A stretch of DNA of 64,000 nucleotides from an uncultured bacterium (GTDB taxonomy: Bacteria > Patescibacteriota > Minisyncoccia > UBA6257 > 2-01-FULL-56-20): NCBI GenBank assembly GCA_963696395.1, contig CAVOJZ010000002.1, positions 431,317 through 495,316 on the forward strand, given 5' to 3'. The notes under the pieces are model-generated. The model saw only the letters and a list, made by a program, of their open reading frames with translations, searched no databases and was not told the DNA's origin. Shown here piece by piece: positions 1-64,000 of this stretch. Each line of letters opens with the position of its first letter. The first letter of the stretch is position 1. The position numbers were made by a program, and so were the translations under genes.

Positions 1-168
1 TTATTGCACGGGGAAAGACCGTCATTGAAATAGGCTCCACGCCCGAAGAAGCCTTAACTAAGCTCTGGCTCGCATCTAATGACAAGCAACGAGAATAGAC
101 ACTCAAAGCGTTAGCGATTATTAGTGATTCTGTGCGTCCCGATCACACAAACAGCTTAACTCTTACTA

Positions 169-639
169 ATGTTTGCAAACAAATACGAGCGAAGATTAGA
201 TGCAGTCATCGATACGATTGATATTTCAGATTACGTGATGCGATTTTTGGATGAGTTGGCCAAGAGTGAGAGTCGCAGGACAACGATAAGGGATGAGAGC
301 GACGCTTTCCGTATCAAGACGTTGATGGATTATCGAGCCAACACGACGCCAGAATCTATGCTTGAGCTATCCAGTCAACCGTATTGGAAGTATCAAAAGG
401 TCTCCTATGTCCGCTCAAATCTTGGGGACAGACGAGGATTTACGTTCTATTTCATATGCGAAAAATGTGGCCGCAACGCTAAACGACTTTACTACCACAC
501 CTATGTTGCCCCGCCGATATGTAGGCGGTGCTTCGGTCTCCCGTATCCGCAATCAACTCGACCCATGAAGAAAATATCTCGCTACCTGCGCAGACACCCT
601 GAAGCGGCGCGGCAGATTAGCGAATCGCTCAGTTACTAG
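169..639 (+). CDS. hypothetical protein with C-terminal CxxC...CxxC zinc-ribbon (island cargo)
   Basis: 156-aa ORF. Motifs FICEKCGRNAKR and PPICRRCFG form two Cys pairs. No recognisable family. Lies in the region upstream of the serine recombinase. Confidence 0.4.
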   Translation: MFANKYERRLDAVIDTIDISDYVMRFLDELAKSESRRTTIRDESDAFRIKTLMDYRANTTPESMLELSSQPYWKYQKVSYVRSNLGDRRGFTFYFICEKCGRNAKRLYYHTYVAPPICRRCFGLPYPQSTRPMKKISRYLRRHPEAARQISESLSY

Positions 640-715
640 CCGACAATTCCTAAGGCCGCCCTCTTAAAGATGCTAAAAGAAGAGGAAGAAACAGATCACG
701 GCTAGGTGCTACAAA

Positions 716-931
716 TCAAAACTGTGCATTGCAAGCACTAAAGCAAGCCTGTTCCTGAGTAAGAGTTTCCGGTGCGCTCGGCGTTTGAGCATCAAATTGG
801 TCAATGCATACGGCGTGGCACGCCGAGACACGCGCTGCTTGCGATTGGTTATTGTTATAGTTCCAACCCATGTAGAGAAAAATAGCAATCACTACCAATG
901 CTATAAGAATCCATGCTTGTCCTTTTGTCAT
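716..931 (-). CDS. small hydrophobic protein (single TM), hypothetical
   Basis: 71-aa ORF with one hydrophobic stretch (AWILIALVVIAIFLYMGW) and six Cys in the remainder. Directly downstream of the 955-1749 gene on the same strand. Confidence 0.3.
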   Translation of the reverse strand: MTKGQAWILIALVVIAIFLYMGWNYNNNQSQAARVSACHAVCIDQFDAQTPSAPETLTQEQACFSACNAQF

Positions 932-954
932 TTCAGTTTCTAATTATGTTCTTG

Positions 955-1749
955 CTATTGAAGGGCACTTAATTGCTCCTGATAAGTAAGCTGTAGCTGT
1001 TGCTCTTGGAGTTGAATCTGTTGAATTTGTGAGTTGGCGTCGTCCGTCGCTTTTTGAATCTGCCCATCCTGCAATTCCACACCTTCAGGAACCTGTTGTA
1101 TCGCCGCAACATTACTGTAGTATTGGGTCTTTATATTGAGAATCTGCTGATTCAGTGCGTTAAGCTGGTTATTATATTGGGTCGTCAGTGTATCGATCTG
1201 ATTTTGTGTTTGTTGTTGCGCGGCGGCGGCTTGCGATTGTTGCTGTTGGTACTGTGTCTGCTGCTGCTGTTGTTGTTGGCTTGGCTGGCAATATGCTCCG
1301 CCGCTTGCCGGACATACGAAATCTTCGCCTGCGGAACATGCCGTGTAGTAAGTGCCATTACACAAAGTGGCATTTGGCGGAGGCGTATTAACAACTGACT
1401 GCCGCTGCGGAGCCGTGGTCGCTTGCGGTTGATTTTGCGATGTCGATACTGGGCTTACAGAAGGGACTACGGAAATCTTCTTTGTAGAAGGCAACACGGA
1501 GGTACGCATTGAAGGAGTCGATGTCGGCGTCACCACCAACGCCTCAGACGATGATGTTGAATTTGCTTGCTGAACGGCAGCCTGAGGAATTGAACTGGTT
1601 TGGATTGTCGCCGTGCTATTTTGGAGCGGCGCAGAAACCAATCCGATAGACGCCATCAGACCGACGAACATTATAACTGTCTTATGGAAAAACGAACCAA
1701 AGAAGTTAAACATTTTAATGTTTTGATCTTTTCCTTGGCCGGAAACCAT
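955..1749 (-). CDS. secreted or membrane-anchored low-complexity protein (Ser/Thr/Pro-rich, poly-Q, coiled-coil C-terminus)
   Basis: N-terminal hydrophobic segment MFNFFGSFFHKTVIMFVGLMASIGLVSAP. This is followed by an S/T/P-rich region, a Cys-containing segment, a QQQQQQQ run and Q/N-rich heptad-like repeats. The real start may be the internal Met at about 1713. Confidence 0.45.
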   Translation of the reverse strand: MVSGQGKDQNIKMFNFFGSFFHKTVIMFVGLMASIGLVSAPLQNSTATIQTSSIPQAAVQQANSTSSSEALVVTPTSTPSMRTSVLPSTKKISVVPSVSPVSTSQNQPQATTAPQRQSVVNTPPPNATLCNGTYYTACSAGEDFVCPASGGAYCQPSQQQQQQQTQYQQQQSQAAAAQQQTQNQIDTLTTQYNNQLNALNQQILNIKTQYYSNVAAIQQVPEGVELQDGQIQKATDDANSQIQQIQLQEQQLQLTYQEQLSALQ

Positions 1750-1835
1750 AAAGCTCCCAGCCAGCGATGCCTTGCGGCACCCATAACCCTTTCGAGTTAT
1801 GACGTTTCCACGCGCTCTGACTAGGAGCTTGATGC

Positions 1836-2222
1836 GTGGAAACGCTTTTCTGCGCCATGCCCCTTACGAGGTTTAGGCGACTTTTATTAAATTATGCTTT
1901 CAGACTAGCACTACAGGTTGCTTTTCTCAAATCCTTGCAAAGAGCTATGATAAGAACCATGTACGTAAACGGAAGTTTTTATTGCCCAAATTGCAAAGGA
2001 TACACTGGCCATTTCACGTCGGATCGCAAAGCTCTGAGATGCGGCAAATGTAAATCCGAATTTGCTCTTGAGAGCGGCGAGGTGGTTTTGGATGGCAAAT
2101 TGGTGGAATGCTTTTCCTTCACGATGAAAGGGACGGTTTACATGTACGGCAAGCCACTTGACCAAAAAGAAATTCTGCCTAATAATAATCGAGAAGGTAA
2201 TTCAGAATTACCTGAGTCTTAA
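1836..2222 (+). CDS. hypothetical zinc-ribbon protein
   Basis: Motifs CPNCKG...CGKCKSE (two CxxC pairs). Followed by the hairpin terminator at 2276-2328. The true start may be an internal Met (MIRTMYVNG...). Confidence 0.4.
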   Translation: METLFCAMPLTRFRRLLLNYAFRLALQVAFLKSLQRAMIRTMYVNGSFYCPNCKGYTGHFTSDRKALRCGKCKSEFALESGEVVLDGKLVECFSFTMKGTVYMYGKPLDQKEILPNNNREGNSELPES

Positions 2223-2275
2223 AATATAATTTGGGTAACGAAGCACTCCGCCTGATATGATCGCCTGAGTGCAAT

Positions 2276-2328
2276 AAAGCCCTTGTCGACGCATGTGAGC
2301 AATCACGCGCCCCGACAAGGGCTTTTTT
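2276..2328 (+). terminator. rho-independent terminator-like hairpin
   Basis: 11-bp stem AAAGCCCTTGTCG / CGACAAGGGCTTT with a long loop, followed by TTTTTT. Confidence 0.45.
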
Positions 2329-2420
2329 CGTTTATCCATTTCAATGGGTGCGCCTTCAAGCCCTTTGCTTGCTGGGCGGGTCTTCACCCATTGAGACCTG
2401 CCAAGCAAAGAGAGGACTTA

Positions 2421-2576
2421 ATGTTATCGCTGGAACAATTGAGGAAGATAGATGAAGGAAATCAGCTCTCCGATCAAGAGCTTCTTGAGTTACGTGATGC
2501 ACTCTATCCAGTCCTTGAAAAAGTCCTCGATAAATACTTCGAAACCCTAGCCAATCCCGATGATTTGCATAGATGA
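2421..2576 (+). CDS. small hypothetical protein (about 52 aa, helical)
   Basis: In-frame ATG inside the 2283-2576 ORF (MLSLEQLRKIDEGNQ...). No family recognised. Confidence 0.25.
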   Translation: MLSLEQLRKIDEGNQLSDQELLELRDALYPVLEKVLDKYFETLANPDDLHR

Positions 2577-2616
2577 GAACATTTGCTATAATGGTATTAA
2601 GCGGTTAATCAATATC

Positions 2617-2778
2617 ATGAACAGAAAAACCATTAGCGAGGTCATGCGGGAGATGGGAAAGCGTGGCGGGATGGCCTCCGCTGAGGCACGGCGTAAAAGC
2701 GGGAAGATGAACGAATGGGCGGCAAATGTCCTTAAGGCGCGGCGAAAAAATAAAAAGATTAAGAAACCGAGACCATGA
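2617..2778 (+). CDS. small basic protein translationally coupled to the serine recombinase (possible excision or directionality factor)
   Basis: MNRKTISEVMREMGKRGG...KARRKNKKIKKPRP, Lys/Arg-rich. Its stop overlaps the recombinase start in an ATGA arrangement at 2775-2778. Confidence 0.35.
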   Translation: MNRKTISEVMREMGKRGGMASAEARRKSGKMNEWAANVLKARRKNKKIKKPRP

Positions 2779-4361
2779 ACCAGACGAAGGCACTAATTTA
2801 CTGTCGCGTCTCGTCGGAGCGACAGAAAACCGAAGGACACGGCCTTGATAGCCAAGAGCAACGATGTCGGCTTTATTGCGAGCAAAAGGGCTATGAAGTC
2901 GAAGGCAAGCCGTTCAGAGATAGCTTTACAGGCGCGGGTGACTTCATGGATCGTCCGGCGATGCGCGAATTATTAGGATATCTCGACAAGCACCCCCACC
3001 GGACTGATTATGTCGTTGTTTTTGATGATCTCAAACGATTTGCACGCGACACCATTTTTCATCTCAAGCTCCGACGGGAATTTAAGGCGCGAGGAGTAAA
3101 GGTTGAGTGTTTGAATTATAAATTCGATGAGACCGAGGAAGGTGAATTTATCGAGACCGTTCTAGCAGCTCAGGGAGAGCTTGAGCGAAAGCAAAATCGC
3201 CGCCAAGTAATTCAAAAACAACGGTCACGACTTGAGCTTGGCTACTGGCCGTTTTGCCCGCCGCCTGGGTTCCGGCACGTTAAAACAGCCGGACACGGCA
3301 AGCTCCTCACCCCTTACGAACCAGAATCATCTCTTATAAGAACTGCATTTGAAGGATTCGCAGTGGATCGGTTTGAATCGCAAAACGATGTTACCCGCTA
3401 CTTAGAAGAAGAAAAGTTTTGCGGCAAAAACAAAATACCCTTCCAGAGGGTGAATCGTCTTTTTATGCGCCTTCCGATCTATGCGGGATTTATCGAATAT
3501 GCGCCGTGGGAGGTTTCGCAACGGCAGGGGCATCATCAACCGCTTATAGATTTAAGAACCTATTATAAGATTTGCGAAAAATTGAACGGGCGCGCACCAA
3601 TACGGACACGAAAAGATATGAGGGAAGATTTTCCGTTGAGGCATACCCTTGTTGTGTGCGGCAAGTGTAGCCGCCAATATACGGCTTCCTATACAACCAA
3701 AAAGAAGGGCTATAAGAAACCATACTATCGTTGCAATAACACCGCCTGCCCTGAACACACCAAGAGCGTTCCGAAAGACCTCATGGAAAAACAGTTTAAA
3801 GCCATTTTACGAGGGATACGGCCGAAACCACTCGTTTTACAGATCAGCGAGGCAATGCTTTATGAACAGTGGCAAGGACGCGTCGCCAAACGTGCCGCAA
3901 ACGAAGGGAAAGAAGCCGTAGAGCTTGCCGGATTGCAAAACGAGATACGGGACACCGCTAAATTGGCGAAGCGGGCAAGTAGTGAGCGTGTCCGCTTAGA
4001 ATACGAAAAACAAATCGAGGAGCTAGCGGCACGAGAGGAAAAGTTGAAAGAAAAAAATGATCCAGCAAAGAAGCCGAAAATTGAGTTTAGAACCGCCTTG
4101 CGGATGGTGTTCGATTACCTAGAAAACCCATATGACAAGTGGGAAAAGGGAGACTTAAGCGACAAAAACTTGGTAATGAACCTCGTTTTTGAGGGTGTGC
4201 TTTTCTATGACCGAGGAATTGGATTTAGAACCGCTCCTTTAGCCCTTCCTTTAAGGGTTTTTGAGCATTTTGCCGTCTCTAAATCTCAGGGTGTGGAGAC
4301 GGGCGGAATCGAACCGCCGTCTAAAGAGGGTGCCAATGAGTCGTCTACGAGCGTAGTTTAA
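2775..4361 (+). CDS. large serine recombinase (resolvase/invertase-type catalytic domain, recombinase domain, zinc ribbon, coiled-coil)
   Basis: N-terminus ALIYCRVSSERQ...GHGLDSQ carries the serine-recombinase catalytic motif. Downstream features are CGKCSRQY...YYRCNNTAC and a coiled-coil. The last ~23 codons read into the 3' end of ssrA. Confidence 0.85.
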   Translation: MNQTKALIYCRVSSERQKTEGHGLDSQEQRCRLYCEQKGYEVEGKPFRDSFTGAGDFMDRPAMRELLGYLDKHPHRTDYVVVFDDLKRFARDTIFHLKLRREFKARGVKVECLNYKFDETEEGEFIETVLAAQGELERKQNRRQVIQKQRSRLELGYWPFCPPPGFRHVKTAGHGKLLTPYEPESSLIRTAFEGFAVDRFESQNDVTRYLEEEKFCGKNKIPFQRVNRLFMRLPIYAGFIEYAPWEVSQRQGHHQPLIDLRTYYKICEKLNGRAPIRTRKDMREDFPLRHTLVVCGKCSRQYTASYTTKKKGYKKPYYRCNNTACPEHTKSVPKDLMEKQFKAILRGIRPKPLVLQISEAMLYEQWQGRVAKRAANEGKEAVELAGLQNEIRDTAKLAKRASSERVRLEYEKQIEELAAREEKLKEKNDPAKKPKIEFRTALRMVFDYLENPYDKWEKGDLSDKNLVMNLVFEGVLFYDRGIGFRTAPLALPLRVFEHFAVSKSQGVETGGIEPPSKEGANESSTSVV

Positions 4362-4601
4362 CCGAAGTTAAGCGGAATGATTCTAATTTCGCATGCGGCG
4401 TAGAATCGTCAGCCACACGCTAGTCTCCTTATATAAGACCGGTATCAGCCGAAGAGACCCCGGCTGGCCGATCCCAGCTTACGCGAAAGCGAAGGCTGGA
4501 ACTGAAACCTTTCGGTTTGCAATTATATTTGATGCGCTGTAACGCACGCGCGTTCGGCCCGCAAACTCATGGACGCTCTTCATCGAAGCCAGTACGTCCC
4601 C
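4294..4601 (-). ncRNA. ssrA: tmRNA (ssrA)
   Basis: The reverse complement starts GGGGACG and ends ...GGCGGTTCGATTCCGCCCGTCTCCA. This gives a 7-bp acceptor stem with a G3:U70 wobble, discriminator A and a T-arm with loop TTCGATT. An internal tag ORF GCA AAC CGA AAG GTT TCA GTT CCA GCC TTC GCT TTC GCG TAA encodes ANRKVSVPAFAFA* (coordinates 4520..4479). An extended -10 TGgTATAAT and -35 GTGACA sit 7-8 nt upstream of the 5' G. Confidence 0.75.
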
Positions 4602-4608
4602 AGGCGGA

Positions 4609-4638
4609 TATTATACCACGCTATTTTTCCTCTGTCAC
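4609..4638 (-). promoter_or_regulatory. sigma70-type promoter of ssrA (extended -10)
   Basis: On the minus strand: GTGACA, a 17-nt spacer, then TGgTATAAT, with 7 nt to the tmRNA 5' GGGG. Confidence 0.5.
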
Positions 4639-5196
4639 CTTCTGCACGTTGGCACGTTTGAGGAGCTCCGCCTGGAACCATTCGGCGAGATCTTTATCGA
4701 GCGCGGGAAGCACGCCTTCGGATTCGCTGTCGCGCGGTGTTTCATCTTCCTGGCCCGCCGTGAGAATGATAATTCTCGAAAGCCCGAGCATCTGAAAATA
4801 AAGATCTCTTTTAATATCCACATCTTGAATCTGGCGATATGGGATAGCTACCTCTTCTTTATTTAAAATCCCTCGTTTGATCTTGAGCGAATCTTCGCCG
4901 AGGCAATATTTGTAATATCGATACGTGAGCCAAACCATAATGAGGGTGAAGGCAAGTACGAAGCCGGTGAGCGCGAGGCACAAATCGGCTGCCAGGAGAA
5001 CGTATGGCGCAAGATTCCCGAGTTGCTTCACAACAAGAAAAGGTTGGCCGGCCAGCACAAAAAGTCCGATGGAAATAATAAAAAGAATGATGGCGGCGTT
5101 AATTTCTTCGATCAAAAACATCCAGAACGTCTTGGGTCCGAGCGTGTGATAAACCTCTTGCGGCACCCCGGGGTGTACGATTGGTCCTTCGTCCAT
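4621..5196 (-). CDS. membrane protein with bacterial PH (bPH_2/YdbT-like) domain
   Basis: Two TM helices followed by YRYYKYCLGEDSLKIKRGILNKEEVAIPYRQIQDVDIKRD...LTAG, the bPH_2 signature. The longer track ORF extending to 5790 overlaps infC, so only the C-terminal 192 aa from Met-199 are called. Confidence 0.6.
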   Translation of the reverse strand: MDEGPIVHPGVPQEVYHTLGPKTFWMFLIEEINAAIILFIISIGLFVLAGQPFLVVKQLGNLAPYVLLAADLCLALTGFVLAFTLIMVWLTYRYYKYCLGEDSLKIKRGILNKEEVAIPYRQIQDVDIKRDLYFQMLGLSRIIILTAGQEDETPRDSESEGVLPALDKDLAEWFQAELLKRANVQKVTEEK

Positions 5197-5253
5197 GCCT
5201 CTATTATAGCAAGGATCGTTGACGTTCGCGCAGTTTGCTTTACAATGTAAGGT

Positions 5254-5760
5254 ATTCTGAAACCCCGAATCAACAACCAAATAACCGCCCCGGAGCTCCG
5301 CGTGATCGGCGAGAAGGGCGAAAATCTTGGCGTCATGCAACGCGCCGACGCCCTCAAGCTTGCGCGCCTCGAGGATGGAGTTGACCTCATCGAGATATCG
5401 GCGAACGCCAAGCCGCCGGTTGCCCGGCTTATGAGCTATGACAAGTTTCGCTATGAGGAGGAAAAACGAATGAAGAAAGAGCGCTTGGCGCAAAAGAGCG
5501 TCGGCCTCAAAACCGTACAAATCAGCGCCCGTGCGGCCCATAACGATCTCATGATCAAGGTGCGCCAGCTTGAAAAGTTTTTTTCGGAAGGTCATCCGGT
5601 TGAAGTGACCATGCGTCTGCGGGGACGCGAAAAGCGGAACAAGGATTGGGCGATGGAGAAACTCCTCGAATTCCTCAAACTCATCCCCGTGGAATATAAG
5701 AAGCTTTCCGAACCGAAATTCCTCGGCAACGGCCCCGCGGTGCAGATCGCAAAGAAATAA
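5254..5760 (+). CDS. infC: translation initiation factor IF-3
   Basis: (I)LKPRINNQITAPELRVIGEKGENLGVM...DYGKFRYEEEK matches the IF-3 N- and C-terminal domains. The frame is open from the ATT at 5254, and ATT is the conserved unusual infC start. The GTG at 5302 would truncate the N-domain. Confidence 0.8.
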   Translation: MLKPRINNQITAPELRVIGEKGENLGVMQRADALKLARLEDGVDLIEISANAKPPVARLMSYDKFRYEEEKRMKKERLAQKSVGLKTVQISARAAHNDLMIKVRQLEKFFSEGHPVEVTMRLRGREKRNKDWAMEKLLEFLKLIPVEYKKLSEPKFLGNGPAVQIAKK

Positions 5761-5815
5761 CCATCTCCGATCGAGCCCATTTGCATTCAAGCCACGCTTG
5801 TATTACACTATCCCC

Positions 5816-5989
5816 ATGTCAACGTCCAAGAGTTTGGGAAAGAGAATACGATTCACCAAGAACGGCAAGATCGTCCGGCGCCGGATGGCCGTGGATCATT
5901 TCCGCACCCGCAAGAGCACCAAAGAAAACCGGAATTCAACCAAAACGCTTTCACTGAATTACCCGATGAAGAAATTGTTAAACTATTAA
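5816..5989 (+). CDS. rpmI: 50S ribosomal protein L35
   Basis: Small basic protein MSTSKSLGKRIRFTKNGKIVRRR.. located between infC and rplT, which is the conserved operon order. Confidence 0.75.
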   Translation: MSTSKSLGKRIRFTKNGKIVRRRMAVDHFRTRKSTKENRNSTKTLSLNYPMKKLLNY

Positions 5990-6001
5990 TTTTGAAACGT
6001 C

Positions 6002-6349
6002 ATGCCGAGAGTCAAACGTGGAACCACTGCAAATAAGCGCCGCGCGAAAGTCCTCAAATACACCAAGGGCTTCCGTTGGGGCCGCAAGTCCAAAGAGCGC
6101 GCCGCAAAAGAAGCATTGCTTCACGCGTGGACGCACGCCTTCCGCGGCCGCAAGGAAAAGAAGCGTGTCTATCGCCAGCTCTGGAATGTAAAGATCAACG
6201 CCGCCGTCCACGAAGCCGGGACCAATTACAGCAAATTTATCGCAGCACTCAAGAAGCATAAAATCATTATCGACCGAAAGATCCTGGCGGACCTCGCCGA
6301 AACGGAACCGGCGGTGTTCAAGGAAATACTTTCAGCGGTCAGCAAATAG
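6002..6349 (+). CDS. rplT: 50S ribosomal protein L20
   Basis: MPRVKRGTTANKRRAKVLKYTKGFRWGRK... is the L20 signature. Confidence 0.9.
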   Translation: MPRVKRGTTANKRRAKVLKYTKGFRWGRKSKERAAKEALLHAWTHAFRGRKEKKRVYRQLWNVKINAAVHEAGTNYSKFIAALKKHKIIIDRKILADLAETEPAVFKEILSAVSK

Positions 6350-6352
6350 AAA

Positions 6353-6380
6353 AAACGAGTCGTGATGGCTCGTTTTTTGT
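6353..6380. terminator. rho-independent terminator after rplT
   Basis: AACGAGTCGTGATGGCTCGTTTTTT. Confidence 0.5.
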
Positions 6381-6391
6381 TTTCGGTTCCG

Positions 6392-6916
6392 TTATTCTTT
6401 TTCTTTTGCCGGCGGCGTTGCTCTCTGCGGATTACGCGGCCGCTGACGGGCGCGAAGGAAATCCCGGGCCTGCTTCAATACCTTTCGTGTGTCGCCATAT
6501 TTTTTCCCGATAACATTCAGTGCGTCGTTATAGAGGAACCAAGCATAGCCGCTATGTTCCCGGGGAGTGAGCTTTACATCCGCCTTGTGGGTTTCGGCGA
6601 GGAATAAAATGACCGTGTCGTAAATATGCTCATTCCCGATCCGGAACGAAAAGCGTTCATACGCGCGAAAGTTCGGCGCAATGCGAAGTTCGGATTTCTT
6701 GATGCCCGTCTCCTCTTCGAGCTCCCGCAGGGCCGCATCTATGCTTCGCTCCCCCGGCTTGAAGTGTCCCTTGGGAAAATTCCAGTAATTACCGCGGCGA
6801 TAAAGGAGTAGGAATTTTATCCCGTCCGTTGTTTTGCGATATACCACAAATCCGGCCACAACCTGTTTTTTGGTTGGTATCCTTTTGGATTCATCAATTT
6901 CGGGCATTGGAGTCAT
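6392..6916 (-). CDS. NUDIX hydrolase
   Basis: Nudix box GHFKPGERSIDAALRELEEETGI. Confidence 0.8.
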   Translation of the reverse strand: MTPMPEIDESKRIPTKKQVVAGFVVYRKTTDGIKFLLLYRRGNYWNFPKGHFKPGERSIDAALRELEEETGIKKSELRIAPNFRAYERFSFRIGNEHIYDTVILFLAETHKADVKLTPREHSGYAWFLYNDALNVIGKKYGDTRKVLKQARDFLRARQRPRNPQRATPPAKEKE

Positions 6917-6935
6917 TGGGAAATTTTAGCACTGT

Positions 6936-8663
6936 TTAGTGTTTTAAGCACTTCACCATCTTTTCCATAGGCCACGCGTTAATCACGTCTTTCTTTTCCG
7001 CCCAACCGCGCCGGGCCTGGGCGATGCCCCATTCCAAAAGGTCGAAGTGAATCGCTGCGTGCGCATCGGAATCCACCGAAAGCAGAACGCCGGCCTCAAC
7101 ACATTTCCGAACGTGTTCATCTTTGAGGTCCGACCGTTCCGGAAACGAATTTATTTCCATGACCGTTTTTGTTTTTTTGGCGAGCGCTATGACCGCGTCC
7201 ATATCAAGATCAATCGCCGGACGGCGGTTGATGATACGCCCCGTCGGGTGGAATAAAATATCAACATTTGGGTTATTGATCGCACGCAAAACGCGGGCGG
7301 TCTGCTCGGCGCGCGGGAGGTTGAAATAAGAATGGACGGAAACGCCGACCACATCCAGTTTTGATAAAATCGAATCCGACAAATCGAGTGTGCCTTCCTT
7401 CAAAATGTCGCACTCGGTTCCCTTCAATACTTTAATTTTCCCGGCCAGTTTTTTGTTCACGCGATCAATCTCGTTCATCTGCTGCGCCAATCGCTTCTCG
7501 TCCAGGCCGTGCGTCATCGCAAGCCGTTTTGTGTGATCCGTGATCACGATATATTTTAGTCCGCGTTCGTAAGCGGCGAGGGCCATTGCCTCTATTGAAG
7601 CCGAACCGTCTGTCCAATCGGTTTGCGTCTGGAGATCCCCCTGGAGATCCTTATAGCCGATAATCTTCGGCAGTCGATGTGCCCGTGCGGCTTCAATCTC
7701 GCCAGTATTTTCACGGAGCTCGGGCTCAACATAATCCATGCCGAACTTTGCATAGAGTTCCTCCTCGGATGCTCCGGCAATCTGCTTTGTCCCCTTAAAA
7801 AGCCCGTATTCATTAAGTTTCCAGCCTTTATTGAGGGCAGCCTGCCGCATGGCAACGTTGTGGTCTTTCGATCCGGTGAAATAGTTGAGTGCCGCACCGT
7901 AGGATTTTTCGGGAACCACACGAAGGTCAACATTGATGCCCGCTCGAAGCTTAACGGATGACTTGGTCGGACCTTCCGCAATCACGTTCACAACCTCCGG
8001 CATTTTGACGAACATTTTCATAACAGCCGTTGCGTCGTTCGAAACGGCGAGGATATCCACGTCGCCGATCGTTTCCTTGCGCCGACGCGCCGATCCCGCT
8101 GGAGTCACTTTTTTTACGCCGGCAACTTTTTCCACGCGCTCCGTGATTTTTCTGATGAGCGGCATCATGTATCCAAGAATAAAGCGCTTGCCGGACTGTT
8201 CGGCGAATCCGATATTTTTCAAAATTTTCTCTTCGCTTTTTTTGCCGAACCCTTCGAGCTTCGCGATCTTCCCGGCCTTCGCCGCTTTCTCGAGGTCGGC
8301 TAAATTTTTTACTCCAAGTTCCTGATATAACCGCTGTATTGATTTCGGTCCGAGGCCTTCCACTTTAGCCAATTGATCCAACCGAACCGGCGTGCTCTTT
8401 TTTAATTCTTCATAAAATTTTATTTTCCCGGTTTTGATAAGCTCTTCTATCGAAGAAGCGATGGATGCACCGACGCCGGGAATCTCTTTCAATCCTTTGA
8501 GTCCGCCCGTGCGATACGTTTCCGCGACTTCGGTTTCGAGTGCGTCGATGGTCTGCGCGGCTTTTTCGTACGCGCGCGGTTTGAACGGCACTTTTTGCAT
8601 GTCGAGATATTCCCCTATTTGCCGAAGTATTTCCGCAACAGCCGAATTTGAGGTATCTGCCAT
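6936..8663 (-). CDS. polX: DNA polymerase X family protein with C-terminal PHP domain
   Basis: HhH motifs (GVGPKSIQRLYQELG), a PolX palm region and a C-terminal PHP region (YIVITDHT...HSYFN...). Confidence 0.8.
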   Translation of the reverse strand: MADTSNSAVAEILRQIGEYLDMQKVPFKPRAYEKAAQTIDALETEVAETYRTGGLKGLKEIPGVGASIASSIEELIKTGKIKFYEELKKSTPVRLDQLAKVEGLGPKSIQRLYQELGVKNLADLEKAAKAGKIAKLEGFGKKSEEKILKNIGFAEQSGKRFILGYMMPLIRKITERVEKVAGVKKVTPAGSARRRKETIGDVDILAVSNDATAVMKMFVKMPEVVNVIAEGPTKSSVKLRAGINVDLRVVPEKSYGAALNYFTGSKDHNVAMRQAALNKGWKLNEYGLFKGTKQIAGASEEELYAKFGMDYVEPELRENTGEIEAARAHRLPKIIGYKDLQGDLQTQTDWTDGSASIEAMALAAYERGLKYIVITDHTKRLAMTHGLDEKRLAQQMNEIDRVNKKLAGKIKVLKGTECDILKEGTLDLSDSILSKLDVVGVSVHSYFNLPRAEQTARVLRAINNPNVDILFHPTGRIINRRPAIDLDMDAVIALAKKTKTVMEINSFPERSDLKDEHVRKCVEAGVLLSVDSDAHAAIHFDLLEWGIAQARRGWAEKKDVINAWPMEKMVKCLKH

Positions 8664-8689
8664 ACCTCTATATTACCAGAGAAAACGCA

Positions 8690-9388
8690 CTAAACATCAA
8701 GGTCGGCGGGGTTGCGATCGGCGAGGAGAACCGCTTTCTGTGTTGATTTTGGAAGAATGAGGTCGGGAACCGAGATAAGAACGAACGCGGCTATCAAGGC
8801 GAGAATTCCGGCAATGACGAAGACGGCAGTGAACCCGAACGCTTCCGCAATTATGCCGGAAAGAAGCCCCGTGATGCCGGCCGCGACGCCGGTCGCCGCG
8901 CTGTCGAGCGACCAGTCGAACGATATCCTCTCCTTGTCGAGATGCCTCGAAAAAATCGTCGGCCAGGCCGCGAAATACATTGCAAAAGCAATGGCGTGGA
9001 TCGCATGGATGACATAAAGTTCCCAAATATTCGTCACCCAGCTCATGGCAATCACCGATATGCCGACAAGAAGAATACCGCCTACGAGCGCCATGAAATC
9101 ATCTTTTTCACCGGGAGTTCGATCAAGATAATTTGCGATTGGGATTTGGACAAGCGAGCGCACAATCCAATAGATCGCCGCGGCAATGCCGACGGTGATA
9201 AGAGTCGCACCCGCGACGTGCTGAATGATGAATATGGAGAATATCGGATCAATGAAACCCCAGCCTGCGAGAAGGAAAAAGTCGGAAATAATAAAATATT
9301 TTACGAGCCGCCCGACTTTGATATCAATGTTAACTTTGATTTTCATATTATGGTTTTGGTACGAAATCGAATTTTTCGCCGGCGGCAA
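8690..9388 (-). CDS. 6-TM membrane protein resembling one half of an MFS transporter
   Basis: Six hydrophobic helices with an LDRTPGEKDD loop (MFS-like DRxGRR motif). Its 5' end overlaps the clp 3' end by about 40 nt. Confidence 0.4.
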   Translation of the reverse strand: MPPAKNSISYQNHNMKIKVNIDIKVGRLVKYFIISDFFLLAGWGFIDPIFSIFIIQHVAGATLITVGIAAAIYWIVRSLVQIPIANYLDRTPGEKDDFMALVGGILLVGISVIAMSWVTNIWELYVIHAIHAIAFAMYFAAWPTIFSRHLDKERISFDWSLDSAATGVAAGITGLLSGIIAEAFGFTAVFVIAGILALIAAFVLISVPDLILPKSTQKAVLLADRNPADLDV

Positions 9389-11870
9389 TGAGCGTGACCT
9401 TATTTCCTTTTTTTATTTTCTTCGAAAGCAAAGCTTCCGAAAGCGGCGCACGAATCCGCTCATCAATCACACGGCGCAACGGGCGGGCGCCGAACGCCGG
9501 GTCGTAACCGAGCTTTGCGACGAGCGCGACAGCCGCCGGATCAAAATCCAGGAATATCCCCTGCTCTTTCACGCGCTCTGCAAGTTCGTGCAGATTAAAC
9601 TCGGCGATCGTCCGAAGGTCGTCGGGCATAAGATTTTTAAACACGATGGTTTTCGTGAAACGATTGAGAAGCTCCGGTTTGAAGATATCAACGAGCCGTT
9701 TTTTTATGTATTCTTCAATATCGCTCATTGATTCCCCTTTCGAAAGAGCCTCGTTAATGATGTCCGAATGGGCATTTGAAGTTGCGATAATGATGGTGTT
9801 TGTAAAATCAACCGTGCGCCCCACGCTGTCGGTGAGACGACCATCGTCAAGCACCTGCAAAAACAGATTTAAAATGTCCGGATACGCCTTCTCAAATTCA
9901 TCGAGGAGAATCAGACTGTATGGTTTTTCGAGTACCGCATCGGTTAGTGCGCCGTGGGTTGATCCATCGGGAGCGCCGATAAACCTTACAAAAGAAGCTT
10001 TATCTTGGTATTCGGTCATGTCGAACCGTGTCATCATTTTTTCGGACCCGAACTGAATGCCCGCGAGAATTTTCGCGAGTTCCGTTTTGCCGACGCCGGT
10101 TGGCCCCACAAAGAGAAAGCTGGCAATCGGGCCGCCCTTGCGGATTAATCCGCTGCGATATTCACGAAGTGCCTGCGCGACCGCGCTTACGGCTTCCTCC
10201 TGATCCACGAGGCGCTCATGGATGATTTTTTCCATATTAAGCAGTCGCTCCGCCTCGTCGCCTTCGGCTTCGTGAAGCGGAATATGAAGCTTAGCTTCGG
10301 CAACCGCCGTGACGCGATCCGGCCCGAGAGCTTTCTCACCGCGTGCTTCCGCCTGGACAATCGAACTCTTTAAAAGCTCTTCGGCGCTCGACGGCAGAAA
10401 CTTTTCGTGAAAATACTTTTTCGCGAGAACGACAGCGCGCTTCACGGCGCCGAAACTCACCGTAATGTCATATTCTTTTTCGAGAATGAGGCTCTCGTAG
10501 GTTAATATTTTTTCCGCATCCTCTTCGTTCACTTCCTGCACGCGGATAATTTCGAATGCGCCAACAAAGTCGCTGCGCGGTTCAATCGCCTGCTTAAATT
10601 CTTTCGGATACGTCGAACCGACGACCGGGAACTCGTTATTCATGATGATCGGCATCAATGCATCCGCCGCGGAAAGATAGGCCGTGCCGGATGTCTTCAC
10701 AAGATTGTGAATGTCGGGGATGGCAAGGATAACATTGCCCGCCATGTAAATCTCATCGACGATTTTTTTGAGGCGTGCATTTAATTCGTCCGGAGGAGCA
10801 CCGGCAACCAACCCTTGGATATCGAGAGATACCAATCGCTTGTCGAATAAATTCTTCGGAACATCGTCTTTCGTGAGCATGAATGCCAGGTGCTGAATGA
10901 TGGTCTCTTTGCCGATGCCCGCTTCACCTACGAGGATCGCGTTCGGGTTTGCCGGACGGCCAAGCGTTTCCACAAGCCGCTCGTATTCCTCCTCGTGGCC
11001 GATCATAAAACCAATCTGGGTCTCGCGGGCGAGATCCGTAAAATCGGTTGCATAGCGGTCAAGTGTGGGAGTCGGTCGCGACGTCCATGCGCGATTCATG
11101 ATCCGATGCCGTATCACACGGTGCGCATCGAGAACAAACCCTCCAAGACTGAGCGGCAGCCCACCGAACCGCCGCCGGCTGGAAGCGGAACTGAAAATGA
11201 GGGCGCGTTCGAGATCGCCGGCATCAATCGAGAAAAGCTGAAAGAGCCGATCAAGATCTTCGTTGTGCATCGTTGCAAGCCCGGAAAAAAGATCCTGCGG
11301 TGCAACAAAGTCATGACCGGAATCGAGAGCAGCCTTGAAGGCCGCGGCGGCAAGCAATTCTGCCTGATTAATTTTTTCTTCTTTGTTCGCCGAACCAGCC
11401 GCATTTGGTTGGGACAAAAGATCGTCAAGTTTCGCTTTAAATTCTTTGGGCTTCACATCGAGCCGCGTTAATCCTTCTTCTATCTCCGGCAATTCCAGAA
11501 GCCGCTGGGCAACTTCAAGAAAGAATGACCGCTTGCCGATAACGCTCCGATCCATTGCCCGCCCGATGACGGAAAATGCCTGCGGCCTGAATGCCGATGC
11601 GATATTCGCTTTTCCGTTTTGCGGAAACTCGGAAATCGGCACGTCACCTTCTCCACGATGGATCCAGCGGTCAAGTAAATAAAGGGAAATGAATAAGCCG
11701 AGATAATAAAAAACGCGGATGTCGGAGATGAGAAATGTCACCGCCGCAGCCACAAGCACGAGATTTGCAACGTAGCTAATAACACGGACCAGAATTCTGC
11801 CCGCGACCGTCATGCGCAGGCGCGGTTCGTCGTATCGCAATTCGAGCGGGCTAGAGGTTTCGTGCGGCAT
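9348..11870 (-). CDS. Clp/Hsp100-family AAA+ ATPase (ClpC/ClpB-like) with N-terminal transmembrane helices and degenerate first nucleotide-binding domain
   Basis: Two N-terminal TM helices, then Clp_N-like repeats. NBD1 Walker A reads GEAGIGKE (Thr replaced by Glu) and Walker B reads ILAIPDIH instead of IDEIH. NBD2 is canonical (GPTGVGKTELAK, sensor and arginine finger present). Confidence 0.8.
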   Translation of the reverse strand: MPHETSSPLELRYDEPRLRMTVAGRILVRVISYVANLVLVAAAVTFLISDIRVFYYLGLFISLYLLDRWIHRGEGDVPISEFPQNGKANIASAFRPQAFSVIGRAMDRSVIGKRSFFLEVAQRLLELPEIEEGLTRLDVKPKEFKAKLDDLLSQPNAAGSANKEEKINQAELLAAAAFKAALDSGHDFVAPQDLFSGLATMHNEDLDRLFQLFSIDAGDLERALIFSSASSRRRFGGLPLSLGGFVLDAHRVIRHRIMNRAWTSRPTPTLDRYATDFTDLARETQIGFMIGHEEEYERLVETLGRPANPNAILVGEAGIGKETIIQHLAFMLTKDDVPKNLFDKRLVSLDIQGLVAGAPPDELNARLKKIVDEIYMAGNVILAIPDIHNLVKTSGTAYLSAADALMPIIMNNEFPVVGSTYPKEFKQAIEPRSDFVGAFEIIRVQEVNEEDAEKILTYESLILEKEYDITVSFGAVKRAVVLAKKYFHEKFLPSSAEELLKSSIVQAEARGEKALGPDRVTAVAEAKLHIPLHEAEGDEAERLLNMEKIIHERLVDQEEAVSAVAQALREYRSGLIRKGGPIASFLFVGPTGVGKTELAKILAGIQFGSEKMMTRFDMTEYQDKASFVRFIGAPDGSTHGALTDAVLEKPYSLILLDEFEKAYPDILNLFLQVLDDGRLTDSVGRTVDFTNTIIIATSNAHSDIINEALSKGESMSDIEEYIKKRLVDIFKPELLNRFTKTIVFKNLMPDDLRTIAEFNLHELAERVKEQGIFLDFDPAAVALVAKLGYDPAFGARPLRRVIDERIRAPLSEALLSKKIKKGNKVTLIAAGEKFDFVPKP

Positions 11871-12198
11871 AGAAAATTATTACGGCCGGGATGACGAGCC
11901 AAAGCAGATAAATGACGGCGAATATGAGCGCGATGGCAAGGTAAATAACCGACCCGATAATGATCCTTCCCGTCCGGAAAACGATCCCCAGAATCCTCCC
12001 GATCACGGAATAATCCCTGTAGAGCGGCTCAAAAAAATGCCGCAGCGTGATTTTTACGGCAAACGTCCGGTCGGCCGATTCGAGCGCTGAAATAAAGACG
12101 TGGGCAAAACGGCGGGAACCGTCAACGTACCAATGATGAAAAAAATCGAAAAAACGGTAGAAAAATCGTTGCAGAAGATACACAAACGCGAAGTCCAT
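11851..12198 (-). CDS. small membrane protein, hypothetical
   Basis: 115 aa with two to three hydrophobic helices. Overlaps the clp start by 20 nt. Confidence 0.35.
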   Translation of the reverse strand: MDFAFVYLLQRFFYRFFDFFHHWYVDGSRRFAHVFISALESADRTFAVKITLRHFFEPLYRDYSVIGRILGIVFRTGRIIIGSVIYLAIALIFAVIYLLWLVIPAVIIFYAARNL

Positions 12199-12257
12199 TT
12201 TTTAATAATACCACGCAAGGCGAGTTGGGGTTTGCGCCTAAGGTTCGCGTCGCTTAT

Positions 12258-12938
12258 TTAAAATAATCCGGCTTGTTTCGGCTTGTCGGTTTTCTTTGGC
12301 TTTGCCATGGCTTCCGGCATAACGACCGCCGGCGGCAATTCCACAGTAAGTTTGCCGGCAAGAACCATCGGCAATTTTTTGAGGTCTTCCCGAAATGTTT
12401 CCATCATGCCGGTCGAGCGCAGTGCGGCGGCAGGATGATAGACGGGATATATAAGCCGTCCGTCAATTTTAAAAACTCGTCCGTGATCGTTTGTGATCTT
12501 TGCAAGCGGCAAAAAATAATTCATGGAGAACCGCCCGAGCGTGCAAACCACTTTTGGATTTATGATTTCGATTTGCCTCGTGAGATACGGCTTGTACGCT
12601 TCAATCTCGCTCGGCAACGGATCGCGATTTTCCGGCGGCCTCCGTTTTACAATATTTGAAATATAAACCTGCTCACGCTTCCATCCGATACTCACGATCA
12701 CCTGGTCGAGCAGCTGCCCAGCGCGCCCGACGAAAGGCCGCCGCAAACGATCTTCGTTCACGCCGGGCGCTTCGCCGATGAACATCACGTCGCAATCAAT
12801 ATTGCCCTCGCCAAAAACCAGGTTCGACTCCATGAGCGGCAAATCCCGCCGCGCTGCAATTTCGCTCTCCAATTTCTGAAGTTCCTCGCGTTTTCCCATA
12901 CGCCCATTATAACGCTTCTTACTGCAAGTGCTCTGCAA
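12258..12938 (-). CDS. uracil-DNA glycosylase, family 4-like
   Basis: FIGEAPG...RPFVGRAGQLL motifs. Confidence 0.8.
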   Translation of the reverse strand: MQSTCSKKRYNGRMGKREELQKLESEIAARRDLPLMESNLVFGEGNIDCDVMFIGEAPGVNEDRLRRPFVGRAGQLLDQVIVSIGWKREQVYISNIVKRRPPENRDPLPSEIEAYKPYLTRQIEIINPKVVCTLGRFSMNYFLPLAKITNDHGRVFKIDGRLIYPVYHPAAALRSTGMMETFREDLKKLPMVLAGKLTVELPPAVVMPEAMAKPKKTDKPKQAGLF

Positions 12939-13839
12939 GCTTCTCCAGACTCTGCCTCCATCCCATTTCCATGCCGCTGAGAGGCGCTTTCAGTTCCGGG
13001 CCGCCTTCAAGAACAACGATGTGAATTGTAAGTTTTGTCTTGCCTCCCTGCTCTTCGAAGGTAATCGTATTCCGGTTTTTAAGCTTCGGGTTGCTTTCGC
13101 CATTTTCAAAGAAAGCATATGAGGCAAAAACAATGTGCTCCGGCTCTTTCACCTCTTCAAAAGTCCCCGTCATGGGATATATTCCGCCGTCAGGCCCTTT
13201 CATATGGATGCGAATCGCACCACCCGCACGTGGATCAAGTTCGCACACCGGAATCGTGAACATCGCAGGCCCCCACCACTGCGCCATAATGTTCGGATCG
13301 GTCCATGCCTTGAACACCTGCTTCCGTGGGGCATCGAAGATGCGTGTTATCGTTGCCTCCCGTTTTGGGCTCGTGAGTTCGGCAAGGCGATCCATACTCT
13401 CCTCTAAACCCTTTTCCATCCCGGCCTGCGCCATACCCTCAAGGTCTCCTATGTTTTGATAGTGTGCCGTCTGCGTCAATGTTGTCGTGCCACCTTCTGA
13501 ATCCGCAAGCGTCATCGTTTGAATCATCTCGTGACCGTCGGGGATGCCTTCAAAATTAAATGTTTGCGTGATTCGTTCAAGCAGAACAACTTCCTTTGTT
13601 ATGCCGTGAAAGCCAAATTTTTTTCCGTCAGCACCGTGTTGAACGAACCGCCATTCGCCTCCCGGCCGAAGGTCGTTTTTCTCAACGGCGGTCGTAAACC
13701 GCCGAGGACCCCACCACAACGGGATAAGCGTTGAATCCGTAACGGCGGCCCAAACCATTCCCCGCGGCGCATCAAACACGCGCGTTGCCGTAATCGTTAG
13801 GTTTTCCCTGTCAATAATGAACTCTGTTTTCTGTTCCAT
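12919..13839 (-). CDS. tandem SRPBCC/Aha1-domain protein
   Basis: Two repeats of the pattern ...RVFDAPR..VW.A.TDP..WWGP... typical of the AHSA1/SRPBCC fold. Confidence 0.65.
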   Translation of the reverse strand: MEQKTEFIIDRENLTITATRVFDAPRGMVWAAVTDSTLIPLWWGPRRFTTAVEKNDLRPGGEWRFVQHGADGKKFGFHGITKEVVLLERITQTFNFEGIPDGHEMIQTMTLADSEGGTTTLTQTAHYQNIGDLEGMAQAGMEKGLEESMDRLAELTSPKREATITRIFDAPRKQVFKAWTDPNIMAQWWGPAMFTIPVCELDPRAGGAIRIHMKGPDGGIYPMTGTFEEVKEPEHIVFASYAFFENGESNPKLKNRNTITFEEQGGKTKLTIHIVVLEGGPELKAPLSGMEMGWRQSLEKLAEHLQ

Positions 13840-13881
13840 TGATATATAGTATTGCTTTCTTTTATTTTTTCTTTCGAGCCT

Positions 13882-14196
13882 TTATTTTTCCTTTTGCAAA
13901 ACCCGATCCAACGCGTCGAACCGTTCATTCCATAGAGCTGTCGTCTCATAAACCCATCGTTCAAATTCCTCAAGCGCCGACGGATTCACTTCGTACATCC
14001 GCTGTCTCCCTCGCTTTTCAACCCGAACCATCCCCGCTTCCCGCAATACCTTTAAGTGCTGGGAAATTGCAGGCGGACTGGAATTAAATTGATCACTGAT
14101 ATCCGTTGCGGAAAGCTCACCCCTGCGGACAAGCATTTCTATAATGGTTCGCCGCGTTGGCTCAGCGAGTGCCGTAAAAACATCCATAGGTCTCAT
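13882..14196 (-). CDS. ArsR/SmtB-family transcriptional regulator
   Basis: LAEPTRRTIIEMLVRRGELSATDISDQFNSSPPAISQHLKVLREAGMV is the winged-HTH ArsR signature. Confidence 0.8.
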   Translation of the reverse strand: MRPMDVFTALAEPTRRTIIEMLVRRGELSATDISDQFNSSPPAISQHLKVLREAGMVRVEKRGRQRMYEVNPSALEEFERWVYETTALWNERFDALDRVLQKEK

Positions 14197-14403
14197 CCTA
14201 AGGTCTCATAACACTTAAGTCAATACTTAATTATCCACAGGGGGCGAGAACTACCGTTTCCCCGACCCCCTTCCCGGTTCAAAACCCCTGCTGGAGTTTC
14301 TATTTGGGCTGAAAAACTGGGAGTCAGTGTTCAATTCTAGTAGGGGTGTAGGAAATAATTTAGCAATTCGAGGCTTCGGTTCGCGTTGAGGTCAGATCAA
14401 TAA

Positions 14404-15357
14404 CTATTTCCTTCGAAGGCCAGCTTTGACAATGACATCGAGCATCGAAGCGAAACTAATGCCTGCCGCTTTTGCTGCTTGAGGTAGCAAGCTTGTTTCG
14501 GTCATGCCCGGAATGGTGTTCGTCTCCAGAATATAAAACGTTGATCCTTTCAGCATAAAATCCGAACGGGACATGCCACGGCATCCGAGCAATATATGGG
14601 CTTGGACGGCCATATACTGAAGTTCTTTGGCTTGTGCCCTCGGCAATCGCGCCGGGGTTATTTCCAAACTTCCTCCCACCCTATATTTCGCACGATAATC
14701 AAAGAATGAAGATGATTTCGGAATGATCTCGGTTGGCGGCAACGCAAAGGGCTTCCTGTTTTTTCCTTCGAGTACACCACAGGTGAATTCACGGCCCTTG
14801 ATATATTGCTGAATCATCACGCGGTCGCTTTCTCGGAATGCTTTTGCGAGGCCTGTACCTAAATCTTTTTTTGATTTAACGATGGAAACACCGACACTCG
14901 ATCCTCCCTCTGCTGGTTTTATGACGACAGGGAGTGAGATCTTGTTTCTGTCGTTCTTGTTTCTGACCACATAGTGAGGCACGTTCATCCTGCTAGTTTC
15001 ATACAAGACATTCGATATCTGTTTGTTCATTGCCATTGCAGAACTCAAAACGCCGGAGCCGGAATAGGGAACACCGAGCCATTCGAGAACAGCTTGAAAA
15101 CGACCGTCTTCCCCAAATGCTCCATGCATCGCAATGAATATGAAATCAAACTTCTTTAATTTTTGGAGTGCTTCCCCGATACTGGCTACCTTTCCGGCAT
15201 TGAATGTCCATAACCCATTTTTTTGCATCACAACGATTGACGGTCGATATTTTTTCCGGTCCAAATTCTTCAAAACCATGTTCGCCGTGTTGAGCGATAC
15301 CTCGTGCTCGGAAGATGGGCCGCCGCATACGACAGCGATTTTTAAAAGTCGTTTCAT
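14404..15357 (-). CDS. ddl: D-alanine--D-alanine ligase
   Basis: Ddl N-terminal and ATP-grasp motifs (HGAFGEDGRFQAVLEWLGVPYSGSGVLSSAMAMNK...). Confidence 0.85.
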   Translation of the reverse strand: MKRLLKIAVVCGGPSSEHEVSLNTANMVLKNLDRKKYRPSIVVMQKNGLWTFNAGKVASIGEALQKLKKFDFIFIAMHGAFGEDGRFQAVLEWLGVPYSGSGVLSSAMAMNKQISNVLYETSRMNVPHYVVRNKNDRNKISLPVVIKPAEGGSSVGVSIVKSKKDLGTGLAKAFRESDRVMIQQYIKGREFTCGVLEGKNRKPFALPPTEIIPKSSSFFDYRAKYRVGGSLEITPARLPRAQAKELQYMAVQAHILLGCRGMSRSDFMLKGSTFYILETNTIPGMTETSLLPQAAKAAGISFASMLDVIVKAGLRRK

Positions 15358-16199
15358 TAAAGTATTTGTGCTTCGCCTCGTTCTTTAAGCCGACTTTCAA
15401 GGCCGTGCATATAGTCGAGAATTTTTGATTTCCTTGCTTCGGTTGCGTCAAGGAGATTTGACATGATGGCGTTCGTCTCCTCCTCGCTCAGGTTGTTCTC
15501 TATCGGAAAATGGGGATATAGCATCCAGTGTATTTGCCGTGGGCCACGCGCTTCGTCGCCGTATCCGGTTCCGAAGAGATGGTAAGGGATTTCTTCCGGC
15601 TTATGGATATCAGGCAAATCTTGAAAGTTCAGCTTGGCGGTTTTCTCGTCAATGAGAAAATTGAGATCGACGTCGGATAGTCGTTCGCCTTCCTGGTGTG
15701 GGCCGTAGAGTGAAGAGCCGGCCAGTGCGATGAGTTTGATTTTGTTCCCGGGGATGATTCTTGAGTGTTTTTCAAGAAGTTTAGGAAGGTCAGCTCGTGT
15801 TTGCTCAATAATTTCTGCGAAACGCTTTTTCCGCTCTTCTCCCCAAAGAAAACTATCTTGAAAGTTCTCCCAAGAGGCTTCTCGCAAGTCATCGGTAAAT
15901 CCTGGGATCAGAGTGAACCTGCCTACCTTTCTCCGGTTGTCGAAGCGATGCAGGTTCGAATGGAGAAGCTCCCGTTGACCTTTGAGCAGGTCATGTTCTA
16001 GTCGCCTGATATCGGGAGGAATATTTTCCAGCCAAAATTGGAATCGCTTTTTGCTGAAATCAATTTCCTCGCCCTTTTTATTAAGATACCCTCCTTTTTC
16101 CGGAGAAAAATCCATAAACAAATTATACCCGATTATAGAAGAAGATTTTTGTATCGTCATCAATGGGGTGTTTTTTGAGAAGTGTGCCGGAAGCGGCAC
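15357..16199 (-). CDS. hypothetical protein, possible nucleotidyltransferase fold
   Basis: LIALAGSSLYGPHQEGERLSDVDLNFLID resembles the GS...D.D motif of Pol-beta-type nucleotidyltransferases. Overlaps the ddl start by 1 nt. Confidence 0.4.
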   Translation of the reverse strand: MPLPAHFSKNTPLMTIQKSSSIIGYNLFMDFSPEKGGYLNKKGEEIDFSKKRFQFWLENIPPDIRRLEHDLLKGQRELLHSNLHRFDNRRKVGRFTLIPGFTDDLREASWENFQDSFLWGEERKKRFAEIIEQTRADLPKLLEKHSRIIPGNKIKLIALAGSSLYGPHQEGERLSDVDLNFLIDEKTAKLNFQDLPDIHKPEEIPYHLFGTGYGDEARGPRQIHWMLYPHFPIENNLSEEETNAIMSNLLDATEARKSKILDYMHGLESRLKERGEAQIL

Positions 16200-16213
16200 G
16201 ATTACCCGTCTTG

Positions 16214-16285
16214 TGCCCCCGCGAGGAATTGAACCTCGATCTTCTCCTTCGGAGGGAGATGTCCTATCCGTTGAACTACGAGGGC
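16214..16285 (-). tRNA. tRNA-Arg (anticodon CCG)
   Basis: The reverse complement GCCCTCGTAGTTCAACGGATAGGACATCTCCCTCCGAAGGAGAAGATCGAGGTTCAATTCCTCGCGGGGGCA folds as a cloverleaf. Acceptor is GCCCTCG/CGGGGGC and the anticodon stem is TCTCC/GGAGA with loop CT-CCG-AA. The T-arm is CGAGG-TTCAATT-CCTCG. CCA is not encoded. Confidence 0.75.
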
Positions 16286-16301
16286 GTTTCGGATGACGTT
16301 C

Positions 16302-17441
16302 CTATCGTACTATAAAAGAATACACCGAGTAAACTACCGCGACCACGAAAACAAGGGCGATGGCGTCGAGAAATATTTTTTGTGTAACCGAGAGCTTGAG
16401 CGCACGGCGGCCGACGGAAATAATGAGAAGATATTGCAGGCTGAGAAAAGCGCCGCCGACCAGACCGACGACCGCAAGAAAATTGTTAAAACCAAGAAGG
16501 ACGAGCGCCGGCGGGAAAAGCACAACGAGCGGACGGGACGAACCGCGCGGCCATTGTAAATCTTTTTCTAATGCATTTTTAATCTCCCTGGAAATCGGGA
16601 GGTATACCGTTGCAACGGCGATAAGTCCTAGGACGGCAAGCAGGTCTTTTTTCCAGAGCGGCCACATTGCAAGCCCGGAGGCGGTATCGGGCGTGATCAT
16701 GCCTCCCGATGAGCCGCCGATGATTCCCGCTGCAAACATCGCATAAAGAAGCGCCGCAAAAAGCGTACCGGCGGCGAGTGCAACCCATGGACTCCTCGCC
16801 GTCGAGGCTTGGCCACTCAAGCGGCGCTTCTTCCGGGCTTCATATGCCGGCTCGATACTCGTCCATCCGGCGAGTGAAAAAAGCACGGCTCCGAACGGCA
16901 AGAAAAGATTATTTGTGTTGATGGTCGGTACGCCGCCAAAAAGAATATTCGGCCACGACGAAATAAAAATTACAACGATGATAGCCGCCGTGCAGGCAAT
17001 TCCCGCGAGTTCAAGCTTGCGAATCTCTTTGTCGCTCGCAAGCGCGACCGCAGAGATCAAAACCCAAAATGCGGCGAAGGCGTAGCGCAAGCGAATCGCA
17101 GGAACGGCAAGATGGATAAATTGCGTGCCAAGGATGAGATATGCGACCAGTGTAAGAAGAAGCCCGACGACGATGGCGAGAAATCCCACCCAAAACCCAA
17201 TGCTCCCGAAACGTTTTTTTGCGAGACCAAGTAGCCGTTCTTTTTCTCCTTCGGATTCAAGCGTCTTTAAATAGACAACATGAGCCGTACTCACAAAAAC
17301 GGTGAGTATCGCAAGATACGCAATACTAAGCAACCATCCGGCACTATAAAAAATGTAAGGAAGGGCGAAAACGCCATCGCCGACAGTCGCGGCAGCGACA
17401 ATCCCCGCGACCTCGAAAAAATGCGCGGTTGAACGATTCAT
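16302..17441 (-). CDS. amino-acid permease-like polytopic membrane protein
   Basis: About 11 TM helices with an N-terminal GDGVFALPY motif typical of amino-acid transporter families. Confidence 0.6.
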   Translation of the reverse strand: MNRSTAHFFEVAGIVAAATVGDGVFALPYIFYSAGWLLSIAYLAILTVFVSTAHVVYLKTLESEGEKERLLGLAKKRFGSIGFWVGFLAIVVGLLLTLVAYLILGTQFIHLAVPAIRLRYAFAAFWVLISAVALASDKEIRKLELAGIACTAAIIVVIFISSWPNILFGGVPTINTNNLFLPFGAVLFSLAGWTSIEPAYEARKKRRLSGQASTARSPWVALAAGTLFAALLYAMFAAGIIGGSSGGMITPDTASGLAMWPLWKKDLLAVLGLIAVATVYLPISREIKNALEKDLQWPRGSSRPLVVLFPPALVLLGFNNFLAVVGLVGGAFLSLQYLLIISVGRRALKLSVTQKIFLDAIALVFVVAVVYSVYSFIVR

Positions 17442-17447
17442 GGTCGA

Positions 17448-17774
17448 CTATTCGGCGAGATAAACCCTATCTTCTTCACGAACACGCTTTTTAACTTTAA
17501 TACCGATCTGCTTCCCTTTTGGCGCCGTCTTTATTTCTTTGTGATCGTACTGCATTGATTTCGCAACGTCCGCAAAATCAGTTGTCGCTCCTTTATAATG
17601 CAATTTCGCTCCGGCCGGAACTTTTTTATTAAACTTCACGATCGCCACGCGGATTTTTGTGTAGAAGTGCGTAACTACGCCGATTGGTTTCGAAGCCTTC
17701 GCTTTTGGCTTCGTTTTTGCCTTTACCTTCGGTTTTGCTTTTGCTTTTTTTGATGGGCGTTTTTTCATAATCAT
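17448..17774 (-). CDS. lysine-rich basic protein with small beta-barrel-like C-terminal domain, hypothetical
   Basis: N-terminus KKAKAKPKVKAKTKPKAKASKP (histone H1-like AKP repeats), then a roughly 70-aa domain of beta-strand character. Confidence 0.45.
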   Translation of the reverse strand: MIMKKRPSKKAKAKPKVKAKTKPKAKASKPIGVVTHFYTKIRVAIVKFNKKVPAGAKLHYKGATTDFADVAKSMQYDHKEIKTAPKGKQIGIKVKKRVREEDRVYLAE

Positions 17775-17779
17775 CTTTA

Positions 17780-18427
17780 TTAACCCCGCGCGCGATGTTG
17801 CGCAATGCGAACATCGGCGGCTTCAACTATTTTTTCATCCGCCTTTATCATCGTGACCACTTTTTCCATAAGCGTTTTCGGATTTGAATCGAAAACAACT
17901 TTTCCGGGTCCGCGATGGGCGATTTCGAGAATGTGCTGCAACTCATCGCTCTCTCCTCCGGTGCCGGTGAGCACTCCTTGAGGCTTTTTATCTTCGAAAG
18001 CGATCGTGAATTCATTGAGAGTGCCGATGCGACCGTAGATTGTGATGATGGCGTCGGCGGAACGGGTAAGCAGGAGATTTCTTCCGGAGTAATCGAAGCC
18101 GGTATAAATGATGAGGTCGTGATAATCAACCGGCAGCCGATATGTCTTAACGTGAGCAAGCTTGGACGCCGCCGGCGACAAACCGATTACAATTCCACCG
18201 GCTTCTTTTGCGCCTTTCGCGGCCCAATAAGGAATGCCGGTTGTCGCTCCGGTTACGAGCACCATGCCGTGCTTTGCAACGAGTGCACCGATTTCCATTG
18301 CTTTTTCAATGGTTCCTGGAGGACAAAACTCCGTCTCGGCCGAGCCAGAAATGCAAACTTTATATTTTAGATAACTTGCCGATAATGCTTCATGCGCCTT
18401 CACTTTCCGCTTTTTTTTAGTAGCCAT
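17780..18427 (-). CDS. TIGR00725/LOG-like Rossmann-fold protein
   Basis: GSA...MVLVTGATTGIPYWAAKGAKEAGG.VIGL...TGFDYSGRN pattern of LOG/SLOG family proteins. Confidence 0.65.
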   Translation of the reverse strand: MATKKKRKVKAHEALSASYLKYKVCISGSAETEFCPPGTIEKAMEIGALVAKHGMVLVTGATTGIPYWAAKGAKEAGGIVIGLSPAASKLAHVKTYRLPVDYHDLIIYTGFDYSGRNLLLTRSADAIITIYGRIGTLNEFTIAFEDKKPQGVLTGTGGESDELQHILEIAHRGPGKVVFDSNPKTLMEKVVTMIKADEKIVEAADVRIAQHRARG

Positions 18428-18439
18428 AGTTGAATGATA

Positions 18440-19822
18440 TCACAACGAAACGCTTTCTCCGGGATGCGGAACCTCGGCGGAGACCGCAAATTCATCGATT
18501 ATTTTATGCGCAAGAACTTCGCTCGATTCCTGCTCCCCCTGCACCACGAAAACCTTTTTAAGTGTGTGGCTCATAGGCTTCACCCACGCGATCAGGCGTG
18601 GTTGGTCCGCATGCGCGGAATATCCGGGGATATTTACCTTGCGACATCGCACAGGAACCGTCTCTCCGAAAATTTTAACTTCCGTCGCGCCCTCGAGTAA
18701 TTCCCTGCCGAGCGATCCAACCGCCTGGTAGCCGACAAAAATGATTTCGCTCTTAGGGTCGGAAAGATAGCGCGCCTCATGGTGTAAAATCCTTCCACCG
18801 TTCGACATCCCCGAACCGGCAATGACGATTTTCGGCGGAGGAACATTGTTGATCTCCTTCGACTGTTCGGTCGTAAGCGTGAGATGAAGCCCCGGAAAGT
18901 TCAAAATGTCGTCGCCGGTCGCGGCGATGTGCCGCGTCGCCGGATTAAAATAATTTTCGTGCTTCTTGTAGACAGCCGTGAGCTTGATGGCGAGCGGGCT
19001 GTCGATAAAAACCGGGACGCGCGGGATGCTGCCGTCCTGAAAAAGTTGATGAAGGTGATAAAGCAATTCCTGGGTGCGCTCCATCGCGAACGTGGGAATC
19101 ATGAGAGTGCCGCCGGCGCGCACCGTATCCTGGACCGCCTTTTCAAGCATCTCGCGGCGGCCGTCAACATTTACATGGACGCGATCCCCGTAGGTTGATT
19201 CGATCACGCAATAATCGGCGGCATCGATGGTTTCCGTCGGCTGGATAATCGGCGCCGGCGTATTTCCAAGGTCGCCGGAAAAGACGATTGTTTTCCCTTC
19301 GGCGTGGATCCGGATGATGGCAGAGCCCAGAATGTGGCCTGCATCAAAGAGATCAACCTTAAAATCCCCCACCGAAACCGGCGCGTGATAATTGAGCCCG
19401 CGCCACTGGCTCATTGTTTTTTCTATGTCTTCGTCGGTATAAAGCGGCGGCCGCTTCTCACGTTCAGCCTCTTTTGAAAGCAGATGTTCCGAGTCGAGCA
19501 GCATGAGTTCGGCAAAATCACGTGTTGCCGAGGTTGAATAGATCACCCCTTTAAATCCCGCCTTCACTAAGCTCGGAAGCCGGCCGATGTGGTCTAGATG
19601 AGAGTGGGTGATAAATACCGCATCGATAACTTTTGGATCATACGGGAATTGTTCAAAATTTTCGCGTTCCGCATAGTGGCTCCCCTGGTGCAGTCCGCAG
19701 TCAACCATAATCTGCGTTCCGTTTGACTCGACAACATAATTCGCGCCGGTCGCCTCCCCGACGCCGCCGTAAAATGAGAGTTTCATAGGGCTAAGTATAA
19801 GGCTCCTTGCCGCGCAAAACAA
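18440..19822 (-). CDS. metallo-beta-lactamase/beta-CASP family ribonuclease (RNase J / CPSF-like)
   Basis: HxHxDH motif (ITHSHLDHIGRLP) with beta-CASP motifs downstream. Confidence 0.8.
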   Translation of the reverse strand: MFCAARSLILSPMKLSFYGGVGEATGANYVVESNGTQIMVDCGLHQGSHYAERENFEQFPYDPKVIDAVFITHSHLDHIGRLPSLVKAGFKGVIYSTSATRDFAELMLLDSEHLLSKEAEREKRPPLYTDEDIEKTMSQWRGLNYHAPVSVGDFKVDLFDAGHILGSAIIRIHAEGKTIVFSGDLGNTPAPIIQPTETIDAADYCVIESTYGDRVHVNVDGRREMLEKAVQDTVRAGGTLMIPTFAMERTQELLYHLHQLFQDGSIPRVPVFIDSPLAIKLTAVYKKHENYFNPATRHIAATGDDILNFPGLHLTLTTEQSKEINNVPPPKIVIAGSGMSNGGRILHHEARYLSDPKSEIIFVGYQAVGSLGRELLEGATEVKIFGETVPVRCRKVNIPGYSAHADQPRLIAWVKPMSHTLKKVFVVQGEQESSEVLAHKIIDEFAVSAEVPHPGESVSL

Positions 19823-20179
19823 CTTATGATACCCTCATGCAAGTTGTTGAATTCATCTCGTGAGGCAGAAAACGTGTACAAAGTGTACGACGACGACGAA
19901 ATTCTCCCACAGCGCGTTAGTTTTCGAAACGAACCTCATTCCACCTCTTACAAAGTCCGTTCGGGGAACAGAAAGCAAAGGCCAACTGCGGATATTGAGC
20001 AGGTTCGCGCCCTTGCAAACCTGTCGGAGAGTATCCGTCGGAACATATCCGCGAACTCTGCAGGGGAAACCAATTCGAAGAAAGCATTTGTGCCTCGTCT
20101 TCCTCCCGAAGATCGTCGGCGAGAGCAAACACGGCCTCGCTCCTGCCCGTCCGGCAGATAAAAACCAAGGGCCCCGTCA

Positions 20180-21517
20180 TCACGACGGGGCCTGTTCATT
20201 TCCCATTTCCATTTTTTTCGCAAGCATTTCTTCAAATACTTCCCGCTCATTCCACGGCTCGGTGCGCCCCCGCGCAAGGTGAATAAATTCTTCACTCCCT
20301 TTGCCGGTTCCGATCACGACATCACCGTCACGCATAAGGCCGACGGCAAATTTAATGGCCGCACGCCGGTCCGGAGCTTTATATATCTTTTCCCTATCGG
20401 ATCCATTTTTTCTAATACCTCCTTCAATTTCGCTCATGATTTTTCGGGGATCCTCGTCGTACGGGTCTTCGTTCGTGATAATGATCTCGTCGCAGTAGCG
20501 ATCCGCAATTTTCCCCATCTCGGGCCTTTTCCATTGGTCACGCCCTCCGCCCGCGGCGCTCAAAACGCAGATGAGGCGGGGCGAAGGAAAAAACGGCGTC
20601 GGCACCGGCCGGGCCGCCACGTACGCGGCTTCAAGTGAATCGGGAGTGTGTGCGTAATCGATGATCGCCGTGTAGTCGCCCTTCCGCACAAATTCCATAC
20701 GGCCTGGCAACCCTTCAAAGTTCGTGATCGCCTCTTCCACAATACGGTCCGAGATCCCAAGCTCGCGCGCAATCGCGACAGCCACCGCAATGTTTTCTTC
20801 ATTAAATTTGCTTAATAAAAACTTTGGAGCCCCTTCGTCGCGAACCGATTGTGCGAGGCGGGCTTTTGCCAGGCTGTCTTTCAACCATTGGTCATTCCTT
20901 GAGTAAGAAATGGTGTCTCCTCCATATTTATTGCCAGGCTCGCCCGCAAGCGCCTCGGCAAAAAAATGATACTCCCTGTCGTCGCGATTCAAAAAAACTT
21001 TCCCGCCGCCGGCTAAAACATTTTCAAGAAACTGTTTTTTTGCGTCCCGATATTTTTCATATGAACCGTGCCAGTCGATGTGTTCGGGGGCAAGATTTGT
21101 GATGACGCCAACGTTCCATTCGATAAAACGATGCCGGTGAAGCGCAACGCCCTGCGACGTAACCTCGATCAGCCCGTAGGAACAGCCGTCCGCCCGTGCC
21201 TGCCGCAAAAATTTCTGGATAAATCCATGCCCGGGCATTGAATTGCCGGTTGGGTTTTTGCGGCTCGTATCGCCGATTTTCATTCGCAGTGACGAAAGAA
21301 GGGCCGTGCGTTTGCCTGCGTGCTCAAGGATCGCATTAATAAGTTCAAGCGTCGTCGTTTTGCCCTTGGTCCCCGTCACGCCAATCACGAAGATTTTCCT
21401 GCTCGGATTTCTGTGAATTTTCGCCCCCGCCCATGCCCACATAAAATGATACGTCCGCGAAACGCCGGGAATGTTATAGAAAAATCTTACGATGCGGGAT
21501 TTTTTTATCCGGTCCAT
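20180..21517 (-). CDS. murE: Mur ligase family protein, MurE-like
   Basis: P-loop GVTGTKGKTTT, DYAHTPDSL and ...AAGGGRDQWKRPEMG, which is MurE-like (GGDRD..KRP). The N-terminal domain is short. Confidence 0.7.
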   Translation of the reverse strand: MDRIKKSRIVRFFYNIPGVSRTYHFMWAWAGAKIHRNPSRKIFVIGVTGTKGKTTTLELINAILEHAGKRTALLSSLRMKIGDTSRKNPTGNSMPGHGFIQKFLRQARADGCSYGLIEVTSQGVALHRHRFIEWNVGVITNLAPEHIDWHGSYEKYRDAKKQFLENVLAGGGKVFLNRDDREYHFFAEALAGEPGNKYGGDTISYSRNDQWLKDSLAKARLAQSVRDEGAPKFLLSKFNEENIAVAVAIARELGISDRIVEEAITNFEGLPGRMEFVRKGDYTAIIDYAHTPDSLEAAYVAARPVPTPFFPSPRLICVLSAAGGGRDQWKRPEMGKIADRYCDEIIITNEDPYDEDPRKIMSEIEGGIRKNGSDREKIYKAPDRRAAIKFAVGLMRDGDVVIGTGKGSEEFIHLARGRTEPWNEREVFEEMLAKKMEMGNEQAPS

Positions 21518-22095
21518 TATTTCTTGCTCAAAATTGCGAGTGCGGCCTTAAGGCGGTTCTCCGTTCCGGCCACATCGGCCGCAACTTTTCCAAGCGCAAC
21601 GCGTGCTTCGTCGCGGCGATAGCCAAGGCTTGTGAGCGCCTCAACGAGGTCCACATCGGTCTGCATTTTTTCAACAACAAGGCCTGACTTTGCGGACTGC
21701 ACTTTCGTTTTCAGTTCGACAATCACACGCTCCGCCGTCTTCCTTCCGATGCCGGATGCGCGGGTGAGCAAATCGGGCCGCCCCTCCTTGATCGCGGCCG
21801 CAAGCTCTTCGAGCTCTGCGACATCCATGATCGCAAGAGCGGATTTCGGCCCGACGCCGGAAACGGAAATAAGCATTTCAAAAAAATGAAGTTCTTTTTC
21901 TCCCGAAAACCCGTACAAATCCATCGCCCCTTCGCGCACATGGAGATATGAAAACAGCTTCACCGCTCCTCCGAGCGCGGGCATCGAAGCGAGCGTCCTT
22001 TTGCTCGCGTTAAGCTTCAGACCCAACCCGCCGGCTTCCACAACGGCGAATTGATCCGCTTTGACCGTGAGCTTTCCGGAAATGCTGTAGATCAT
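21517..22095 (-). CDS. ruvA: Holliday junction DNA helicase subunit RuvA
   Basis: MIYSISGKL... OB-fold N-terminus with HhH motifs (ISVSGVGPKSALAI). Confidence 0.85.
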   Translation of the reverse strand: MIYSISGKLTVKADQFAVVEAGGLGLKLNASKRTLASMPALGGAVKLFSYLHVREGAMDLYGFSGEKELHFFEMLISVSGVGPKSALAIMDVAELEELAAAIKEGRPDLLTRASGIGRKTAERVIVELKTKVQSAKSGLVVEKMQTDVDLVEALTSLGYRRDEARVALGKVAADVAGTENRLKAALAILSKK

Positions 22096-22145
22096 ACCTT
22101 TATTATAACTTGCTTTTTCGAAGCCTGTATCCTATACTGACTCCC

Positions 22146-22406
22146 ATGCCAATTACATCATCCGCCAAGAAAGCGCTCCGCCAGAACAAGACGCGCCACG
22201 CGCGGAATTTAGCTAAAAAAGACGGCTACAAAAAAGTGGTTGTGAAATATCGCAAACTCGTCGCGGCAAAAAGCTCCGACGAGGCAAAGAAGCTTTTACC
22301 GCTCGTCTTCAAAGCGCTCGACAAAGCCGCAAAGACAAAAGTTATTGAAAAAAATAAGGCGAGCCGCCTCAAGAGCCGCCTCTCCAGGCTGGTCGCAGTG
22401 AAATAG
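22146..22406 (+). CDS. rpsT: 30S ribosomal protein S20
   Basis: MPITSSAKKALRQNKTRHARNLAKK... is the S20 signature. Confidence 0.85.
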   Translation: MPITSSAKKALRQNKTRHARNLAKKDGYKKVVVKYRKLVAAKSSDEAKKLLPLVFKALDKAAKTKVIEKNKASRLKSRLSRLVAVK

Positions 22407-22410
22407 TGTT

Positions 22411-22439
22411 AAAAAGAACCGCCGCGGCGGTTCTTTTTT
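22411..22439. terminator. bidirectional rho-independent terminator between rpsT and holA
   Basis: AAAAAGAACCGCCGCGGCGGTTCTTTTTT, a perfect palindromic stem flanked by A and T runs. Confidence 0.6.
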
Positions 22440-23235
22440 ATCCAAGAGCCAGGTCAACAAGCGCCTCTTCGTATTCGAGTTTCCCGGACTTAACTGCAAG
22501 ATCGTACCAGGCCATCCGCTGGATTTTCTCTCCGGCCTGGGCCGAAAGAATATTAAAAATCTTTGCCGGAGGATCGTTGATTGAAAGCAGGATCTCGAGC
22601 GCGCCAAGGCGATTTCTGATATCCGGGCTTTTCATGCCATTTAGGAGCGCCCAGTAATTCGGCGCAGCTTCAAGGCCGAAGGCGTCGAGATCCCTCCGGG
22701 TGACGGTGGCCTTCCCTGCGATGGCAGTTTTGAGCGTGGAGATTTTTTCAATTTCGGTGACCACCGCCCAGCTCATCCCCGCATATACGCCGCCGAGGAA
22801 AGCCGCAGCCTGGTCATCAAACACAACGCCCCGCTTTTTCCCCTCCTCTTTTATGAATGAAACAAAAGCGACTCCGGTAAGCGTTTCAAATTTTTGGGAG
22901 AGCACCGGTTTTTCAAGCAGGAAAGCAAGCGCTTTGAGCGGCTTGTCTTTCTCGCACACGAGCACCTGGATTCCTTTTTCGGAAACGGCGGGCTTCAACG
23001 CCGCCGCGAGCTTCACCGCCTCAATCTCAAAAGCGTTTTCCAAAACGGCGAGCCGGGCGGTTTCAAAAATCGGCTGGTTACGCATAAATCCCCCGAGTGA
23101 ATCGAGGGCTCCCTTTTCTTCAAGATCAAAAAAACCGAGGCCGAGCTCGGATCGCTTTTTTTCAAATTCACTTATAATGTCCCGCTTCTTCTGAACCCGG
23201 CGATAATCGTCGGGGCCGTAAAGGAAAATGATCAT
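22438..23235 (-). CDS. holA: DNA polymerase III delta subunit-like
   Basis: The N-terminal IIFLYGPDDY motif is typical of HolA. Adjacency to rpsT matches Firmicute-like synteny. Confidence 0.6.
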   Translation of the reverse strand: MIIFLYGPDDYRRVQKKRDIISEFEKKRSELGLGFFDLEEKGALDSLGGFMRNQPIFETARLAVLENAFEIEAVKLAAALKPAVSEKGIQVLVCEKDKPLKALAFLLEKPVLSQKFETLTGVAFVSFIKEEGKKRGVVFDDQAAAFLGGVYAGMSWAVVTEIEKISTLKTAIAGKATVTRRDLDAFGLEAAPNYWALLNGMKSPDIRNRLGALEILLSINDPPAKIFNILSAQAGEKIQRMAWYDLAVKSGKLEYEEALVDLALG

Positions 23236-24929
23236 TGCTTGCCGAAAATCGCCGTTCCCGCTTTCACACTGACCGACGCACGGGCGGCGGCGGCTTTCAC
23301 GAATTCACGGAAAAGCGGGTTCGGTTTCATCGGACGCGAAGTAAGCTCCGGATGAAATTGCGATCCCATGAAAAACGGATGCGTCTCCCGCGAAAGTTCC
23401 ATCACTTCCATCAAGCGGCGATCCGGCGACTGCCCGGAAAAAACCATTCCCGCTTTTTCAATCTTCTTAATAAATGCCGGATTGACCTCGAAGCGATGCC
23501 TGTGCCGCTCTGAAATTTTGGTGGTCCCATAGGCTTTTTCCGCCATCGTTCCTTTTGTGAGCACGGCCGGATACGCACCGAGCCGCATGGTTCCGCCATA
23601 ATTCTTCTCTTCCATAAGCTTCTTCTGCTCCGGAAGAATATCGATCACCGGGAACTGCGTTCCGGGATTAATCTCTGTGGTGTTTGCCCCCTTCATTTTC
23701 AGCACATTCCTCGAAAACTCCACCACCGCAAGCTGCATGCCATAGCACAGCCCGAGATACGGAATTTTGTTTTCCCGACAATAACGGATGGCGTTCAATT
23801 TCCCTTCAACGCCACGGCTTCCAAAGCCTCCGGGGACGATAATCGCATCGTATTGTTCGAGGTCGCGAAGCGCCGCGCCTTTCTTTTCAAATTCCTCGGC
23901 GTCGAGCCATTTGATTTCCGGGCGCACGCCCCAATAGGAGCTTGCGTGCTTCACGGCTTCGATCACCGATAGGTACGAATCGGCCAGGATAAATTTTCCG
24001 GTGGAGAAATATTTTCCGACGATGCCGATCTTTACCGTCTCGCGCGCGTGGCGGATGCGGTCCGCAAGCGCACGCCATTCCTTCATGTCTTTTTTTGGCG
24101 GCCGCACGCCGAGCTTCTCCATGATGAGATTCCCCAGGTTATCTTTTTCGAAATTGATCGGCACGTCATACAAACTGCCGACATCAGGCGCCGAGATCAC
24201 GTCTTTCTCCCGCACGTTGCAGTTGAATGCAATCTTTTCTTTTCTCTTTTCATCGAGCGCATATTTCGCGCGGGCGAGAATGATGTCGGGCTGAAGGCCG
24301 ACAGAATTCAACGCGCGCACCGCATGCTGGGTCGGCTTGGTCTTGAGTTCGTTCTCGTCGCTCACGATCGGCAGGTGGCTGACCAGGATGAGCAAAATAT
24401 CTTCGGGATGTTTGATTCGCATCATGCGCACCGCCTCGAGGAATAAAATATTTTCATATTCGCCTGCGGTTCCGCCGATTTCCGTAATGGTGATGTCCGC
24501 CTTCGCAAGCGTGGCGGCCGCATCGATGCGGCGGATTACTTCGAGCGGGATATAAGGCACAACGCTGACCGACCGGCCGCCGTAACCCATGCTCCGTTCG
24601 CGCTCAATCACCGTCTTATAGATGCTTCCGGTTGTCATATAGTTCGCGCCGCTCAGATCCCGGTTCAAAAACCGCTCATAGTTGCCCATATCCTGGTCGC
24701 ATTCCGTGCCGTCATTCAAAACAAAAACCTCACCGTGCTCGGTGGGGTTCATAGTGCCTGCATCAACATTCACGTACGGGTCGATTTTGATCGCGGTGAC
24801 TTCAAAACCGCGGGACTGGAGAATTTTTCCGATGGAAGCGGATGCGATACCCTTGCCAACGCCGGACATGACGCCTCCCACGATGAAAATATATTTTCGG
24901 TTGCGTCCAGATTTCTTCATCCCCATCAT
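23232..24929 (-). CDS. pyrG: CTP synthase
   Basis: KYIFIVGGVMSGVGKGI.. plus a GATase domain (GLCYGMQ, HPE). Confidence 0.9.
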   Translation of the reverse strand: MMGMKKSGRNRKYIFIVGGVMSGVGKGIASASIGKILQSRGFEVTAIKIDPYVNVDAGTMNPTEHGEVFVLNDGTECDQDMGNYERFLNRDLSGANYMTTGSIYKTVIERERSMGYGGRSVSVVPYIPLEVIRRIDAAATLAKADITITEIGGTAGEYENILFLEAVRMMRIKHPEDILLILVSHLPIVSDENELKTKPTQHAVRALNSVGLQPDIILARAKYALDEKRKEKIAFNCNVREKDVISAPDVGSLYDVPINFEKDNLGNLIMEKLGVRPPKKDMKEWRALADRIRHARETVKIGIVGKYFSTGKFILADSYLSVIEAVKHASSYWGVRPEIKWLDAEEFEKKGAALRDLEQYDAIIVPGGFGSRGVEGKLNAIRYCRENKIPYLGLCYGMQLAVVEFSRNVLKMKGANTTEINPGTQFPVIDILPEQKKLMEEKNYGGTMRLGAYPAVLTKGTMAEKAYGTTKISERHRHRFEVNPAFIKKIEKAGMVFSGQSPDRRLMEVMELSRETHPFFMGSQFHPELTSRPMKPNPLFREFVKAAAARASVSVKAGTAIFGKQ

Positions 24930-24950
24930 TGTACTCCAAACGTGCCGTGT

Positions 24951-26273
24951 TTAGAATAGCGCCTCAAGGCCAACTTCGTGTTTTGGGATAAGATTCGAAT
25001 CGGTCGGGATGGCGAACGATATTGTTGTGCCTCGATTCAGTTCGGATTCCGCCCATATCTCGCCCCCGTGGGCGCTTACGATACCTTTCGCGATAAAAAG
25101 GCCGAGGCCCGAACCTTCGGTTTGGGCTTTCACGGCATTGTCCGCCCGATAGAACTTGGTAAACAGTTTTTGGAGAGCCTCCGGAGGGATGCCGATGCCG
25201 CTATCCTTGACGCTCACTACCAGGAAAGGCTTCCCCGGCATCGTGTCCACCTTAACGATCACTTCTCCGTTTTCCACGTTATAGCGAATGGCGTTCTCAA
25301 GAAGATTTACGAGCGCAAGTGAAAGCCGTTTTTCATCAATCATCACCCGCGGTAGCGGCGTGGCGGGCCGGTCGAAATAAATCTTGACGCCGGTCTTCTT
25401 TGCAGCCGGCAACACCTCTCCGAGAACCATTTCCACGAAATTCGAGATGTCCGTATCTTTAAAATCGTAACCGAACTGGCCGTCTTCCATCTTTGCAATA
25501 TTCAAAAGATCCTCGATACGGCGCAGGAGATTTTGTGAGGCGGCGTACGCATTTTCCACGATAAGCTTATTGTCGTCGCTCACGGTCGGATCGCTCGCGA
25601 GCGTTTGCAACGCCCAATTGATATCCGTCACCGGCCCACGCAGCTGGTGGGAGGCGACGGTTATGAATTCGCTTCGCGAACGGAGAGCGCTCACCTGAGC
25701 CGTGCGATCGCGAATGATTTTGAGAAACGCAAGCGTGTTCCCCTGGTTATCCATGACGGGGGCGGTCGTCACCCGGAATTCGAGCTGCGGGTCAGTGAAC
25801 GAAATATCAACAACCTGAGGCACCGCATTCTCCCCCGACCGCATGATGACACGCGGCGCGAGCGACGGGAAAATAACCTGCGTCAAAATTTTCCATCCTT
25901 CTCTCTCCACGTCCTGAGGCGAAAAAATATGCCCCATGGCATCCTTCGCCTGAATTTTAAAAAGTCGTTCAGCGGCGGGATTAAAAAATATTGCCTGAAA
26001 ATTTTTCTCGTATACGATTAATCCGTCGCTGATGCTCGCGAGAATGCTCTTGAGTTCATTCCGTTCGATGCTCGTATTCCGGTCAACGGACGATGACCGA
26101 TAGATGCTTGCGAAGACAAGAACAAGAACAATAATCAGCAGGCCGACTTCAACCCAGGAAAGCGGCGGTGCCAGAAAAAAACCGGCCATCACGGCGGCGG
26201 CGATAACAATCGCGGACAAAACCCAGGCCACCCAGAATTCCTGCCACGTTACAACGTTCTTCCAGTTGGACAT
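24951..26273 (-). CDS. sensor histidine kinase (TM, PAS, HisKA, HATPase)
   Basis: H-box ASHQLRGPV and N/G-boxes (NLLENAIRY, GSGLGLFIAKGIV). No response regulator is adjacent. Confidence 0.8.
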   Translation of the reverse strand: MSNWKNVVTWQEFWVAWVLSAIVIAAAVMAGFFLAPPLSWVEVGLLIIVLVLVFASIYRSSSVDRNTSIERNELKSILASISDGLIVYEKNFQAIFFNPAAERLFKIQAKDAMGHIFSPQDVEREGWKILTQVIFPSLAPRVIMRSGENAVPQVVDISFTDPQLEFRVTTAPVMDNQGNTLAFLKIIRDRTAQVSALRSRSEFITVASHQLRGPVTDINWALQTLASDPTVSDDNKLIVENAYAASQNLLRRIEDLLNIAKMEDGQFGYDFKDTDISNFVEMVLGEVLPAAKKTGVKIYFDRPATPLPRVMIDEKRLSLALVNLLENAIRYNVENGEVIVKVDTMPGKPFLVVSVKDSGIGIPPEALQKLFTKFYRADNAVKAQTEGSGLGLFIAKGIVSAHGGEIWAESELNRGTTISFAIPTDSNLIPKHEVGLEALF

Positions 26274-26288
26274 AGTCTCATAATACCA

Positions 26289-27224
26289 CTAAAAAAGCGG
26301 CGTTTGGGCGTTTTTTGGCTTCGGCTCCTTCTTTGGCTTTATCTCCTTCTTTTCCGGTTCGGCTTGCCCTAAAAGGCGCTTGATTAAAGTGCCAAATCCC
26401 ATCGTTTGAAAATAAAGCGCAATAGCGGAGGTCGCTTCGTGCGGCACCAATTCCGCCAATGGCGGAATTTCGATCGGAACGTGCCGTTCGAGCGTGACGA
26501 GCTCTTCGGAAAGTTCGGCCTCTTTTTTGAAAGCGCCGAACCGCGCAACGAGCTTTGGATCTTCATGGAGCTTTTCGAACATTTTTTTTACCGTTCCGAA
26601 ACGCTTAACAAGATCGACCGCCGTTTTCGGTCCAATCCCCGGCACTCCTTTGATATTGTCCGACGTGTCACCGACAAGCGCCTTGTAGTCAATCATTTGA
26701 TCCGGCGCGAGCCCATATTTTTCAATAACCGCTTTTTCGTTATAGATGGTTGTGTCGCTCACTCCTTTATTAAAAGTTTGCACGACAACGTGATCGCCTT
26801 CCACGATCTGTAACGTGTCACGGTCGCCGGTCAGGATAACCACCTGCACGTCTTTTTCTTTTTTAAAGGTTTCGGCGAATGTCGCGATAAGATCATCGGC
26901 TTCGTAGCCGGGCTTTTCAAATGTCTTCACATTAAAAACATTAAAAAGATTGTGGGCTTCTATGATCTGTGAAATAAGTTCGCTCGCTGCGGGCGGGCGT
27001 TGCGCTTTATACTCCTTATATTTCTCGTCGCGAAAGGTTGGTTCCGGCCGATCGAAGAGCGCCGCAACATAATCCGGCTTCTCCTCCCGCCATAATTTGA
27101 GCAGCACGCTCGCGATTCCGTAGATTGCGCCGCTCGGTGCACCGCCGGGCGCGGTGAGCGGCGGCAGAGCGTGAAACGATCGGTGAATGATTGAATTCGC
27201 GTCGATGAGCAAGAGGCGCTTCAT
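26289..27224 (-). CDS. 5'-3' exonuclease (Pol I N-terminal/FEN-like)
   Basis: LLLIDANSIIHRSFHA with downstream H3TH motifs. Confidence 0.8.
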   Translation of the reverse strand: MKRLLLIDANSIIHRSFHALPPLTAPGGAPSGAIYGIASVLLKLWREEKPDYVAALFDRPEPTFRDEKYKEYKAQRPPAASELISQIIEAHNLFNVFNVKTFEKPGYEADDLIATFAETFKKEKDVQVVILTGDRDTLQIVEGDHVVVQTFNKGVSDTTIYNEKAVIEKYGLAPDQMIDYKALVGDTSDNIKGVPGIGPKTAVDLVKRFGTVKKMFEKLHEDPKLVARFGAFKKEAELSEELVTLERHVPIEIPPLAELVPHEATSAIALYFQTMGFGTLIKRLLGQAEPEKKEIKPKKEPKPKNAQTPLF

Positions 27225-27688
27225 TATTTTTTAATAATTATTTTCCGTTCGTTCTCTTTCTCCCCGTGCAAGAACGAAACCCATGGTGTTTTTTTGGGGA
27301 TGACGCCTTTTATCCGCTCCGGCCATTCGATAAGAATAACATTCTGCGGATCACCAAAAATATCCCTGATGCCAAGAGTCTTCATCTGCGAAGCCTTCTT
27401 GAGCCGATAGGCGTCAATGTGGAAAACATTTTTAAACGGCCGCGCCGGAAGAGAAAGTACATGGCGCCGCATAATAATAAACGTGGGGCTTTGCGCCCGC
27501 TTTTTAAGACCGAGACCGCGCAAAAAACCCTGGACAAAGGTGGTCTTGCCCGCCCCAAGATCACCCCTGAGGGCGATTATTGCGGCGGCACCCTTTCGGC
27601 TCTGTCTGTGTTTTTTGATGACATCTAAAGCCAAGGCGTTACCGAGCGCCTGCGTTTGCTCCGCTGATAAACTGTGAAATGTCTTCAT
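27224..27688 (-). CDS. tsaE: tRNA t6A biosynthesis protein TsaE (YjeE)
   Basis: P-loop IIALRGDLGAGKTTFVQG. The start was placed at an internal Met. Confidence 0.7.
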   Translation of the reverse strand: MKTFHSLSAEQTQALGNALALDVIKKHRQSRKGAAAIIALRGDLGAGKTTFVQGFLRGLGLKKRAQSPTFIIMRRHVLSLPARPFKNVFHIDAYRLKKASQMKTLGIRDIFGDPQNVILIEWPERIKGVIPKKTPWVSFLHGEKENERKIIIKK

Positions 27689-28232
27689 TGTTGTGAATGA
27701 TATGCGCCGTGGCGGCTCCGAGCACCGCAACGAAGCCGATGAGCAAACTCAGAAATTGGAACGCTCCGGGCAACGGTTCGAGCGGAGTGCCGGGCAAAAA
27801 ATGATTGGCCGCCACCGCAGTATCAATCATTTCGTTTTTTGCTCCCGGCGTTGGATCTACAAAGGCGAAATGCTGCGTGTCTTCGCTCCCGTAATCCACA
27901 CGGGAAAAACTTTTTGCTATCGGCGCCGCTCCGACAAATGCCGCCTCATCAACCACGGCGCCATTCGAACCATATAACCATAATCCACCGTCGTTGTTTT
28001 TTAAAGAGATCTTTGCTTCCCCTTTTTTAATGACAAAATATCCTCCGGCTCCGATGCGACCATTCAAAAAGATTTTTTTTGCTTTTCCGCCGGTCCAGAG
28101 AGCCCAGCCGTTCAGGGAAACCGCCGAATCACCCATGTTTACGAGTTCGACAAATTCAATATTCCAGCCGCAATTCGTTTTGCAATTATCGTTGCCGGTT
28201 GGATTTGGAAGCCATTCGTTGATATAGACCAT
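27639..28232 (-). CDS. lamin-tail-domain (LTD) protein with C-terminal TM anchor
   Basis: INEWLPNPTGND...EFVELVNMG is the LTD signature. C-terminal hydrophobic helix FLSLLIGFVAVLGAA. Confidence 0.55.
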   Translation of the reverse strand: MVYINEWLPNPTGNDNCKTNCGWNIEFVELVNMGDSAVSLNGWALWTGGKAKKIFLNGRIGAGGYFVIKKGEAKISLKNNDGGLWLYGSNGAVVDEAAFVGAAPIAKSFSRVDYGSEDTQHFAFVDPTPGAKNEMIDTAVAANHFLPGTPLEPLPGAFQFLSLLIGFVAVLGAATAHIIHNNEDISQFISGANAGAR

Positions 28233-28295
28233 TAACCCACCCTACGCGGTTGGGATTAAATAATTATAAAAGGCGGCTCGTGCGCCGCATGAGGT

Positions 28296-29339
28296 TTAAA
28301 GCAGCTCCCCTTCGTCGCGAATCTTCAGATGCTTATATGCGGCGGGCAGAACCACGCGCCCCGCCGACGAGCGCTGGAGAAATCCAAGCGTCATTAAAAA
28401 CGGTTCGTAAATATCTTCGATAACGCCCTTATCTTCGGATAATGCCGCGGCGAGCGTGTTGATCCCGACAGGACCGCCGCGGAATTTTTCGATGATGGTC
28501 ATAAGAAGCCTCCTGTCTTGCGGTTCAAGGCCCACGTTATCGATTTCGAGCATCTCAAGGGTTTTTTGTGCTGCGGGAACGTCCACGACGGATGTGCCGT
28601 GTACCTCGGCAAAATCGCGGGCGCGCCGCAGGAGACGATTTGCAACGCGCGGGGTGCCGCGCGCGGCGCGCGACAAAACTTCAATCGCTTCGGGTGTTGC
28701 CGTGACGCCCAGAATGGTGGCTGACCGCGTTAATATTTTTTTAATATCCTCGAGGTCGTAATAATTCAACCTGAGCGTCGCGCCGAACCGCGACCGCAAC
28801 GGCTGGGACAGCAGGTTTTCGCGCGTGGTTGCAGCAATAAGCGTGAAGGGTGGCAAATCCAAGGACAACGTCCGCGCCGAAGGTCCCTTCCCGACGACAA
28901 GATGCAGCTTCCGCGATTCCATCGCTGGATAAAGCACTTCTTCAATCATCGGATTCACGCGATGCGCCTCATCGATGAAAAGAATTTCGCCGGGACTGAG
29001 GTTGGTGAGGATCGCGGCGAGGTCGCCTGTTTTTTCAAGCGCGGGTCCGGATGTTGTTTTGATAAGTCCGCCGAGTTCGCGGGCGACAAGATAAGCAAGC
29101 GTTGTTTTGCCAAGTCCGGCAGGTCCGGAAAATAACAAATGGTCAGCGACCTCTTTGCGCTTTTTTGCCGCCTCAAGAATAACCTTGAGATTGTCTTTGA
29201 TTTTCTGCTGACCGACATACTCGTCCCATTCGGTCGGCCGAAGGGTGAGGTCGATGTTCTGGTCTTCGTTTTGGGGATTTGCAGGGCTTTTTTTCATAAA
29301 AATCGGCACATTCCGCGGCCCTTCCCGGCTACTTGACAA
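28296..29339 (-). CDS. ruvB: Holliday junction DNA helicase RuvB
   Basis: LFSGPAGLGKTTLA with the RuvB winged-helix C-terminus. Confidence 0.9.
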   Translation of the reverse strand: MSSSREGPRNVPIFMKKSPANPQNEDQNIDLTLRPTEWDEYVGQQKIKDNLKVILEAAKKRKEVADHLLFSGPAGLGKTTLAYLVARELGGLIKTTSGPALEKTGDLAAILTNLSPGEILFIDEAHRVNPMIEEVLYPAMESRKLHLVVGKGPSARTLSLDLPPFTLIAATTRENLLSQPLRSRFGATLRLNYYDLEDIKKILTRSATILGVTATPEAIEVLSRAARGTPRVANRLLRRARDFAEVHGTSVVDVPAAQKTLEMLEIDNVGLEPQDRRLLMTIIEKFRGGPVGINTLAAALSEDKGVIEDIYEPFLMTLGFLQRSSAGRVVLPAAYKHLKIRDEGELL

Positions 29340-29549
29340 GAAATATATTGTATGCTATCATTTCTCTTGTTGATGAGTAGCTGATTTAAATCTGGGGGCG
29401 GGAATTATTTCTAAACCTTCCAGGACGAACCGGTTTCGGCTGGTTCTATCCTTTGAGTAATTCTAGTCCCTTTTGTCTTTCGATAAAAGGGTTTTTATCC
29501 TTTCGCGAGGAATTGCCCCCAGGTTTAAATTTACTACTCTTTCAAGCAG

Positions 29550-31235
29550 TCACCACTCAATTTCCCCTGTAACGCTCGACACCTCGTCGAGCGTTGTTGT
29601 TCCAAGAAGCACCTTCAGGATCCCGTCCTGCTGCATCGAAACCATCTCCTGTTTTTGCGCCACTTCGCGGAGAGACACCTCCGACGCTTCCTTTAAAATC
29701 GTTCTTTCAAGATCCGAACCGCCCTGTAAAAATTCAAAAATTCCAATCCTGCCCCGATAGCCCAGGCCATTGCACTGCGCGCAACCAACGGCCTTATATA
29801 GTTCATACGCCTGATATTGCTTTTTGTCTACCTTAGCAGGCAACCGGCTCAAGAAATTTTTTATTTTTTTATCGAGCGCGGGGTCGACCTCCGCCTTTAT
29901 CTTACATTCTTTGCATAAAACTCTTACAAGCCGCTGGGCGATAACAAGCGTCAACGCCGGTCCGATACTCACGGCCTTCACGCCCAAATTAATAAGCCGA
30001 GGCACGGCGCCCACGGCATCGTTTGTGTGTAATGTTGAAAGCACGAGGTGACCGGTCAACGCCGCCTGCAAAGCAATGTCCGCGGTTTCAAGATCGCGAA
30101 CCTCGCCGACGAGAATAACGTCGGGATCCTGTCGCACGATTGCCCGCAACCCGTTTGCAAAAGTATACCCGGATTGATCGGCGACCTGTGTCTGTTCGAT
30201 TCCCTCGATGCGATATTCGATTGGATCTTCAAGGGTGATAATTTTGATTTCCGGATTGTTGATGGTTCTCAAAAATGCGTAGAGTGTTGTCGTTTTCCCG
30301 GAGCCGGTCGGCCCGGTGTTTAAAATAAGCCCGTTTGGCCGGCCGAGCCCGTTTTTTACAATCTCAAGCGAGTCCGGTCGCAAGCCTAGTTCTGCAAGCC
30401 CGACCGTGGTCGCCGAAGGATCAAGAATTCTCATCACGATCGTTTCGCCGAACTCTGCCGGAATAACCGAGACGCGCATTTCCACTTCTTTTTCCCCGAG
30501 TGCAATGGTGAATCTCCCGTCCTGCGCAATATCTCGGATATTAATTTTCATCCCGGAAAGCAACTTGATGCGGGAAATAAAAGATTGATAGATCGGAAGC
30601 GGCAGGTCGTCGAAGATATCGTGCAGGATGCCGTCGATTCGAAAACGAATTTTTGCTTTTTTTTCTTCGGCCTCGGTATGAATATCGGACGCCCGCATTC
30701 CCATGGCGCCGGCGAGCATAACCTCGATGAGCGTCACCGGTGAAAGTTTTTTGATATCGCTCGCGGCAATTTCCTTGTGGATTGCGTCGAGCGTTGTGAG
30801 CCGGACCCGAAGCGCTTCCAGTCGCTCCTTTGCAATTTTTACCGTTCCCGTAATGACATCCGCCTCCGGCTTGATAAATTGATAAAAGTGCCACGCCGAC
30901 TCCAGGCTTGTGGGAGAAATAACAATAACCTTAACCTCATATTTTTTTGCCGCTAGATCGTCGATTAATTTTTTTGTCGCCGGAAGAGCTGGATTGACAG
31001 CACCGAGCGCCAGGCGGCTTCCCTTAATTTCTATCGCCGCCGCTTTTGCATTCCGGGAATCTTCTTCGGGAATAATGCGGACTGCATCAAGTGAGACCGG
31101 GGTTTTTGCAAGGTCGGTATAGGTGAGGCCCAGTTGTGTGGCGAGCCTCTCCGCGGCCCGCTCTTCGCCATCCCGGTGAAGCCTCTTCAGCCGCTCAAGC
31201 AATTCATTTGGCTGTAAATCGTGCATTGTTATCAT
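29550..31235 (-). CDS. pilB: type II secretion / type IV pilus assembly ATPase (GspE/PilB family)
   Basis: Walker A GPTGSGKTTT, Asp box, Walker B LVGEVRD and a tetracysteine motif CKEC...CAQC. Confidence 0.85.
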   Translation of the reverse strand: MITMHDLQPNELLERLKRLHRDGEERAAERLATQLGLTYTDLAKTPVSLDAVRIIPEEDSRNAKAAAIEIKGSRLALGAVNPALPATKKLIDDLAAKKYEVKVIVISPTSLESAWHFYQFIKPEADVITGTVKIAKERLEALRVRLTTLDAIHKEIAASDIKKLSPVTLIEVMLAGAMGMRASDIHTEAEEKKAKIRFRIDGILHDIFDDLPLPIYQSFISRIKLLSGMKINIRDIAQDGRFTIALGEKEVEMRVSVIPAEFGETIVMRILDPSATTVGLAELGLRPDSLEIVKNGLGRPNGLILNTGPTGSGKTTTLYAFLRTINNPEIKIITLEDPIEYRIEGIEQTQVADQSGYTFANGLRAIVRQDPDVILVGEVRDLETADIALQAALTGHLVLSTLHTNDAVGAVPRLINLGVKAVSIGPALTLVIAQRLVRVLCKECKIKAEVDPALDKKIKNFLSRLPAKVDKKQYQAYELYKAVGCAQCNGLGYRGRIGIFEFLQGGSDLERTILKEASEVSLREVAQKQEMVSMQQDGILKVLLGTTTLDEVSSVTGEIEW

Positions 31236-31269
31236 TGTAGCCCCAAAAGGGCACTATTTTCGAGTGGTA

Positions 31270-31299
31270 TTGACAAACTGGCAAGTTTTATGCTAAAAT
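31270..31299 (+). promoter_or_regulatory. sigma70-like promoter (TTGACA, 18-nt spacer, TAAAAT)
   Basis: Consensus -35 with a near-consensus -10, located about 65 nt upstream of the 31364 start. Confidence 0.45.
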
Positions 31300-31363
31300 A
31301 TATCTGTTCTTTGAAACATCGAATTCTATGGAAGGCGCCCCTTGCGGCGCGGAGGAAAAAGGT

Positions 31364-32080
31364 ATGAACGATCATTGCGCTAGCGCATGGAAGATTGTCC
31401 GCTTTCTGATCTTATTCACCGTTTCGTCTCCGGGCTTTCTGTCGATAGCGGCAGCCGGAAAAATCGTGCACTACGAAAAAGGCTCTCAAAAGGCATCACG
31501 TCCGGATTTCTCAAGAGCGGTTGTCTGCCTGGATATGCCAGGAGATTCTGTTCCGAGAATGTTGTCTCGTCTGAGAAGCCTCGGAGACGGCCCGCAAGAT
31601 TTTTCGGAACCAGGACAACCCTGCGACACGAGTGGTCCGTATATTCGAATTTATCCGATGGCTCAAAACCAAGGCGCGGTCAGCGGGGCGGGCTGGTCAT
31701 CGGGTTATGGATCTCGAGGCGGTTACTCCAGTTATGGATCCTTCTCTGGTAATCTCTACACGGTCCAGGTAAATGTTGATCTCGTGCGACCTGGCGATTC
31801 AACAATTACGCTTGGTTCCGCGCAAGTTACGACACAAGCCGGATATGGTAGCGAATCGATTTCCAGTTATGGCTGGCGTGGTGGCAGCACGTTTGCATCG
31901 CAGGGTGTGACGCCAGAGCGCGCAGCGCTCAAGTCAGCTCTTAATGCTTGCGGAATCCGCTTGTTCAATCACGGCAACTGGATCAAGAAAGCAATCCGTC
32001 AATTATGGTATTGCGACGTTACCATCACGTGGATCCCGGGCGCGAATGAAACCGTTCAAGTTGCCTATGCAAAGAAGTGA
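31364..32080 (+). CDS. secreted Gly/Ser/Tyr-rich protein, hypothetical
   Basis: Signal-peptide-like N-terminus (KIVRFLILFTVSSPGFLSIAAAG). GSGYGS... repeats. Flanked by its own promoter and terminator. Confidence 0.5.
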   Translation: MNDHCASAWKIVRFLILFTVSSPGFLSIAAAGKIVHYEKGSQKASRPDFSRAVVCLDMPGDSVPRMLSRLRSLGDGPQDFSEPGQPCDTSGPYIRIYPMAQNQGAVSGAGWSSGYGSRGGYSSYGSFSGNLYTVQVNVDLVRPGDSTITLGSAQVTTQAGYGSESISSYGWRGGSTFASQGVTPERAALKSALNACGIRLFNHGNWIKKAIRQLWYCDVTITWIPGANETVQVAYAKK

Positions 32081-32099
32081 TCTTGTTTTCCCTCCTGGA

Positions 32100-32143
32100 A
32101 CCCCGGGCGCACATGTTTCAATGTGCACCTGGGGCTTTTTTTT
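32100..32143 (+). terminator. rho-independent terminator
   Basis: CCCCGGGCGCACATG-TTTCA-ATGTGCACCTGGGG followed by T8. Confidence 0.6.
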
Positions 32144-32183
32144 ATTTGCGGCGGGGCTATAATGCAAGCAATATCAATTTATT

Positions 32184-32717
32184 ATGTCAGGACATTCGCA
32201 CTGGGCGGGAATTAAACACAAAAAAGAAATCACCGACCAGAAACGGGCCAAGGTTTTTTCGAAATTATTGAAAGCCATTTCCGCGGCGGCAAAAACCGAA
32301 CCGAATCCCGACTTCAATCCGCGCCTCAGAACTGCAATCGCAACGGCAAGAGCCGCAAGCGTACCGGCGGACAACATCGAACGAGCCGTCAAAAAAGCCG
32401 CCGAAACCGGAAATTTGGATGAGTTGCTTTTTGAAGCATATGGTCCCGGCGGCTCGGCCATCATCGTGGAGGCTCTATCCGACAGCCGGAATCGTACCGT
32501 GCAGGAAATTAAAACAATTCTTAAAGAGCACAACGGCAAGTGGGCGGAGTCCGGCAGCGTACAGTGGGCTTTTGAAAAGACCCACGACGGTTGGAACGCA
32601 AAGTTTCCGCAGGACGTTGCGGATGGCGACAAGGGTCAGGTTATAAAACTCCTCGAATCGCTCGAGGAAAACGACGACGTGCAGAATGTCTACACCAATG
32701 CGAACCTCAGCGACTGA
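32184..32717 (+). CDS. yebC: YebC/PmpR-family protein (short form)
   Basis: MSGHSHWAGIKHKK... The classical yebC-ruvC adjacency is present. Confidence 0.8.
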   Translation: MSGHSHWAGIKHKKEITDQKRAKVFSKLLKAISAAAKTEPNPDFNPRLRTAIATARAASVPADNIERAVKKAAETGNLDELLFEAYGPGGSAIIVEALSDSRNRTVQEIKTILKEHNGKWAESGSVQWAFEKTHDGWNAKFPQDVADGDKGQVIKLLESLEENDDVQNVYTNANLSD

Positions 32718-32758
32718 TTTTAATAGAAATTTAATGCGCCCTTTTGTAGTATAAAAAC

Positions 32759-33241
32759 ATGATTGCGATCGGCATTGATCCGGGAACACGCCGGGTTGGA
32801 TATGGCGTTATCCTCCAGGAGCAGAGCGAAGCAATCTTTGTTGCGGCCGGGATTCTCGAAATTAAAAGCATGGATGACGTCGGGGCTCTTTTTGAAATAA
32901 AGAAAGGCGTTGATGCACTCATTAACAAACACAAGCCGGACGTATTGGCGATTGAAAAACTTTTCTTCGCAAAGAACCAAAAAACTGCGCTTGCCGTTGC
33001 GCAAGCCCGCGGCGTGATATTGCTTGCGGCAAGAGAAAAAAACGTGCGCCTTAGGGAATATTCCCCGAATGAGGTTAAAATCGGCGTCACGGGTTATGGT
33101 GCGGCGGATAAAAAAGCGGTGCTCAAAATGGTCCAGCTTATCCTGAAACAACCGGGCATGAAGATGATTGATGACGCAAGTGATGCGCTTGCGCTTGCAA
33201 TCCTCGCGGCCGGGGACCGACTTATCCACACGAGCAATTGA
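32759..33241 (+). CDS. ruvC: Holliday junction resolvase RuvC
   Basis: MIAIGIDPGTRRVGYGV... is the RuvC catalytic N-terminus. Confidence 0.9.
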   Translation: MIAIGIDPGTRRVGYGVILQEQSEAIFVAAGILEIKSMDDVGALFEIKKGVDALINKHKPDVLAIEKLFFAKNQKTALAVAQARGVILLAAREKNVRLREYSPNEVKIGVTGYGAADKKAVLKMVQLILKQPGMKMIDDASDALALAILAAGDRLIHTSN

Positions 33242-33306
33242 CACACATCCATACTTCTCTATACTGATTCTAAAATTTATTGAAAGGTCGTTAATAATGG
33301 TTCACT

Positions 33307-33492
33307 ATGGCGACAGAATTATTTAAACTAACGCTCGCATTCCGTGGCTTGAGCGATGAAGACGCAGAAGAGCCGGGAGTTGAGGATCCTGACACGCTCG
33401 ACGACGAAGACGAGGATGAAGATGAGGAGGACGACGCCGACACGGCTACGGCTCCTCCGGATGACGACGCGGACTCAATGCTTGAGGGATAG
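33307..33492 (+). CDS. possible small, highly acidic protein (61 aa)
   Basis: ...DDEDEDEDEEDDAD... in an otherwise non-coding 344-bp gap. Could be spurious. Confidence 0.2.
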   Translation: MATELFKLTLAFRGLSDEDAEEPGVEDPDTLDDEDEDEDEEDDADTATAPPDDDADSMLEG

Positions 33493-33585
33493 CTTATTAC
33501 CTTTCAAAAAAACAATGCTTTTTAGGCGTTGTTTTTTTGTTCTTATCGAAAAAGCGAGGTAAAATAAGTATTAACACTTACGCAG

Positions 33586-35751
33586 ATGTACTCGTCCGAA
33601 AAACCAAAAAGGAGCGCCTGGATCCGCATTATCGAGATTGCGGCCATTGTTGTTGCGGGCGCCGGAGGCATTGTTATCCTCGCCCTGCTTTATTTCGCCG
33701 CCACGGTCCCCACGATTCAGGAGATCGCGAGTCAGCAGATCAGCCAGTCCACAAAAATCTATGACCGCACGGGAACGGTTCTGCTCTACCAAATCAGCAA
33801 CGGCCCCAGCCGAACGATTGTTCCGTTTGACCAAATTCCACAATCCCTCAAAGATGCCACCGTCGAGCTGGAGGATGAAAATTTTTATAACGAGCCTGCG
33901 TTCGACTGGAAGGGCACCCTCCGAGCGTTTCTCACGGACATCGTTCACCACTCATTCGTTGAAGGAGGGTCTACTATCACCCAACAGTTAACCCGCACGG
34001 CGTTTCTAACGCTCGACCAAACACTCACGAGAAAGCTCAAAGAATTTGTTTTGGCCGTAAAGCTGAATAATTATTATTCGAAAGACCAGATTCTCGATTT
34101 GTATTTGAACGAGGTCCCGTACGGTCCGAATATTTCCGGGGTTGAAACCGCAAGCGAGGCGTATTTTAATATTCCGATCACGCAAATTAATATTGCGCAG
34201 GCGGCCCTTCTCGCTTCGTTGCCGCAGGCACCTTCATATTATTCGCCATGGGGCACCCACACCGACGAACTTATTGCGCGCCAAAAATTTACCCTGCAAA
34301 AGATGTACGCGAGCGGCAAAATAACGAAGCAGCAACTCACCGACGCCTTGAATTATAAAATAACGTTCCAGCCCCAATCGGCGAGTGGTGTGGGCTCCGG
34401 GATTAAGGCTCCGCATTTTGTAATGGCTGTTGAACAATATCTTTACCAAAAATACGGCGAAGCGATGGTTGACCGTGGTGGATTGAAAGTTGTGACAACG
34501 TTGAACTGGGACATGCAACAGGCAGCCGAGGCGGCGGTCACCGCGGGAGTTGCCCGAGATAAACAGCTATACAACTCAAGCAACGGCGCCTTGGTTGCAC
34601 AGGATCCCACAACGGGCCAGGTGCTCGCACTCGTAGGATCGGCAAATTATTTCGACACCTCCAATGATGGCAACTTTGATGTGGCGACTCAGGGATTGCG
34701 CCAACCAGGATCCTCACTGAAGCCTTTCGTCTATATGACAGGCTTCCAAATTGGATACACGCCCGACACCATTCTGTTTGACGTGCCAACCGAATTCAGC
34801 ACCGATCCATCATGTCCGACGATACCAAATTTCGATAAAATAAATGCAAAGTGTTTTCACCCGCAGGATTTTGAAGGAACGTTCGCCGGCCCAATGACGG
34901 TGCGTGCGGCTCTCGCACAGTCGGTGAATGTGCCTGCTGTTGAAATGTTATATCTGGTCGGAGAACAAAACGCCCTTAAAAATGTTTCGAATTTTGGCGT
35001 CACCACCCTGAGCGATCCGAACCAATACGGTCTTTCGCTCGTGCTTGGAGGTGGAGCAGTACATCTTATCGATCTCACGGAAGCCTATTCGGTGCTTGCC
35101 GATGAGGGCGTAAAACATGCACAATCCATGGTTTTATCAGTGCAGGACGGCAACGGGAACACGCTTGAATCCTATGCCGATTCGACAAGCACGGTGGCCG
35201 ACGCGCAGTCGGTGCGTCTCGTAAACGATATCCTCTCCGACCCGAGCGCACGCGCCCCTCTCTTCGGCGGGAGCCAGAGCCTAACGGTTTTCCCCGGCTA
35301 TGACGTAGCGCTCAAAACGGGCACCTCAAACGACTTTCGTGATGCATGGGCAATGGGATACACTCCGTCGCTTGTGGTGGGCGTATGGGCCGGCAATAAC
35401 GACAACACGCCAATGACCCGACAGGGGTCCAGTATTTTGGCAGCCGTACCGATGTGGAGTGCCTTCCTCCAACAGGCACTCCCCATGGTTCCCAATGAAA
35501 CATTCACGCCGCCCGATCCTCCTTCAGAGCCAAAACCGATTCTCGCGGGCCAATCGGTTGTAAACGGGCAGATGCACACAATTTTATATTACGTAGTTAA
35601 AGACAATCCGACGGGTCCTCCGCCAGCAGATCCGAGCACGGATCCCCAATATCACAACTGGGAAACAGACCTCCAGGTTTGGCTTGCAGAAAATCCGCAG
35701 GTTTTCCAACCTGCGGCAGCCTCAAGCAGTGCAAGCAGCACTCAAGGGTAG
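33586..35751 (+). CDS. class A penicillin-binding protein (glycosyltransferase + transpeptidase)
   Basis: GT51 motifs (EDENFY, GGSTITQQL), SLKPF and KTG motifs, and an N-terminal TM. Confidence 0.85.
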   Translation: MYSSEKPKRSAWIRIIEIAAIVVAGAGGIVILALLYFAATVPTIQEIASQQISQSTKIYDRTGTVLLYQISNGPSRTIVPFDQIPQSLKDATVELEDENFYNEPAFDWKGTLRAFLTDIVHHSFVEGGSTITQQLTRTAFLTLDQTLTRKLKEFVLAVKLNNYYSKDQILDLYLNEVPYGPNISGVETASEAYFNIPITQINIAQAALLASLPQAPSYYSPWGTHTDELIARQKFTLQKMYASGKITKQQLTDALNYKITFQPQSASGVGSGIKAPHFVMAVEQYLYQKYGEAMVDRGGLKVVTTLNWDMQQAAEAAVTAGVARDKQLYNSSNGALVAQDPTTGQVLALVGSANYFDTSNDGNFDVATQGLRQPGSSLKPFVYMTGFQIGYTPDTILFDVPTEFSTDPSCPTIPNFDKINAKCFHPQDFEGTFAGPMTVRAALAQSVNVPAVEMLYLVGEQNALKNVSNFGVTTLSDPNQYGLSLVLGGGAVHLIDLTEAYSVLADEGVKHAQSMVLSVQDGNGNTLESYADSTSTVADAQSVRLVNDILSDPSARAPLFGGSQSLTVFPGYDVALKTGTSNDFRDAWAMGYTPSLVVGVWAGNNDNTPMTRQGSSILAAVPMWSAFLQQALPMVPNETFTPPDPPSEPKPILAGQSVVNGQMHTILYYVVKDNPTGPPPADPSTDPQYHNWETDLQVWLAENPQVFQPAAASSSASSTQG

Positions 35752-35753
35752 AT

Positions 35754-36866
35754 TTAAGATTTTAAGATCGGCCTTAAAACGTAGAAATACGAAGTGTCAC
35801 TCGTTGAACGGATAAGCACCGGATTCGCTTCCTCCTGAAGCCCCAAGAAGATATCGTCTGTTTTTATTGCCTTCAAAGGATCTGCAAGGTAGCGCCAATT
35901 GAAGTAAATATCGCCAGGCTCCCCTTTTATCTTCGCCGCCAGCGTGTAAACGTTTTCGCCAAGAGCCTGATCTGAGGAGCGCATTTCGATAGCTTTCTTG
36001 TTTTGATGGGTATTAATCTTAACTTCGCTGTTTTTCTGTCCAAAAATACCGGAGAGCTTAATGGCGTTCGCAAATTCTTCCCGGTCTACAACGATTTCCG
36101 CCGTAAAATCATGCGGCACAATAGCGGAGTAGTCGGGAAACGAGCCCTCAATGAGCCGTGAGATGAGTTCGGTCTTTTCCGATTTAAAAAGAATCTGACT
36201 TTCGTCCATGGTGACGCGAATCATCTCTTCGTCTTTGAAAATACGGGTTATTTCAAGCCCGGTTTTCAATGGGAGAAGGACTTTAAATGGTTCCACTTTC
36301 TTCGCGGTAAATAAATTGGACGGCAAAGTCTTCTCCGCAAGCCGGAAGCCGTCGGTTGACGCCAATTTAAGATCCTCAAGCGAGAAGTTGAAAAAAATAC
36401 TATTGAGTTCGGGGCGGAGATCGGAATATTGCGACGCGACCGTCACCTGCTGAATCGCCTCTTTCAAAAAAGCGGCTTTGATTTCAAGGTATCCCTCGTT
36501 GTCTTTGATTTTTGGAGTTATCGGGAAATCATCCGGAGGCATTCCGTGAATGACCGCGCTGTAATTATCCGTTGCAACTTCAACGTCGTTTCCTTTTTTC
36601 TCAAAATTCAACCGGTCGCTTTGTATATTCCCAATGAGCCCGGAAAGGAGGGCAAGGGGCGCTGTTATTTTTCCTGGTTGGATCACTTTCCCGGCAACAT
36701 CATGCTTAATCGCAATTTCCAAATTCGTCGCCATGAATAAAATCGTATTTTCACTCACCTCGATGAGAATATTTTTCAGGATTGGTAAATTTTGGTTCTC
36801 GCCGGTCGCTTTTTCAATAATTGAAATTGCGTCTTTGATATTTGATCTGATGGCGATAAATTTCAT
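35754..36866 (-). CDS. dnaN: DNA polymerase III beta sliding clamp
   Basis: Three-domain clamp (MKFIAIRSNIKDAISII...). Lies downstream of dnaA. Confidence 0.85.
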   Translation of the reverse strand: MKFIAIRSNIKDAISIIEKATGENQNLPILKNILIEVSENTILFMATNLEIAIKHDVAGKVIQPGKITAPLALLSGLIGNIQSDRLNFEKKGNDVEVATDNYSAVIHGMPPDDFPITPKIKDNEGYLEIKAAFLKEAIQQVTVASQYSDLRPELNSIFFNFSLEDLKLASTDGFRLAEKTLPSNLFTAKKVEPFKVLLPLKTGLEITRIFKDEEMIRVTMDESQILFKSEKTELISRLIEGSFPDYSAIVPHDFTAEIVVDREEFANAIKLSGIFGQKNSEVKINTHQNKKAIEMRSSDQALGENVYTLAAKIKGEPGDIYFNWRYLADPLKAIKTDDIFLGLQEEANPVLIRSTSDTSYFYVLRPILKS

Positions 36867-37009
36867 GGCTGGGTATTAGTAGTAGTATTTAGATTATATA
36901 AGAAACTTATTTTTATTAAGACTATTAGACACTGCGTTGTGGGGATAAAAATTTATTTCTTAATAATTTCCTGATATAGATCTGAATTTTTCAACCGAGA
37001 ACCTGTGGA
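36867..37009. promoter_or_regulatory. candidate oriC unwinding region (dnaA-dnaN intergenic)
   Basis: AT-rich sequence with TAG TAG TAG trinucleotide repeats, plus DnaA-box-like TGTGGGGATAA (36938-36948) and TGTGGATCA (37004-37012). Confidence 0.45.
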
Positions 37010-38368
37010 TCAACTCTTAAAAATCAAATCCTTAATCATTAATATCTTCTGATTAAGAGCTGGATTTCTATTTGCCTCGTGGCTGATTTTCTCGTATGAG
37101 TGGATCGCCGTGGTGTGATCTCTCCCCAACTTCTCACCAATATACGGATAGGAAAGTTCAGAGATATCCCGAAGAAGATAGATTGCAATCTGTCGCGGAA
37201 GAACAACTTCTTTGCGGCGGTTGTGACTCACGAGGTCTTCGACAGAGATATTAAAGAACTCTGCGACCGTCTTTAAGATCTGGGCGTCGCTAACACGCTT
37301 TGACATGTTTTGCGTAGACTTTTCAATGATATCCGCGGCAATATCCTCCGTGATTTCGGTCTGCTTCCGCTCTTCATAAAACAAAATCTTTTTCAAAACG
37401 CCCTCCAACTCGCGGATGTTCTTACGGAGTTTTTTGGCGATGATATCAATAACCGGATCGCTCAGCTGGCGATTCATATCCTGAAGTTTGGCTTTAATAA
37501 TCGCTACGCGGGTTTCAAATTCTGGATACGCTATGTCGGCGATGAGGCCGCCCTCAAAACGCGACCTGAGGCGTTCCTCGAGCGTGGGGATGGATTGTGG
37601 CGGACGGTCAGACGAAATTATGATCTGCTTGTTATTTTCATACAACGCATTGAAAGTGTGGAAGAATTCTTCTTCGGTTTTATCTTTTCCGCCGATAAAT
37701 TGGATATCATCGATAATAAGAACATCAACGTCCCGGTATTTTTTCTTAATGCTTTCTATCCGGTCGTTTCTAATCCCCCAAACGATGTCCCGCGTGTACT
37801 GTTCAGAGGCGACATACTTTGGACGAACCCGTCCCTGGTACTTGTGAATGATCTCGTTGCCGATTGCCTGGATAAGGTGCGTTTTCCCAAGACCCACTCC
37901 GCCGTAAATAAAGAACGGATTATATTTTTTGCCAATTTCTTCGACGATCGCCGACGCTGCGGCGAACGCAAGCTCATTCGAGGGACCGACAACAAATGAT
38001 GCGAGGCTGTATTTTGGGTTAAGACCGGTTTCCGGATCGGTTTTGAAGTCCAAGTCCATCACCTCGGCCTTCGCGAGCGTGGCGGCGGCGTTTTGCGGCG
38101 CCATTCGCGCTACGGCGGCAGCCTTTGCGCCGACAACAAACTCAATTTTCTTTACCGAGCTGTCCAGGTTTCTTAAAATGCCGAGCAAATTCTTCTGATA
38201 TTTATTTTCCACCCATTCTTTTGCGAAATTATTGGGGAGTGCGACATAGAGAGTGCCATCGCGCTTGTCTATGAGGCGGCTATTCTTCACCCAAGCGACG
38301 AAGTGAGCCTTGGAAAGCTGCACTTCCATCTCACCAAGCGTCGATTGCCAAATTTGATCAAGATCCAT
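37010..38368 (-). CDS. dnaA: chromosomal replication initiator DnaA
   Basis: AAA+ motifs (GGVGLGKTHL), a DnaA N-terminal domain and a C-terminal HTH. Confidence 0.9.
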   Translation of the reverse strand: MDLDQIWQSTLGEMEVQLSKAHFVAWVKNSRLIDKRDGTLYVALPNNFAKEWVENKYQKNLLGILRNLDSSVKKIEFVVGAKAAAVARMAPQNAAATLAKAEVMDLDFKTDPETGLNPKYSLASFVVGPSNELAFAAASAIVEEIGKKYNPFFIYGGVGLGKTHLIQAIGNEIIHKYQGRVRPKYVASEQYTRDIVWGIRNDRIESIKKKYRDVDVLIIDDIQFIGGKDKTEEEFFHTFNALYENNKQIIISSDRPPQSIPTLEERLRSRFEGGLIADIAYPEFETRVAIIKAKLQDMNRQLSDPVIDIIAKKLRKNIRELEGVLKKILFYEERKQTEITEDIAADIIEKSTQNMSKRVSDAQILKTVAEFFNISVEDLVSHNRRKEVVLPRQIAIYLLRDISELSYPYIGEKLGRDHTTAIHSYEKISHEANRNPALNQKILMIKDLIFKS

Positions 38369-38514
38369 GGTGAAATATTTTTCTGTTGGGTTAATTATTT
38401 ATCAAGCGTACATCTCTTGTCAAAGTATCGCCATGTTGCGTTCTGGGGATTTCGTGTGCATAAGACATTCTAGAGCACTTGCGGGAGATTTGCGAGAGTG
38501 ATAGAGTCATAGGC

Positions 38515-38649
38515 ATGTCGTTCACGTACAAACCAAAAAAGAAAAAGCGAAGCCGAACCCACGGGTTCTTGGCGCGCCAACGAACAGCAACCGGCAGACA
38601 GGTCCTTTCACGCCGCCGGGCCAAAGGACGAAAGAAGCTAACCGTGTAA
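38515..38649 (+). CDS. rpmH: 50S ribosomal protein L34
   Basis: [44 protein letters not shown]. This 44-aa ORF is absent from the six-frame track because it is shorter than the cut-off. Confidence 0.8.
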
Positions 38650-38951
38650 TGCTGCCAAGGAAAAGGCGTTTGCCCTACGCGGAATTTCAATCGCGGGGAT
38701 ACAAGACGCAAAAAACGCCTTTTTTCTCATTGAAGATAAAATCAAACGACGGAAAGGGCCCGAGGATCGGAGTGATTGTCGGAAAGTCCGTTCATAAGGC
38801 CGCAGCAAAAAGAAATTTCTGGAAACGGCAGACGCGGGATGTACTCGCACCGCTTGTACGCGGAGATTGCGACGTCGTCGTCATTCTCTCGGCGCGGGTA
38901 AACGAACTTTCAAAGCTTAAATTCCGACAAACACTCAAAAATTATGTTTAA
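38649..38951 (+). CDS. rnpA: RNase P protein component
   Basis: Basic protein following rpmH in a TAATG overlap, which is the conserved rpmH-rnpA arrangement. Confidence 0.75.
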   Translation: MLPRKRRLPYAEFQSRGYKTQKTPFFSLKIKSNDGKGPRIGVIVGKSVHKAAAKRNFWKRQTRDVLAPLVRGDCDVVVILSARVNELSKLKFRQTLKNYV

Positions 38952-39672
38952 TTGGTTCCAATATATTTTTTATCGGCCAATACTGAACCTTTTGATTTTC
39001 TTTTACGATACGATCGCCGTCCACAATCTTGGACTCGCGATTATTCTCGTCACGCTTCTCATCCGCTTCGTCCTCTTCCCGTTTTTCCACAAAGGCGCGA
39101 AGCAGCAGATGCTCATGCAGCGCATCCAGCCGAAAGTAAAAAAGATTCAGGAAGAGCACAAGAAAGATATGACGAAGCAGTCGGAGGCTCTCATGGCGCT
39201 TTACAAAGAACACGGCATCAATCCATTTTCAAGTTTTCTTCTTCTGCTTATTCAGTTGCCGATCCTTATCGCGTTGTACTGGGCGGTGCGTTCCGGGCTT
39301 GGCTCGGGAGCGATCGTTGGTTTATATTCTTTCGTTCCCGCACCGCAAACCATCAACACTCTTTTTCTCGGCTTCATAAATTTAGCAACGCCGAGCATCA
39401 CGCTCATCCTGCTCGCCGCTGTTGCGCAATATTTTCAGGCTCGTCTCGCAATTTATAAACAGCCGGCAGGCCAGGCACTTTCGCCCGCAGAAAAGATCGC
39501 CCGCCAGATGTCCTTCATCGGTCCAATCATGACAATCGTTATTTTCTATGGCTTACCGGCCGCCGTCGGTCTCTATTGGCTTGTTGCATCGCTCTTTTCA
39601 ATAGTTCAACAGTTCTTCGTAAACCGGCATTTGGAACAAAAATTTGGAGCGCCGGGCCTGCCTTCGGCATAA
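38944..39672 (+). CDS. yidC: membrane protein insertase YidC (short, Gram-positive type)
   Basis: 60-kDa-IMP fold: N-terminal TM, RIQPKVKKIQEEHKKD, then PILIALYWAV. Confidence 0.85.
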   Translation: MFNWFQYIFYRPILNLLIFFYDTIAVHNLGLAIILVTLLIRFVLFPFFHKGAKQQMLMQRIQPKVKKIQEEHKKDMTKQSEALMALYKEHGINPFSSFLLLLIQLPILIALYWAVRSGLGSGAIVGLYSFVPAPQTINTLFLGFINLATPSITLILLAAVAQYFQARLAIYKQPAGQALSPAEKIARQMSFIGPIMTIVIFYGLPAAVGLYWLVASLFSIVQQFFVNRHLEQKFGAPGLPSA

Positions 39673-39689
39673 AAAAGTTTGGTCAGTAG

Positions 39690-40178
39690 TTGATTTTTTT
39701 AACGAAATATGAAATAGTACCAGGAATCATGGACTGGGAAATTTTCATTAAAAAAACATTCGACTTGCTTGGGTTTAAGGATTATCGCCTTGATGTGAAG
39801 TTGGAAGAAAAACGCGCTTCACTTTTCATTTACGAAGATCAGAATCTTGTGCGTGAGAACTTGCCGCTGATTGTGGAAGGGATAAACCATCTCATCCAGA
39901 TGGTTGCAAAGAAGCACGAAACTGAAACCATCTTCCTCGACGTCAACAATTATCGTCAGGAGCGGGAAAATCTTATCGCTGAACTTGCCCGAGCCGCAGC
40001 GAAAAAAGCGCTCGCAACAAAAGAGGCAATTTCATTGCCAGCGATGAATTCCTACGAACGGCGTCTCGTACACGTTGAACTCGCCATTCATCCCGAAGTG
40101 CGGACCGAGAGTGCCGGCGAAGGCAAAGAACGATATGTCATTATCAAACCGATAACAGAAGAAAAGAAAGAGGCATAA
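39690..40178 (+). CDS. jag: Jag/KhpB-like KH-R3H RNA-binding protein
   Basis: R3H motif (SYERRLVHVELAIHPEV). Confidence 0.7.
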   Translation: MIFLTKYEIVPGIMDWEIFIKKTFDLLGFKDYRLDVKLEEKRASLFIYEDQNLVRENLPLIVEGINHLIQMVAKKHETETIFLDVNNYRQERENLIAELARAAAKKALATKEAISLPAMNSYERRLVHVELAIHPEVRTESAGEGKERYVIIKPITEEKKEA

Positions 40179-40179
40179 A

Positions 40180-40207
40180 AAACCGGGCATCACTGCCCGG
40201 TTTTTTA
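40180..40207. terminator. bidirectional rho-independent terminator
   Basis: AAAAACCGGGCATCACTGCCCGGTTTTTT. Confidence 0.6.
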
Positions 40208-41461
40208 TTGCTGCAAGGTGAGTGCGTAGAGCTTGTTCGTGTACCGGTCGATAAAGAATATTTCGTTACCTAATGTTTTGAGATCGGACACGTCAACGTT
40301 TTGATTCGGATCGCTCCACAACGTTTCAATGTTTCCGGTTTGGGTATTGATGCGATAGATATTGTCCGACGTGAAGAGCGCCATCTGATTGTAGTCATCT
40401 GGAAGATGTGCGGCTGCAAACGAAGCTGCGTCGCGCGGGATGCCGCAATAGAGGGCGAGATAATTGCTCGAGCTTGTTGCGTTGGCGACGGTTGTCGTTG
40501 CAGTTGCGAAGCCGCACTTTGTCGGCAGCGTGCTGATGGCTAAATCCTGGAGAACATTTCCGGAGGTGTCTATGAGAGCTAGGGTATTTGCTCCTCCGGT
40601 ACTCAGCGCGTATGAGAGGAGGCCTTCCGGTGTCGCGATTTGCGAGGTTGGGCTCCAGACGCTTTCAATTCCGGCGACTGGACCGGCAAGCAACGTAAAA
40701 CTTTGCTTAGAAGCATCAAACATGATTGCAGAACCGACGGCTTCCGAGCTCGGCCTATCCGATAAGACAAACTGGCTCTTGCCAATCCACTGGAGCGAAA
40801 GATCCTGGACATACAGAGATGTGATTTCTAAGGGAGTTTTTTTAACATTTGAAGTGTCGATCGTGGCGAGGCCTTCTTTGCCGGTTGCGACATTCGCAAG
40901 GTATGCGATGCGGTAATCCGAGGGCGACCAGGTTGGGGACAGCATCCCTTGTGGCAACGCCATCCATGTGGCGGAGGCAACATTGAAGACGCTGGTTTGT
41001 GGGTTATTCGGATCACCAAAAGAGAGAAGAGCTTTCTTCCCATCAAAAGAGAAAGATCCGGCAATAACATTGCTGGCGGTTGACGAGCTGATATAAGATG
41101 TCTGCCCGTTTGCGATCGTCGCAACAACACCATTCGGCTCAAGAATAAGGATTGTATTATTTGGTTCTACGAAATAGTTTAAAACCGGATCGTTCGATAG
41201 TGGGCCAAAGCTGCCGGCAACAATCTGTGAGCTCGTAGGGCTGGTCTGACTCTCTGTGCTGGTTGCGCCTGCTCCCCCTTCGCCAGAGTTTATGCCGGTC
41301 GTGCCTTGAGTTCCCGTGGACGGCAGAGAACCGGTGGTGCCGGTTCCGGTTGTTGCAGTACCAGGAAGATTAAACGAGCCGCTTTTCCAAAGGTAGAGTC
41401 CGAAAACAATTGCCGCCGCGATGATGACGAGAGCGATTAAAATGTATATATAGCGTTTCAT
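40205..41461 (-). CDS. secreted protein with N-terminal TM/signal and Thr/Gly-rich linker (possible beta-propeller), T4SS-cluster associated
   Basis: N-terminus MKRYIYILIALVIIAAAIVFGLYLW, then low complexity (TGTGTTGS), then about 330 aa of beta-rich sequence. Overlaps the upstream gene by 4 nt. Confidence 0.5.
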   Translation of the reverse strand: MKRYIYILIALVIIAAAIVFGLYLWKSGSFNLPGTATTGTGTTGSLPSTGTQGTTGINSGEGGAGATSTESQTSPTSSQIVAGSFGPLSNDPVLNYFVEPNNTILILEPNGVVATIANGQTSYISSSTASNVIAGSFSFDGKKALLSFGDPNNPQTSVFNVASATWMALPQGMLSPTWSPSDYRIAYLANVATGKEGLATIDTSNVKKTPLEITSLYVQDLSLQWIGKSQFVLSDRPSSEAVGSAIMFDASKQSFTLLAGPVAGIESVWSPTSQIATPEGLLSYALSTGGANTLALIDTSGNVLQDLAISTLPTKCGFATATTTVANATSSSNYLALYCGIPRDAASFAAAHLPDDYNQMALFTSDNIYRINTQTGNIETLWSDPNQNVDVSDLKTLGNEIFFIDRYTNKLYALTLQQ

Positions 41462-41883
41462 TGGCCTGTTTTTTGGAGGGGTGGCAGCGCTGGCAAATCC
41501 AAATGGGTTAGATTTGGGTTTACAGTATTTAATATAAGATATGCGCCTACGAGCAAGAGTAGCCCGAGGAGGGCGCTCTCGATCCAGGCTTTGGCCTCGC
41601 TTTGCGAAGACGGATTTCCTGCGGCAGTCACATATCTTACGCCGCCATAAACGACAGCTCCGAACGCCAGGAGGCCACCGATCATAAGGGCAAACTGGTA
41701 AAAGCTGTTAATGTAGTTGCCAGGATTGCATCCCTGCGATGACGGATTGGAGCAAGGGCTGCTTCCGCCGTTCACGGCGGGCAAAGATAATGAAATTGAG
41801 GTGGCGTGAGCAAGCGAGACAAGGGAAATGCCAAACGCGAGAAAAAGCAACACCAAAGTTTTTTTCATAGACCAGTTTATCAT
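41458..41883 (-). CDS. VirB2/TrbC-like pilin candidate
   Basis: 141 aa with a signal peptide and two hydrophobic helices (FYQFALMIGGLLAFGAVVYGG / ALLGLLLLVGAYLIL) separated by a short polar loop. Confidence 0.45.
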   Translation of the reverse strand: MINWSMKKTLVLLFLAFGISLVSLAHATSISLSLPAVNGGSSPCSNPSSQGCNPGNYINSFYQFALMIGGLLAFGAVVYGGVRYVTAAGNPSSQSEAKAWIESALLGLLLLVGAYLILNTVNPNLTHLDLPALPPLQKTGQ

Positions 41884-42584
41884 AACGTCGGTTGATAAGT
41901 GAGGTTCGCCGAAGCTGTTGCCTGCGTTGAATCGTTGGAATTTTGGACGGTGACCGAAGCAATAAAGGATGTTCCCGCTGCAGTTCCCTGCGGGAGCGTG
42001 ATCTGAGCCACGTTTGGGTTTTCAGTATTTGAGCCCGATTGATTATTAACCGTCCACGCATAAGAAAGATTTGAAGGAGAGGCGGTATTAAAAAAGTAAG
42101 GGATTGCGGTGACGGTAACAGGGTTGGAAGAAAATTGTCCGGCCGGGTAGGGAGCATCGACAACAACTTGCGGTTGTACCATCGGGATGTCGATTGTGCG
42201 CAGAAGGAAGCCGCTGGGATAAAACGGCAGCTCAACCTCGAGCGTTGTCACGTTCGGAGGTTGACCAAGCGGAGGGAATGAAATGCTTTGCACTCCAACG
42301 CCACCTCCCAAAAGTGTGTCTGTATTATTTAAATACCAATAGATGGTCTGACCGGAAAGATCGACTAATTTTCCATCAGAGATGATTTCGAGCGAGGCCG
42401 TAATCGTTGATCCATAGGTTGGGAGCGCTTTCCCGGGATATGAAGAAGGGATATAGCTTCCAGACGTCTTCCACGTGATTAAAACTTGAGGCGTGGCTGC
42501 GAAGGCAAAATGTGCGCTCAATAAAAGAGAGAGAGCCATTGACGCACCAAGGCCACTGAGCGCGATTTTAATGGGTCGAATCAT
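41880..42584 (-). CDS. secreted hypothetical protein (signal peptide)
   Basis: N-terminus MIRPIKIALSGLGASMALSLLLSAHFAFA with a cleavage-like AFA|A site. Confidence 0.5.
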   Translation of the reverse strand: MIRPIKIALSGLGASMALSLLLSAHFAFAATPQVLITWKTSGSYIPSSYPGKALPTYGSTITASLEIISDGKLVDLSGQTIYWYLNNTDTLLGGGVGVQSISFPPLGQPPNVTTLEVELPFYPSGFLLRTIDIPMVQPQVVVDAPYPAGQFSSNPVTVTAIPYFFNTASPSNLSYAWTVNNQSGSNTENPNVAQITLPQGTAAGTSFIASVTVQNSNDSTQATASANLTYQPTL

Positions 42585-42628
42585 ATCCTTCTTTCTTTAA
42601 TTGTAGCAAATGGAGGATGGGGGTGAGC

Positions 42629-43450
42629 TTAAGCAGCCTCTTCCTCGGGTTCTTCTCCGCCCTCTTCTTGTTGTTTGCGCGGTTGGTCTCGTTCGTCAAG
42701 ATGATTTATGATGTCGCGAACTTGTTTAACACGGTGATTTTCGGACCCTCTTTCTGTTTCTCCTTCTTCCTCTCCCGCTTCTTCTGTCTCGCCGCCCATT
42801 TCTTCGGGGGTTTCTTCGAATGTCTTCTCTTCGAGTAACTTCATGGGTTCTTCTTCTGTCTCGCCGCCAAGCTCTTTTTCGATCTCTTCTTCGTGCGCCA
42901 TTTCTTCGGGCGATTTTGCTGCTCCTTCGGCAGCTTCGGTAGTTGTCTCTCCGGCCTGGCCGGCCCCCCCAGCCATTTCTTGAGCCGCCACTCCCGAGCC
43001 CTCGGCTCCTTCGGCGAGAGCTCCAGCCGCTTCGGTGGCCGTCGCTGCTGCCTCCGCGCCGACTTCGGCAACCTCGGCTCCTTCGAGCGCTTCCCCGGCT
43101 CCCGCCGTAGCGAGGGCAACGCCTTGGATAATAGCCTGCTTTGCGAAGAAGGCGACAAATTTATTTGACAACAACACCCCAAGAACAACTCCAACGGTAA
43201 GAAGGGGCAGGGGGATTAGTATTGCGAGGATTACCGCCAGCTTTGCCAGCCAGCCTTGGGCCTTAGGGAGGAAGAACGCTCCCATTAGGATGCCGGCGAA
43301 ATAATGAGCAAACAGAATGCCGGCCAAAAAAGCGAGCCCGATTCCCGGAATTAACACTCCGATACAGAAAACAAAAGCGAAATCACCGAGAACTGCGGCG
43401 AGGAAACCGGCGATGACGCCAATGTCAGTGATGTCAAAGCCCTCCTTCAT
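42629..43450 (-). CDS. 4-TM membrane protein with long acidic Ala/Glu-rich C-terminal tail
   Basis: Hydrophobic N-terminal 120 aa, then the low-complexity acidic region EAAEGAAK...EEGGEEPEEEAA. Confidence 0.5.
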   Translation of the reverse strand: MKEGFDITDIGVIAGFLAAVLGDFAFVFCIGVLIPGIGLAFLAGILFAHYFAGILMGAFFLPKAQGWLAKLAVILAILIPLPLLTVGVVLGVLLSNKFVAFFAKQAIIQGVALATAGAGEALEGAEVAEVGAEAAATATEAAGALAEGAEGSGVAAQEMAGGAGQAGETTTEAAEGAAKSPEEMAHEEEIEKELGGETEEEPMKLLEEKTFEETPEEMGGETEEAGEEEGETERGSENHRVKQVRDIINHLDERDQPRKQQEEGGEEPEEEAA

Positions 43451-43458
43451 TGAAAAGA

Positions 43459-45198
43459 TTATGCATGCTCTTTCTCGTCGAGCAGTTGTTCGGGGTTCGT
43501 CGTAATAATCTGGTCTTCAAAATAGGAAGGCACAATCTGGATCGCAACGTGCCGTTTGCCGGCGAAGAAAATACCGGTTCCGATTTCCGCCCCCAGGAGA
43601 AAACTCTTTTCCGCTTCGGTGAGATCAAATGCTTTTGCAACAATATCAATGGTCGCCGGCGCCTGTTTCAAGAGAAGTTGAATCGAAGAGTTTGTTATGA
43701 TCGGGCGGCCATACGGCGAGCGCAGAAAGTCTTCAACATCCTGGGTGATCGTTGAGACTCCAAGATAATATTTGCGGGCGCGCTTCACGAGGCCAAAAAG
43801 GAATGTTGCACTATCTTCGTTTTTCATCATGATCCACGCCTCATCAATAAAGAGAAGCCTCTTCGCAAGCTTCGCCCGAATTAAGCTCCAGATGAAGTTC
43901 AAAACAACGAACATTCCAATCGGGCGCAATTCCTCTTCAAGGTCTCGGATTGAAAAAACAATGAGGCGGTTCGCGACGTCAATATTTGTCGGCTGGTTGA
44001 GGAATCCTGCGAAACTGCCCTTGGTATATTTATAGAGCTTTTCCGCGAGGTCGCGGCCACCTTCAAGGTTTCGTAAAACGGTTTCGAGATCCCCTAAAAG
44101 CGGAGGCTCTTTGCCGGTGAAATCCGCATCTTCCGTCGCCACAATGTCGCGCGATGCATATGTCTCGGTGATTGCCCGGTCGAGAAGAGCGTCTTCCTCC
44201 GGCGTGATCTTGCCGAGCATCAGTTTCAAGAGGCTCGCGAGCGTCACGATGTGCGATCGCAAAACATCGGACGGCGATTCGTCGTCGGGAACCAACGGCA
44301 CATCGAACGGATTGATATGTTCATGCGACGAAAGCGAGATGTTGAACATGCTGCCGCCAAAAGTTTTTGCGAGGCGTTCGTATTCGTTTTCCGGGTCAAT
44401 CACGAGCACCATATCAATGCCGGCCATGAGAGATCGGATGATTTCCAGCTTTGTTGTATATGATTTTCCGGATCCGGATTTTGCGAAGACAACCTGGTTG
44501 GCGTTTTCCAGGGAGAAGCGGTCAAAAATAACGAGATTGTTGTTGTGCAGGTTTATACCGTACATAATCCCCTCGTTCGAGGAAAGATCTTCCGAAACAA
44601 ACGGAAAAAATGACGAGATGGGCCCTGTGTTCATCGGTGTGTAAACCTGCAGCTTGTCGGAATCAACCGGCAAGATTGAGAATAGGCCCTCGAGCTGTTC
44701 AAAGAGAGCCGGTTTCAGATAGATCAACTTTGCCTCCATCATGCTCACAAGCTTGCTCTCGAGTTTGGCAAGCTCATCTTCGGTGTCGGCGTAGATCGTA
44801 ATGTAAACGCCGGTATCAAATAATTTTTCTTCCGACTGCTGGAGCGAATCGCGAAGATTTTCAACATCCTGCACGGCCGTTTCGAGCATCGGATTGCGGA
44901 CGAGTCCCTTTTCCTGTTCGTCTGCGATTTGCGATTCGAGCTGGCCGGCTTTCTTGCGCAAGTTTTTCAGGGCGACACCCGTGTCGATCGGGTTCACATA
45001 GATTGCAATGTCGAAAAGATTGGGGAGATTGATCAGCGGCTCAAACCAGCCCGTGGAAAGATAGCGCGGATAGGAAAAAACAAAAAATGTTTTCGCGAGC
45101 TTATCGCCGATTTTAAGGTAGTTTGGGAAAACCTGCGCGCCTGCGGGAGCGATAATTTTTTTAATATCTTTGAAATCTTGAGGGGAAGTATCCGGCAT
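43459..45198 (-). CDS. virB4: VirB4/TrbE-family type IV secretion ATPase, C-terminal ATPase portion
   Basis: Walker A VVFAKSGSGKSY, Walker B LLFIDEAWIMM and conserved C-terminal motifs. Confidence 0.75.
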   Translation of the reverse strand: MPDTSPQDFKDIKKIIAPAGAQVFPNYLKIGDKLAKTFFVFSYPRYLSTGWFEPLINLPNLFDIAIYVNPIDTGVALKNLRKKAGQLESQIADEQEKGLVRNPMLETAVQDVENLRDSLQQSEEKLFDTGVYITIYADTEDELAKLESKLVSMMEAKLIYLKPALFEQLEGLFSILPVDSDKLQVYTPMNTGPISSFFPFVSEDLSSNEGIMYGINLHNNNLVIFDRFSLENANQVVFAKSGSGKSYTTKLEIIRSLMAGIDMVLVIDPENEYERLAKTFGGSMFNISLSSHEHINPFDVPLVPDDESPSDVLRSHIVTLASLLKLMLGKITPEEDALLDRAITETYASRDIVATEDADFTGKEPPLLGDLETVLRNLEGGRDLAEKLYKYTKGSFAGFLNQPTNIDVANRLIVFSIRDLEEELRPIGMFVVLNFIWSLIRAKLAKRLLFIDEAWIMMKNEDSATFLFGLVKRARKYYLGVSTITQDVEDFLRSPYGRPIITNSSIQLLLKQAPATIDIVAKAFDLTEAEKSFLLGAEIGTGIFFAGKRHVAIQIVPSYFEDQIITTNPEQLLDEKEHA

Positions 45199-45199
45199 A

Positions 45200-45892
45200 T
45201 TATGTGCTTATAGCGGCGTTGGTTCCGCGTTCGACGGTTTGTGGATTGTAGAAATTATAGAATAGCTCGACGAGCTCCTGATTCCCAAGAATGGTTGTTT
45301 CAAGGCCGATGCCCAGGAGCCCTGCGACAACCTGATTTACCCGTTGCGTAATCTGGCTGACGTTTTCAGCAAATGTTTTACTGAGCGTCTCTTGTGACTT
45401 TGCCGCCTCTTCGGCGTTTGGTTTTTTCTTGTTGCCAAAAAAAGGAAGAGCGCTTAACAACCCCTTCCCTGATGTGGGCAGGGCTGAGCCTAATGGATAG
45501 AATGGCACAACCACCAGGAACGTCTTTTCCATGATGGCGTTTTTTGCCACAAAGCCTTTCACAAACTCGGCATATTCATCGATCTGATTCTGCAAAATGG
45601 GCGACGCTTCAATGTCTTTGCGCTTGATAAGCCCCTCTATATATTTGTCGATGTTAACCTTCCTTGAGTGGATGAGAATTTGGAGGGGGAACTCAACGGT
45701 ATTAAGGAATGTTTGGTACGCCTGCGTAAGGATGGTTTGTTCAACTTCGGATTTCAGGGCAAAATTGACGCCGCCGACCATAACGATCTGACGTAAACTG
45801 CCATCTTTTAGGATCACGATGCTGTCGCGGATTTCCTTAATGTCTACCAGGTCGAGCGAATTGCCAAAATCTTGTTTTGAAGGGAGCGCCAT
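45200..45892 (-). CDS. VirB4 N-terminal domain as a separate reading frame
   Basis: VDIKEIRDSIVILKDGSLRQIVMVGGVNFALKSEVEQ resembles the CagE/TrbE/VirB4 N-domain. Its stop lies 1 nt from the ATG of the ATPase ORF (TAAtATG) in a different frame. Confidence 0.55.
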   Translation of the reverse strand: MALPSKQDFGNSLDLVDIKEIRDSIVILKDGSLRQIVMVGGVNFALKSEVEQTILTQAYQTFLNTVEFPLQILIHSRKVNIDKYIEGLIKRKDIEASPILQNQIDEYAEFVKGFVAKNAIMEKTFLVVVPFYPLGSALPTSGKGLLSALPFFGNKKKPNAEEAAKSQETLSKTFAENVSQITQRVNQVVAGLLGIGLETTILGNQELVELFYNFYNPQTVERGTNAAIST

Positions 45893-45908
45893 GCCATTAT
45901 TTTACCAT

Positions 45909-46427
45909 TTATCGGTAATCAACGCGCCGCGCGGCACTCCGATCGCCCGATAGTTTCCGGAAAATTTGATATCGCTCATTCATTTTCCGTTCGATGAACT
46001 GCCGATCGGACGTTTTCGGAGACTCGCCCGTTTGCACGTTCTGCCAGGTTTTGTGGAGCGATGTTCCCGCCGCCAGTTTTTCAATAAGCGAAGGCGGAAG
46101 TTCAGCTTCTTTTTCCTGTTGGCGAATCGGTGTCCGCGCAACGGGTGCATGTTCCGGTTGCCAGATATAGGTTTGCGGTTTCCAATAGAAGCCCGCGGCG
46201 GCGATGATGATATTAATCAAAGGCCTTCCCTCAATGTGAATAAATGATAAGGCAAGAGCTCCGCCAATAAAGATGATGGCTATTATTACAAAGAGCCACG
46301 TTGCAACCATAAAGTAGAAAATAGCACTCACAAGGCAGGCGGCACCAACGTAAGCGAATTGCCTGATTGAAAATGGGCCAACCACCTTATCTTCCGTTTC
46401 AATGAATTGTGGAACCTGGAACTGCAT
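45909..46427 (-). CDS. PrgI/VirB3-like small membrane protein
   Basis: FSIRQFAYVGAACLV plus two TM helices. Positioned immediately upstream of virB4, which is the conserved virB3-virB4 order. Confidence 0.45.
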   Translation of the reverse strand: MQFQVPQFIETEDKVVGPFSIRQFAYVGAACLVSAIFYFMVATWLFVIIAIIFIGGALALSFIHIEGRPLINIIIAAAGFYWKPQTYIWQPEHAPVARTPIRQQEKEAELPPSLIEKLAAGTSLHKTWQNVQTGESPKTSDRQFIERKMNERYQIFRKLSGDRSAARRVDYR

Positions 46428-46458
46428 ATATGCATTATAAATTATCCCCAGCGTTGTG

Positions 46459-47742
46459 CTAGGGATAATTCACTTTGACCACTTTTGGTTGAGGCGGCGG
46501 AGGAGACGGTTTCTGCGGCTGAGGTGAGGAAGGCATTGCGGTTGTCGGTGTTCGAGGTGCTGAAGGCGGCATCGGTGGTTTCGGAACCGGAGTTGATGCA
46601 ACCGGTGTTTGGCTTGGCACTACAATAGGCTTCGCTATATTTGGCGGAGGAAGCGGACTTGATGACCTCGCTATTACTGGTGTTGTCGCGATCGGAGCCA
46701 CAGGAGCTGGTTTTGCGGTCGGGACGGAAAGTGGCGATAAAGCGGGAGAGCTGCTAACACTCGGCGTGGCGATCGGCGTGGGCTTCGGAGAAGCCCCGGT
46801 GACTTCAGTAACGTGCCTGTCAATCGGTTGCGTTGAAATTTGAAATTGCGTGTAGTGAGTGAATTTTGGAGCGCTCGAATCGGATTGCGTAGGTGCGTTT
46901 GTGAGTGAGCCAAGTTCGAGAACTGCCGGCTTCACTGCCTGCTGGGATTTAACCCCGTCAAGTGAAACCTGCGCATCTCCTCCCGGTTTCGAGAGGTGAA
47001 AATCGGTGGTCTTGTCGCTGGATGTGAATTTTGCATCTTCATGGAGAATAACTGGTGCCGGTCCTGTTGGGGGCGTTCCAATTTTTGCCTGCGTGGGTTG
47101 TCCTGGCGTCGCTACCGGCCCCGTTGTTTTTGACCAACCCGCCTGCGTCAAAGGTGAAGCAGCAAATTTACCCTCTGAGGGAGCCGGGATCCTTGTCGTT
47201 GAACCTGGGATCGAAGACAAAACAGCAGAAATCGGTTTTTGCGACGCTGGCGCAGCGATCGGAAAAGACGTTGGAGTTACGGGTTTTGGAGCGACGGAAT
47301 TCAGAGGTTTAAGTGATGCCTGGGCTGAGCCGCCTGAAACCATATCGAAAACCATACTTGGGGAAGGTCCGCTCGCTGCGATGTCCTGGATTTTTTTCGG
47401 CAAAGTTTCGAACTTGCTAAGAGGGCTATAAATTTTGTCGAGGTCAGCCTGTAGCGGAGTGAAAATTCTCTTCTTAAGCGCGTCCTGGATGTCGGACGCT
47501 GTTTTGCGATCGAGGGTCAATCCTTCGACTATCTCAAGAGCTACATCTTCGGGATGAAGGAACCCCATCATCACGTAGCCGGCGATTTTTGCAATTGCAT
47601 AGATTTTTTCGCTCGGAACGTGCTCCCCTTCGCACGTTCTCCACAGGAAATCGGAATTTGTTTCAGAATACAAAGCCTCTCGCAAGCTCATCGGCAACAA
47701 ATCCCAGCGATCTAATGTTTGGTTTGTCGTGACGGTAATCAT
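46459..47742 (-). CDS. protein with about 120-aa folded N-domain and about 300-aa Pro/Ser/Thr/Ala-rich disordered tail
   Basis: Extreme low complexity (PKPTPIATPSVSS...PPPPQPK). No TM helix. Confidence 0.5.
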   Translation of the reverse strand: MITVTTNQTLDRWDLLPMSLREALYSETNSDFLWRTCEGEHVPSEKIYAIAKIAGYVMMGFLHPEDVALEIVEGLTLDRKTASDIQDALKKRIFTPLQADLDKIYSPLSKFETLPKKIQDIAASGPSPSMVFDMVSGGSAQASLKPLNSVAPKPVTPTSFPIAAPASQKPISAVLSSIPGSTTRIPAPSEGKFAASPLTQAGWSKTTGPVATPGQPTQAKIGTPPTGPAPVILHEDAKFTSSDKTTDFHLSKPGGDAQVSLDGVKSQQAVKPAVLELGSLTNAPTQSDSSAPKFTHYTQFQISTQPIDRHVTEVTGASPKPTPIATPSVSSSPALSPLSVPTAKPAPVAPIATTPVIARSSSPLPPPNIAKPIVVPSQTPVASTPVPKPPMPPSAPRTPTTAMPSSPQPQKPSPPPPQPKVVKVNYP

Positions 47743-50129
47743 GATTTAGGTGCGGTGGCTGAAGCGGCGCCGGGACTCCCACCGTCACCGAATGTTGCAT
47801 TATAGGCAAGCGATTTTTTAATGGAATCCATGGCGAGCTCAAGATTTTTTTCTTCGACAGTCATCTTTTTCTTCAGTTCTTCGCGCTGCTTCTGGATGTC
47901 CTTGATCGTTGATTCCATCTTGCCCCTCGAAATCGTGAGTGTTTTCTTTGCGGCCTCCGTGGTGGCTTCATTGATTTGTTGTGTGAGCTTGCTTAAGCCC
48001 TCTTCCTGGTCCTTTATGTCTGCTTCCATTTTTGCATCCTCTTTAAAGTAGGTGCGCTTGTCCATCTCCCCTCTGATTTGCTTAATATAAATGTCCGTAA
48101 ATTTTGGCAGAGTCGTCCTGTCCATCTTGCTTAATTGACCCGACGCAAACTGGGGAGCTTGCAATGCCCAATTCTTTGCCAGGGCTCTTGCGATAGGCGT
48201 ATCCTCTTTGAACGCTTCGTTGCCATTCACTTTATTGGCATCTGCTTTATCCCAGCCTTTCGTAAACTTCGCGGTTTCGTCGTCCAGTTCTTTTTCCGCC
48301 ATTTCCTTTTCAGCATCCGATCGTGCCCCCTTAACCTTCGCTTGGGCCGCTCTCATTGGTTTGTTGCTGCCGAGTTGCTTATTAACATCTCCCAAGAGCT
48401 TGCCTTGACCATAATTCGTGAAGAGGCTTTCGTTCTTGTCCAGCCAGGTTGCGAAATCTTGACCCTGTACCTTGTCAATTTTATCGAGCTTGCCTCGCTT
48501 TTGGAGCTCTTGGATATAGGCGAGTTGTTTGTCTGCGCCCAAAATCTTACCCGTACCCATCAGTTGATCTCGCAGCTCTTCGTCTGAGCGATCGCCCATC
48601 TTGAGGTCGGTTGACGCTTTTTTAACCAGATCTGCGCCGCCTTTCTTTGTGAGATCTCCCATCGATCTGCCAAGAGAAGAAACTCCTGGGATCCTGCTGC
48701 GTTGAAGGGCTCTATTGATGGCATCTCCTCCTCCGTACGGGAGGCTTTGGTAGGCTCGTCGGGCGACCCTCTTCGAATGCTTCCCTGCGAATCCTCCCAC
48801 CTGCCCACCAACCCACTTCGCTCCGTGCATAATTGCGTCCGATCCGGTGAGGGAAAGCGAATTTGCCGCATAAATACCACCAAGACAAAGCCCAACCATC
48901 ACAATTTCCTGGAGAGCCATCGGGAGAAAGCCTACATGGCCCGTTTGGAGAGCAGCTGCCAACATCGGATCGTTCGGATTGTTCGTAAGAGACGTCGGGA
49001 GCGCCGCAATCGTAACATTCACTTGGCCGCCAACTACACTCACCGACAAAATCGCCAGATAGAGGAAAAAGAGCGACAGCGCGGGGAACATTGTCCACTT
49101 AAGGAATAGCCCCCACCATTTTGCGAGATAATCAAACTTCGGGAATATCCAAGTGAGCCATGCAAGAGGAAGTATAATAAGCAGGATTGATAGGTAGACA
49201 TAACGGATTATCATTAATAGTCCGATCAGAATAAGAGTGAAGGCCGTTATGCCTATAAAGATTGCAGAAAAGAGTCCCGACATTACCGCCCTTACGAAAT
49301 CGGAGGCTCCAGTTTGGTCTGAGTTTGTAAAAAGCGTCGATAGATGAACGCAGAGATAATTGTTTAAAGATTGGAACCACGTTCCGGCAGTTTGTTGCGC
49401 GCAGGAACTTTGCGCGACGGGTCCAGCACTCGTAAGATCTGGTGGTGTCCTAAAAGCAGCCGGTAAAAATGCAGTGGTTATGGTTGTAGTGAAGTTCGCC
49501 GCACCGCCACTTGCATTCAAAAAATAGCCGGTAAGATTATCTGCCAACCCAACGATAGGCCCGGTAATTACAAGACCAAAATTTACAAGGATCGCCATCG
49601 CGATCAACTTCCAAAGCATTTGTTTGATGCCGTAAGTTTCGTTGCGAAGAATGGTTGCGATCGCTATGACTATTATCCCCAAAACAAAGCCAAGGTTTGC
49701 CAACGAAAGAGAAATCGAAAATCCTGCCTGAACTGTTTGTGAACTAAAAACGGCACCGCTTAAATTAAGGCCTTCAAGAATAATAATCCCCCCAAGAGAG
49801 ACAAGGAGAGAAAGTGCGTCGTTTATTAAGGTGCTTATAAGAGCAACAGCCGATGTGCCGGGGCTACTTGCCCAATCGTACCAAGCTGGAATTTGATTTG
49901 TGACGCCCGCACTCTGGGATCCGCCAGTCGTTCCTGGGGTTGTCGGTGCCGATGGAGACACCGGAAGCGGTGAGACTGGAGCCAGTGGCGGGAGCGGCTC
50001 TATCGGCGCGACTTGTGCATGAACTAATACCGCACCAAAAAGCAAAGAACAGCTTACGAGAGCAAGGATTCCTGCTAGATATTTTTTATAGCTGGTCGTT
50101 TTCATTATTGTTGGACGGTAACACTGCAT
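47739..50129 (-). CDS. VirB6/TrbL-like polytopic membrane protein with about 330-aa charged coiled-coil C-terminal extension
   Basis: Signal peptide, Pro-rich linker, then at least 6 TM helices with large loops, then a K/E/D-rich heptad-like tail. Confidence 0.55.
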   Translation of the reverse strand: MQCYRPTIMKTTSYKKYLAGILALVSCSLLFGAVLVHAQVAPIEPLPPLAPVSPLPVSPSAPTTPGTTGGSQSAGVTNQIPAWYDWASSPGTSAVALISTLINDALSLLVSLGGIIILEGLNLSGAVFSSQTVQAGFSISLSLANLGFVLGIIVIAIATILRNETYGIKQMLWKLIAMAILVNFGLVITGPIVGLADNLTGYFLNASGGAANFTTTITTAFLPAAFRTPPDLTSAGPVAQSSCAQQTAGTWFQSLNNYLCVHLSTLFTNSDQTGASDFVRAVMSGLFSAIFIGITAFTLILIGLLMIIRYVYLSILLIILPLAWLTWIFPKFDYLAKWWGLFLKWTMFPALSLFFLYLAILSVSVVGGQVNVTIAALPTSLTNNPNDPMLAAALQTGHVGFLPMALQEIVMVGLCLGGIYAANSLSLTGSDAIMHGAKWVGGQVGGFAGKHSKRVARRAYQSLPYGGGDAINRALQRSRIPGVSSLGRSMGDLTKKGGADLVKKASTDLKMGDRSDEELRDQLMGTGKILGADKQLAYIQELQKRGKLDKIDKVQGQDFATWLDKNESLFTNYGQGKLLGDVNKQLGSNKPMRAAQAKVKGARSDAEKEMAEKELDDETAKFTKGWDKADANKVNGNEAFKEDTPIARALAKNWALQAPQFASGQLSKMDRTTLPKFTDIYIKQIRGEMDKRTYFKEDAKMEADIKDQEEGLSKLTQQINEATTEAAKKTLTISRGKMESTIKDIQKQREELKKKMTVEEKNLELAMDSIKKSLAYNATFGDGGSPGAASATAPKS

Positions 50130-52267
50130 GTTACCGGGGTGTCACTGGCAGTGTCGCTCAATGTGACTGTGTAAGTCCCAGGGTTAAACACGTGAGAAAA
50201 AGTCGAGCCCGTGCTCGAGGCACCGTCTGATGAAGCCCAGTTGTAGGTTGGATAATTACCACTTGAATCGAATGTACCGCCAGCCGCACCGATGGTTGCA
50301 GGAGGAGTGCTCGAACCAATTACGTTAACAGTTTGCTGGGTGGGAATGCACGAAAGTGGCATTTGCGCAGGTGGAGTCCCTCCGCCCTGAATGGAAGTTG
50401 GATTTATGCTTAACATGCCGTTCACTGCGTTACCCGCTGCGCTTACCGCGGCGTTTTCGAGCCCGGTGAGAAGCGATCCCGTTACGGCATTCAGGAGACC
50501 AACAATAGCGTTTGCAGCTGCAAGTTGTTGCGTCGTCCCTTCGGCAGAGCTTTGTTCCGAATTTATAGTGAAAATACCCGGGGTTGTTCCGTTTGGCTCG
50601 GCACCATTTGCACAAGTGCCGTTATTTGCTTCGGCTTCCGGTGCCCCAAGATTGTTGGCAGGGCAAGGACTGTTCGAAGTGTAATCCTTGCCGCTCGGGT
50701 CGGTGCAATAATAACTGATGCCATTTGGGTTGCTCCCATCGGCGCAGACCTGATCGCCCTTGCCGCCTTGCGAAGCAATACTTTTGGCTTGCACTGCTTG
50801 TTGGGCGTTGCGGGCGTTAAGCCCCACAGCAATCGAACCAAAATAAAGCGAATCATAGTAATTGTTTGTGGGCGCTGAACCTGCCCCGAACGCGAGCCAG
50901 CCTCCCTGCGAAAAATTATTATAAAACTGCTGAAGCGTGTGCCCACTCAAAGCCGCTTGAAATGTATTCGCGCAACTATTGTTGCCGTTTGAATAAGGGA
51001 GCTTTAGCATGACGCTGATTTGTGGTAAAAGCCCCGGATAGCCACACGCAAGAGGACCGTACTGACTATTGATATAGGTTATAGCCCTTTGGGTATATGC
51101 GGTCACGAGCTGGGTGCTCCAGTTCGTGATAAATCGCGGGGCGCCACTACCCTGGATCCACACGAGAACTTTCCGTTGGACGAGGGCAATCAGGACGTTT
51201 TTGAGGATTTGGAGCAGTGTATTTTTAATAGCATCTTCCAATTGCTGTTCGATGTTTTGAAGTTGGTTTGTCGAGATTAATGTCCACGTCGCGGGATCAA
51301 AGACTTGCCATTGAGCATGAGCCGTTGGTATGCCGAGAATGTTATCAACAATTGCAAGCAATCCATTTTGCGAGTCATCCTTCCCTTGGAGAGAGACGGC
51401 GTTATTTGCTATCGCTTGACTATCTTCCTGGAGCTTTTGTTCCGCCAATTGAAATTTTGAGTCTTCAGTCTGGAAAATAAGAGAGGCTTTCACCGGATCG
51501 GTCTGCGCAAGTGTTAGCAATTGGAAAAAGTTTTTATCATATACAAATATCTTCACCATGTCTTTTTGAAAGGGAACAAGTTGGCTTGGGGTTTGAAGTG
51601 CGAGCGTGTCGCCGAGCGTCTGTTGCATTTGAGATTGTATATATGCGAGGTCGCTCGTGTCAGCATCGCCGGAATTATTTAATATGCTCTTGACTCGGTC
51701 ATCGATGTGAGCACTCAGGACGCCTTCCAGTGCTTTCCCATAAGACTCAACTGCCGCCGGATTTGAAGCGGCGGCAATACGCACTGGTTGCGATGCAGCT
51801 TCAATATCCCAGTCTGGAATTTGGAGTTCTTGTGTTGCACTTGAATTTGCCACAACATTTACGATTCCGGTTACGTCGGGTTGTGTGAGGACGGGGTCTC
51901 CGTTTGTGTCATATGTTGGACCATTTGGATTCGTTCCAATAACTCCGCCAAGATATGAATCGGCTAAGGCGTCAGTCAGGTTGCTTGAATCTGACAAAGG
52001 AGCGGACGTGGTAGCTAGAATGGCCGCTGCGTTCGCCGCCGCCGTTTCAATCGCCGCAGAAACTTGATTATTCGATTGGACTACAAAGGCGTTATTTTGA
52101 ACCGGGTTTGAAGACGTCGGAGTATCAGAAATTGTAGCTTGAACTTGCGCTTGTTCGCTTCCGGTCGCCTGCACGGAGTTCCCTACGGTCGAGACAATAA
52201 GAGCCGAAGCGCCAAGTGCGATAGCCAAAATCAGAAAACCGGTGATCAATTTCTTGACATCGATCAT
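50105..52267 (-). CDS. large secreted protein with C-terminal PKD-like domain
   Basis: Signal peptide, multiple Cys pairs in residues about 400-560, and C-terminal FSHVFNPGTYTVTLSDTASDTPVTCSVTV matching the PKD pattern. Confidence 0.55.
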   Translation of the reverse strand: MIDVKKLITGFLILAIALGASALIVSTVGNSVQATGSEQAQVQATISDTPTSSNPVQNNAFVVQSNNQVSAAIETAAANAAAILATTSAPLSDSSNLTDALADSYLGGVIGTNPNGPTYDTNGDPVLTQPDVTGIVNVVANSSATQELQIPDWDIEAASQPVRIAAASNPAAVESYGKALEGVLSAHIDDRVKSILNNSGDADTSDLAYIQSQMQQTLGDTLALQTPSQLVPFQKDMVKIFVYDKNFFQLLTLAQTDPVKASLIFQTEDSKFQLAEQKLQEDSQAIANNAVSLQGKDDSQNGLLAIVDNILGIPTAHAQWQVFDPATWTLISTNQLQNIEQQLEDAIKNTLLQILKNVLIALVQRKVLVWIQGSGAPRFITNWSTQLVTAYTQRAITYINSQYGPLACGYPGLLPQISVMLKLPYSNGNNSCANTFQAALSGHTLQQFYNNFSQGGWLAFGAGSAPTNNYYDSLYFGSIAVGLNARNAQQAVQAKSIASQGGKGDQVCADGSNPNGISYYCTDPSGKDYTSNSPCPANNLGAPEAEANNGTCANGAEPNGTTPGIFTINSEQSSAEGTTQQLAAANAIVGLLNAVTGSLLTGLENAAVSAAGNAVNGMLSINPTSIQGGGTPPAQMPLSCIPTQQTVNVIGSSTPPATIGAAGGTFDSSGNYPTYNWASSDGASSTGSTFSHVFNPGTYTVTLSDTASDTPVTCSVTVQQ

Positions 52268-52368
52268 TTACCTTTATTATAGCTCGCTGATTCTACAATA
52301 TATATCGTGGTTATCCCCACGGAAGGCGCATAATGAAGCGATAAACAGGGGCGCCAGGAGCTTCCTCC

Positions 52369-53166
52369 TTAAAAAAACATGCGGGCGAGACTCGAGATGT
52401 CGCGAATGGTCAAATCCTGAGGACGAGAACCGGGGTTGATGCTAAGTTTTGTGAGCTCCGCCTCAGTTTCCTGTTTAGAAAGTTTTTTCTGCGTCCCGGC
52501 GTAAATATTATTTAAAATCGTCTTCCTTGGTTGTGCAAAAATTGACCGAACGGCGTCGTAATAGCGGCTCGGTTCAACTTCTTCCTGTGCAGTCTTTGCC
52601 TCGAGGAGCACGACGGCGGAATCGACTTCGGGTATCGGAGAAAAATCTTCTTTTGGAACGTGCATAACAATTTTTGCCACCGCCCAAAACTGGACGCTTG
52701 CCGCAAGGCGATTCATGTCGGGTGGTTTGGCGCACATGCGAACCGCAACCTCGCTTTGAACCATAATCACGGAACGGGCGGGTTTATTTTCGAGATCGCT
52801 TATCACTCGCAATAATTTTCCGGTTATGTAATACGGAATATTGCCGGCAAGTTTCCATGGAGTCCCTGCTGCAAGGTTTTCACGAACGAGATCAGGTAAG
52901 GCGGTTAGTGCATCCCCTTCTATTATGTCTACGCCTTGCTGTCCTGTGTCTTTTTTTGCAAATAAGGCATGCAGCGGATGGGCGAGATTCAAGTCTTTTT
53001 CGATCGCCACTATTTTACGGACCGTCTTCGCCGCGATTGCGGTAGTAAGCTCTCCGTGACCCGGTCCGATTTCAATCACAAAATCATCCGCACGAAGATC
53101 GAGGGAGTCAATGATTTTTTTAAGCGCTGACTTGTTTTTAAGAAAGTGCTGGCCGAGACGGGGCAT
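52369..53166 (-). CDS. rsmA: 16S rRNA (adenine1518/1519-N6)-dimethyltransferase
   Basis: MPRLGQHFL... with SAM motif VIEIGPGHGELT. Confidence 0.85.
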   Translation of the reverse strand: MPRLGQHFLKNKSALKKIIDSLDLRADDFVIEIGPGHGELTTAIAAKTVRKIVAIEKDLNLAHPLHALFAKKDTGQQGVDIIEGDALTALPDLVRENLAAGTPWKLAGNIPYYITGKLLRVISDLENKPARSVIMVQSEVAVRMCAKPPDMNRLAASVQFWAVAKIVMHVPKEDFSPIPEVDSAVVLLEAKTAQEEVEPSRYYDAVRSIFAQPRKTILNNIYAGTQKKLSKQETEAELTKLSINPGSRPQDLTIRDISSLARMFF

Positions 53167-53207
53167 AAATTTGGATATTGTGATACTTACCTTAGCACAT
53201 TGTCCTA

Positions 53208-55133
53208 TTAATAGAATACCGTTGCCCCATCGTCGTCCCAATCGCTCCCGCTTCCGGCGTCCGACTCGGCTCTTGGCGCTCCCGCGCTCGCGCCGGCAAA
53301 GGCAATGCAGTCTTCCGGTATTTCCGAAATGAAGCGCGAGGGGATTCCGAAAAAGCTGATAAAAAGATTTTTCCTCGCGCGGGTCATGGCAACGTACATA
53401 AGCCTTCGTTCTTCTGCGAGCGAGGGTTCGCTTTCAAGTGATCGGCCGTGCGGCAGAAATCCTTCGGCGGCGCCGGCGATGAAGACTGTGTCGAACTCCA
53501 ATCCCTTTGCAAGATGGATTGTCATCATGCTAACCTCTTTTCCCCGCTTTTGTTTTTCATTCACATCGTCTGTAGCCTGCAATAAACTTAGCTTTTCAAG
53601 AAAATCGGGAAGGGTCTCGAATTCGGAAGCGAACGCAACAAGTTCCGCAATATTTTCCTCGCGCTCGTCAGAGTTGATAAAATTTCCCTCGAGATACTCC
53701 ATATAATTGAACGTATCGAGGAAGAGCTTCATCATTTCGAGCGGCTTTACTCCGGCGCCTTGCACAAGCAGCTTTGCGCGAAACTCGGCGAATTTTCTTT
53801 TCGTTAGATTTTTTTCGAGCCGCTCCTTTGCGACTTCATCTTTATCGTTCGACGCATAACGAAGCGCTGCGATAGCATCTTTCACTTCACGCCGCTCGTA
53901 GAATTTTAATCCGCCAAAGATCTTATAGGGAATATCGCGTCTAATGAGAGCCTGCTCAACCGCGCGCGACTGAGCATTGGTGCGATAAAGAATAGCAATG
54001 TCCTCGCTGCCCCTCCCGCGCTGCTTGCCGATTTCCTGTGCAATCCATTCTGCTTCTTCGTTTTCGCCCCACGCTTCGAAAAGCTGAATGCGATCCCCTT
54101 CCGGATTGTTTGTAAATAAATTTTTTGGGGTGCGGAACGAATTATTTTTTACGACCGTTGCCGCCGCACGAATAATATTTCCGGTCGACCGGTAATTTTC
54201 TTCGAGGAAGTGAACTTGTGCACCTTTCCAGTCCTTATCAAAATCCAAAAAAGTTTTTATATTCGCATAGCGCCAGCTGTAGATGGTTTGTTCGTCATCG
54301 CCCACGACGCTCAGATTCCGATGTCCCTCTGCGAGTAGCGTCACAAGCTCGCATTGTTTTGGGTTGATGTCTTGATATTCATCCACAAGGATGGCGTCAA
54401 ACATGTCTTGATATTTCTTGAGCACGCCCGGATTATTTTTGAGAAGAGAAACAACCTTTTCTATGAGATCGTCAAAATCAAAAGCGTTATTGCGCGCCAG
54501 TGAGTCTTCGTATTTTTCAAAAACAGAAATTATATTTTTTGCGGTCTTTGCGTCAATGTTGCCCGACATGCCGGAAGCTCCGTTTCCCGATCCGCCGGCA
54601 CCGCCAGCCAACGCTTTAAATTCCTCAAGAGCCTCAGCCCGATTTTTAATCTCGGATATTTTTTGTGCAAAGAAAGCCGGTGTCTCCCTTTTGTTTACCT
54701 TCTGTCTTGCGATGCCATCGTCATCCTTTTGGGGTTTCGGCAACACGTTCTTTACCGCTTTTTTGATGAGATCGAACGAGTCATGGTCGTCGAATATCGC
54801 AAAATTCGGTGTCCGCCCAAGATGATGACATTCTTTTCTAAGGATTCGAGCTCCCAGGCTGTGGAATGTACTGATGAGTGGCTCGGATGCGCCTTCCCAC
54901 ATAACATCAACTCTATTGAGCATTTCTTTGGCGGCTTTGTTCGTAAAAGTTATCGCGCATATCCTTTCCGGGCGGATTCCGGTGTTAATAAAGTAAAGGA
55001 TCCGGCTCGTTAAAGTCTTTGTTTTGCCCGTTCCAGCCCCGGCGACAATTAAAAGAGGGCCATTTTTGGCTTCGGCAGCAGCCTTTTGGGCTGGATTCAT
55101 GGGGAAAACGTGTGGATGCTTGGATTTTTGCAT
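53208..55133 (-). CDS. UvrD/PcrA/Rep-family DNA helicase
   Basis: Motif I AGAGTGKT, motif II DEYQD and further helicase motifs. The start could be the internal Met at about 55100. Confidence 0.85.
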   Translation of the reverse strand: MQKSKHPHVFPMNPAQKAAAEAKNGPLLIVAGAGTGKTKTLTSRILYFINTGIRPERICAITFTNKAAKEMLNRVDVMWEGASEPLISTFHSLGARILRKECHHLGRTPNFAIFDDHDSFDLIKKAVKNVLPKPQKDDDGIARQKVNKRETPAFFAQKISEIKNRAEALEEFKALAGGAGGSGNGASGMSGNIDAKTAKNIISVFEKYEDSLARNNAFDFDDLIEKVVSLLKNNPGVLKKYQDMFDAILVDEYQDINPKQCELVTLLAEGHRNLSVVGDDEQTIYSWRYANIKTFLDFDKDWKGAQVHFLEENYRSTGNIIRAAATVVKNNSFRTPKNLFTNNPEGDRIQLFEAWGENEEAEWIAQEIGKQRGRGSEDIAILYRTNAQSRAVEQALIRRDIPYKIFGGLKFYERREVKDAIAALRYASNDKDEVAKERLEKNLTKRKFAEFRAKLLVQGAGVKPLEMMKLFLDTFNYMEYLEGNFINSDEREENIAELVAFASEFETLPDFLEKLSLLQATDDVNEKQKRGKEVSMMTIHLAKGLEFDTVFIAGAAEGFLPHGRSLESEPSLAEERRLMYVAMTRARKNLFISFFGIPSRFISEIPEDCIAFAGASAGAPRAESDAGSGSDWDDDGATVFY

Positions 55134-55171
55134 ATTCAGGTCTGAGGTGCTAAGATATTCATATTAGTATT

Positions 55172-56251
55172 ATGGTCGGAAAACTGAAAAGTAGATACAA
55201 ACCACTATCCGTGGCTGTTTTTTTGATTGGGGCAGTAGTTTTTTTTCGATTCGCTTTCCTTCCCCAGACCGGAATAATCGTTGAAAAAGGGGTTCTCGGG
55301 GGTCCTTCTCCCTCTTTATTGCCGACAGCGCAGGGGGCTGAATTAGGGAACGTCATAACCAGTTCGGGAGCGCTTCAAGACCAAGGAATGGCTATTGATT
55401 CTTCCGACGGAACCGGCGATGGCGCTGATGTTGCGAATTCTGAGACTCCGTCGAATGACCTAATGGGAGAGAAAGGGACGATCGAGGATCCTGGCCAGCC
55501 CATTGGACCTTCCGTTGATCGGGCGGGGCTTGTGACGTATGTCGTGCGATCCGGTGATAATCTCTCGAAAATCGCCTCATACTTTGGAATATCAGTGCAA
55601 ACCATCCTTGATGCTAATCCGGGAGTTAAGGCAGGATCGCTGAAAGCCGGAGCGAAACTGCAGATTCTTCCGACGACAGGCGTCATCTATCAAACTAAGA
55701 CCGGCGATACCCTCGGATCGATCGCAACCGCGTTTGGCATCCCTCAGGATAAAATAACTCAATTTAATCCATCGGTAAACTTTGGCTCGCTCGACGCAGG
55801 GCAGACCGTGATCATTCCGGGCGGGACGGACATGGCAACCAATCCCCTTTCATCGAGCGTATCCACGCTGCCAAACTTCGACCAGGATTTTATTATGCCG
55901 ACCACCGGATACAACTGGGGAATTCTTCATCATGAAAATGCGGTTGATATCGCCAATTCGTGTGGCACGCCTGTCGTTGCCGCCGCGACCGGCGTTGTGA
56001 TTCCCGATCCGCAAATTTCGGATGTCTTCGGCGCATGGAACGGTGGCTACGGAAACTTTGTGCTCATCGAGCATGCTTTCGGCAACAATGTTGAGACGCG
56101 GTATGCACACTTGGAAAAAATTACGGTGCAAGTTGGTGATTACGTAACGCAAGGTGAGCAGATTGGGCTCATGGGCGAAACCGGCGACGCAACCGGATGC
56201 CATTTACACTTTGAAGTTTTAGGGGCGCATAATCCATTTGCAAAGAGTTAG
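55172..56251 (+). CDS. LysM-domain M23 metallopeptidase
   Basis: Two LysM repeats (YVVRSGDNLSKIA, YQTKTGDTLGSIA) and M23 motifs (H.G.D, HLHFE). Confidence 0.8.
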   Translation: MVGKLKSRYKPLSVAVFLIGAVVFFRFAFLPQTGIIVEKGVLGGPSPSLLPTAQGAELGNVITSSGALQDQGMAIDSSDGTGDGADVANSETPSNDLMGEKGTIEDPGQPIGPSVDRAGLVTYVVRSGDNLSKIASYFGISVQTILDANPGVKAGSLKAGAKLQILPTTGVIYQTKTGDTLGSIATAFGIPQDKITQFNPSVNFGSLDAGQTVIIPGGTDMATNPLSSSVSTLPNFDQDFIMPTTGYNWGILHHENAVDIANSCGTPVVAAATGVVIPDPQISDVFGAWNGGYGNFVLIEHAFGNNVETRYAHLEKITVQVGDYVTQGEQIGLMGETGDATGCHLHFEVLGAHNPFAKS

Positions 56252-56268
56252 TTTCCTGAGGCCGGTTT

Positions 56269-57801
56269 TTATTCCTCACGAAGGCGATAACTGAACGCTT
56301 CGGCGAGCGCCTCTTCATCCACTGTGCCTTTTCCTTCGAGGTCGGCGATAGTTTGGGCGACTTTGAGAAGACGGAAATAACTTCTTGGCGAGAGCCTGGT
56401 TCGATCGAGCGTTTCAAGAAAATGTTCTGCGCCGGGCGTTACGGATATGAGCGACCGTGTATCGCGTGAGCTCATCTCAGAATTTGTTTTATCCATAGCA
56501 AACCGCTCACGTTGTGTGTCGCGGGCTTTTTGCACAGAGAGGCGGAGTTTTTCATTGAGTGTGTCGTCTCTATCCGCGCCGCGCAGCTCACGGATCGCCA
56601 CGCGGCCAATCGCCACATGGAGATCGATTCGATCAAGCAATGGCCCGGAAATTTTCTTTTGGTAACGCAACACTTCAAAGGCACTGCAAGAGCATTCGCG
56701 CTCGCGGTCGCCGTAATAACCACAAGGGCACGGGTTCATGGCGGCGACAAGCGTGAATTTCGCAGGGAATATAAGCCGGTTTTTGGCTCTTGAAACACCA
56801 ATAGCGCCCGATTCCATCGGTTGCCGCAATGCTTCAAGGGCATTTCTCTGAAACTCGGGGAACTCATCTAAGAATAAGACGCCACGATGAGCCAGGCTGA
56901 TTTCGCCGGGACGCGGATCCGGGCCGCCTCCGACAAGTGCCGTGACTGATGCTGTGTGATGAGGTGCGCGGAATGGACGCTCTTCGATCAAGCCGCGAGG
57001 TTGCATGCCGGCGGCGCTCCAAATTTTAGTAACATCAATCGCCTCCTGGTTCGTGAGCTTTGGCATGATTCCGGCAAGCGCCCGTGCAAGAAAACTTTTC
57101 CCAACCCCTGGCGGTCCTGTGAGTAGGACGTTGTGTGCTCCACTCGCCGCTATGACGAGCGCGCGCTTTGCGTTCTCTTGCCCTTTGATTTCAGAAAAAT
57201 CGGGGACAAATAATTGCTGACCTGGGTTATTCAAGCGAGTCGGTTTATGTGCGATTCGTTGAAGGCGACCCTCAAGAATCTCAATCCCCTCTCGCAAGCT
57301 TTCGAGCGCGATAATCGAGATGCCCGAAATTGCGGCAGCCTCGTCTGCATTTTCTTTCGGCAGGAATACATATTCAAATTTCAATTCAGCAGCTTTTTGC
57401 GCGATATTCAGAGCCCCAGCAATGGGGCGCAATCGACCATCGAGTGCCAGCTCGCCAACAAAAAGAATTTTTTCACCGTCAAATTTTCTGATCTGTACGG
57501 AAGCCAACAAATAACCAAGCGCAATCGCAAGGTCGTATTGGGAGCCGGTTTTCCGAAAATCTGCGGGCGCCAAGTTGATCGTTATCCGACGGTTCTCCCG
57601 GTTCGGCGGTTTGATGCCGGAATTTTTGATTGCAGAGTTTACTCTTTCTTTCGCTTCGGTGAGCGACCGATCTCCAAGACCAACAATTGAAAAATCATGC
57701 AGACCGACATTTATGTCCGCTTCAACCTCGATAATTTTTGCGTCGATTCCCTCGAGCTCCGCCGAATATAATCGTGCAGGATTTTTTGGCATCCTTAACA
57801 A
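56269..57801 (-). CDS. comM: YifB/ComM Mg-chelatase-like AAA+ protein
   Basis: Lon-like N-domain, Walker A GPPGVGKS and a C-terminal ChlI domain. Confidence 0.85.
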   Translation of the reverse strand: MLRMPKNPARLYSAELEGIDAKIIEVEADINVGLHDFSIVGLGDRSLTEAKERVNSAIKNSGIKPPNRENRRITINLAPADFRKTGSQYDLAIALGYLLASVQIRKFDGEKILFVGELALDGRLRPIAGALNIAQKAAELKFEYVFLPKENADEAAAISGISIIALESLREGIEILEGRLQRIAHKPTRLNNPGQQLFVPDFSEIKGQENAKRALVIAASGAHNVLLTGPPGVGKSFLARALAGIMPKLTNQEAIDVTKIWSAAGMQPRGLIEERPFRAPHHTASVTALVGGGPDPRPGEISLAHRGVLFLDEFPEFQRNALEALRQPMESGAIGVSRAKNRLIFPAKFTLVAAMNPCPCGYYGDRERECSCSAFEVLRYQKKISGPLLDRIDLHVAIGRVAIRELRGADRDDTLNEKLRLSVQKARDTQRERFAMDKTNSEMSSRDTRSLISVTPGAEHFLETLDRTRLSPRSYFRLLKVAQTIADLEGKGTVDEEALAEAFSYRLREE

Positions 57802-57886
57802 TTACCAGATTCTTCATTAAACGAAGATTAAAAAATTTCAATAAAAAAATGACGCAACCTAGTGGCTGCGTCATTTTTTTAACAAA

Positions 57887-58219
57887 CTACTTCCCTATCT
57901 TGTCTTTTTTGCAAAAGCGGGATTCCGGGTCAATGTCTAGAATTTCCTCCTCGATTTCCTCGCCGCACTTCTCGCAAATCCCGAATTTTCCAGCGCCGAA
58001 TTTTCCGAGCGCATTATCGATTTGTGCCAATCGATTTTTCAAATCTTCGACAAGGGCGAGTTGGTTCCCGACCTCTTCTGAAGTGTCAGACTCTTCCTCG
58101 AAGCGAACAATGTCGACTCCAAGATCAACCGGTTTTTCATTGCGCTTAATTTCGCCGTTCACGATCATGCGCTCCTTCTCGAGCTTCTTTTTATATTCGT
58201 TTAATTTTTCGTTTGTCAT
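57887..58219 (-). CDS. DksA/TraR-family C4 zinc-finger protein
   Basis: Coiled-coil followed by CEKCGEEI...C..C. Confidence 0.65.
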   Translation of the reverse strand: MTNEKLNEYKKKLEKERMIVNGEIKRNEKPVDLGVDIVRFEEESDTSEEVGNQLALVEDLKNRLAQIDNALGKFGAGKFGICEKCGEEIEEEILDIDPESRFCKKDKIGK

Positions 58220-58256
58220 AATGCTAAAGATATCCTAAAAGTCTAGAATCGGCAAA

Positions 58257-58549
58257 TTGCCGGATTAATCCGGCAATCAATTATTAAATTCATTAAAATT
58301 GCCGGATTTGCCGGATTATTTATTAATAATTCTTTATTAATTATTTATTTAATCAAATAACCCGGTAAGCTATATTTTACCTACATTTTTTGCCTGACAA
58401 ACAAAATTGTTTGCCAAAAATGTTTGTCGCTAAACACATTAATAATTCAAATTGATTAAATTGATTAATAAGTATGTTTAGCGCTAAACACTCCATAAAT
58501 CAAAAATGAATTATGAGATGTTTGTCGCTAAACACATTAATAATTCAAA
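58257..58549. promoter_or_regulatory. array of palindromic operator-like sites upstream of yraN
   Basis: 20-bp perfect palindrome TTGCCGGATTAATCCGGCAA at 58257-58276, with two more TTGCCGGATT copies after it. Two identical 31-bp direct repeats TGTTTGTCGCTAAACACATTAATAATTCAAA at 58421-58451 and 58519-58549. A perfect 16-bp palindrome TGTTTAGCGCTAAACA at 58475-58490. Confidence 0.4.
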
Positions 58550-58558
58550 ATATTAAAA

Positions 58559-58948
58559 ATGGCTGAATTAAAACGAGAAATTGGGATTTTTGGTGAAAAA
58601 GTGGCTTCAAAATATTTAATTAATAAAGGATATGAAATTCTATATAGAAATTATAAAAAGAAATTTGGGGAAATTGATATTATCGTAAGATCAAAGGAGG
58701 GCATTTTAATATTTTGCGAAGTCAAAACAATGAGAGAAAAGCCAGGATTTCCCGCTTGTCTTATTCCTGAAGATAATGTAACTTCCCAAAAAGCTCAGAA
58801 AATGAGGCGAGCCGCCCAGTTTTTCGCCTCGAAGTATCCAGATCTTATTTATGAAGAAAAAGGGTGGCAAATTGATTTGCTAGCTATTGTTCTTGATTCA
58901 GAAGATAAAGCTGTTAAACAAATTAGACATTATGAAAATATTCTATGA
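58559..58948 (+). CDS. yraN: YraN (UPF0102) family endonuclease-like protein
   Basis: KGYEILYRNYKKKFGEIDIIV...EVK is the PD-(D/E)xK-like YraN signature. The gene and the upstream 340 bp are markedly AT-rich relative to their neighbours. Confidence 0.7.
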   Translation: MAELKREIGIFGEKVASKYLINKGYEILYRNYKKKFGEIDIIVRSKEGILIFCEVKTMREKPGFPACLIPEDNVTSQKAQKMRRAAQFFASKYPDLIYEEKGWQIDLLAIVLDSEDKAVKQIRHYENIL

Positions 58949-59057
58949 AAAATCCTTGACAGAACTCCCCGCGCTGACTTATAGTGATACTTACGAGCCG
59001 CTTCAAAGCGGCTTTAACTTTACCTGAATAAAAATTTAATAAAAACTTAATAAAAAA

Positions 59058-60287
59058 ATGTTGAATATAAAAGAACTCACCAAGGCGTTAAAGCAGGTTT
59101 CAGAAGAAAAAGGACTTGAACCGGACAAGGTTCTTGAGGTGATTGAATCATCCATCGCCGCTGCGTACAAAAAAGAGTACGGCGAAAGAGGGGAGATGGT
59201 GAAATGTAATGTTGATCAAAAGACAGGAGAGCTCAAGTTCTGGCAGATAAAAAAGATCGTGGATGAAACCACGGTTCGGTTTATTGAAGAAGGAGAGGAG
59301 GTTGTTGAGGGCGAACATGATTCCCGCCCTGCGGCTGGAGCGAACGAAGAGCCAAAATTGCCACGCTACAATCCGGAACGGGATATTACTATTGAAGAAG
59401 CAAAAAAAATAAAGAAAGATGCAAAAGTCGGCGATGAGCTTTCGTTCCCGCTTGAAACCCACGAAGACTTCGGAAGAATTGCAGCGCAAACGGCAAAGCA
59501 GGTTATTCTACAGAAGCTGCGCGAATCAGAACGAGATTCCATATTGAATGAATGGCGGGGGAGAGAGGGCCAGATTGTGAGCGGCGTAATCCAACGATTC
59601 GAACGCGGGAATATTTTTATTGACCTCGGAAGAACTATCGGCGTTATGTTTGCAAATGAATCGATCCCCGGAGAGCATTATCGTTCGGGTGAGCGATTGC
59701 GATTCCTTGTGCTTGCCGTGCAAGAGGACACTCGCTTGCCGGGCATCATCCTTTCGCGATCGCATCCAAAGTTTGTCATGGAACTTTTCCGCATGGAAGT
59801 TCCGGAGCTCATGGAAGATTCAATCGAGATCAAATCTATCGCTCGTGAACCCGGGAACAGGACGAAAGTTGCCGCCGCATCGAAGACCGAAGGCGTTGAT
59901 CCGGTCGGCGCACTTGTCGGCCAACGGGGAACGCGTGTTATGGCGGTGAACAATGAACTTGGCAATGAAAAGATCGATATTGCCGAATGGTCCGAAGATC
60001 CGGAAAAATTTATTGCGAATGCGCTTTCGCCGGCGAAGGTTGAACGCGTTGAGATTTTGCCGCGCCGCGAAGCGAGGGCGTTCGTTCCCGAAAATCAGTT
60101 GAGTCTCGCGATCGGCAAAGGCGGCCAGAACGTGCGCCTTGCGGCAAAGCTCACCGGTTGGAAAATAGACGTCCGTTCGCAAACAGATCCTGAGTCTGTG
60201 CAGGAGGGCGGAATCGCCGCAAGCACCGGAGAATCGGATCAGATCGCAGCGCCGGAAGCCGAGGAGCACGAAGATATTGCGTTATAA
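59058..60287 (+). CDS. nusA: transcription termination/antitermination factor NusA
   Basis: N-domain, S1 domain and two KH domains (GKGGQNVRLAAKLTGW). Confidence 0.9.
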   Translation: MLNIKELTKALKQVSEEKGLEPDKVLEVIESSIAAAYKKEYGERGEMVKCNVDQKTGELKFWQIKKIVDETTVRFIEEGEEVVEGEHDSRPAAGANEEPKLPRYNPERDITIEEAKKIKKDAKVGDELSFPLETHEDFGRIAAQTAKQVILQKLRESERDSILNEWRGREGQIVSGVIQRFERGNIFIDLGRTIGVMFANESIPGEHYRSGERLRFLVLAVQEDTRLPGIILSRSHPKFVMELFRMEVPELMEDSIEIKSIAREPGNRTKVAAASKTEGVDPVGALVGQRGTRVMAVNNELGNEKIDIAEWSEDPEKFIANALSPAKVERVEILPRREARAFVPENQLSLAIGKGGQNVRLAAKLTGWKIDVRSQTDPESVQEGGIAASTGESDQIAAPEAEEHEDIAL

Positions 60288-60315
60288 AACAAGAGAGATT
60301 TACAATACTATTACT

Positions 60316-60858
60316 ATGAACAAAAACAGCCCGTGGGAAAATGTTCCGGTTGGTGAGAAGGCGCCTGAGATTGTGAATGTCATCATAGACATTCCAAAAG
60401 GGAGCCAGAACAAATATGAATACGACGAAACGCTCGGCGTATTCAAGCTTGATCGTGTTCTTTATACACCATTTCACTTCCCATTGGATTACGGTTTTAT
60501 CCCGGCGACACGTTCCGAAGACGGCGACCACCTCGACGCATTCGTGATCGGCAGCGATCCCGTGCCGATGGGTTGCGTTGTGGAGATTCGCCCGATCGGA
60601 CTCATTAAGATGATTGATTCCGGCGAGCCGGATTTCAAGGTGGTTGGCGTGCAGGCAAGAAATCCGCGATTCGATACGATTAAAGACCTTAAGGATCTTG
60701 AGATAATCATGCCCCATCTCATGAAAGAAACGACGCACTTCCTTTCTCACTATAAGGACTTACAAAACAAAAAAGTTGAGATTCAAGGGTGGGATGATGC
60801 GGCGGCGGCAAAAGCTGAAATCGAAAAAGCCGAGAAAGCATACTCGGAAGAAAAATAA
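60316..60858 (+). CDS. ppa: inorganic pyrophosphatase (family I)
   Basis: [12 protein letters not shown]...DGDHLDAFV signature. The start is moved to the internal Met to avoid overlap with nusA. Confidence 0.85.
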
Positions 60859-60883
60859 TTTCATTAAAATTGTATTAAATCAT

Positions 60884-61483
60884 ATGGATACAGAAAACCA
60901 GTATCTCATCCCAACAGTTATAGAAAAGTCGCAGAACGGCGAGCGGGCTTACGATATTTACTCGCGCCTTCTCAAGGAGCGAATTATCTTTTTGGGCGGA
61001 CCGGTGAGCGACGCGGTTGCAAATACGGTTATCGCACAGCTTTTGTTCCTTGATCACGAAGATCAGAAGAAAGATATTAGGTTATACATCAACAGTCCCG
61101 GCGGTTCGGTTACGGCGGGCATGGCAATCTACGACACAATGCAGTTTGTGAAGTCGGATGTGTCAACGGTTTCGATCGGTGTTGCCGCCTCAATGGGAGC
61201 GTTCCTCCTTGCTGCGGGGAAAAAAGGAAAACGATTTGCCTTGCCGAATGCGGAAATCTTGTTGCACCAGGTGGCCGTTGATTCCATCGGTGGACAGGCG
61301 ACGGAAATTGAAATTTCTGCGCGGCAAATTTTGAAGACCAAACAGAGATTAAACCAGTTGCTCGCAAAGCATACCGGGCAGACGCTTGCCAAAGTTGAGA
61401 AAGATACCGAGCGCGATTTCTGGCTTTCCGTGGAAGAGGCAAAGGCGTACGGTGTTATCGATGAGATTATCAAAAAGTCTTAA
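60884..61483 (+). CDS. clpP: ATP-dependent Clp protease proteolytic subunit
   Basis: Catalytic triad context ([23 protein letters not shown]). Confidence 0.9.
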
Positions 61484-61485
61484 GA

Positions 61486-61512
61486 GAAGCCCCGACAAGT
61501 GTCGGGGCTTTT
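61486..61512 (+). terminator. rho-independent terminator after clpP
   Basis: AAGCCCCGACAAGTGTCGGGGCTTTT. Confidence 0.6.
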
Positions 61513-61526
61513 AAATTGCAAAAATG

Positions 61527-61793
61527 TTAACAAGGTTTGCGAGGGCAAACAGTAGATTCCTTGATGAAGAATTCGGCAGAACAACTTTTGGAGCCGCAGA
61601 TTACAGGGATGAGACCTGCTACCTGTTGCATGTCGATCGCCCCAAGGGTTCCGCATGATGGACAGGCGAGAACTGCCACGTATACACCGAGCCTTTTTTC
61701 TACTTCATCGGGCTTGAGTTCGAGCGGGAAATAGTCGCCGGGACGCATTTGCTCGGGGATCCATTCGGTTATTATTTCGAGATTTTCCACCAT
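61527..61793 (-). CDS. small Cys-rich protein (putative zinc-binding), hypothetical
   Basis: MVENLEIITEW... with CPSCG...CGSKSC...CPRKPC. A strong Shine-Dalgarno GAGGAGG sits 6 nt upstream of the ATG at 61793. Confidence 0.45.
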   Translation of the reverse strand: MVENLEIITEWIPEQMRPGDYFPLELKPDEVEKRLGVYVAVLACPSCGTLGAIDMQQVAGLIPVICGSKSCSAEFFIKESTVCPRKPC

Positions 61794-61865
61794 GGCGCCT
61801 CCTCGGTTTTTAGAAGTGGGCATCAACGTTCTATTCTTATTATATCAGTGGTAGAATACATAACA

Positions 61866-63053
61866 ATGGAGAAGGATAAAATTAAGATTCAATCTCTTTT
61901 TGTCCGCAACGTCGAGGATGCGATTGACCGCAAACATCTCGAGGTGGCGTTGGCATCCGGGAAAAAACTTCGCGTCAAATTCGGGATCGATCCCACGGGA
62001 GACAAGATCCATATCGGTCGGGCTGTCGCGCTATGGAAATTGCGAGAGTTTCAGGATTTGGGCCACAAAGTGATCTTGATTATCGGAGATTTCACTGCGC
62101 AAATAGGGGATCCTTCCGACAAGCTGGAGAAGCGGCCGTTTCTGTCAAAGGAGCAAGTTAAGAAAAACCTTCAAAACTACCTTGCTCAAATCGGCAAGAT
62201 TCTCGATCTTAAAAAAACGGAAGTCCGCTACAATAGCGATTGGCTTTCGAAGCTTAATCTGCGTGAGATATCGGAATTGGCGGAAATATTCACATTCCAG
62301 CAGATTCTCGAGCGGCGGAATTTTCATGAAAGGCTCGAAAAACATCAGGAAATCAGCTATCGCGAAGGGTTGTATCCTTTAATGCAGGGATATGATTCGG
62401 TCGCCGTAAAGGCGGATGTTGAAATTGGAGGCACCGATCAGCTCTTTAATTTGCTTGCCGGCAGGAAAATCCAGGAACATTACGGAGAGAAACCTCAGGA
62501 CGTGTTGACGACAAAAATGATCGTCGGCCTCGACGGCAGAAAGATGTCCACAAGCTGGGGCAACGTCATCAACATTGCCGATGAGGCAGATGAACAATTC
62601 GGGAAAGTTATGTCGCTCCATGATGATCTGATCGTGGAATATTTCGAGGCGGCGACGGATGCGACCGATGAAGAAATCGAAGTGATCAAGAAAGATCTAA
62701 CAAAAGGAGCCAACCCCAAAAATATCAAGGAAAAGCTGGCCTGCCGGCTCGTTGAGCGATATCATGGCAAGCAGAAAGCTCTCGAAGCCCAAAAGAAATT
62801 CGAGCAACTATTTTCAAAAAAAGAGACGCCGGACGATGTGCCGGAACTAAAAGTGAAGAAAGGCGAGCAGTCCGTTTTAGATATCCTGGTTGCGGCCGGC
62901 ATAAAGAGCAAAAGTGAGGCGCGACGACTCGTTGAGCAGGGAGGTTTCGACATTGATGGCAGGCCGGAAAAAGATCCGGCGGCAAAAATTATCCTCAAGG
63001 GTGGAGAAATCTTAAAAGTGGGCAAAAAGCGCTTTTTTAAAGCAATTATTTAA
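61866..63053 (+). CDS. tyrS: tyrosyl-tRNA synthetase
   Basis: Class I motifs HIG (KIHIGRAV) and KMSTS, plus a C-terminal S4-like domain (SKSEARRLVEQGG), which supports TyrRS over TrpRS. Confidence 0.75.
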   Translation: MEKDKIKIQSLFVRNVEDAIDRKHLEVALASGKKLRVKFGIDPTGDKIHIGRAVALWKLREFQDLGHKVILIIGDFTAQIGDPSDKLEKRPFLSKEQVKKNLQNYLAQIGKILDLKKTEVRYNSDWLSKLNLREISELAEIFTFQQILERRNFHERLEKHQEISYREGLYPLMQGYDSVAVKADVEIGGTDQLFNLLAGRKIQEHYGEKPQDVLTTKMIVGLDGRKMSTSWGNVINIADEADEQFGKVMSLHDDLIVEYFEAATDATDEEIEVIKKDLTKGANPKNIKEKLACRLVERYHGKQKALEAQKKFEQLFSKKETPDDVPELKVKKGEQSVLDILVAAGIKSKSEARRLVEQGGFDIDGRPEKDPAAKIILKGGEILKVGKKRFFKAII

Positions 63054-63223
63054 AGTTATCCACAGGTTTTATTGGAGATATCCAGAGAAGTGTTATAGTT
63101 ATATCAGAAATAATCCTTGTCATCCTAATACCTCCCTCAACTGCTCCCTGTGAGCGGTACCAAAAATAATTACTATTCTTTTTATTCGCACTCATAAAAC
63201 GCGAAACAGCCGACCCCAACACA

Positions 63224-63260
63224 AAAGCCCATCTACCCGATGGGCTTTAACTTTTGATTT
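63224..63260 (+). terminator. rho-independent terminator
   Basis: AAAGCCCATC-TACCC-GATGGGCTTT (10-bp stem) followed by AACTTTTGATTTT. Confidence 0.55.
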
Positions 63261-63312
63261 TATTTGATCGGCGATGTATAACAGTAGGCAGCAATTTAGG
63301 ATCTTAATTTGG

Positions 63313-63990
63313 GAGGTAGGGTATGCCGCGAGCGGTTCCGGTGACGTACGCCGATTTTTTAAAGATCGAAGCGGAGTTAACTTCAAAACGAATGCGCTTT
63401 GTGGAGATTGATCGCCAGGAAGTCGCCACTATCATTGTTGCCCACGGCCTGGTTCCCCCGCGGAAAATCATCCGTCCCGGAGAAATCGGGTTCAGATATA
63501 CCGAAAACGGCTACACCATTAAAGTGTGGACAAGTTGTCTGCGCCGGGTGGTTGAACAATGCCGGGCAGAGCCGCTTTTGTCGCAAAATGTGACTGTGGG
63601 TCGTCCGACGAGTAAAGACGCCGGATGGATCGTTGTTGTTGATTCGACCGATCAATCGCAGTACTTTGCGAGGAAGACCCATCGTACCAAGGGATTTGTA
63701 GAAACCCTGCTTCGACGGGTCTGGATCACTCAATTTAAAGTGCGCAACCGTCCTCTTTGCAAGACGTGCGGAAAGTTCATGAAAATTTTCGTGCAAGATG
63801 ACGGCGGAACTTTCTGGGCATGCTTCCGAAAGGGGCTTCATGACGACGGGAATCCAAGGTGGGAGGACTGGGATTGTGGATTACCGCCTCGTGCGCGGCG
63901 GTATGCAAAAGCATGGCGAAAGCCCGCCGAGAGGAATCGGAAGAAAGTAAAGATTTCAACCGGGCAGAAACCAAGGCGCGCGTGCACAAT
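63313..63990 (+). CDS. hypothetical protein with CxxC...C zinc-ribbon-like motif, running off the window end
   Basis: ATG at 63313 is preceded by GGGAGGTAGGGT. The frame stays open to 63990 (at least 226 aa): MPRAVPVTYADFLKIE...CKTCGKFMKIF...WAC... It is absent from the track because it has no stop in the window. Confidence 0.45.
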
Positions 63991-64000
63991 CCGAAAAGGA

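What the first reader, a model, noticed from the sequence alone, without database searches (positions are those of the whole stretch)
4294..4638. Unannotated tmRNA (ssrA) with its own promoter, overlapped by the 3' end of a serine recombinase gene
The minus-strand sequence has every hallmark of tmRNA: 5' GGGGACG paired with 3' CGTCTCC (G3:U70), discriminator A, a T-arm GGCGG-TTCGATT-CCGCC, and an internal tag ORF ANRKVSVPAFAFA-stop with a hydrophobic C-terminus. An extended -10 and -35 are placed exactly at the 5' end. The recombinase ORF reads 68 nt into the tRNA-like 3' domain. This is the usual signature of an element integrated at ssrA.
Basis: seen in the sequence. Interest (0 to 1): 0.7.

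Follow-up and report, generated by a model that had tools for sequence, protein, structure and literature searches.

The report
Serine-recombinase element inserted at tmRNA gene
A genuine tmRNA gene of a tiny-genome (Parcubacteria-type) bacterium carries a 6.2-kb mobile element at its very last bases. The element's serine recombinase gene contains its own attachment site, so insertion replaces the enzyme's conserved tail with antisense-tmRNA sequence.

Summary
ARAGORN and Rfam both call a tmRNA on the minus strand at 4293-4601 (118.7 bits against a gathering score of 47), with the tag ANRKVSVPAFAFA. A near-consensus extended -10 promoter ends 8 nt upstream of it. A 528-aa large serine recombinase ORF (2775-4361) runs 68 nt into the tmRNA 3' end.

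The interpretation, an element integrated at ssrA, is supported and made more precise.
- The other end of the element lies 1.9 kb left of the window, on a 100%-identical overlapping contig. It carries the orphaned, conserved C-terminal coding tail of the recombinase.
- attL and attR share only TGTGGA, which is TCCACA at the acceptor end of the tmRNA.
- attP therefore lies inside the recombinase ORF. Excision would rebuild a 549-aa protein.
- Three relatives with that intact tail sit on circular 4.4-12.3 kb contigs.
- Related genomes with the same upstream genes have an unoccupied tmRNA followed by a terminator.

The same overlap with a tRNA or tmRNA gene holds in 63 of 80 homologous loci, from Patescibacteria to Alphaproteobacteria.

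The closest precedent is the Dehalococcoides ssrA island integrase DsiB. Phage Mx8 is the tyrosine-integrase analogue. I rate this a new variant of a known kind. LOOT RNA turns out to be a recurrent component of these elements.

The parts
4293..4601 (-). tmRNA gene (ssrA). It is host-encoded and left intact by the insertion.
   Evidence: ARAGORN. Rfam RF00023 at 118.7 bits over the full-length model. Covariation in 11 relatives, with 35 of 70 pairs compensatory.
4479..4520 (-). Tag reading frame ANRKVSVPAFAFA plus stop codon.
   Evidence: ARAGORN places the coding part at positions 82-123 of the gene. Related tags ANSNVAAPRAFAFA, ANKTAVPAFAFAA and DNTRVAAPSFAFA occur in relatives. The frame stays aligned across relatives.
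4610..4638 (-). Sigma-70-type promoter of ssrA: GTGACA, 17 nt, TG-n-TATAAT. The -35 hexamer lies in the last codons of the upstream bPH-domain gene.
   Evidence: Consensus scan, 11 of 12 positions plus the extended -10 TG. The position is read from the sequence. This is inferred, not shown by transcript data.
2775..4361 (+). Large serine recombinase, integrated (hybrid) form, 528 aa. Codons up to about 4297 belong to the element. The last 21 codons plus the stop are antisense tmRNA.
   Evidence: Pfam Resolvase, Recombinase and Zn_ribbon_recom. PHROG 95, integrase. More than 1600 homologues. Foldseek matches to Bxb1, PhiC31 and A118 integrases for the model of homologue P0012.
4292..4297 (.). 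attL core TGTGGA (TCCACA on the tmRNA strand: U70-C71-C72, discriminator A73, C74, then A). It is identical at attR. The crossover must lie within it.
   Evidence: Comparison of the window junction with L001 794-799 and with attP of the circular relative L002. GTGGA is shared by attL and attR in the window element and in all 12 other loci where both junctions were reconstructed.
4298..4361 (+). Host-encoded replacement tail of the recombinase (TGGIEPPSKEGANESSTSVV), read from the antisense of the tmRNA acceptor stem and T-arm.
   Evidence: Translation. Equivalent tails vary freely in length among relatives, with overlaps of 12-381 nt, so no selection on them is apparent.
1..4297 (.). The part of the integrated element inside the window. 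The element is 6,226 bp from core to core and continues 1,933 bp beyond window position 1, to attR at L001 794-799.
   Evidence: L001 matches window 1-1779 at 100% identity and extends 2,728 nt to the left. The orphan tail at L001 795-923 matches the C-terminus of P0012, E 1.6e-14. G+C is 0.454 against 0.496 for the host.
1766..1879 (-). LOOT RNA (RF03000), carried by the element.
   Evidence: 86.1 bits against a gathering score of 46.4. The same RNA occurs in 11 related loci: L002-L005, L007, L019, L023, L025, L027, L084 and L128.
2617..2778 (+). Small basic ORF (MNRKTISEVMREMGKRGG...) whose stop overlaps the recombinase start codon. It is a candidate regulator or directionality factor.
   Evidence: ORF list. 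A homologue sits at the same position in L004, at 6852-7004. Weak hit to PHROG 2412. The function is inferred.
2283..2576 (+). Small acidic ORF with the conserved motif LS.E.L...LSD.EL...R.AL.P...KVLD.YF. The true start is probably internal.
   Evidence: Similar ORFs lie upstream of the recombinase in L004, L002 and L127. Function unknown.
1836..2222 (+). Zinc-ribbon protein of the element backbone.
   Evidence: Sub-threshold Pfam zinc-ribbon hits. A counterpart is present in L004 at 6232-6531.
955..1749 (-). Ser/Thr/Gln-rich protein with a hydrophobic N-terminal segment, possibly exported. It belongs to the element backbone.
   Evidence: ORF translation. A counterpart with the same N-terminus is present in L004 at 4854-5996. 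No family match.
169..639 (+). 156-aa Cys-rich protein of the element backbone.
   Evidence: The exact protein is also on contig L001. A homologue is present in L004 at 3868-4353. No family match.
4621..5200 (-). Host gene for a bacterial PH-domain membrane protein, immediately upstream of ssrA. Its start is uncertain. It serves as the synteny anchor.
   Evidence: Pfam bPH_2. The block bPH-IF3 is 80.5% identical in L092, where the ssrA site is unoccupied.

Best explanation
The feature is a functional, host-encoded tmRNA gene with its own promoter. A 6.2-kb integrative element is inserted at its last bases, in a Parcubacteria-type bacterium with a genome of roughly 0.9 Mb.

The element encodes a large serine recombinase whose attachment site attP lies inside its own coding sequence, about 40 codons before the natural stop codon. 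Recombination took place between attP and an attB centred on TCCAC(A) at the acceptor end of the tmRNA. It left the whole tmRNA intact and placed the recombinase gene convergent to it. The reading frame now continues into antisense tmRNA for 21 codons. The natural C-terminal coding tail (VDMVQNSWNALESFIFDWGERL...) was carried to the far end of the element, at attR.

Excision would rebuild a 549-aa enzyme on a circular molecule.

Shown here: both junctions, the shared core, the orphan tail, circular relatives with the intact gene, unoccupied sites in related genomes, and the same architecture across the protein family.

Inferred: the conserved tail is needed by the circular-form enzyme, most plausibly for integration. 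On that view the tail exchange works as a built-in switch of activity or direction, possibly together with the two small ORFs upstream of the recombinase.
For: - tmRNA.
- Recombinase domains.
- Orphan tail at L001 795-923, 70% identical to the C-terminus of the circular-form homologue P0012 (E 1.6e-14), on a contig that matches window 1-1779 at 100%.
- Shared core TGTGGA and the reconstructed attP and attB.
- GTGGA core at attL and attR in the window element and in all 12 other loci where both junctions were reconstructed, often with the displaced host terminator beside attR.
- 63 of 80 homologous genome loci have a convergent tRNA or tmRNA gene overlapped by the end of the recombinase ORF.
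- Orphan tails lie roughly 3-8 kb upstream of the junction in about 20 loci.
- Intact-tail homologues sit on circular contigs: L002 (8.5 kb), L130 (4.5 kb) and L128 (12.4 kb, with Prim-Pol).
- Relatives with the same bPH-IF3 genes upstream have an unoccupied ssrA followed by terminator hairpins. L092 has a tmRNA 89.6% identical to this one.
- Tail motif W-N-Q-[LI]-E-S-[YWF]-[IV]-F-[ED]: W in 21 of 22 tails, N in 22 of 22. Leu and Glu codons vary synonymously, and Ser is encoded by both TCN and AGY codons.
- AlphaFold2 predicts a disordered linker across the attP core, followed by a helix.
Against: - No read-level evidence shows that this particular copy excises. Circular forms were seen only for relatives with 46-63% protein identity.
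- The left end of the element lies outside the window. It rests on a short contig from a public assembly, which I assume comes from the same organism because it is 100% identical over 1,779 nt.
- The crossover dinucleotide could not be placed. A scan for dyad symmetry in the att sites was flat.
- Pooled pN/pS for the tail is only 0.53, with synonymous sites near saturation. Part of the tail's conservation could therefore reflect DNA-level constraint from the attP arm.
- The tail helix has only moderate model confidence (pLDDT 53-77), and its contacts were not examined.
- The functional role of the tail exchange is untested.
Confidence: 0.85

Rival explanations
1. The overlap is an accident of convergent genes. 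On this view the recombinase really ends before the tmRNA, attP lies downstream of its stop codon, and the ORF merely reads on because no stop codon occurs until 4359-4361.
For: The hybrid tails of relatives differ freely in length and sequence, with overlaps of 12-381 nt. McMurdie et al. thought it unlikely that the ~70 bp of ssrA overlapped by dsiB encode a functional part of the protein.
Against: In the circular relatives the ORF crosses the core and continues for about 30-40 codons into a conserved motif. The same motif is preserved as an orphan, in frame with the core, at the far end of about 20 integrated elements, including this one. The junction falls at the same codon pair (V-D/E, which is GTGGA) in every case.
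Confidence: 0.04
2. The element is a fixed remnant that can no longer move. On this view integration truncated the recombinase, so the hybrid protein is inactive and the island is now a stable part of the chromosome.
For: No circular or empty-site sequence was found for this exact element. The closest relatives (L003 and L004, 76% identity) are also integrated at ssrA. No recognised replication or transfer genes are present in this copy.
Against: The 528-aa ORF is intact with all its domains. The 43-codon orphan tail is open and 70% identical to a circular relative. Occupancy varies among congeners. Related elements occur as circles. Two loci, L004 and L012, each carry two orphan tails, which suggests repeated integration.
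Confidence: 0.15
3. The conserved 'tail' is conserved as DNA rather than as protein. On this view it is the P' arm of attP, bound by the recombinase, and its translation is irrelevant.
For: 26 nt (TGGAACGCCTTGGAATCGTTCATTTT) are identical between L001 and L002 although the proteins are only 63% identical overall. TGGAAC is nearly invariant.
Against: The conserved block reaches about 51 nt from the start of the core, beyond the roughly 25-bp half-site typical of serine integrase attP sites (general knowledge of Bxb1, PhiC31 and A118). Leu, Glu and Ser positions keep the amino acid while the codon changes, including switches between TCN and AGY for Ser. The frame is always open down to a stop codon.
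Confidence: 0.12

Closest known systems
Dehalococcoides ssrA-specific genomic islands and their integrase DsiB (McMurdie et al. 2011, PMC3146451)
   Same: A large serine recombinase of about 540 aa sits beside ssrA, convergent to it. Its ORF always runs across attL and about 70 bp into ssrA. Islands occur in tandem. The authors speculated that the gene might be complete only on the circular form.
   Different: In Dehalococcoides there is a 20-bp direct repeat and the insertion point is in the T-loop. Here the core is 5-6 bp at the acceptor end. DsiB comes with a second small serine recombinase (DsiA) and RecF-, ParB- and Mom-like genes, none of which is present here. No conserved swapped tail and no circular form was reported there. 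Sequence relatedness to DsiB could not be tested with the tools available.
Myxococcus phage Mx8 integrase IntP/IntX, and the SSV-type archaeal integrases
   Same: attP lies inside the integrase gene. Mx8 integration creates a gene with a new 3' end. According to the review PMC6070905 this modifies the integrase's specificity rather than inactivating it. The Islander paper notes that the Mx8 and SSV integrases extend across attP.
   Different: Those are tyrosine recombinases, with an unrelated fold and chemistry and longer identity segments. Here the enzyme is a serine recombinase and the shared core is 5-6 bp.
Canonical large serine integrases (Bxb1, PhiC31, A118, TP901-1)
   Same: The same domain order (catalytic domain, recombinase domain, zinc ribbon with a coiled coil) and full-length structural matches. 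A short core at the crossover is expected for this enzyme class.
   Different: By sequence these are distant relatives: tblastn matches in the phage and plasmid collections reach at most 28% identity over the N-terminal 56%, and only the catalytic and recombinase domains match PDB sequences. From general knowledge, the model enzymes target protein-coding or intergenic sites, keep attP outside the gene, and need a separate directionality factor. This family has an extra C-terminal region of about 100 aa, and it targets the 3' ends of tRNA and tmRNA genes.
[quoted passage not shown]
   Same: The target is the 3' part of a tRNA or tmRNA gene, the gene stays functional, and the island is delimited by the target gene and a distal junction.
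   Different: Those islands carry a replacement 3' fragment of the target gene, which leaves a duplicated fragment at the far end. Here no fragment of the tmRNA gene is duplicated: the 25-nt tmRNA 3' end occurs only once in the window, L001 gives only chance 8-9-nt matches to the tmRNA, and only the 6-bp core is shared. A search for that signature would therefore miss this element.

Membership tests
tmRNA (RF00023) | Covariance-model score above the curated threshold, over the full-length model | tested here: met
   118.7 bits against a gathering score of 47, model positions 1-374 of 374. ARAGORN agrees.
tmRNA (RF00023) | tRNA-Ala-like acceptor stem with G3:U70, a T-arm, and an internal tag frame ending in hydrophobic residues | tested here: met
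   Read from the sequence. Tag ANRKVSVPAFAFA. The G3:U70 pair is invariant and pairs 4-6 covary in 11 relatives.
tmRNA (RF00023) | Pseudoknots PK1-PK4 | not tested
   Only nested helices were scored. The gene is short (309 nt), so some pseudoknots may be reduced.
Large serine recombinase (serine integrase) | N-terminal Resolvase catalytic domain, followed by the Recombinase domain and a zinc ribbon with a coiled-coil insert | tested here: met
   PF00239 at 1.9e-24, PF07508 at 2e-4 and PF13408 at 8.8e-7, all above their cut-offs. The model of homologue P0012 shows long helices at 354-430 and matches Bxb1, PhiC31 and A118 integrases.
Large serine recombinase (serine integrase) | Short identity at the crossover, with no long direct repeats at the element ends | tested here: met
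   A 6-bp shared core, TGTGGA. It is 5 bp across the family.
Large serine recombinase (serine integrase) | Catalysis of attP x attB recombination | not testable with these tools
   Inferred from the junction structure, the circular relatives and the empty sites.
Dehalococcoides ssrA-GI / DsiB system | Serine recombinase ORF overlapping attL and the 3' end of ssrA | tested here: met
   68-nt overlap.
Dehalococcoides ssrA-GI / DsiB system | [quoted passage not shown] | tested here: not met
   No second copy of the tmRNA 3' end was found in the window with up to 3 mismatches, and L001 gave only chance 8-9-nt matches to the tmRNA. The core is 6 bp at the acceptor end.
Dehalococcoides ssrA-GI / DsiB system | Integration module with a second small serine recombinase (DsiA) plus RecF-, ParB- and Mom-like genes | tested here: not met
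   None of the eight other element ORFs scanned against Pfam hits Resolvase, ParB or a methylase. PHROGs scans of the same ORFs add nothing of that kind.
Dehalococcoides ssrA-GI / DsiB system | Sequence homology to DsiB (ACZ62382) closer than to other serine integrases | not testable with these tools
Islands with attP inside the integrase gene (Mx8 / SSV type) | Integration changes the 3' end of the integrase gene, and the displaced 3' fragment lies at the other end of the element | tested here: met
   Orphan tail at L001 795-923. The rebuilt ORF is 549 aa.
Islands with attP inside the integrase gene (Mx8 / SSV type) | Tyrosine recombinase chemistry | tested here: not met
   The enzyme is a serine recombinase. 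This is therefore an analogy in mechanism, not family membership.

The most novel reading that the evidence does not exclude
A large and so far undescribed clade of large serine recombinases is specialised on the 3' terminal bases of tRNA and tmRNA genes. More than 1600 homologues were found, in Patescibacteria, Alphaproteobacteria and Gammaproteobacteria. All of them keep attP inside their own ORF. Integration therefore reversibly exchanges a conserved C-terminal helix for meaningless antisense-tRNA sequence.

The novel reading is that this exchange is a self-contained directionality switch. The full-length enzyme on the circle would integrate. The tail-less enzyme in the chromosome would be silent or competent only for excision. 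This would replace or supplement a separate directionality factor. The element-borne LOOT RNA and read-through from the strong ssrA promoter would add antisense control.
Probability: 0.3. Interest if true: 0.8.

Novelty: new variant of a known kind. Interest (0 to 1): 0.6.

Why it matters
- It corrects a textbook-level generalisation. The Islander paper (2014) states that serine integrases are not known to target tRNA or tmRNA genes. Here a whole family does so, including members in cultured Alphaproteobacteria.
- It explains why such islands escape methods that look for a duplicated fragment of the target gene: only 5-6 bp are shared between the two ends.
- It turns a speculation made for Dehalococcoides DsiB in 2011, that the gene might be complete only on the circle, into a directly testable case. 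The att sites, both protein forms and a conserved tail motif are now defined.
- If the tail exchange controls direction, it would be a compact, factor-free reversible integrase design, of interest for genome engineering.
- It gives the orphan LOOT RNA a genetic home: small integrative and episomal elements of Patescibacteria.
- It adds a class of 4-12 kb mobile elements to a phylum whose mobile DNA is poorly known.

Tried and rejected
- **Second copy of the tmRNA 3' end in the window.** I looked for one as the usual island signature. None was found with up to 3 mismatches, and no informative direct repeat turned up in 1-12000.
- **Orphan recombinase tail inside the window.** Only chance matches were found. 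The tail lies outside the window, on L001.
- **Exact-protein look-ups.** The recombinase itself is not on record. The look-up of ribosomal protein L20 returned only a 2-kb contig, so no extra flank came from it.
- **An empty site with the same downstream flank.** The 202-aa host gene beside attR has no match in any fetched locus. The evidence for unoccupied sites therefore rests on upstream synteny alone.
- **Dyad symmetry of the reconstructed attP and attB, to place the crossover dinucleotide.** The profile was flat, 0.15-0.35 against a background near 0.25.
- **pN/pS of the tail.** The value was 0.53 with synonymous sites near saturation, so it is weak on its own.
- **Phage and plasmid collections.** Only distant serine integrases matched, at most 28% identity over the N-terminal half.
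- **Literature on LOOT.** The only hit in the discovery paper's main text was an author surname in the reference list, and its supplements are not held.
- **Alignment of the small ORFs upstream of the recombinase.** Across five elements the automatic alignment was poor because the start codons are uncertain. Conservation was visible only by eye and in L004.
- **The idea that the recombinase simply reads through by accident.** Considered and rejected; see the rival explanations.
Full report
**1. The observation**

Both independent detectors find a tmRNA gene on the minus strand. ARAGORN places it at 4293-4601 with the tag peptide ANRKVSVPAFAFA*. Rfam RF00023 matches 4291-4601 over the whole model (1-374) at 118.7 bits, against a gathering score of 47 (E 9e-46).

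I aligned this tmRNA with ten related ones from genomes and metagenomes. In that alignment 35 of 70 predicted pairs keep pairing through changes on both sides, including acceptor-stem pairs 4-6. The tag frame ending in ...AFAFA or ...AYAFA is conserved.

The promoter GTGACA-17-TG-n-TATAAT matches 11 of 12 positions and lies at 4638-4610. It ends 8 nt before the mature 5' G. This is a consensus match in the right place, not proof of function. The -35 hexamer lies in the last codons of the upstream bPH-domain gene.

The ORF 2775-4361 (+) encodes a 528-aa protein with the Resolvase, Recombinase and zinc-ribbon domains of a large serine recombinase. It overlaps the tmRNA from 4294 to 4361, which is 68 nt. 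'Unannotated' cannot be assessed, because no annotation came with the window.

**2. What the overlap means**

A homology search returned more than 1600 relatives. One is an identical protein on a 914-kb contig.

The C-termini of the best 120 fall into two kinds. Most look like antisense translations of tRNA T-arms, for example VEMGGIEPP... and VDPTGLEPATPSLQMRCSTR. Thirteen of them, each on a contig of 12.4 kb or less, end instead in a conserved motif V[DE]..KSWNQLE.[YWF][IV]F[ED]. This suggested that the attachment site attP lies inside the gene, and that the two kinds are the integrated and the free forms.

The window contains no copy of that motif. A public contig, L001, is 100% identical to window 1-1779 and extends 2,728 nt further left. 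It carries the motif at 795-923 as VDMVQNSWNALESFIFDWGERLQGRELAYKTLNEPHLISHRED. This is 70% identical to the C-terminus of the free-form homologue P0012 (E 1.6e-14).

The two junctions share only TGTGGA:
- attL: ...CAGGGTGTGGAGACGGGCGG...
- attR: ...CGGCTATGTGGACATGGTGC...
- attP of a relative...CAGGGTGTGGACGTAGTGAA....

On the tmRNA strand the core reads TCCACA. That is U70-C71-C72, the discriminator A73, C74 and one more base. The tmRNA is therefore entirely host-encoded and unchanged. The element measures 6,226 bp from core to core and has 45.4% G+C, against 49.6% for the rest of the window. Joining its ends rebuilds a 549-aa recombinase.

**3. Independent support**

(a) Circular relatives. 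Three contigs that carry intact-tail homologues have terminal overlaps typical of circular assemblies. These are L002 (8,509 nt, 30-nt overlap), L130 (4,468 nt, 30-nt overlap) and L128 (12,376 nt, 55-nt overlap). L128 also encodes a Prim-Pol/AAA_25 replicase and ParB.

(b) Unoccupied sites. A scan of metagenome contigs with the 26-nt tmRNA 3' end found relatives with the same upstream genes. In L092 the tmRNA is 89.6% identical and the bPH-IF3 block 80.5% identical over 1.76 kb. L101, L112, L116 and L099 share the upstream genes too, and L124, which begins only 51 nt upstream of its tmRNA, is also unoccupied. In all of these the tmRNA is followed by hairpin and T-run terminators and not by a recombinase. 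The downstream host gene of this genome was not found in any of them, so no perfectly matching empty site is available.

(c) Generality. I fetched 80 homologous loci from species-representative genomes. In 63 of them ARAGORN finds a convergent tRNA or tmRNA gene whose 3' end is overlapped by the recombinase ORF. Most of the rest still have T-arm-like tails.
- In Patescibacteria the targets are tmRNA and tRNA-Ala.
- In Alphaproteobacteria, Gammaproteobacteria and other non-patescibacterial members the targets include tRNA-Ala, Met, Arg, Leu, Tyr, Ser, Thr, Lys and Phe. Cultured strains of Roseovarius, Stappia, Jannaschia and Rhizobium are among them.

(d) Distal ends. Orphan tails lie roughly 3-8 kb upstream of the junction in about 20 patescibacterial loci, and two loci have two of them. 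I reconstructed both junctions in 12 further loci. In all of them, as in the window element, attL and attR share GTGGA, and attR is often preceded by the displaced host terminator. GTGGA is the complement of TCCAC, the alanine-type acceptor end that tRNA-Ala and tmRNA have in common. This explains why the patescibacterial members alternate between those two targets.

**4. Is the tail a protein feature?**

Across 22 tails, W is present in 21, N in 22, an aromatic residue at position 14 in all 22, and I or V at position 15 in all 22. Leu and Glu codons vary synonymously. Ser at position 13 is encoded by both TCN and AGY codons. That pattern argues for selection on the peptide, even while the tail is detached from the gene.

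The pooled pN/pS is 0.53 with synonymous sites near saturation, so this number is weak on its own. Some DNA-level constraint from the attP arm cannot be excluded.

AlphaFold2 on the free-form homologue gives a confident serine integrase body (mean pLDDT 87.6). A disordered linker spans 506-515, across the codons of the attP core. It is followed by a helix at 510-539 of moderate confidence. Foldseek matches full-length Bxb1, PhiC31, A118 and other serine integrase structures.

By contrast, the replacement tails read from antisense tRNA vary freely in length, with overlaps of 12-381 nt. They look unselected.

**5. How it most likely works**

Shown: a serine recombinase element integrated by a crossover within TCCAC(A) at the end of ssrA. 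Integration splits the recombinase gene about 40 codons before its natural stop codon.

Inferred:
- The full-length enzyme made from the circular form carries out integration.
- The chromosomal copy makes a protein lacking the native tail. This protein is either less active, which would stabilise the insertion, or is the form used for excision. In either case it may act together with two small conserved ORFs just upstream. One is acidic, with an LSD.EL motif (2283-2576). The other is basic, and its stop codon overlaps the recombinase start codon (about 2617-2778).
- Integration also removes the ssrA terminator. Transcription from the strong ssrA promoter may therefore run antisense into the recombinase gene. 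This is speculation.

Phage Mx8 is the published parallel among tyrosine integrases. According to a review, Mx8 integration creates a new 3' end of int that modifies the integrase's specificity rather than inactivating it.

**6. Comparison with what is known**

The Islander paper states that only tyrosine integrases are known to target tRNA and tmRNA genes. The exception I found is the family of ssrA islands in Dehalococcoides. [quoted passage not shown] Those authors speculated that dsiB might be fully functional only on the circular element.

The present element differs from those islands in four ways:
- It has a 5-6 bp core at the acceptor end, not a 20-bp repeat with insertion in the T-loop.
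- It has no second small recombinase and no RecF/ParB/Mom module.
- It has a demonstrable conserved tail.
- Circular forms of its relatives exist.

Whether DsiB belongs to the same clade could not be tested.

Sequenced phages and plasmids contain no close relative; the best matches reach 28% identity over the N-terminal half. Searches of the held literature found no description of such a family in Patescibacteria. That is absence from a limited library, not proof of novelty. Large island catalogues such as TIGER may already contain these elements without comment.

**7. The element itself**

The backbone is shared with the 76%-identical relative L004. In order it comprises:
- a 156-aa Cys-rich protein;
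- a small membrane protein;
- a Ser/Thr/Gln-rich protein with a hydrophobic N-terminal segment, possibly exported;
- LOOT RNA;
- a zinc-ribbon protein;
- the two small ORFs;
- the recombinase.

The distal cargo differs between elements. In this element it is a Schlafen AlbA_2/HATPase_c_4 protein with a PHROG 'DNA helicase' match. L002 carries DUF3800 and a sub-threshold TIR-like protein. L004 carries an ORF pair, one of them with an XRE-type helix-turn-helix look, which I read by eye as a possible toxin-antitoxin pair. No capsid, terminase or conjugation gene was recognised. I would call it a small integrative element with an episomal form, whose transfer route is unknown.

**8. Verdict**

It is a new variant of a known kind rather than something categorically new, because the DsiB and Mx8 precedents exist. 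Its interest is moderate to high, for four reasons: the architecture holds across a whole family, the tail exchange can be tested directly, such elements are invisible to methods that rely on duplicated target-gene fragments, and LOOT RNA gains a genetic context.

Noticed in passing
window 1766-1879 (-); also L002 510-627, L003 6371-6491, L004 6045-6181, L005 6519-6635, L027 6507-6627, L025 4892-5013, L007 4460-4572, L023 5833-5954, L019 5444-5577, L128 4858-4978, L084 455-573: LOOT RNA (RF03000), an RNA of unknown function, is carried by this element and was found in 11 related loci. In most it lies 0.4-1 kb upstream of the recombinase gene. Two of the loci are circular contigs, one of them a 12.4-kb contig with a Prim-Pol gene. 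LOOT looks like a backbone RNA of these patescibacterial elements. It was not found at the gathering score in about 14 other related loci.
   Followed up: partly
L004 1152 and 2125; L012 2647 and 3482: Two loci each carry two orphan recombinase tails upstream of one integrated recombinase. In L012 one tail has a G-for-D change and a stop codon. This suggests tandem or successive integrations with decay of the older element, as described for the Dehalococcoides ssrA islands.
   Followed up: partly
L128 (NCBI contig JAWVHA010009090.1, 12,376 nt, 55-nt terminal overlap): An apparently circular element carries a free-form recombinase of this family together with a Prim-Pol/AAA_25 replicase, ParB, a protein kinase and LOOT RNA. 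The related contig L129 carries a second large serine recombinase next to ParB. The family therefore also sits on self-replicating episomes.
   Followed up: partly
L011 8871-9118 (+): A group I intron (RF00028, 75.9 bits) lies about 300 nt from the tRNA-Ala gene targeted by the recombinase in a Paceibacterota genome. It is probably within an rRNA gene of the operon.
   Followed up: no
metagenome loci L084-L125: The 26-nt sequence GGCGGTTCGATTCCGCCCGTCTCCAC is shared exactly by this tmRNA and by other genes in unrelated organisms. Judging by eye from their 3' flanks, many of these look like tRNA-Ala genes in rRNA operon spacers. The right half of the recombinase target therefore appears widely available across bacteria.
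   Followed up: no
L109, L113, L118: More distant recombinases, with C-terminal regions such as ...AARLFEKFVVENSPEV and ...AARVFEEFVESNSDDV, also read into the same 26-nt tRNA/tmRNA 3' end. This extends the architecture beyond the closest clade.
   Followed up: no
window 58001-59000 and 36001-37000: Two 1-kb stretches have markedly low G+C content, 0.333 and 0.415, against about 0.50 for the window. They may be other foreign or unusual segments.
   Followed up: no
window 16213-16285 (-): A tRNA-Arg(CCG) gene, the only other tRNA-type gene in the window. No second copy of the recombinase is present anywhere in the window.
   Followed up: partly
window 4181-4194 and 4246-4268 (+): Inside the recombinase ORF, the conserved codons for LPLRVFE form a small hairpin followed by a T-run (CCCTTCCTTTAAGGGTTTTTGAG). 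GGTTTTTGAG is also conserved as DNA across the reconstructed attP sites. It is unclear whether this reflects protein constraint, an outer motif of the att site, or an attenuator.
   Followed up: no

Follow-up and report, generated by a model that had tools for sequence, protein, structure and literature searches.

The window analysed here, a 64,000-nucleotide stretch of a ~914-kb genome, contains ten close-packed genes (g1-g10) that very probably represent a chromosomal type IV secretion system (T4SS) or pilus cluster of the Patescibacteria clade, serving host interaction. The machine is neither newly acquired nor new in kind. It was described in 2023-2025, and it most likely acts where cell and host meet, as a pilus or conduit driven by VirB4. 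The T4SS of Patescibacteria, its relaxase-less state and its neighbourhood of dnaA, dnaN, rnpA, ksgA and rpmH in Paceibacteria have already been published (PMC12102498). Three points are absent from the papers searched: a TrbJ/VirB5 motif in g1, a conserved head-on orientation and a conserved set of accessory proteins.

Gene arrangement and source

The genes run from position 52267 down to 40205 on the minus strand. Translation of the window recovers all ten co-directional open reading frames (ORFs) of the original prediction, and they are listed here with the two elements that border them.

50105-52267, minus strand: g1, 720 aa, proposed VirB5-like protein
47739-50129, minus strand: g2, 796 aa as called (likelier start 50105), predicted VirB6/TrbL-like protein
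46459-47742, minus strand: g3, 427 aa, Pro-rich protein
45909-46427, minus strand: g4, 172 aa, predicted PrgI/VirB3-family protein
45200-45892, minus strand: g5, 230 aa, predicted TrsD-like protein
43459-45198, minus strand: g6, 579 aa, predicted VirB4 ATPase C-part
42629-43450, minus strand: g7, 273 aa, acidic-tailed membrane protein
41880-42584, minus strand: g8, 234 aa, Ig-like exported protein
41458-41883, minus strand: g9, 141 aa, predicted VirB2-type pilin
40205-41461, minus strand: g10, 418 aa, TolB-like propeller protein
40175-40208, no strand assigned: bidirectional intrinsic-terminator hairpin, 15-bp stem with A/T runs on both flanks
52268-52368, minus strand: rsmA-g1 spacer, 101 nt, with a hairpin at 52306-52321

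The junctions between these genes are either overlaps (1, 4, 4 and 4 nt) or gaps of 1-44 nt. Overlaps of 1-25 nt had been predicted, and the one of 25 nt is likelier to measure 1 nt. The start of g2 is probably at 50105, which yields a 788-aa product, because a database copy of the protein (P0121) has 788 aa and the family consensus begins MxKxxYKK. The terminator hairpin is common to g10 and the convergent jag gene, and marks the 3′ end of the operon. At the other end, a TATAAT box is located in the spacer 8 nt 5′ of the g1 ATG, and this spacer is possibly an internal promoter of the operon.

Judged by its protein homologues, the source is a Paceibacteria (CPR/Patescibacteria) genome. The nearest VirB4 homologues are found exclusively in Paceibacterota/Minisyncoccia, and all named close homologues, together with all 80 genome loci, belong to Patescibacteria.

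Assignment of the components

The VirB4 ATPase is split over two ORFs, as had been proposed. The larger, g6, finds its best curated VirB4 model in CD1110, an MPF_FATA family (NF045971 conju_CD1110, 394.8 bits with the cutoff at 325, over model positions 185-734 of 752), and it also matches Pfam P-loop_TraG (90.3 bits). Walker A (AKSGSGKS, read off the translation) and Walker B (LLFIDE) are both intact. On these features, g6 is assigned as the C-part of VirB4, the motor of the system. The top 120 homologues share 81-98% identity with it and measure ~578 aa. The other ORF, g5, matches NCBIfam TrsD (E 3.1e-8) as well as the N-terminal positions of the VirB4_plasma and VirB4_CagE models, which identifies it by profile as a TrsD-like protein, the VirB4 N-terminal domain as its own cistron. 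The two are joined by the sequence TAA-T-ATG. A TrsD-like ORF is separate from VirB4 in 74 of the 76 related loci, and fused in the remaining two (L029 and L055).

A PrgI/VirB3-like gene had been placed immediately upstream of the VirB4 ORFs, and g4 fits this description, with a Pfam PrgI score (33.9 bits, cutoff 27) that assigns it to this family of membrane proteins. The PrgI/VirB3 gene is present in 75 loci and is always found directly upstream of TrsD.

The g2 protein comprises a signal or transmembrane (TM) segment, a linker rich in Pro, six or more TM helices and, at residues ~480-780, a folded C-terminal domain of helices. There is no match to Pfam TrbL (PF04610) on g2 itself; the homologue P0199 passes with 33.9 bits and is the sole homologue to do so. 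PF19590, presumably another TrbL-like family, is precomputed on 11 of the 120 g2 homologues listed. The predicted structure of g2 superposes on TrwI/VirB6 as a polytopic membrane fold. This model, together with the TrbL match of P0199, identifies g2 as an extended VirB6/TrbL-like polytopic membrane protein, in agreement with the prediction of such a protein with at least 6 TM helices.

The predicted two-helix VirB2/TrbC-like pilin candidate is g9. It matches Pfam T4SS_pilin (36.4 bits, cutoff 26.6) and, below the cutoff of 40, the NCBIfam Mbov_0395 pilin-like family (24.9 bits). It carries a signal peptide (ending SLAHA/T), a Cys-x8-Cys loop and two hydrophobic helices, and by family match and topology it is a VirB2-type T4SS pilin.

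The g1 gene is located directly upstream of the virB6-like g2. Its protein consists of an N-terminal membrane anchor or signal (residues 4-26), a helical module (residues ~140-290), a motif region (residues 308-345), a Cys-rich region and a PKD domain (residues ~640-720). The last is the PKD-like domain foreseen for one exported protein, and its PKD_4 score of 27.9 bits lies just above the cutoff of 27. The motif region includes GIPTAHA/QWQVFDPATW, which corresponds to the signal-peptide/mature N-terminus motif of TrbJ/VirB5/DUF4141 (A-x-A/Q-W-x-V-x-D-P). An unfused homologue (L064) has a genuine N-terminal signal peptide. In addition, trbJ adjoins trbL in the plasmid gene order trbE-trbJ-trbL, as g1 adjoins g2. 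Family cutoffs are not reached: DUF4141 reaches 16.6 bits with g1 and 22-29 bits with its homologues (cutoff 30), TrbJ reaches 22.2 bits (cutoff 225), and the alignments span only 24-37 columns. From the motif and the gene position, we propose that g1 may be a VirB5-like pilus-tip or adhesin protein.

The remaining products include the conserved accessory set of the cluster, namely a TolB-like propeller, an Ig-like protein and a small TM protein. The propeller is in g10, which has an N-terminal TM anchor, a Thr/Gly/Ser-rich linker and a TolB-like beta-propeller predicted to face outward. A profile of 32 g10 orthologues matches TolB chains in the PDB (E 9.7e-10), g10 matches NCBIfam TolB (E 6.9e-4), and assorted propeller families also appear among the matches. 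The g8 product, an exported protein with a signal peptide, is rich in beta structure and contains an Ig-like (BiPBP_C-like) domain; 12 of its 28 orthologues match Pfam BiPBP_C (best E 3.9e-7), and a sequence-profile search of the PDB with g8 gave no match. In g7, a small polytopic membrane domain (3-4 TM, residues 1-105) is followed by an Ala/Glu-rich tail with a net charge of -37, and it is thus the acidic-tailed membrane protein that was anticipated. Its slot is taken by a TM protein in nearly all of the 60 loci tested; in 30 of them the ORF has two or more TM-like segments, and acidic residues make up 15% or more of its C-half. In the distant loci L050-L067 the slot is occupied by a TM protein of ~115-165 aa alone. 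Finally, g3 corresponds to the predicted Pro-rich disordered protein (15.7% Pro). A domain of ~120 aa at its N-terminus leads into a long disordered stretch rich in Pro, Ser and Thr. The protein has neither a TM segment nor a signal peptide, and its position is conserved, with syntenic homologues in 43 loci.

Origin neighbourhood and conservation

The cluster is located between the following genes.

35754-36866, minus strand: dnaN, origin-region gene
37010-38368, minus strand: dnaA, origin-region gene
38515-38649, plus strand: rpmH, origin-region gene
within 35754-40178, plus strand: rnpA, yidC and jag, origin-region genes
52369-53166, minus strand: rsmA/ksgA (Pfam RrnaAD)
53208-55133, minus strand: uvrD/pcrA-type helicase (Pfam UvrD-helicase)
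55172-56251, plus strand: hydrolase with LysM (x2) and peptidase M23 domains (Peptidase_M23 94.2 bits, LysM 83 bits)

The predicted origin context is real, and the block lies beside dnaN-dnaA and rpmH-rnpA-yidC-jag. The cumulative G-C curve reaches its minimum at 39,625, inside a flat valley (29,972-40,456), and the G-C skew around 38.4 kb is -0.029 to the left and +0.045 to the right. The coding strand of the T4SS shows lagging-strand skew, and no cluster of DnaA boxes is found near dnaA. The gene order and this weak skew are consistent with transcription of the block head-on to replication, also as predicted. The conserved upstream neighbours rsmA and uvrD (52369-55133) are co-directional with the T4SS, and form with it a joint head-on block of ~15 kb.

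Of 51 related genomes, with VirB4 proteins 57-93% identical, 49 share the order uvrD-rsmA-T4SS/jag-yidC-rnpA/dnaA-dnaN and its orientation. In 42 of the 49 loci, rsmA is upstream on the same strand, and throughout the sampled Paceibacteria the T4SS keeps its head-on orientation. Because this arrangement is so widely kept, the block is ancient and vertically inherited rather than recently acquired, and its head-on placement beside oriC was fixed in the lineage long ago. Any acquisition is older than the split of the sampled Paceibacteria lineages. The head-on position had been read as a sign of acquisition, and this reading fails on the synteny just described, on a GC content similar to that of the flanks, on the lagging-strand skew and on the flanks of the block, where no att-like or direct repeats, integrase or relaxase were found. 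Published VirB4 phylogeny follows taxonomic class, and transfer is rare (PMC12102498). VirB4 equals DnaA in conservation, with a mean identity in 25 close genomes of 88% versus 78%, and the fast-diverging exposed parts have values of 35% (g1), 38% (g2) and 42% (g10).

There is no relaxase, coupling protein (T4CP) or VirB11 among the 10 largest ORFs (at least 409 aa) outside the block in the 64-kb window. Pfam and NCBIfam likewise give no relaxase or T4CP match on ORFs of the block or its neighbours, and no match to the VirB7/VirB9/VirB10 core or VirB11 on any ORF of the block. Thus, the claims that VirD4, relaxase, VirB11 and VirB9/10 are missing, and that a cluster with neither relaxase nor coupling protein in the window is not a canonical conjugation module, are sustained. 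The claimed lack of VirB1 needs qualifying, given the LysM-M23 hydrolase gene 3 kb upstream, which is syntenic in several loci. VirB1-like proteins bearing M23/LysM domains are known near virB4 in Paceibacteria (PMC12102498). This hydrolase is possibly a functional analogue of VirB1, and its membership in the system is inferred.

Related systems and possible functions

The closest likeness is to the Patescibacteria-clade T4SS of Quinonero-Coronel et al. 2025 (PMC12102498), which shares an MPF_FATA-related VirB4 with a separate adjacent TrsD, nearby genes for PrgI/VirB3, VirB6 and a VirB2-like pilin, the lack of a nearby relaxase, and a chromosomal site near dnaA/dnaN/rnpA/ksgA/rpmH. In contrast to this system, which includes S. 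epibionticum SEML1_0006-0019, there is a single pilin gene here rather than an array. That survey mentions neither a VirB5/TrbJ-like protein nor accessory proteins of the propeller and Ig-like kinds, nor how the genes are oriented with respect to replication. Together with the profile matches and the Paceibacteria source, the parallels with this clade bear out the earlier suggestion of a resemblance to Gram-positive cores and to the sets of small-genome episymbionts.

Among Gram-positive MPF_FATA cores, CD1110 (C. difficile CTn2) is the best VirB4 family, the separate TrsD-like N-domain recalls pGO1 (pGO1/pSK41 TrsC-TrsD-TrsE), and the VirB3 is of the PrgI type of pCF10 (PrgH-PrgI-PrgJ); a VirB7/9/10 outer-membrane core is lacking in these and here. 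Those cores carry a relaxase, T4CP, VirB1 hydrolase and VirB8-like proteins and are without VirB2 pilin or VirB5, whereas this locus has a pilin and a TrbJ-like motif protein, no DNA-processing parts and a fixed chromosomal site. The VirB2-type pilin is shared with diderm P-type/MPF_T systems (TrbC-TrbE-TrbJ-TrbL; VirB2-VirB4-VirB5-VirB6), which differ in that VirB7/8/9/10/11 and an outer membrane are absent here. The g1 motif has the AHAQWxVxDP mature N-terminus of TrbJ/DUF4141, but g1 is three times longer than TrbJ, its motif is internal (residue ~316), and it has an added N-terminal module and PKD domain. The g2 model resembles TrwI of the R388 TrwJ/TrwI stalk and bears an extra helical domain of ~300 residues. 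Mollicutes integrative and conjugative elements (ICEs) provide the second-best VirB4 model for g6, Mbov_0397 (298.9 bits, under the curated cutoff of 590), in addition to the weak sub-cutoff pilin match of g9. Their hosts are also wall-poor or small-genome monoderms, but the Mollicutes genes are found on mobile ICEs with DNA-processing genes.

The archaeal Ced system (CedA/A1/A2/CedB) and H. pylori ComB each pair a VirB4-type ATPase with a VirB6-like protein and a VirB2-like pilin and have no coupling protein (PMC11665869; PMC12102498), a set also seen at this locus. The inability of the organisms concerned to make nucleotides is counted as another likeness to these DNA-import relatives. The match of g6 to CedB is weak and partial (E 3.7e-9), far under the CedB cutoff (35.7 versus 700 bits).

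We envisage a monoderm-type, MPF_FATA-related machine with VirB4 made as two polypeptides, g5 and g6. By analogy with VirB3, g4 would tether VirB4 to the membrane beside the g2 channel or platform. Homology suggests that this core most likely polymerises the g9 pilin into a pilus or tube, which g1 may cap. The g10 propeller, the g8 protein and possibly the LysM-M23 hydrolase could help in crossing the wall or anchoring in it, and the apparatus would act at contact with the host cell. Both the pilus model with a VirB5-type tip and the direction of transport are less certain than the identity of the locus.

One possibility is that macromolecules of the host, nucleic acids foremost, are taken up without a T4CP. 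We favour this view tentatively, at somewhat under even chances, and rank it ahead of effector export and adhesion because the locus lacks both a coupling protein and a relaxase and resembles the VirB2, VirB6 and VirB4 import sets. Perhaps, instead, the system is a contact-dependent translocator that delivers CPR proteins to the inside or the surface of the host cell and so manipulates or lyses it, a reading which we consider unlikely, at roughly one chance in four. Most non-conjugative T4SSs are effector translocators, protein export has been raised as an option by the authors working on Saccharibacteria (PMC10633639; PMC11665869), and infected hosts exhibit cytoplasmic shrinkage (bioRxiv 10.64898/2026.06.21.733656). 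However, the locus is without a coupling protein for substrate recruitment, and the operon has no candidate effector, chaperone or immunity genes, its products all being membrane proteins, exported structural-type proteins or ATPases. Moreover, known T4CP-less exporters depend on a periplasmic intermediate. Such an export route would probably be a poor fit to a monoderm envelope.

Slightly less probable still is an organelle for adhesion or motility only, wherein a VirB2 pilus with a PKD tip attaches to the host and nothing passes. The exposed parts, which evolve faster than all other components, have domains typical of adhesins (PKD, Ig-like, beta-propeller), and detection of the g1 PKD domain is limited to the closest lineages (9 loci versus 38 for the core), as expected of a host-specific adhesin. 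Yet type IV pili already serve adhesion in CPR, and a PilB-type ATPase for them is also encoded in the window. That an extremely conserved VirB4 and a complete VirB6 platform, whose cytoplasmic domain is large, have been retained suggests more than pilus assembly, although both are also needed for pilus biogenesis. By far the least probable reading is a horizontally acquired mating-pair-formation module, or its remnant, from a conjugative element integrated by the origin. It draws on the VirB4 scores, which are highest against ICE and plasmid ATPase models (CD1110, Mycoplasma ICE VirB4), on the resemblance of g9 to the Mycoplasma ICE pilin-like family, on a head-on orientation unusual for core genes and on the relaxases present in a minority of Patescibacteria genomes (PMC12102498). 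It is opposed by the window, with no relaxase or T4CP among the ORFs scanned and no adjoining integrase or flanking direct repeats, by the flank-like GC and the identical site between rsmA and jag in the 49 genomes, and by a VirB4 that is conserved like a housekeeping gene and whose phylogeny tracks class.

A role of the pilus or conduit at the host interface is in keeping with published observations. S. epibionticum, a Saccharibacterium, cannot grow as an epibiont without its T4SS and pilins, and no coupling or relaxase protein is recognizable in its T4SS locus either (Wang et al. 2023, PMC10633639); essentiality has been demonstrated in Saccharimonadia only. A t4cp homologue elsewhere in the S. 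epibionticum genome is not essential (PMC12102498), and the competence gene comEC is dispensable (PMC12857230). Tubular structures, possibly T4SS pili, are seen at one parasite-host interface (bioRxiv 10.64898/2026.06.21.733656). Among the unknown genes of Paceibacterales MAGs, some of the most strongly expressed are T4SS pilin genes and a gene for a PKD-domain protein (PMC10936435).

Gene complement of the origin-proximal secretion system

A large part of bacterial diversity belongs to the Patescibacteria, which live on other cells. A published survey of their type IV secretion systems (T4SSs) detected VirB4 in 2,417 of 3,035 genomes, and most of these proteins form a single clade within the monoderm class MPF_FATA (Quinonero-Coronel et al. 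2025, PMC12102498). In that survey TrsD, PrgI/VirB3, VirB6 and VirB2-like pilins are found near virB4, relaxases are almost always absent, and the T4SS neighbours in Paceibacteria are dnaA, dnaN, rnpA, ksgA and rpmH. In the one species tested, a Saccharibacterium, the T4SS and its pilins proved essential to epibiotic growth, and coupling and relaxase proteins were noted as lacking (Wang et al. 2023, PMC10633639), and the function of the Patescibacteria T4SS has been described as 'completely unknown' (PMC11665869). The locus examined here is very probably this published system, which reduces the novelty that the original prediction gave to it. The remaining interest rests on the function of the class, on a candidate VirB5-like tip and on a conserved head-on operon at the origin. 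The window provides a clean and complete Paceibacteria example in which each gene has a structural role or a testable guess, and the T4SS operon at the origin is apparently important.

Ten minus-strand ORFs running from 52267 down to 40205 had been predicted, and all of them were found at these coordinates (g1 to g10, in order of transcription). A database copy (P0121), an independent gene call and the family consensus MxKxxYKK all favour a 788-aa start for g2; with this start, four junctions are overlaps (1, 4, 4 and 4 nt) and five are gaps (1, 8, 16, 31 and 44 nt). The block is bordered by the following features.

40175-40208: strong terminator hairpin with a 15-bp stem and A/T runs on both sides, common to the 3' end of the block and the convergent jag gene
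Left of the block: jag, yidC, rnpA and rpmH (plus strand), then dnaA and dnaN (minus strand)
Between rsmA and g1: spacer of 101 nt containing a hairpin and a TATAAT box
Upstream of the block, same strand: rsmA and a uvrD/pcrA-type helicase gene
3 kb upstream of the block, opposite strand: LysM-LysM-M23 hydrolase gene

The order jag-yidC-rnpA-rpmH followed by dnaA-dnaN is a classical origin neighbourhood. The TATAAT box (52268-52290, minus strand) ends 8 nt before the g1 start codon, and a g1 transcript starting from it, if it is used, would be nearly leaderless. The hairpin, CGTGGGGATAACCACG, is located just upstream of this box, after rsmA.

The classification of the block as T4SS-like was right. 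Family models recover VirB4, PrgI/VirB3 and pilin. The 579-aa g6 protein matches the NCBIfam CD1110-family VirB4-like conjugal ATPase (394.8 bits, cutoff 325) across positions 185-734 of the 752-position model, and Pfam P-loop_TraG with 90.3 bits. Its Walker A (AKSGSGKS, read in translation) and Walker B (LLFIDE) motifs are intact. The g4 protein matches Pfam PrgI (33.9 bits, cutoff 27), and g9 matches Pfam T4SS_pilin (36.4 bits, cutoff 26.6) and has the topology of a signal peptide, a Cys loop and two hydrophobic helices. The pilin ORF ranges from 117 to 529 aa over all loci examined; it is 141 aa in the window and 468-529 aa in L056, L058, L059, L061 and L065, which belong with L063 to a more distant sub-group of related loci where the order of the pilin and propeller genes is reversed.

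The 230-aa g5 protein resembles TrsD/TraD (E 3.1e-8), and three VirB4 models match it through their N-terminal positions; g5 and g6 are a single VirB4 divided over two cistrons, with the junction TAA-T-ATG. In 74 of 76 related loci the N-domain has an ORF to itself, and lengths among the best 120 g6 homologues run from 567 to 596 aa. These 74 loci, and C-part homologues listed at about 578 aa, rule out a frameshift or sequencing error behind the split. A TrsD-like N-domain fused to the VirB4 ATPase occurs only at L029:9077-11698 (873 aa) and L055:790-3138 (782 aa), and represents either a natural re-fusion or the ancestral state.

The g2 protein is an 'extended' VirB6, with a signal/TM segment, a Pro-rich linker, at least 6 TM helices and a helical C-terminal domain of about 300 residues that is predicted by modelling to be confidently folded. 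PDB sequence-profile searches returned nothing meaningful for g2 or for g8. The latter has a signal peptide, and 12 of its 28 orthologues match the Ig-like BiPBP_C family (best E 3.9e-7). In g10 an N-terminal TM anchor and a Thr/Gly/Ser-rich linker precede a TolB-like domain, and the orthologue profile matches TolB beta-propellers in the PDB (E 9.7e-10). The g3 protein combines a small N-terminal domain with a Pro-rich disordered region and lacks both TM segment and signal peptide. A small protein with 3-4 TM segments and an acidic Ala/Glu tail is encoded by g7. Nearly all of the 60 loci tested hold a TM protein in this slot, and in 30 of them the ORF has at least 2 TM-like segments and a C-terminal half that is at least 15% acidic; the more distant loci L050-L067 hold only a TM protein of about 115-165 aa. 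No VirB8-like protein was recognised. The LysM-LysM-M23 hydrolase is syntenic in several relatives, and M23- or LysM-bearing VirB1-like proteins are reported near virB4 in Paceibacteria (PMC12102498), which makes it a candidate wall-opening enzyme.

Inheritance and head-on orientation

Identity to g6 is 81-98% among its best 120 homologues, of which the named ones come from Candidatus Paceibacterota or Minisyncoccia. A total of 80 genome loci were recovered, all from Patescibacteria MAGs or closed chromosomes of about 0.8-0.9 Mb, and were compared with the window proteins by tblastn. The dnaA count was limited to the 51 loci whose sequence extends at least 8.5 kb past virB4 on its downstream side; 49 of them carry dnaA on the T4SS strand 2.2-7.4 kb beyond virB4, always with jag and yidC on the opposite strand in between. 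Similarly, rsmA precedes the block on the same strand in 42 of the 49 loci with enough upstream sequence. The syntenic loci cover VirB4 identities from 93% down to 57%. The only exceptions to origin synteny are L004 and L062; in L004 an insert of about 5 kb (approximately 15.6-20.9 kb) separates jag from yidC, and dnaA falls outside the 10-kb flank.

The GC content of the block (0.49-0.51) equals that of its flanks, no integrase or relaxase flanks it, and a search around it for direct repeats turned up no att-like sites, just short and imperfect matches attributable to chance. Thus, the argument that a head-on block must have been acquired is not supported. Because position and orientation are kept in 49 of 51 loci, composition resembles the flanks and mobile flanks are lacking, the block was already present, at this site and head-on, in the ancestor of the sampled Paceibacteria lineages. 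Recent acquisition is ruled out by synteny, composition and skew.

Average identity between the window and its 25 closest genomes
VirB4 C-part (g6): 88%
DnaA (comparison): 78%
TrsD (g5): 64%
PrgI (g4): 55%
Pilin (g9): 54%
g8: 50%
g10: 42%
g3: 39%
g2: 38%
g1: 35%

By these values the VirB4 motor is under housekeeping-grade constraint and the exposed parts change fast, as would be expected if they meet a variable partner surface.

The head-on orientation that had been proposed is consistent with gene order and with bulk GC skew, which was taken because skew at four-fold sites is too noisy gene by gene. Bulk skew is -0.029 left of 38.4 kb and +0.045 right of it, and the cumulative G-C curve is lowest at 39,625, in a flat valley that extends from about 30 to 40.5 kb. 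Left of the origin, 25 of 31 larger genes are on the minus strand and therefore co-directional with a leftward fork, whereas the T4SS block, rsmA and uvrD present some 15 kb of genes against a rightward fork. Plus-strand skew across the T4SS block is +0.057, which gives it a C-rich coding strand, the opposite of the left-hand genes and as predicted from long residence on the lagging strand. In the window, 23 DnaA-box-like sites were observed when 9.5 would be expected by chance. The search revealed no cluster of boxes at dnaA, with just three 1-mismatch sites nearby, and thus oriC is not pinpointed. Four box-like sites cluster at 62989-63883, downstream of tyrS and about 25 kb away from dnaA, including a perfect TTATCCACA at 63056.

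Origin proximity has been treated solely as a gene-dosage effect, with strand and orientation not mentioned (PMC12102498). For slow-growing organisms with reduced genomes, such a conserved head-on site beside the origin is a natural setting in which to study conflict between replication and transcription.

A candidate VirB5/TrbJ-like protein

The 720-aa g1 protein has a weak Pfam DUF4141 match at residues 307-326. In each of nine homologues tested, the corresponding region scores 22-29 bits against DUF4141, for which the cutoff is 30 (E-values from 6e-7 to 8e-5), and one homologue matches the NCBIfam TrbJ model (E 5.9e-5). A PDB sequence-profile search with this motif region returned nothing meaningful. 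The TrbJ link was tested by tblastn of a 90-residue segment from a g1 homologue (P0352) against 7.3 Gb of annotated plasmid DNA, and by hhalign. There are 23 matching places on plasmids: 15 in trbJ, 3 in DUF4141 genes, 3 in 'type IV secretion system protein' genes, and 2 with no feature or a hypothetical protein. Their E-values are individually weak and the set is nearly exclusive to trbJ, DUF4141 and T4SS genes. Profile-profile alignment gives probabilities of 75-93% (E 2.4e-5 to 2.8e-7) across 24-37 columns. The common element is the end of a signal peptide and the mature N-terminus.

TrbJ of pPNAP01: ...LMPVAHAQWVVIDPSNLAQN
Bradyrhizobium TrbJ: AKAQWIVFDPNNYAQN
Prevotella DUF4141 protein: AHAQWVVTDPGNFAGN
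Window g1: GIPTAHAQWQVFDPATW
g1 homologue P0352: AHAQWIVFDPTTFAQM

The plasmid matches sit between virB4 (trbE or traG) and virB6 (trbL), which is the VirB5 slot beside virB6, and g1 similarly comes immediately before the VirB6-like g2. The g1 motif occupies an internal position near residue 316, and its A-x-A is invariant over 53 homologues. A distant homologue of 566 aa (L064:2784-4484) begins with a normal signal peptide, MRHFIISFLIAGIVTAGLFVPRAPASALA followed by VPVFDPA, and its alignment to g1 continues past this point to include the conserved helix and GSGAPRF. The simplest reading of these sequences is that g1 originated as a TrbJ/VirB5-like secreted protein that was joined to the end of a membrane-anchored helical module some 300 residues long. 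The middle region of g1 was detected in 38 loci, the N-module in 26 and the C-terminal PKD domain in only 9, which suggests exchangeable outer domains.

It is possible, although we would sooner expect otherwise, that g1 is an unrecognised VirB5/TrbJ homologue, with its original signal peptide and cleavage site internalised by fusion behind a membrane-anchored module and with exchangeable C-terminal adhesin domains, and that the head-on placement at oriC is functional. If so, a monoderm system would possess the complete VirB2-VirB5-VirB6 pilus-nucleation module, hitherto known only in diderm T4SSs. A confirmed VirB5-like tip would support a true conjugative-type pilus in monoderm cells and would mark the protein likeliest to touch the host. 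A functional fixed placement at oriC might, for example, couple expression to replication or permit faster change in surface parts.

Transport and neighbouring features

The gene set comprises a VirB4 motor, a VirB3 anchor, a VirB6 platform and a VirB2 pilin. In the R388 stalk model, VirB4 hexamers dock on VirB3 and VirB6, and VirB6 passes pilin from the membrane into the growing pilus with VirB5 at its tip (reviewed in PMC12857230). By analogy with established T4SS biology, g5/g6, g4, g2, g9 and g1 would build a pilus or tube, and g10, g8 and possibly the M23 hydrolase would function in the wall. In Paceibacterales MAGs, T4SS pilin genes and a gene for a PKD-domain protein rank among the unknown genes with the highest expression (PMC10936435), and tubular structures, maybe T4SS pili, bridge parasite and host (bioRxiv 10.64898/2026.06.21.733656).

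Reviews suggest that the T4SS may deliver effectors or take up host molecules. We tentatively favour T4CP-independent uptake of host macromolecules, at somewhat less than an even chance, because the locus is without a coupling protein, because a t4cp homologue is dispensable in S. epibionticum while the T4SS is essential (PMC12102498), and because the gene set resembles import systems composed of VirB2, VirB6 and VirB4. This likeness is to Ced and ComB, and the parallel draws partly on general knowledge and partly on PMC12102498 and PMC11665869. Effector export, the other option in the reviews, seems rather doubtful, and a role in adhesion only is judged unlikely. The original prediction that coupling and DNA-processing proteins do not accompany this T4SS was borne out within the 64 kb, for the ORFs of the block and its neighbours and the 10 largest ORFs elsewhere (409 aa or longer), and conjugation is highly improbable.

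Several other features of the window deserve mention. A ComM/Mg-chelatase-type ATPase gene (56269-57801, minus strand) and the UvrD/PcrA helicase gene (53208-55133, minus strand) flank the block; both products act on DNA, and their positions are kept in many relatives. ComM is linked to natural transformation. A low-GC stretch between comM and nusA (57.8-59.1 kb, GC 0.40) contains two small ordinary genes and no Rfam family above threshold. One is a 110-aa ORF (57887-58219, minus strand) with two Cys pairs (CEKCGEE...FC) that resembles a DksA/TraR-type zinc finger by eye, and the other is a 129-aa ORF (58559-58948, plus strand) with a YraN-like look. A PilB-type T2SSE ATPase (29550-31235, minus strand; 402.9 bits) indicates type IV pilus genes about 9 kb left of the origin, and thus both surface-filament systems are in the origin region. 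The Rfam LOOT RNA family (RF03000) is matched over its full length at 1766-1879 on the minus strand (86.1 bits, gathering score 46.4), just downstream of a 264-aa ORF. A large serine recombinase of 528 aa with Resolvase and Zn_ribbon_recom domains is encoded at 2775-4361 on the plus strand, and its 3' end overlaps the tmRNA gene (4291-4601, minus strand) by about 70 nt on opposite strands. Since tmRNA genes are frequent integration sites, an integrated element may be present.
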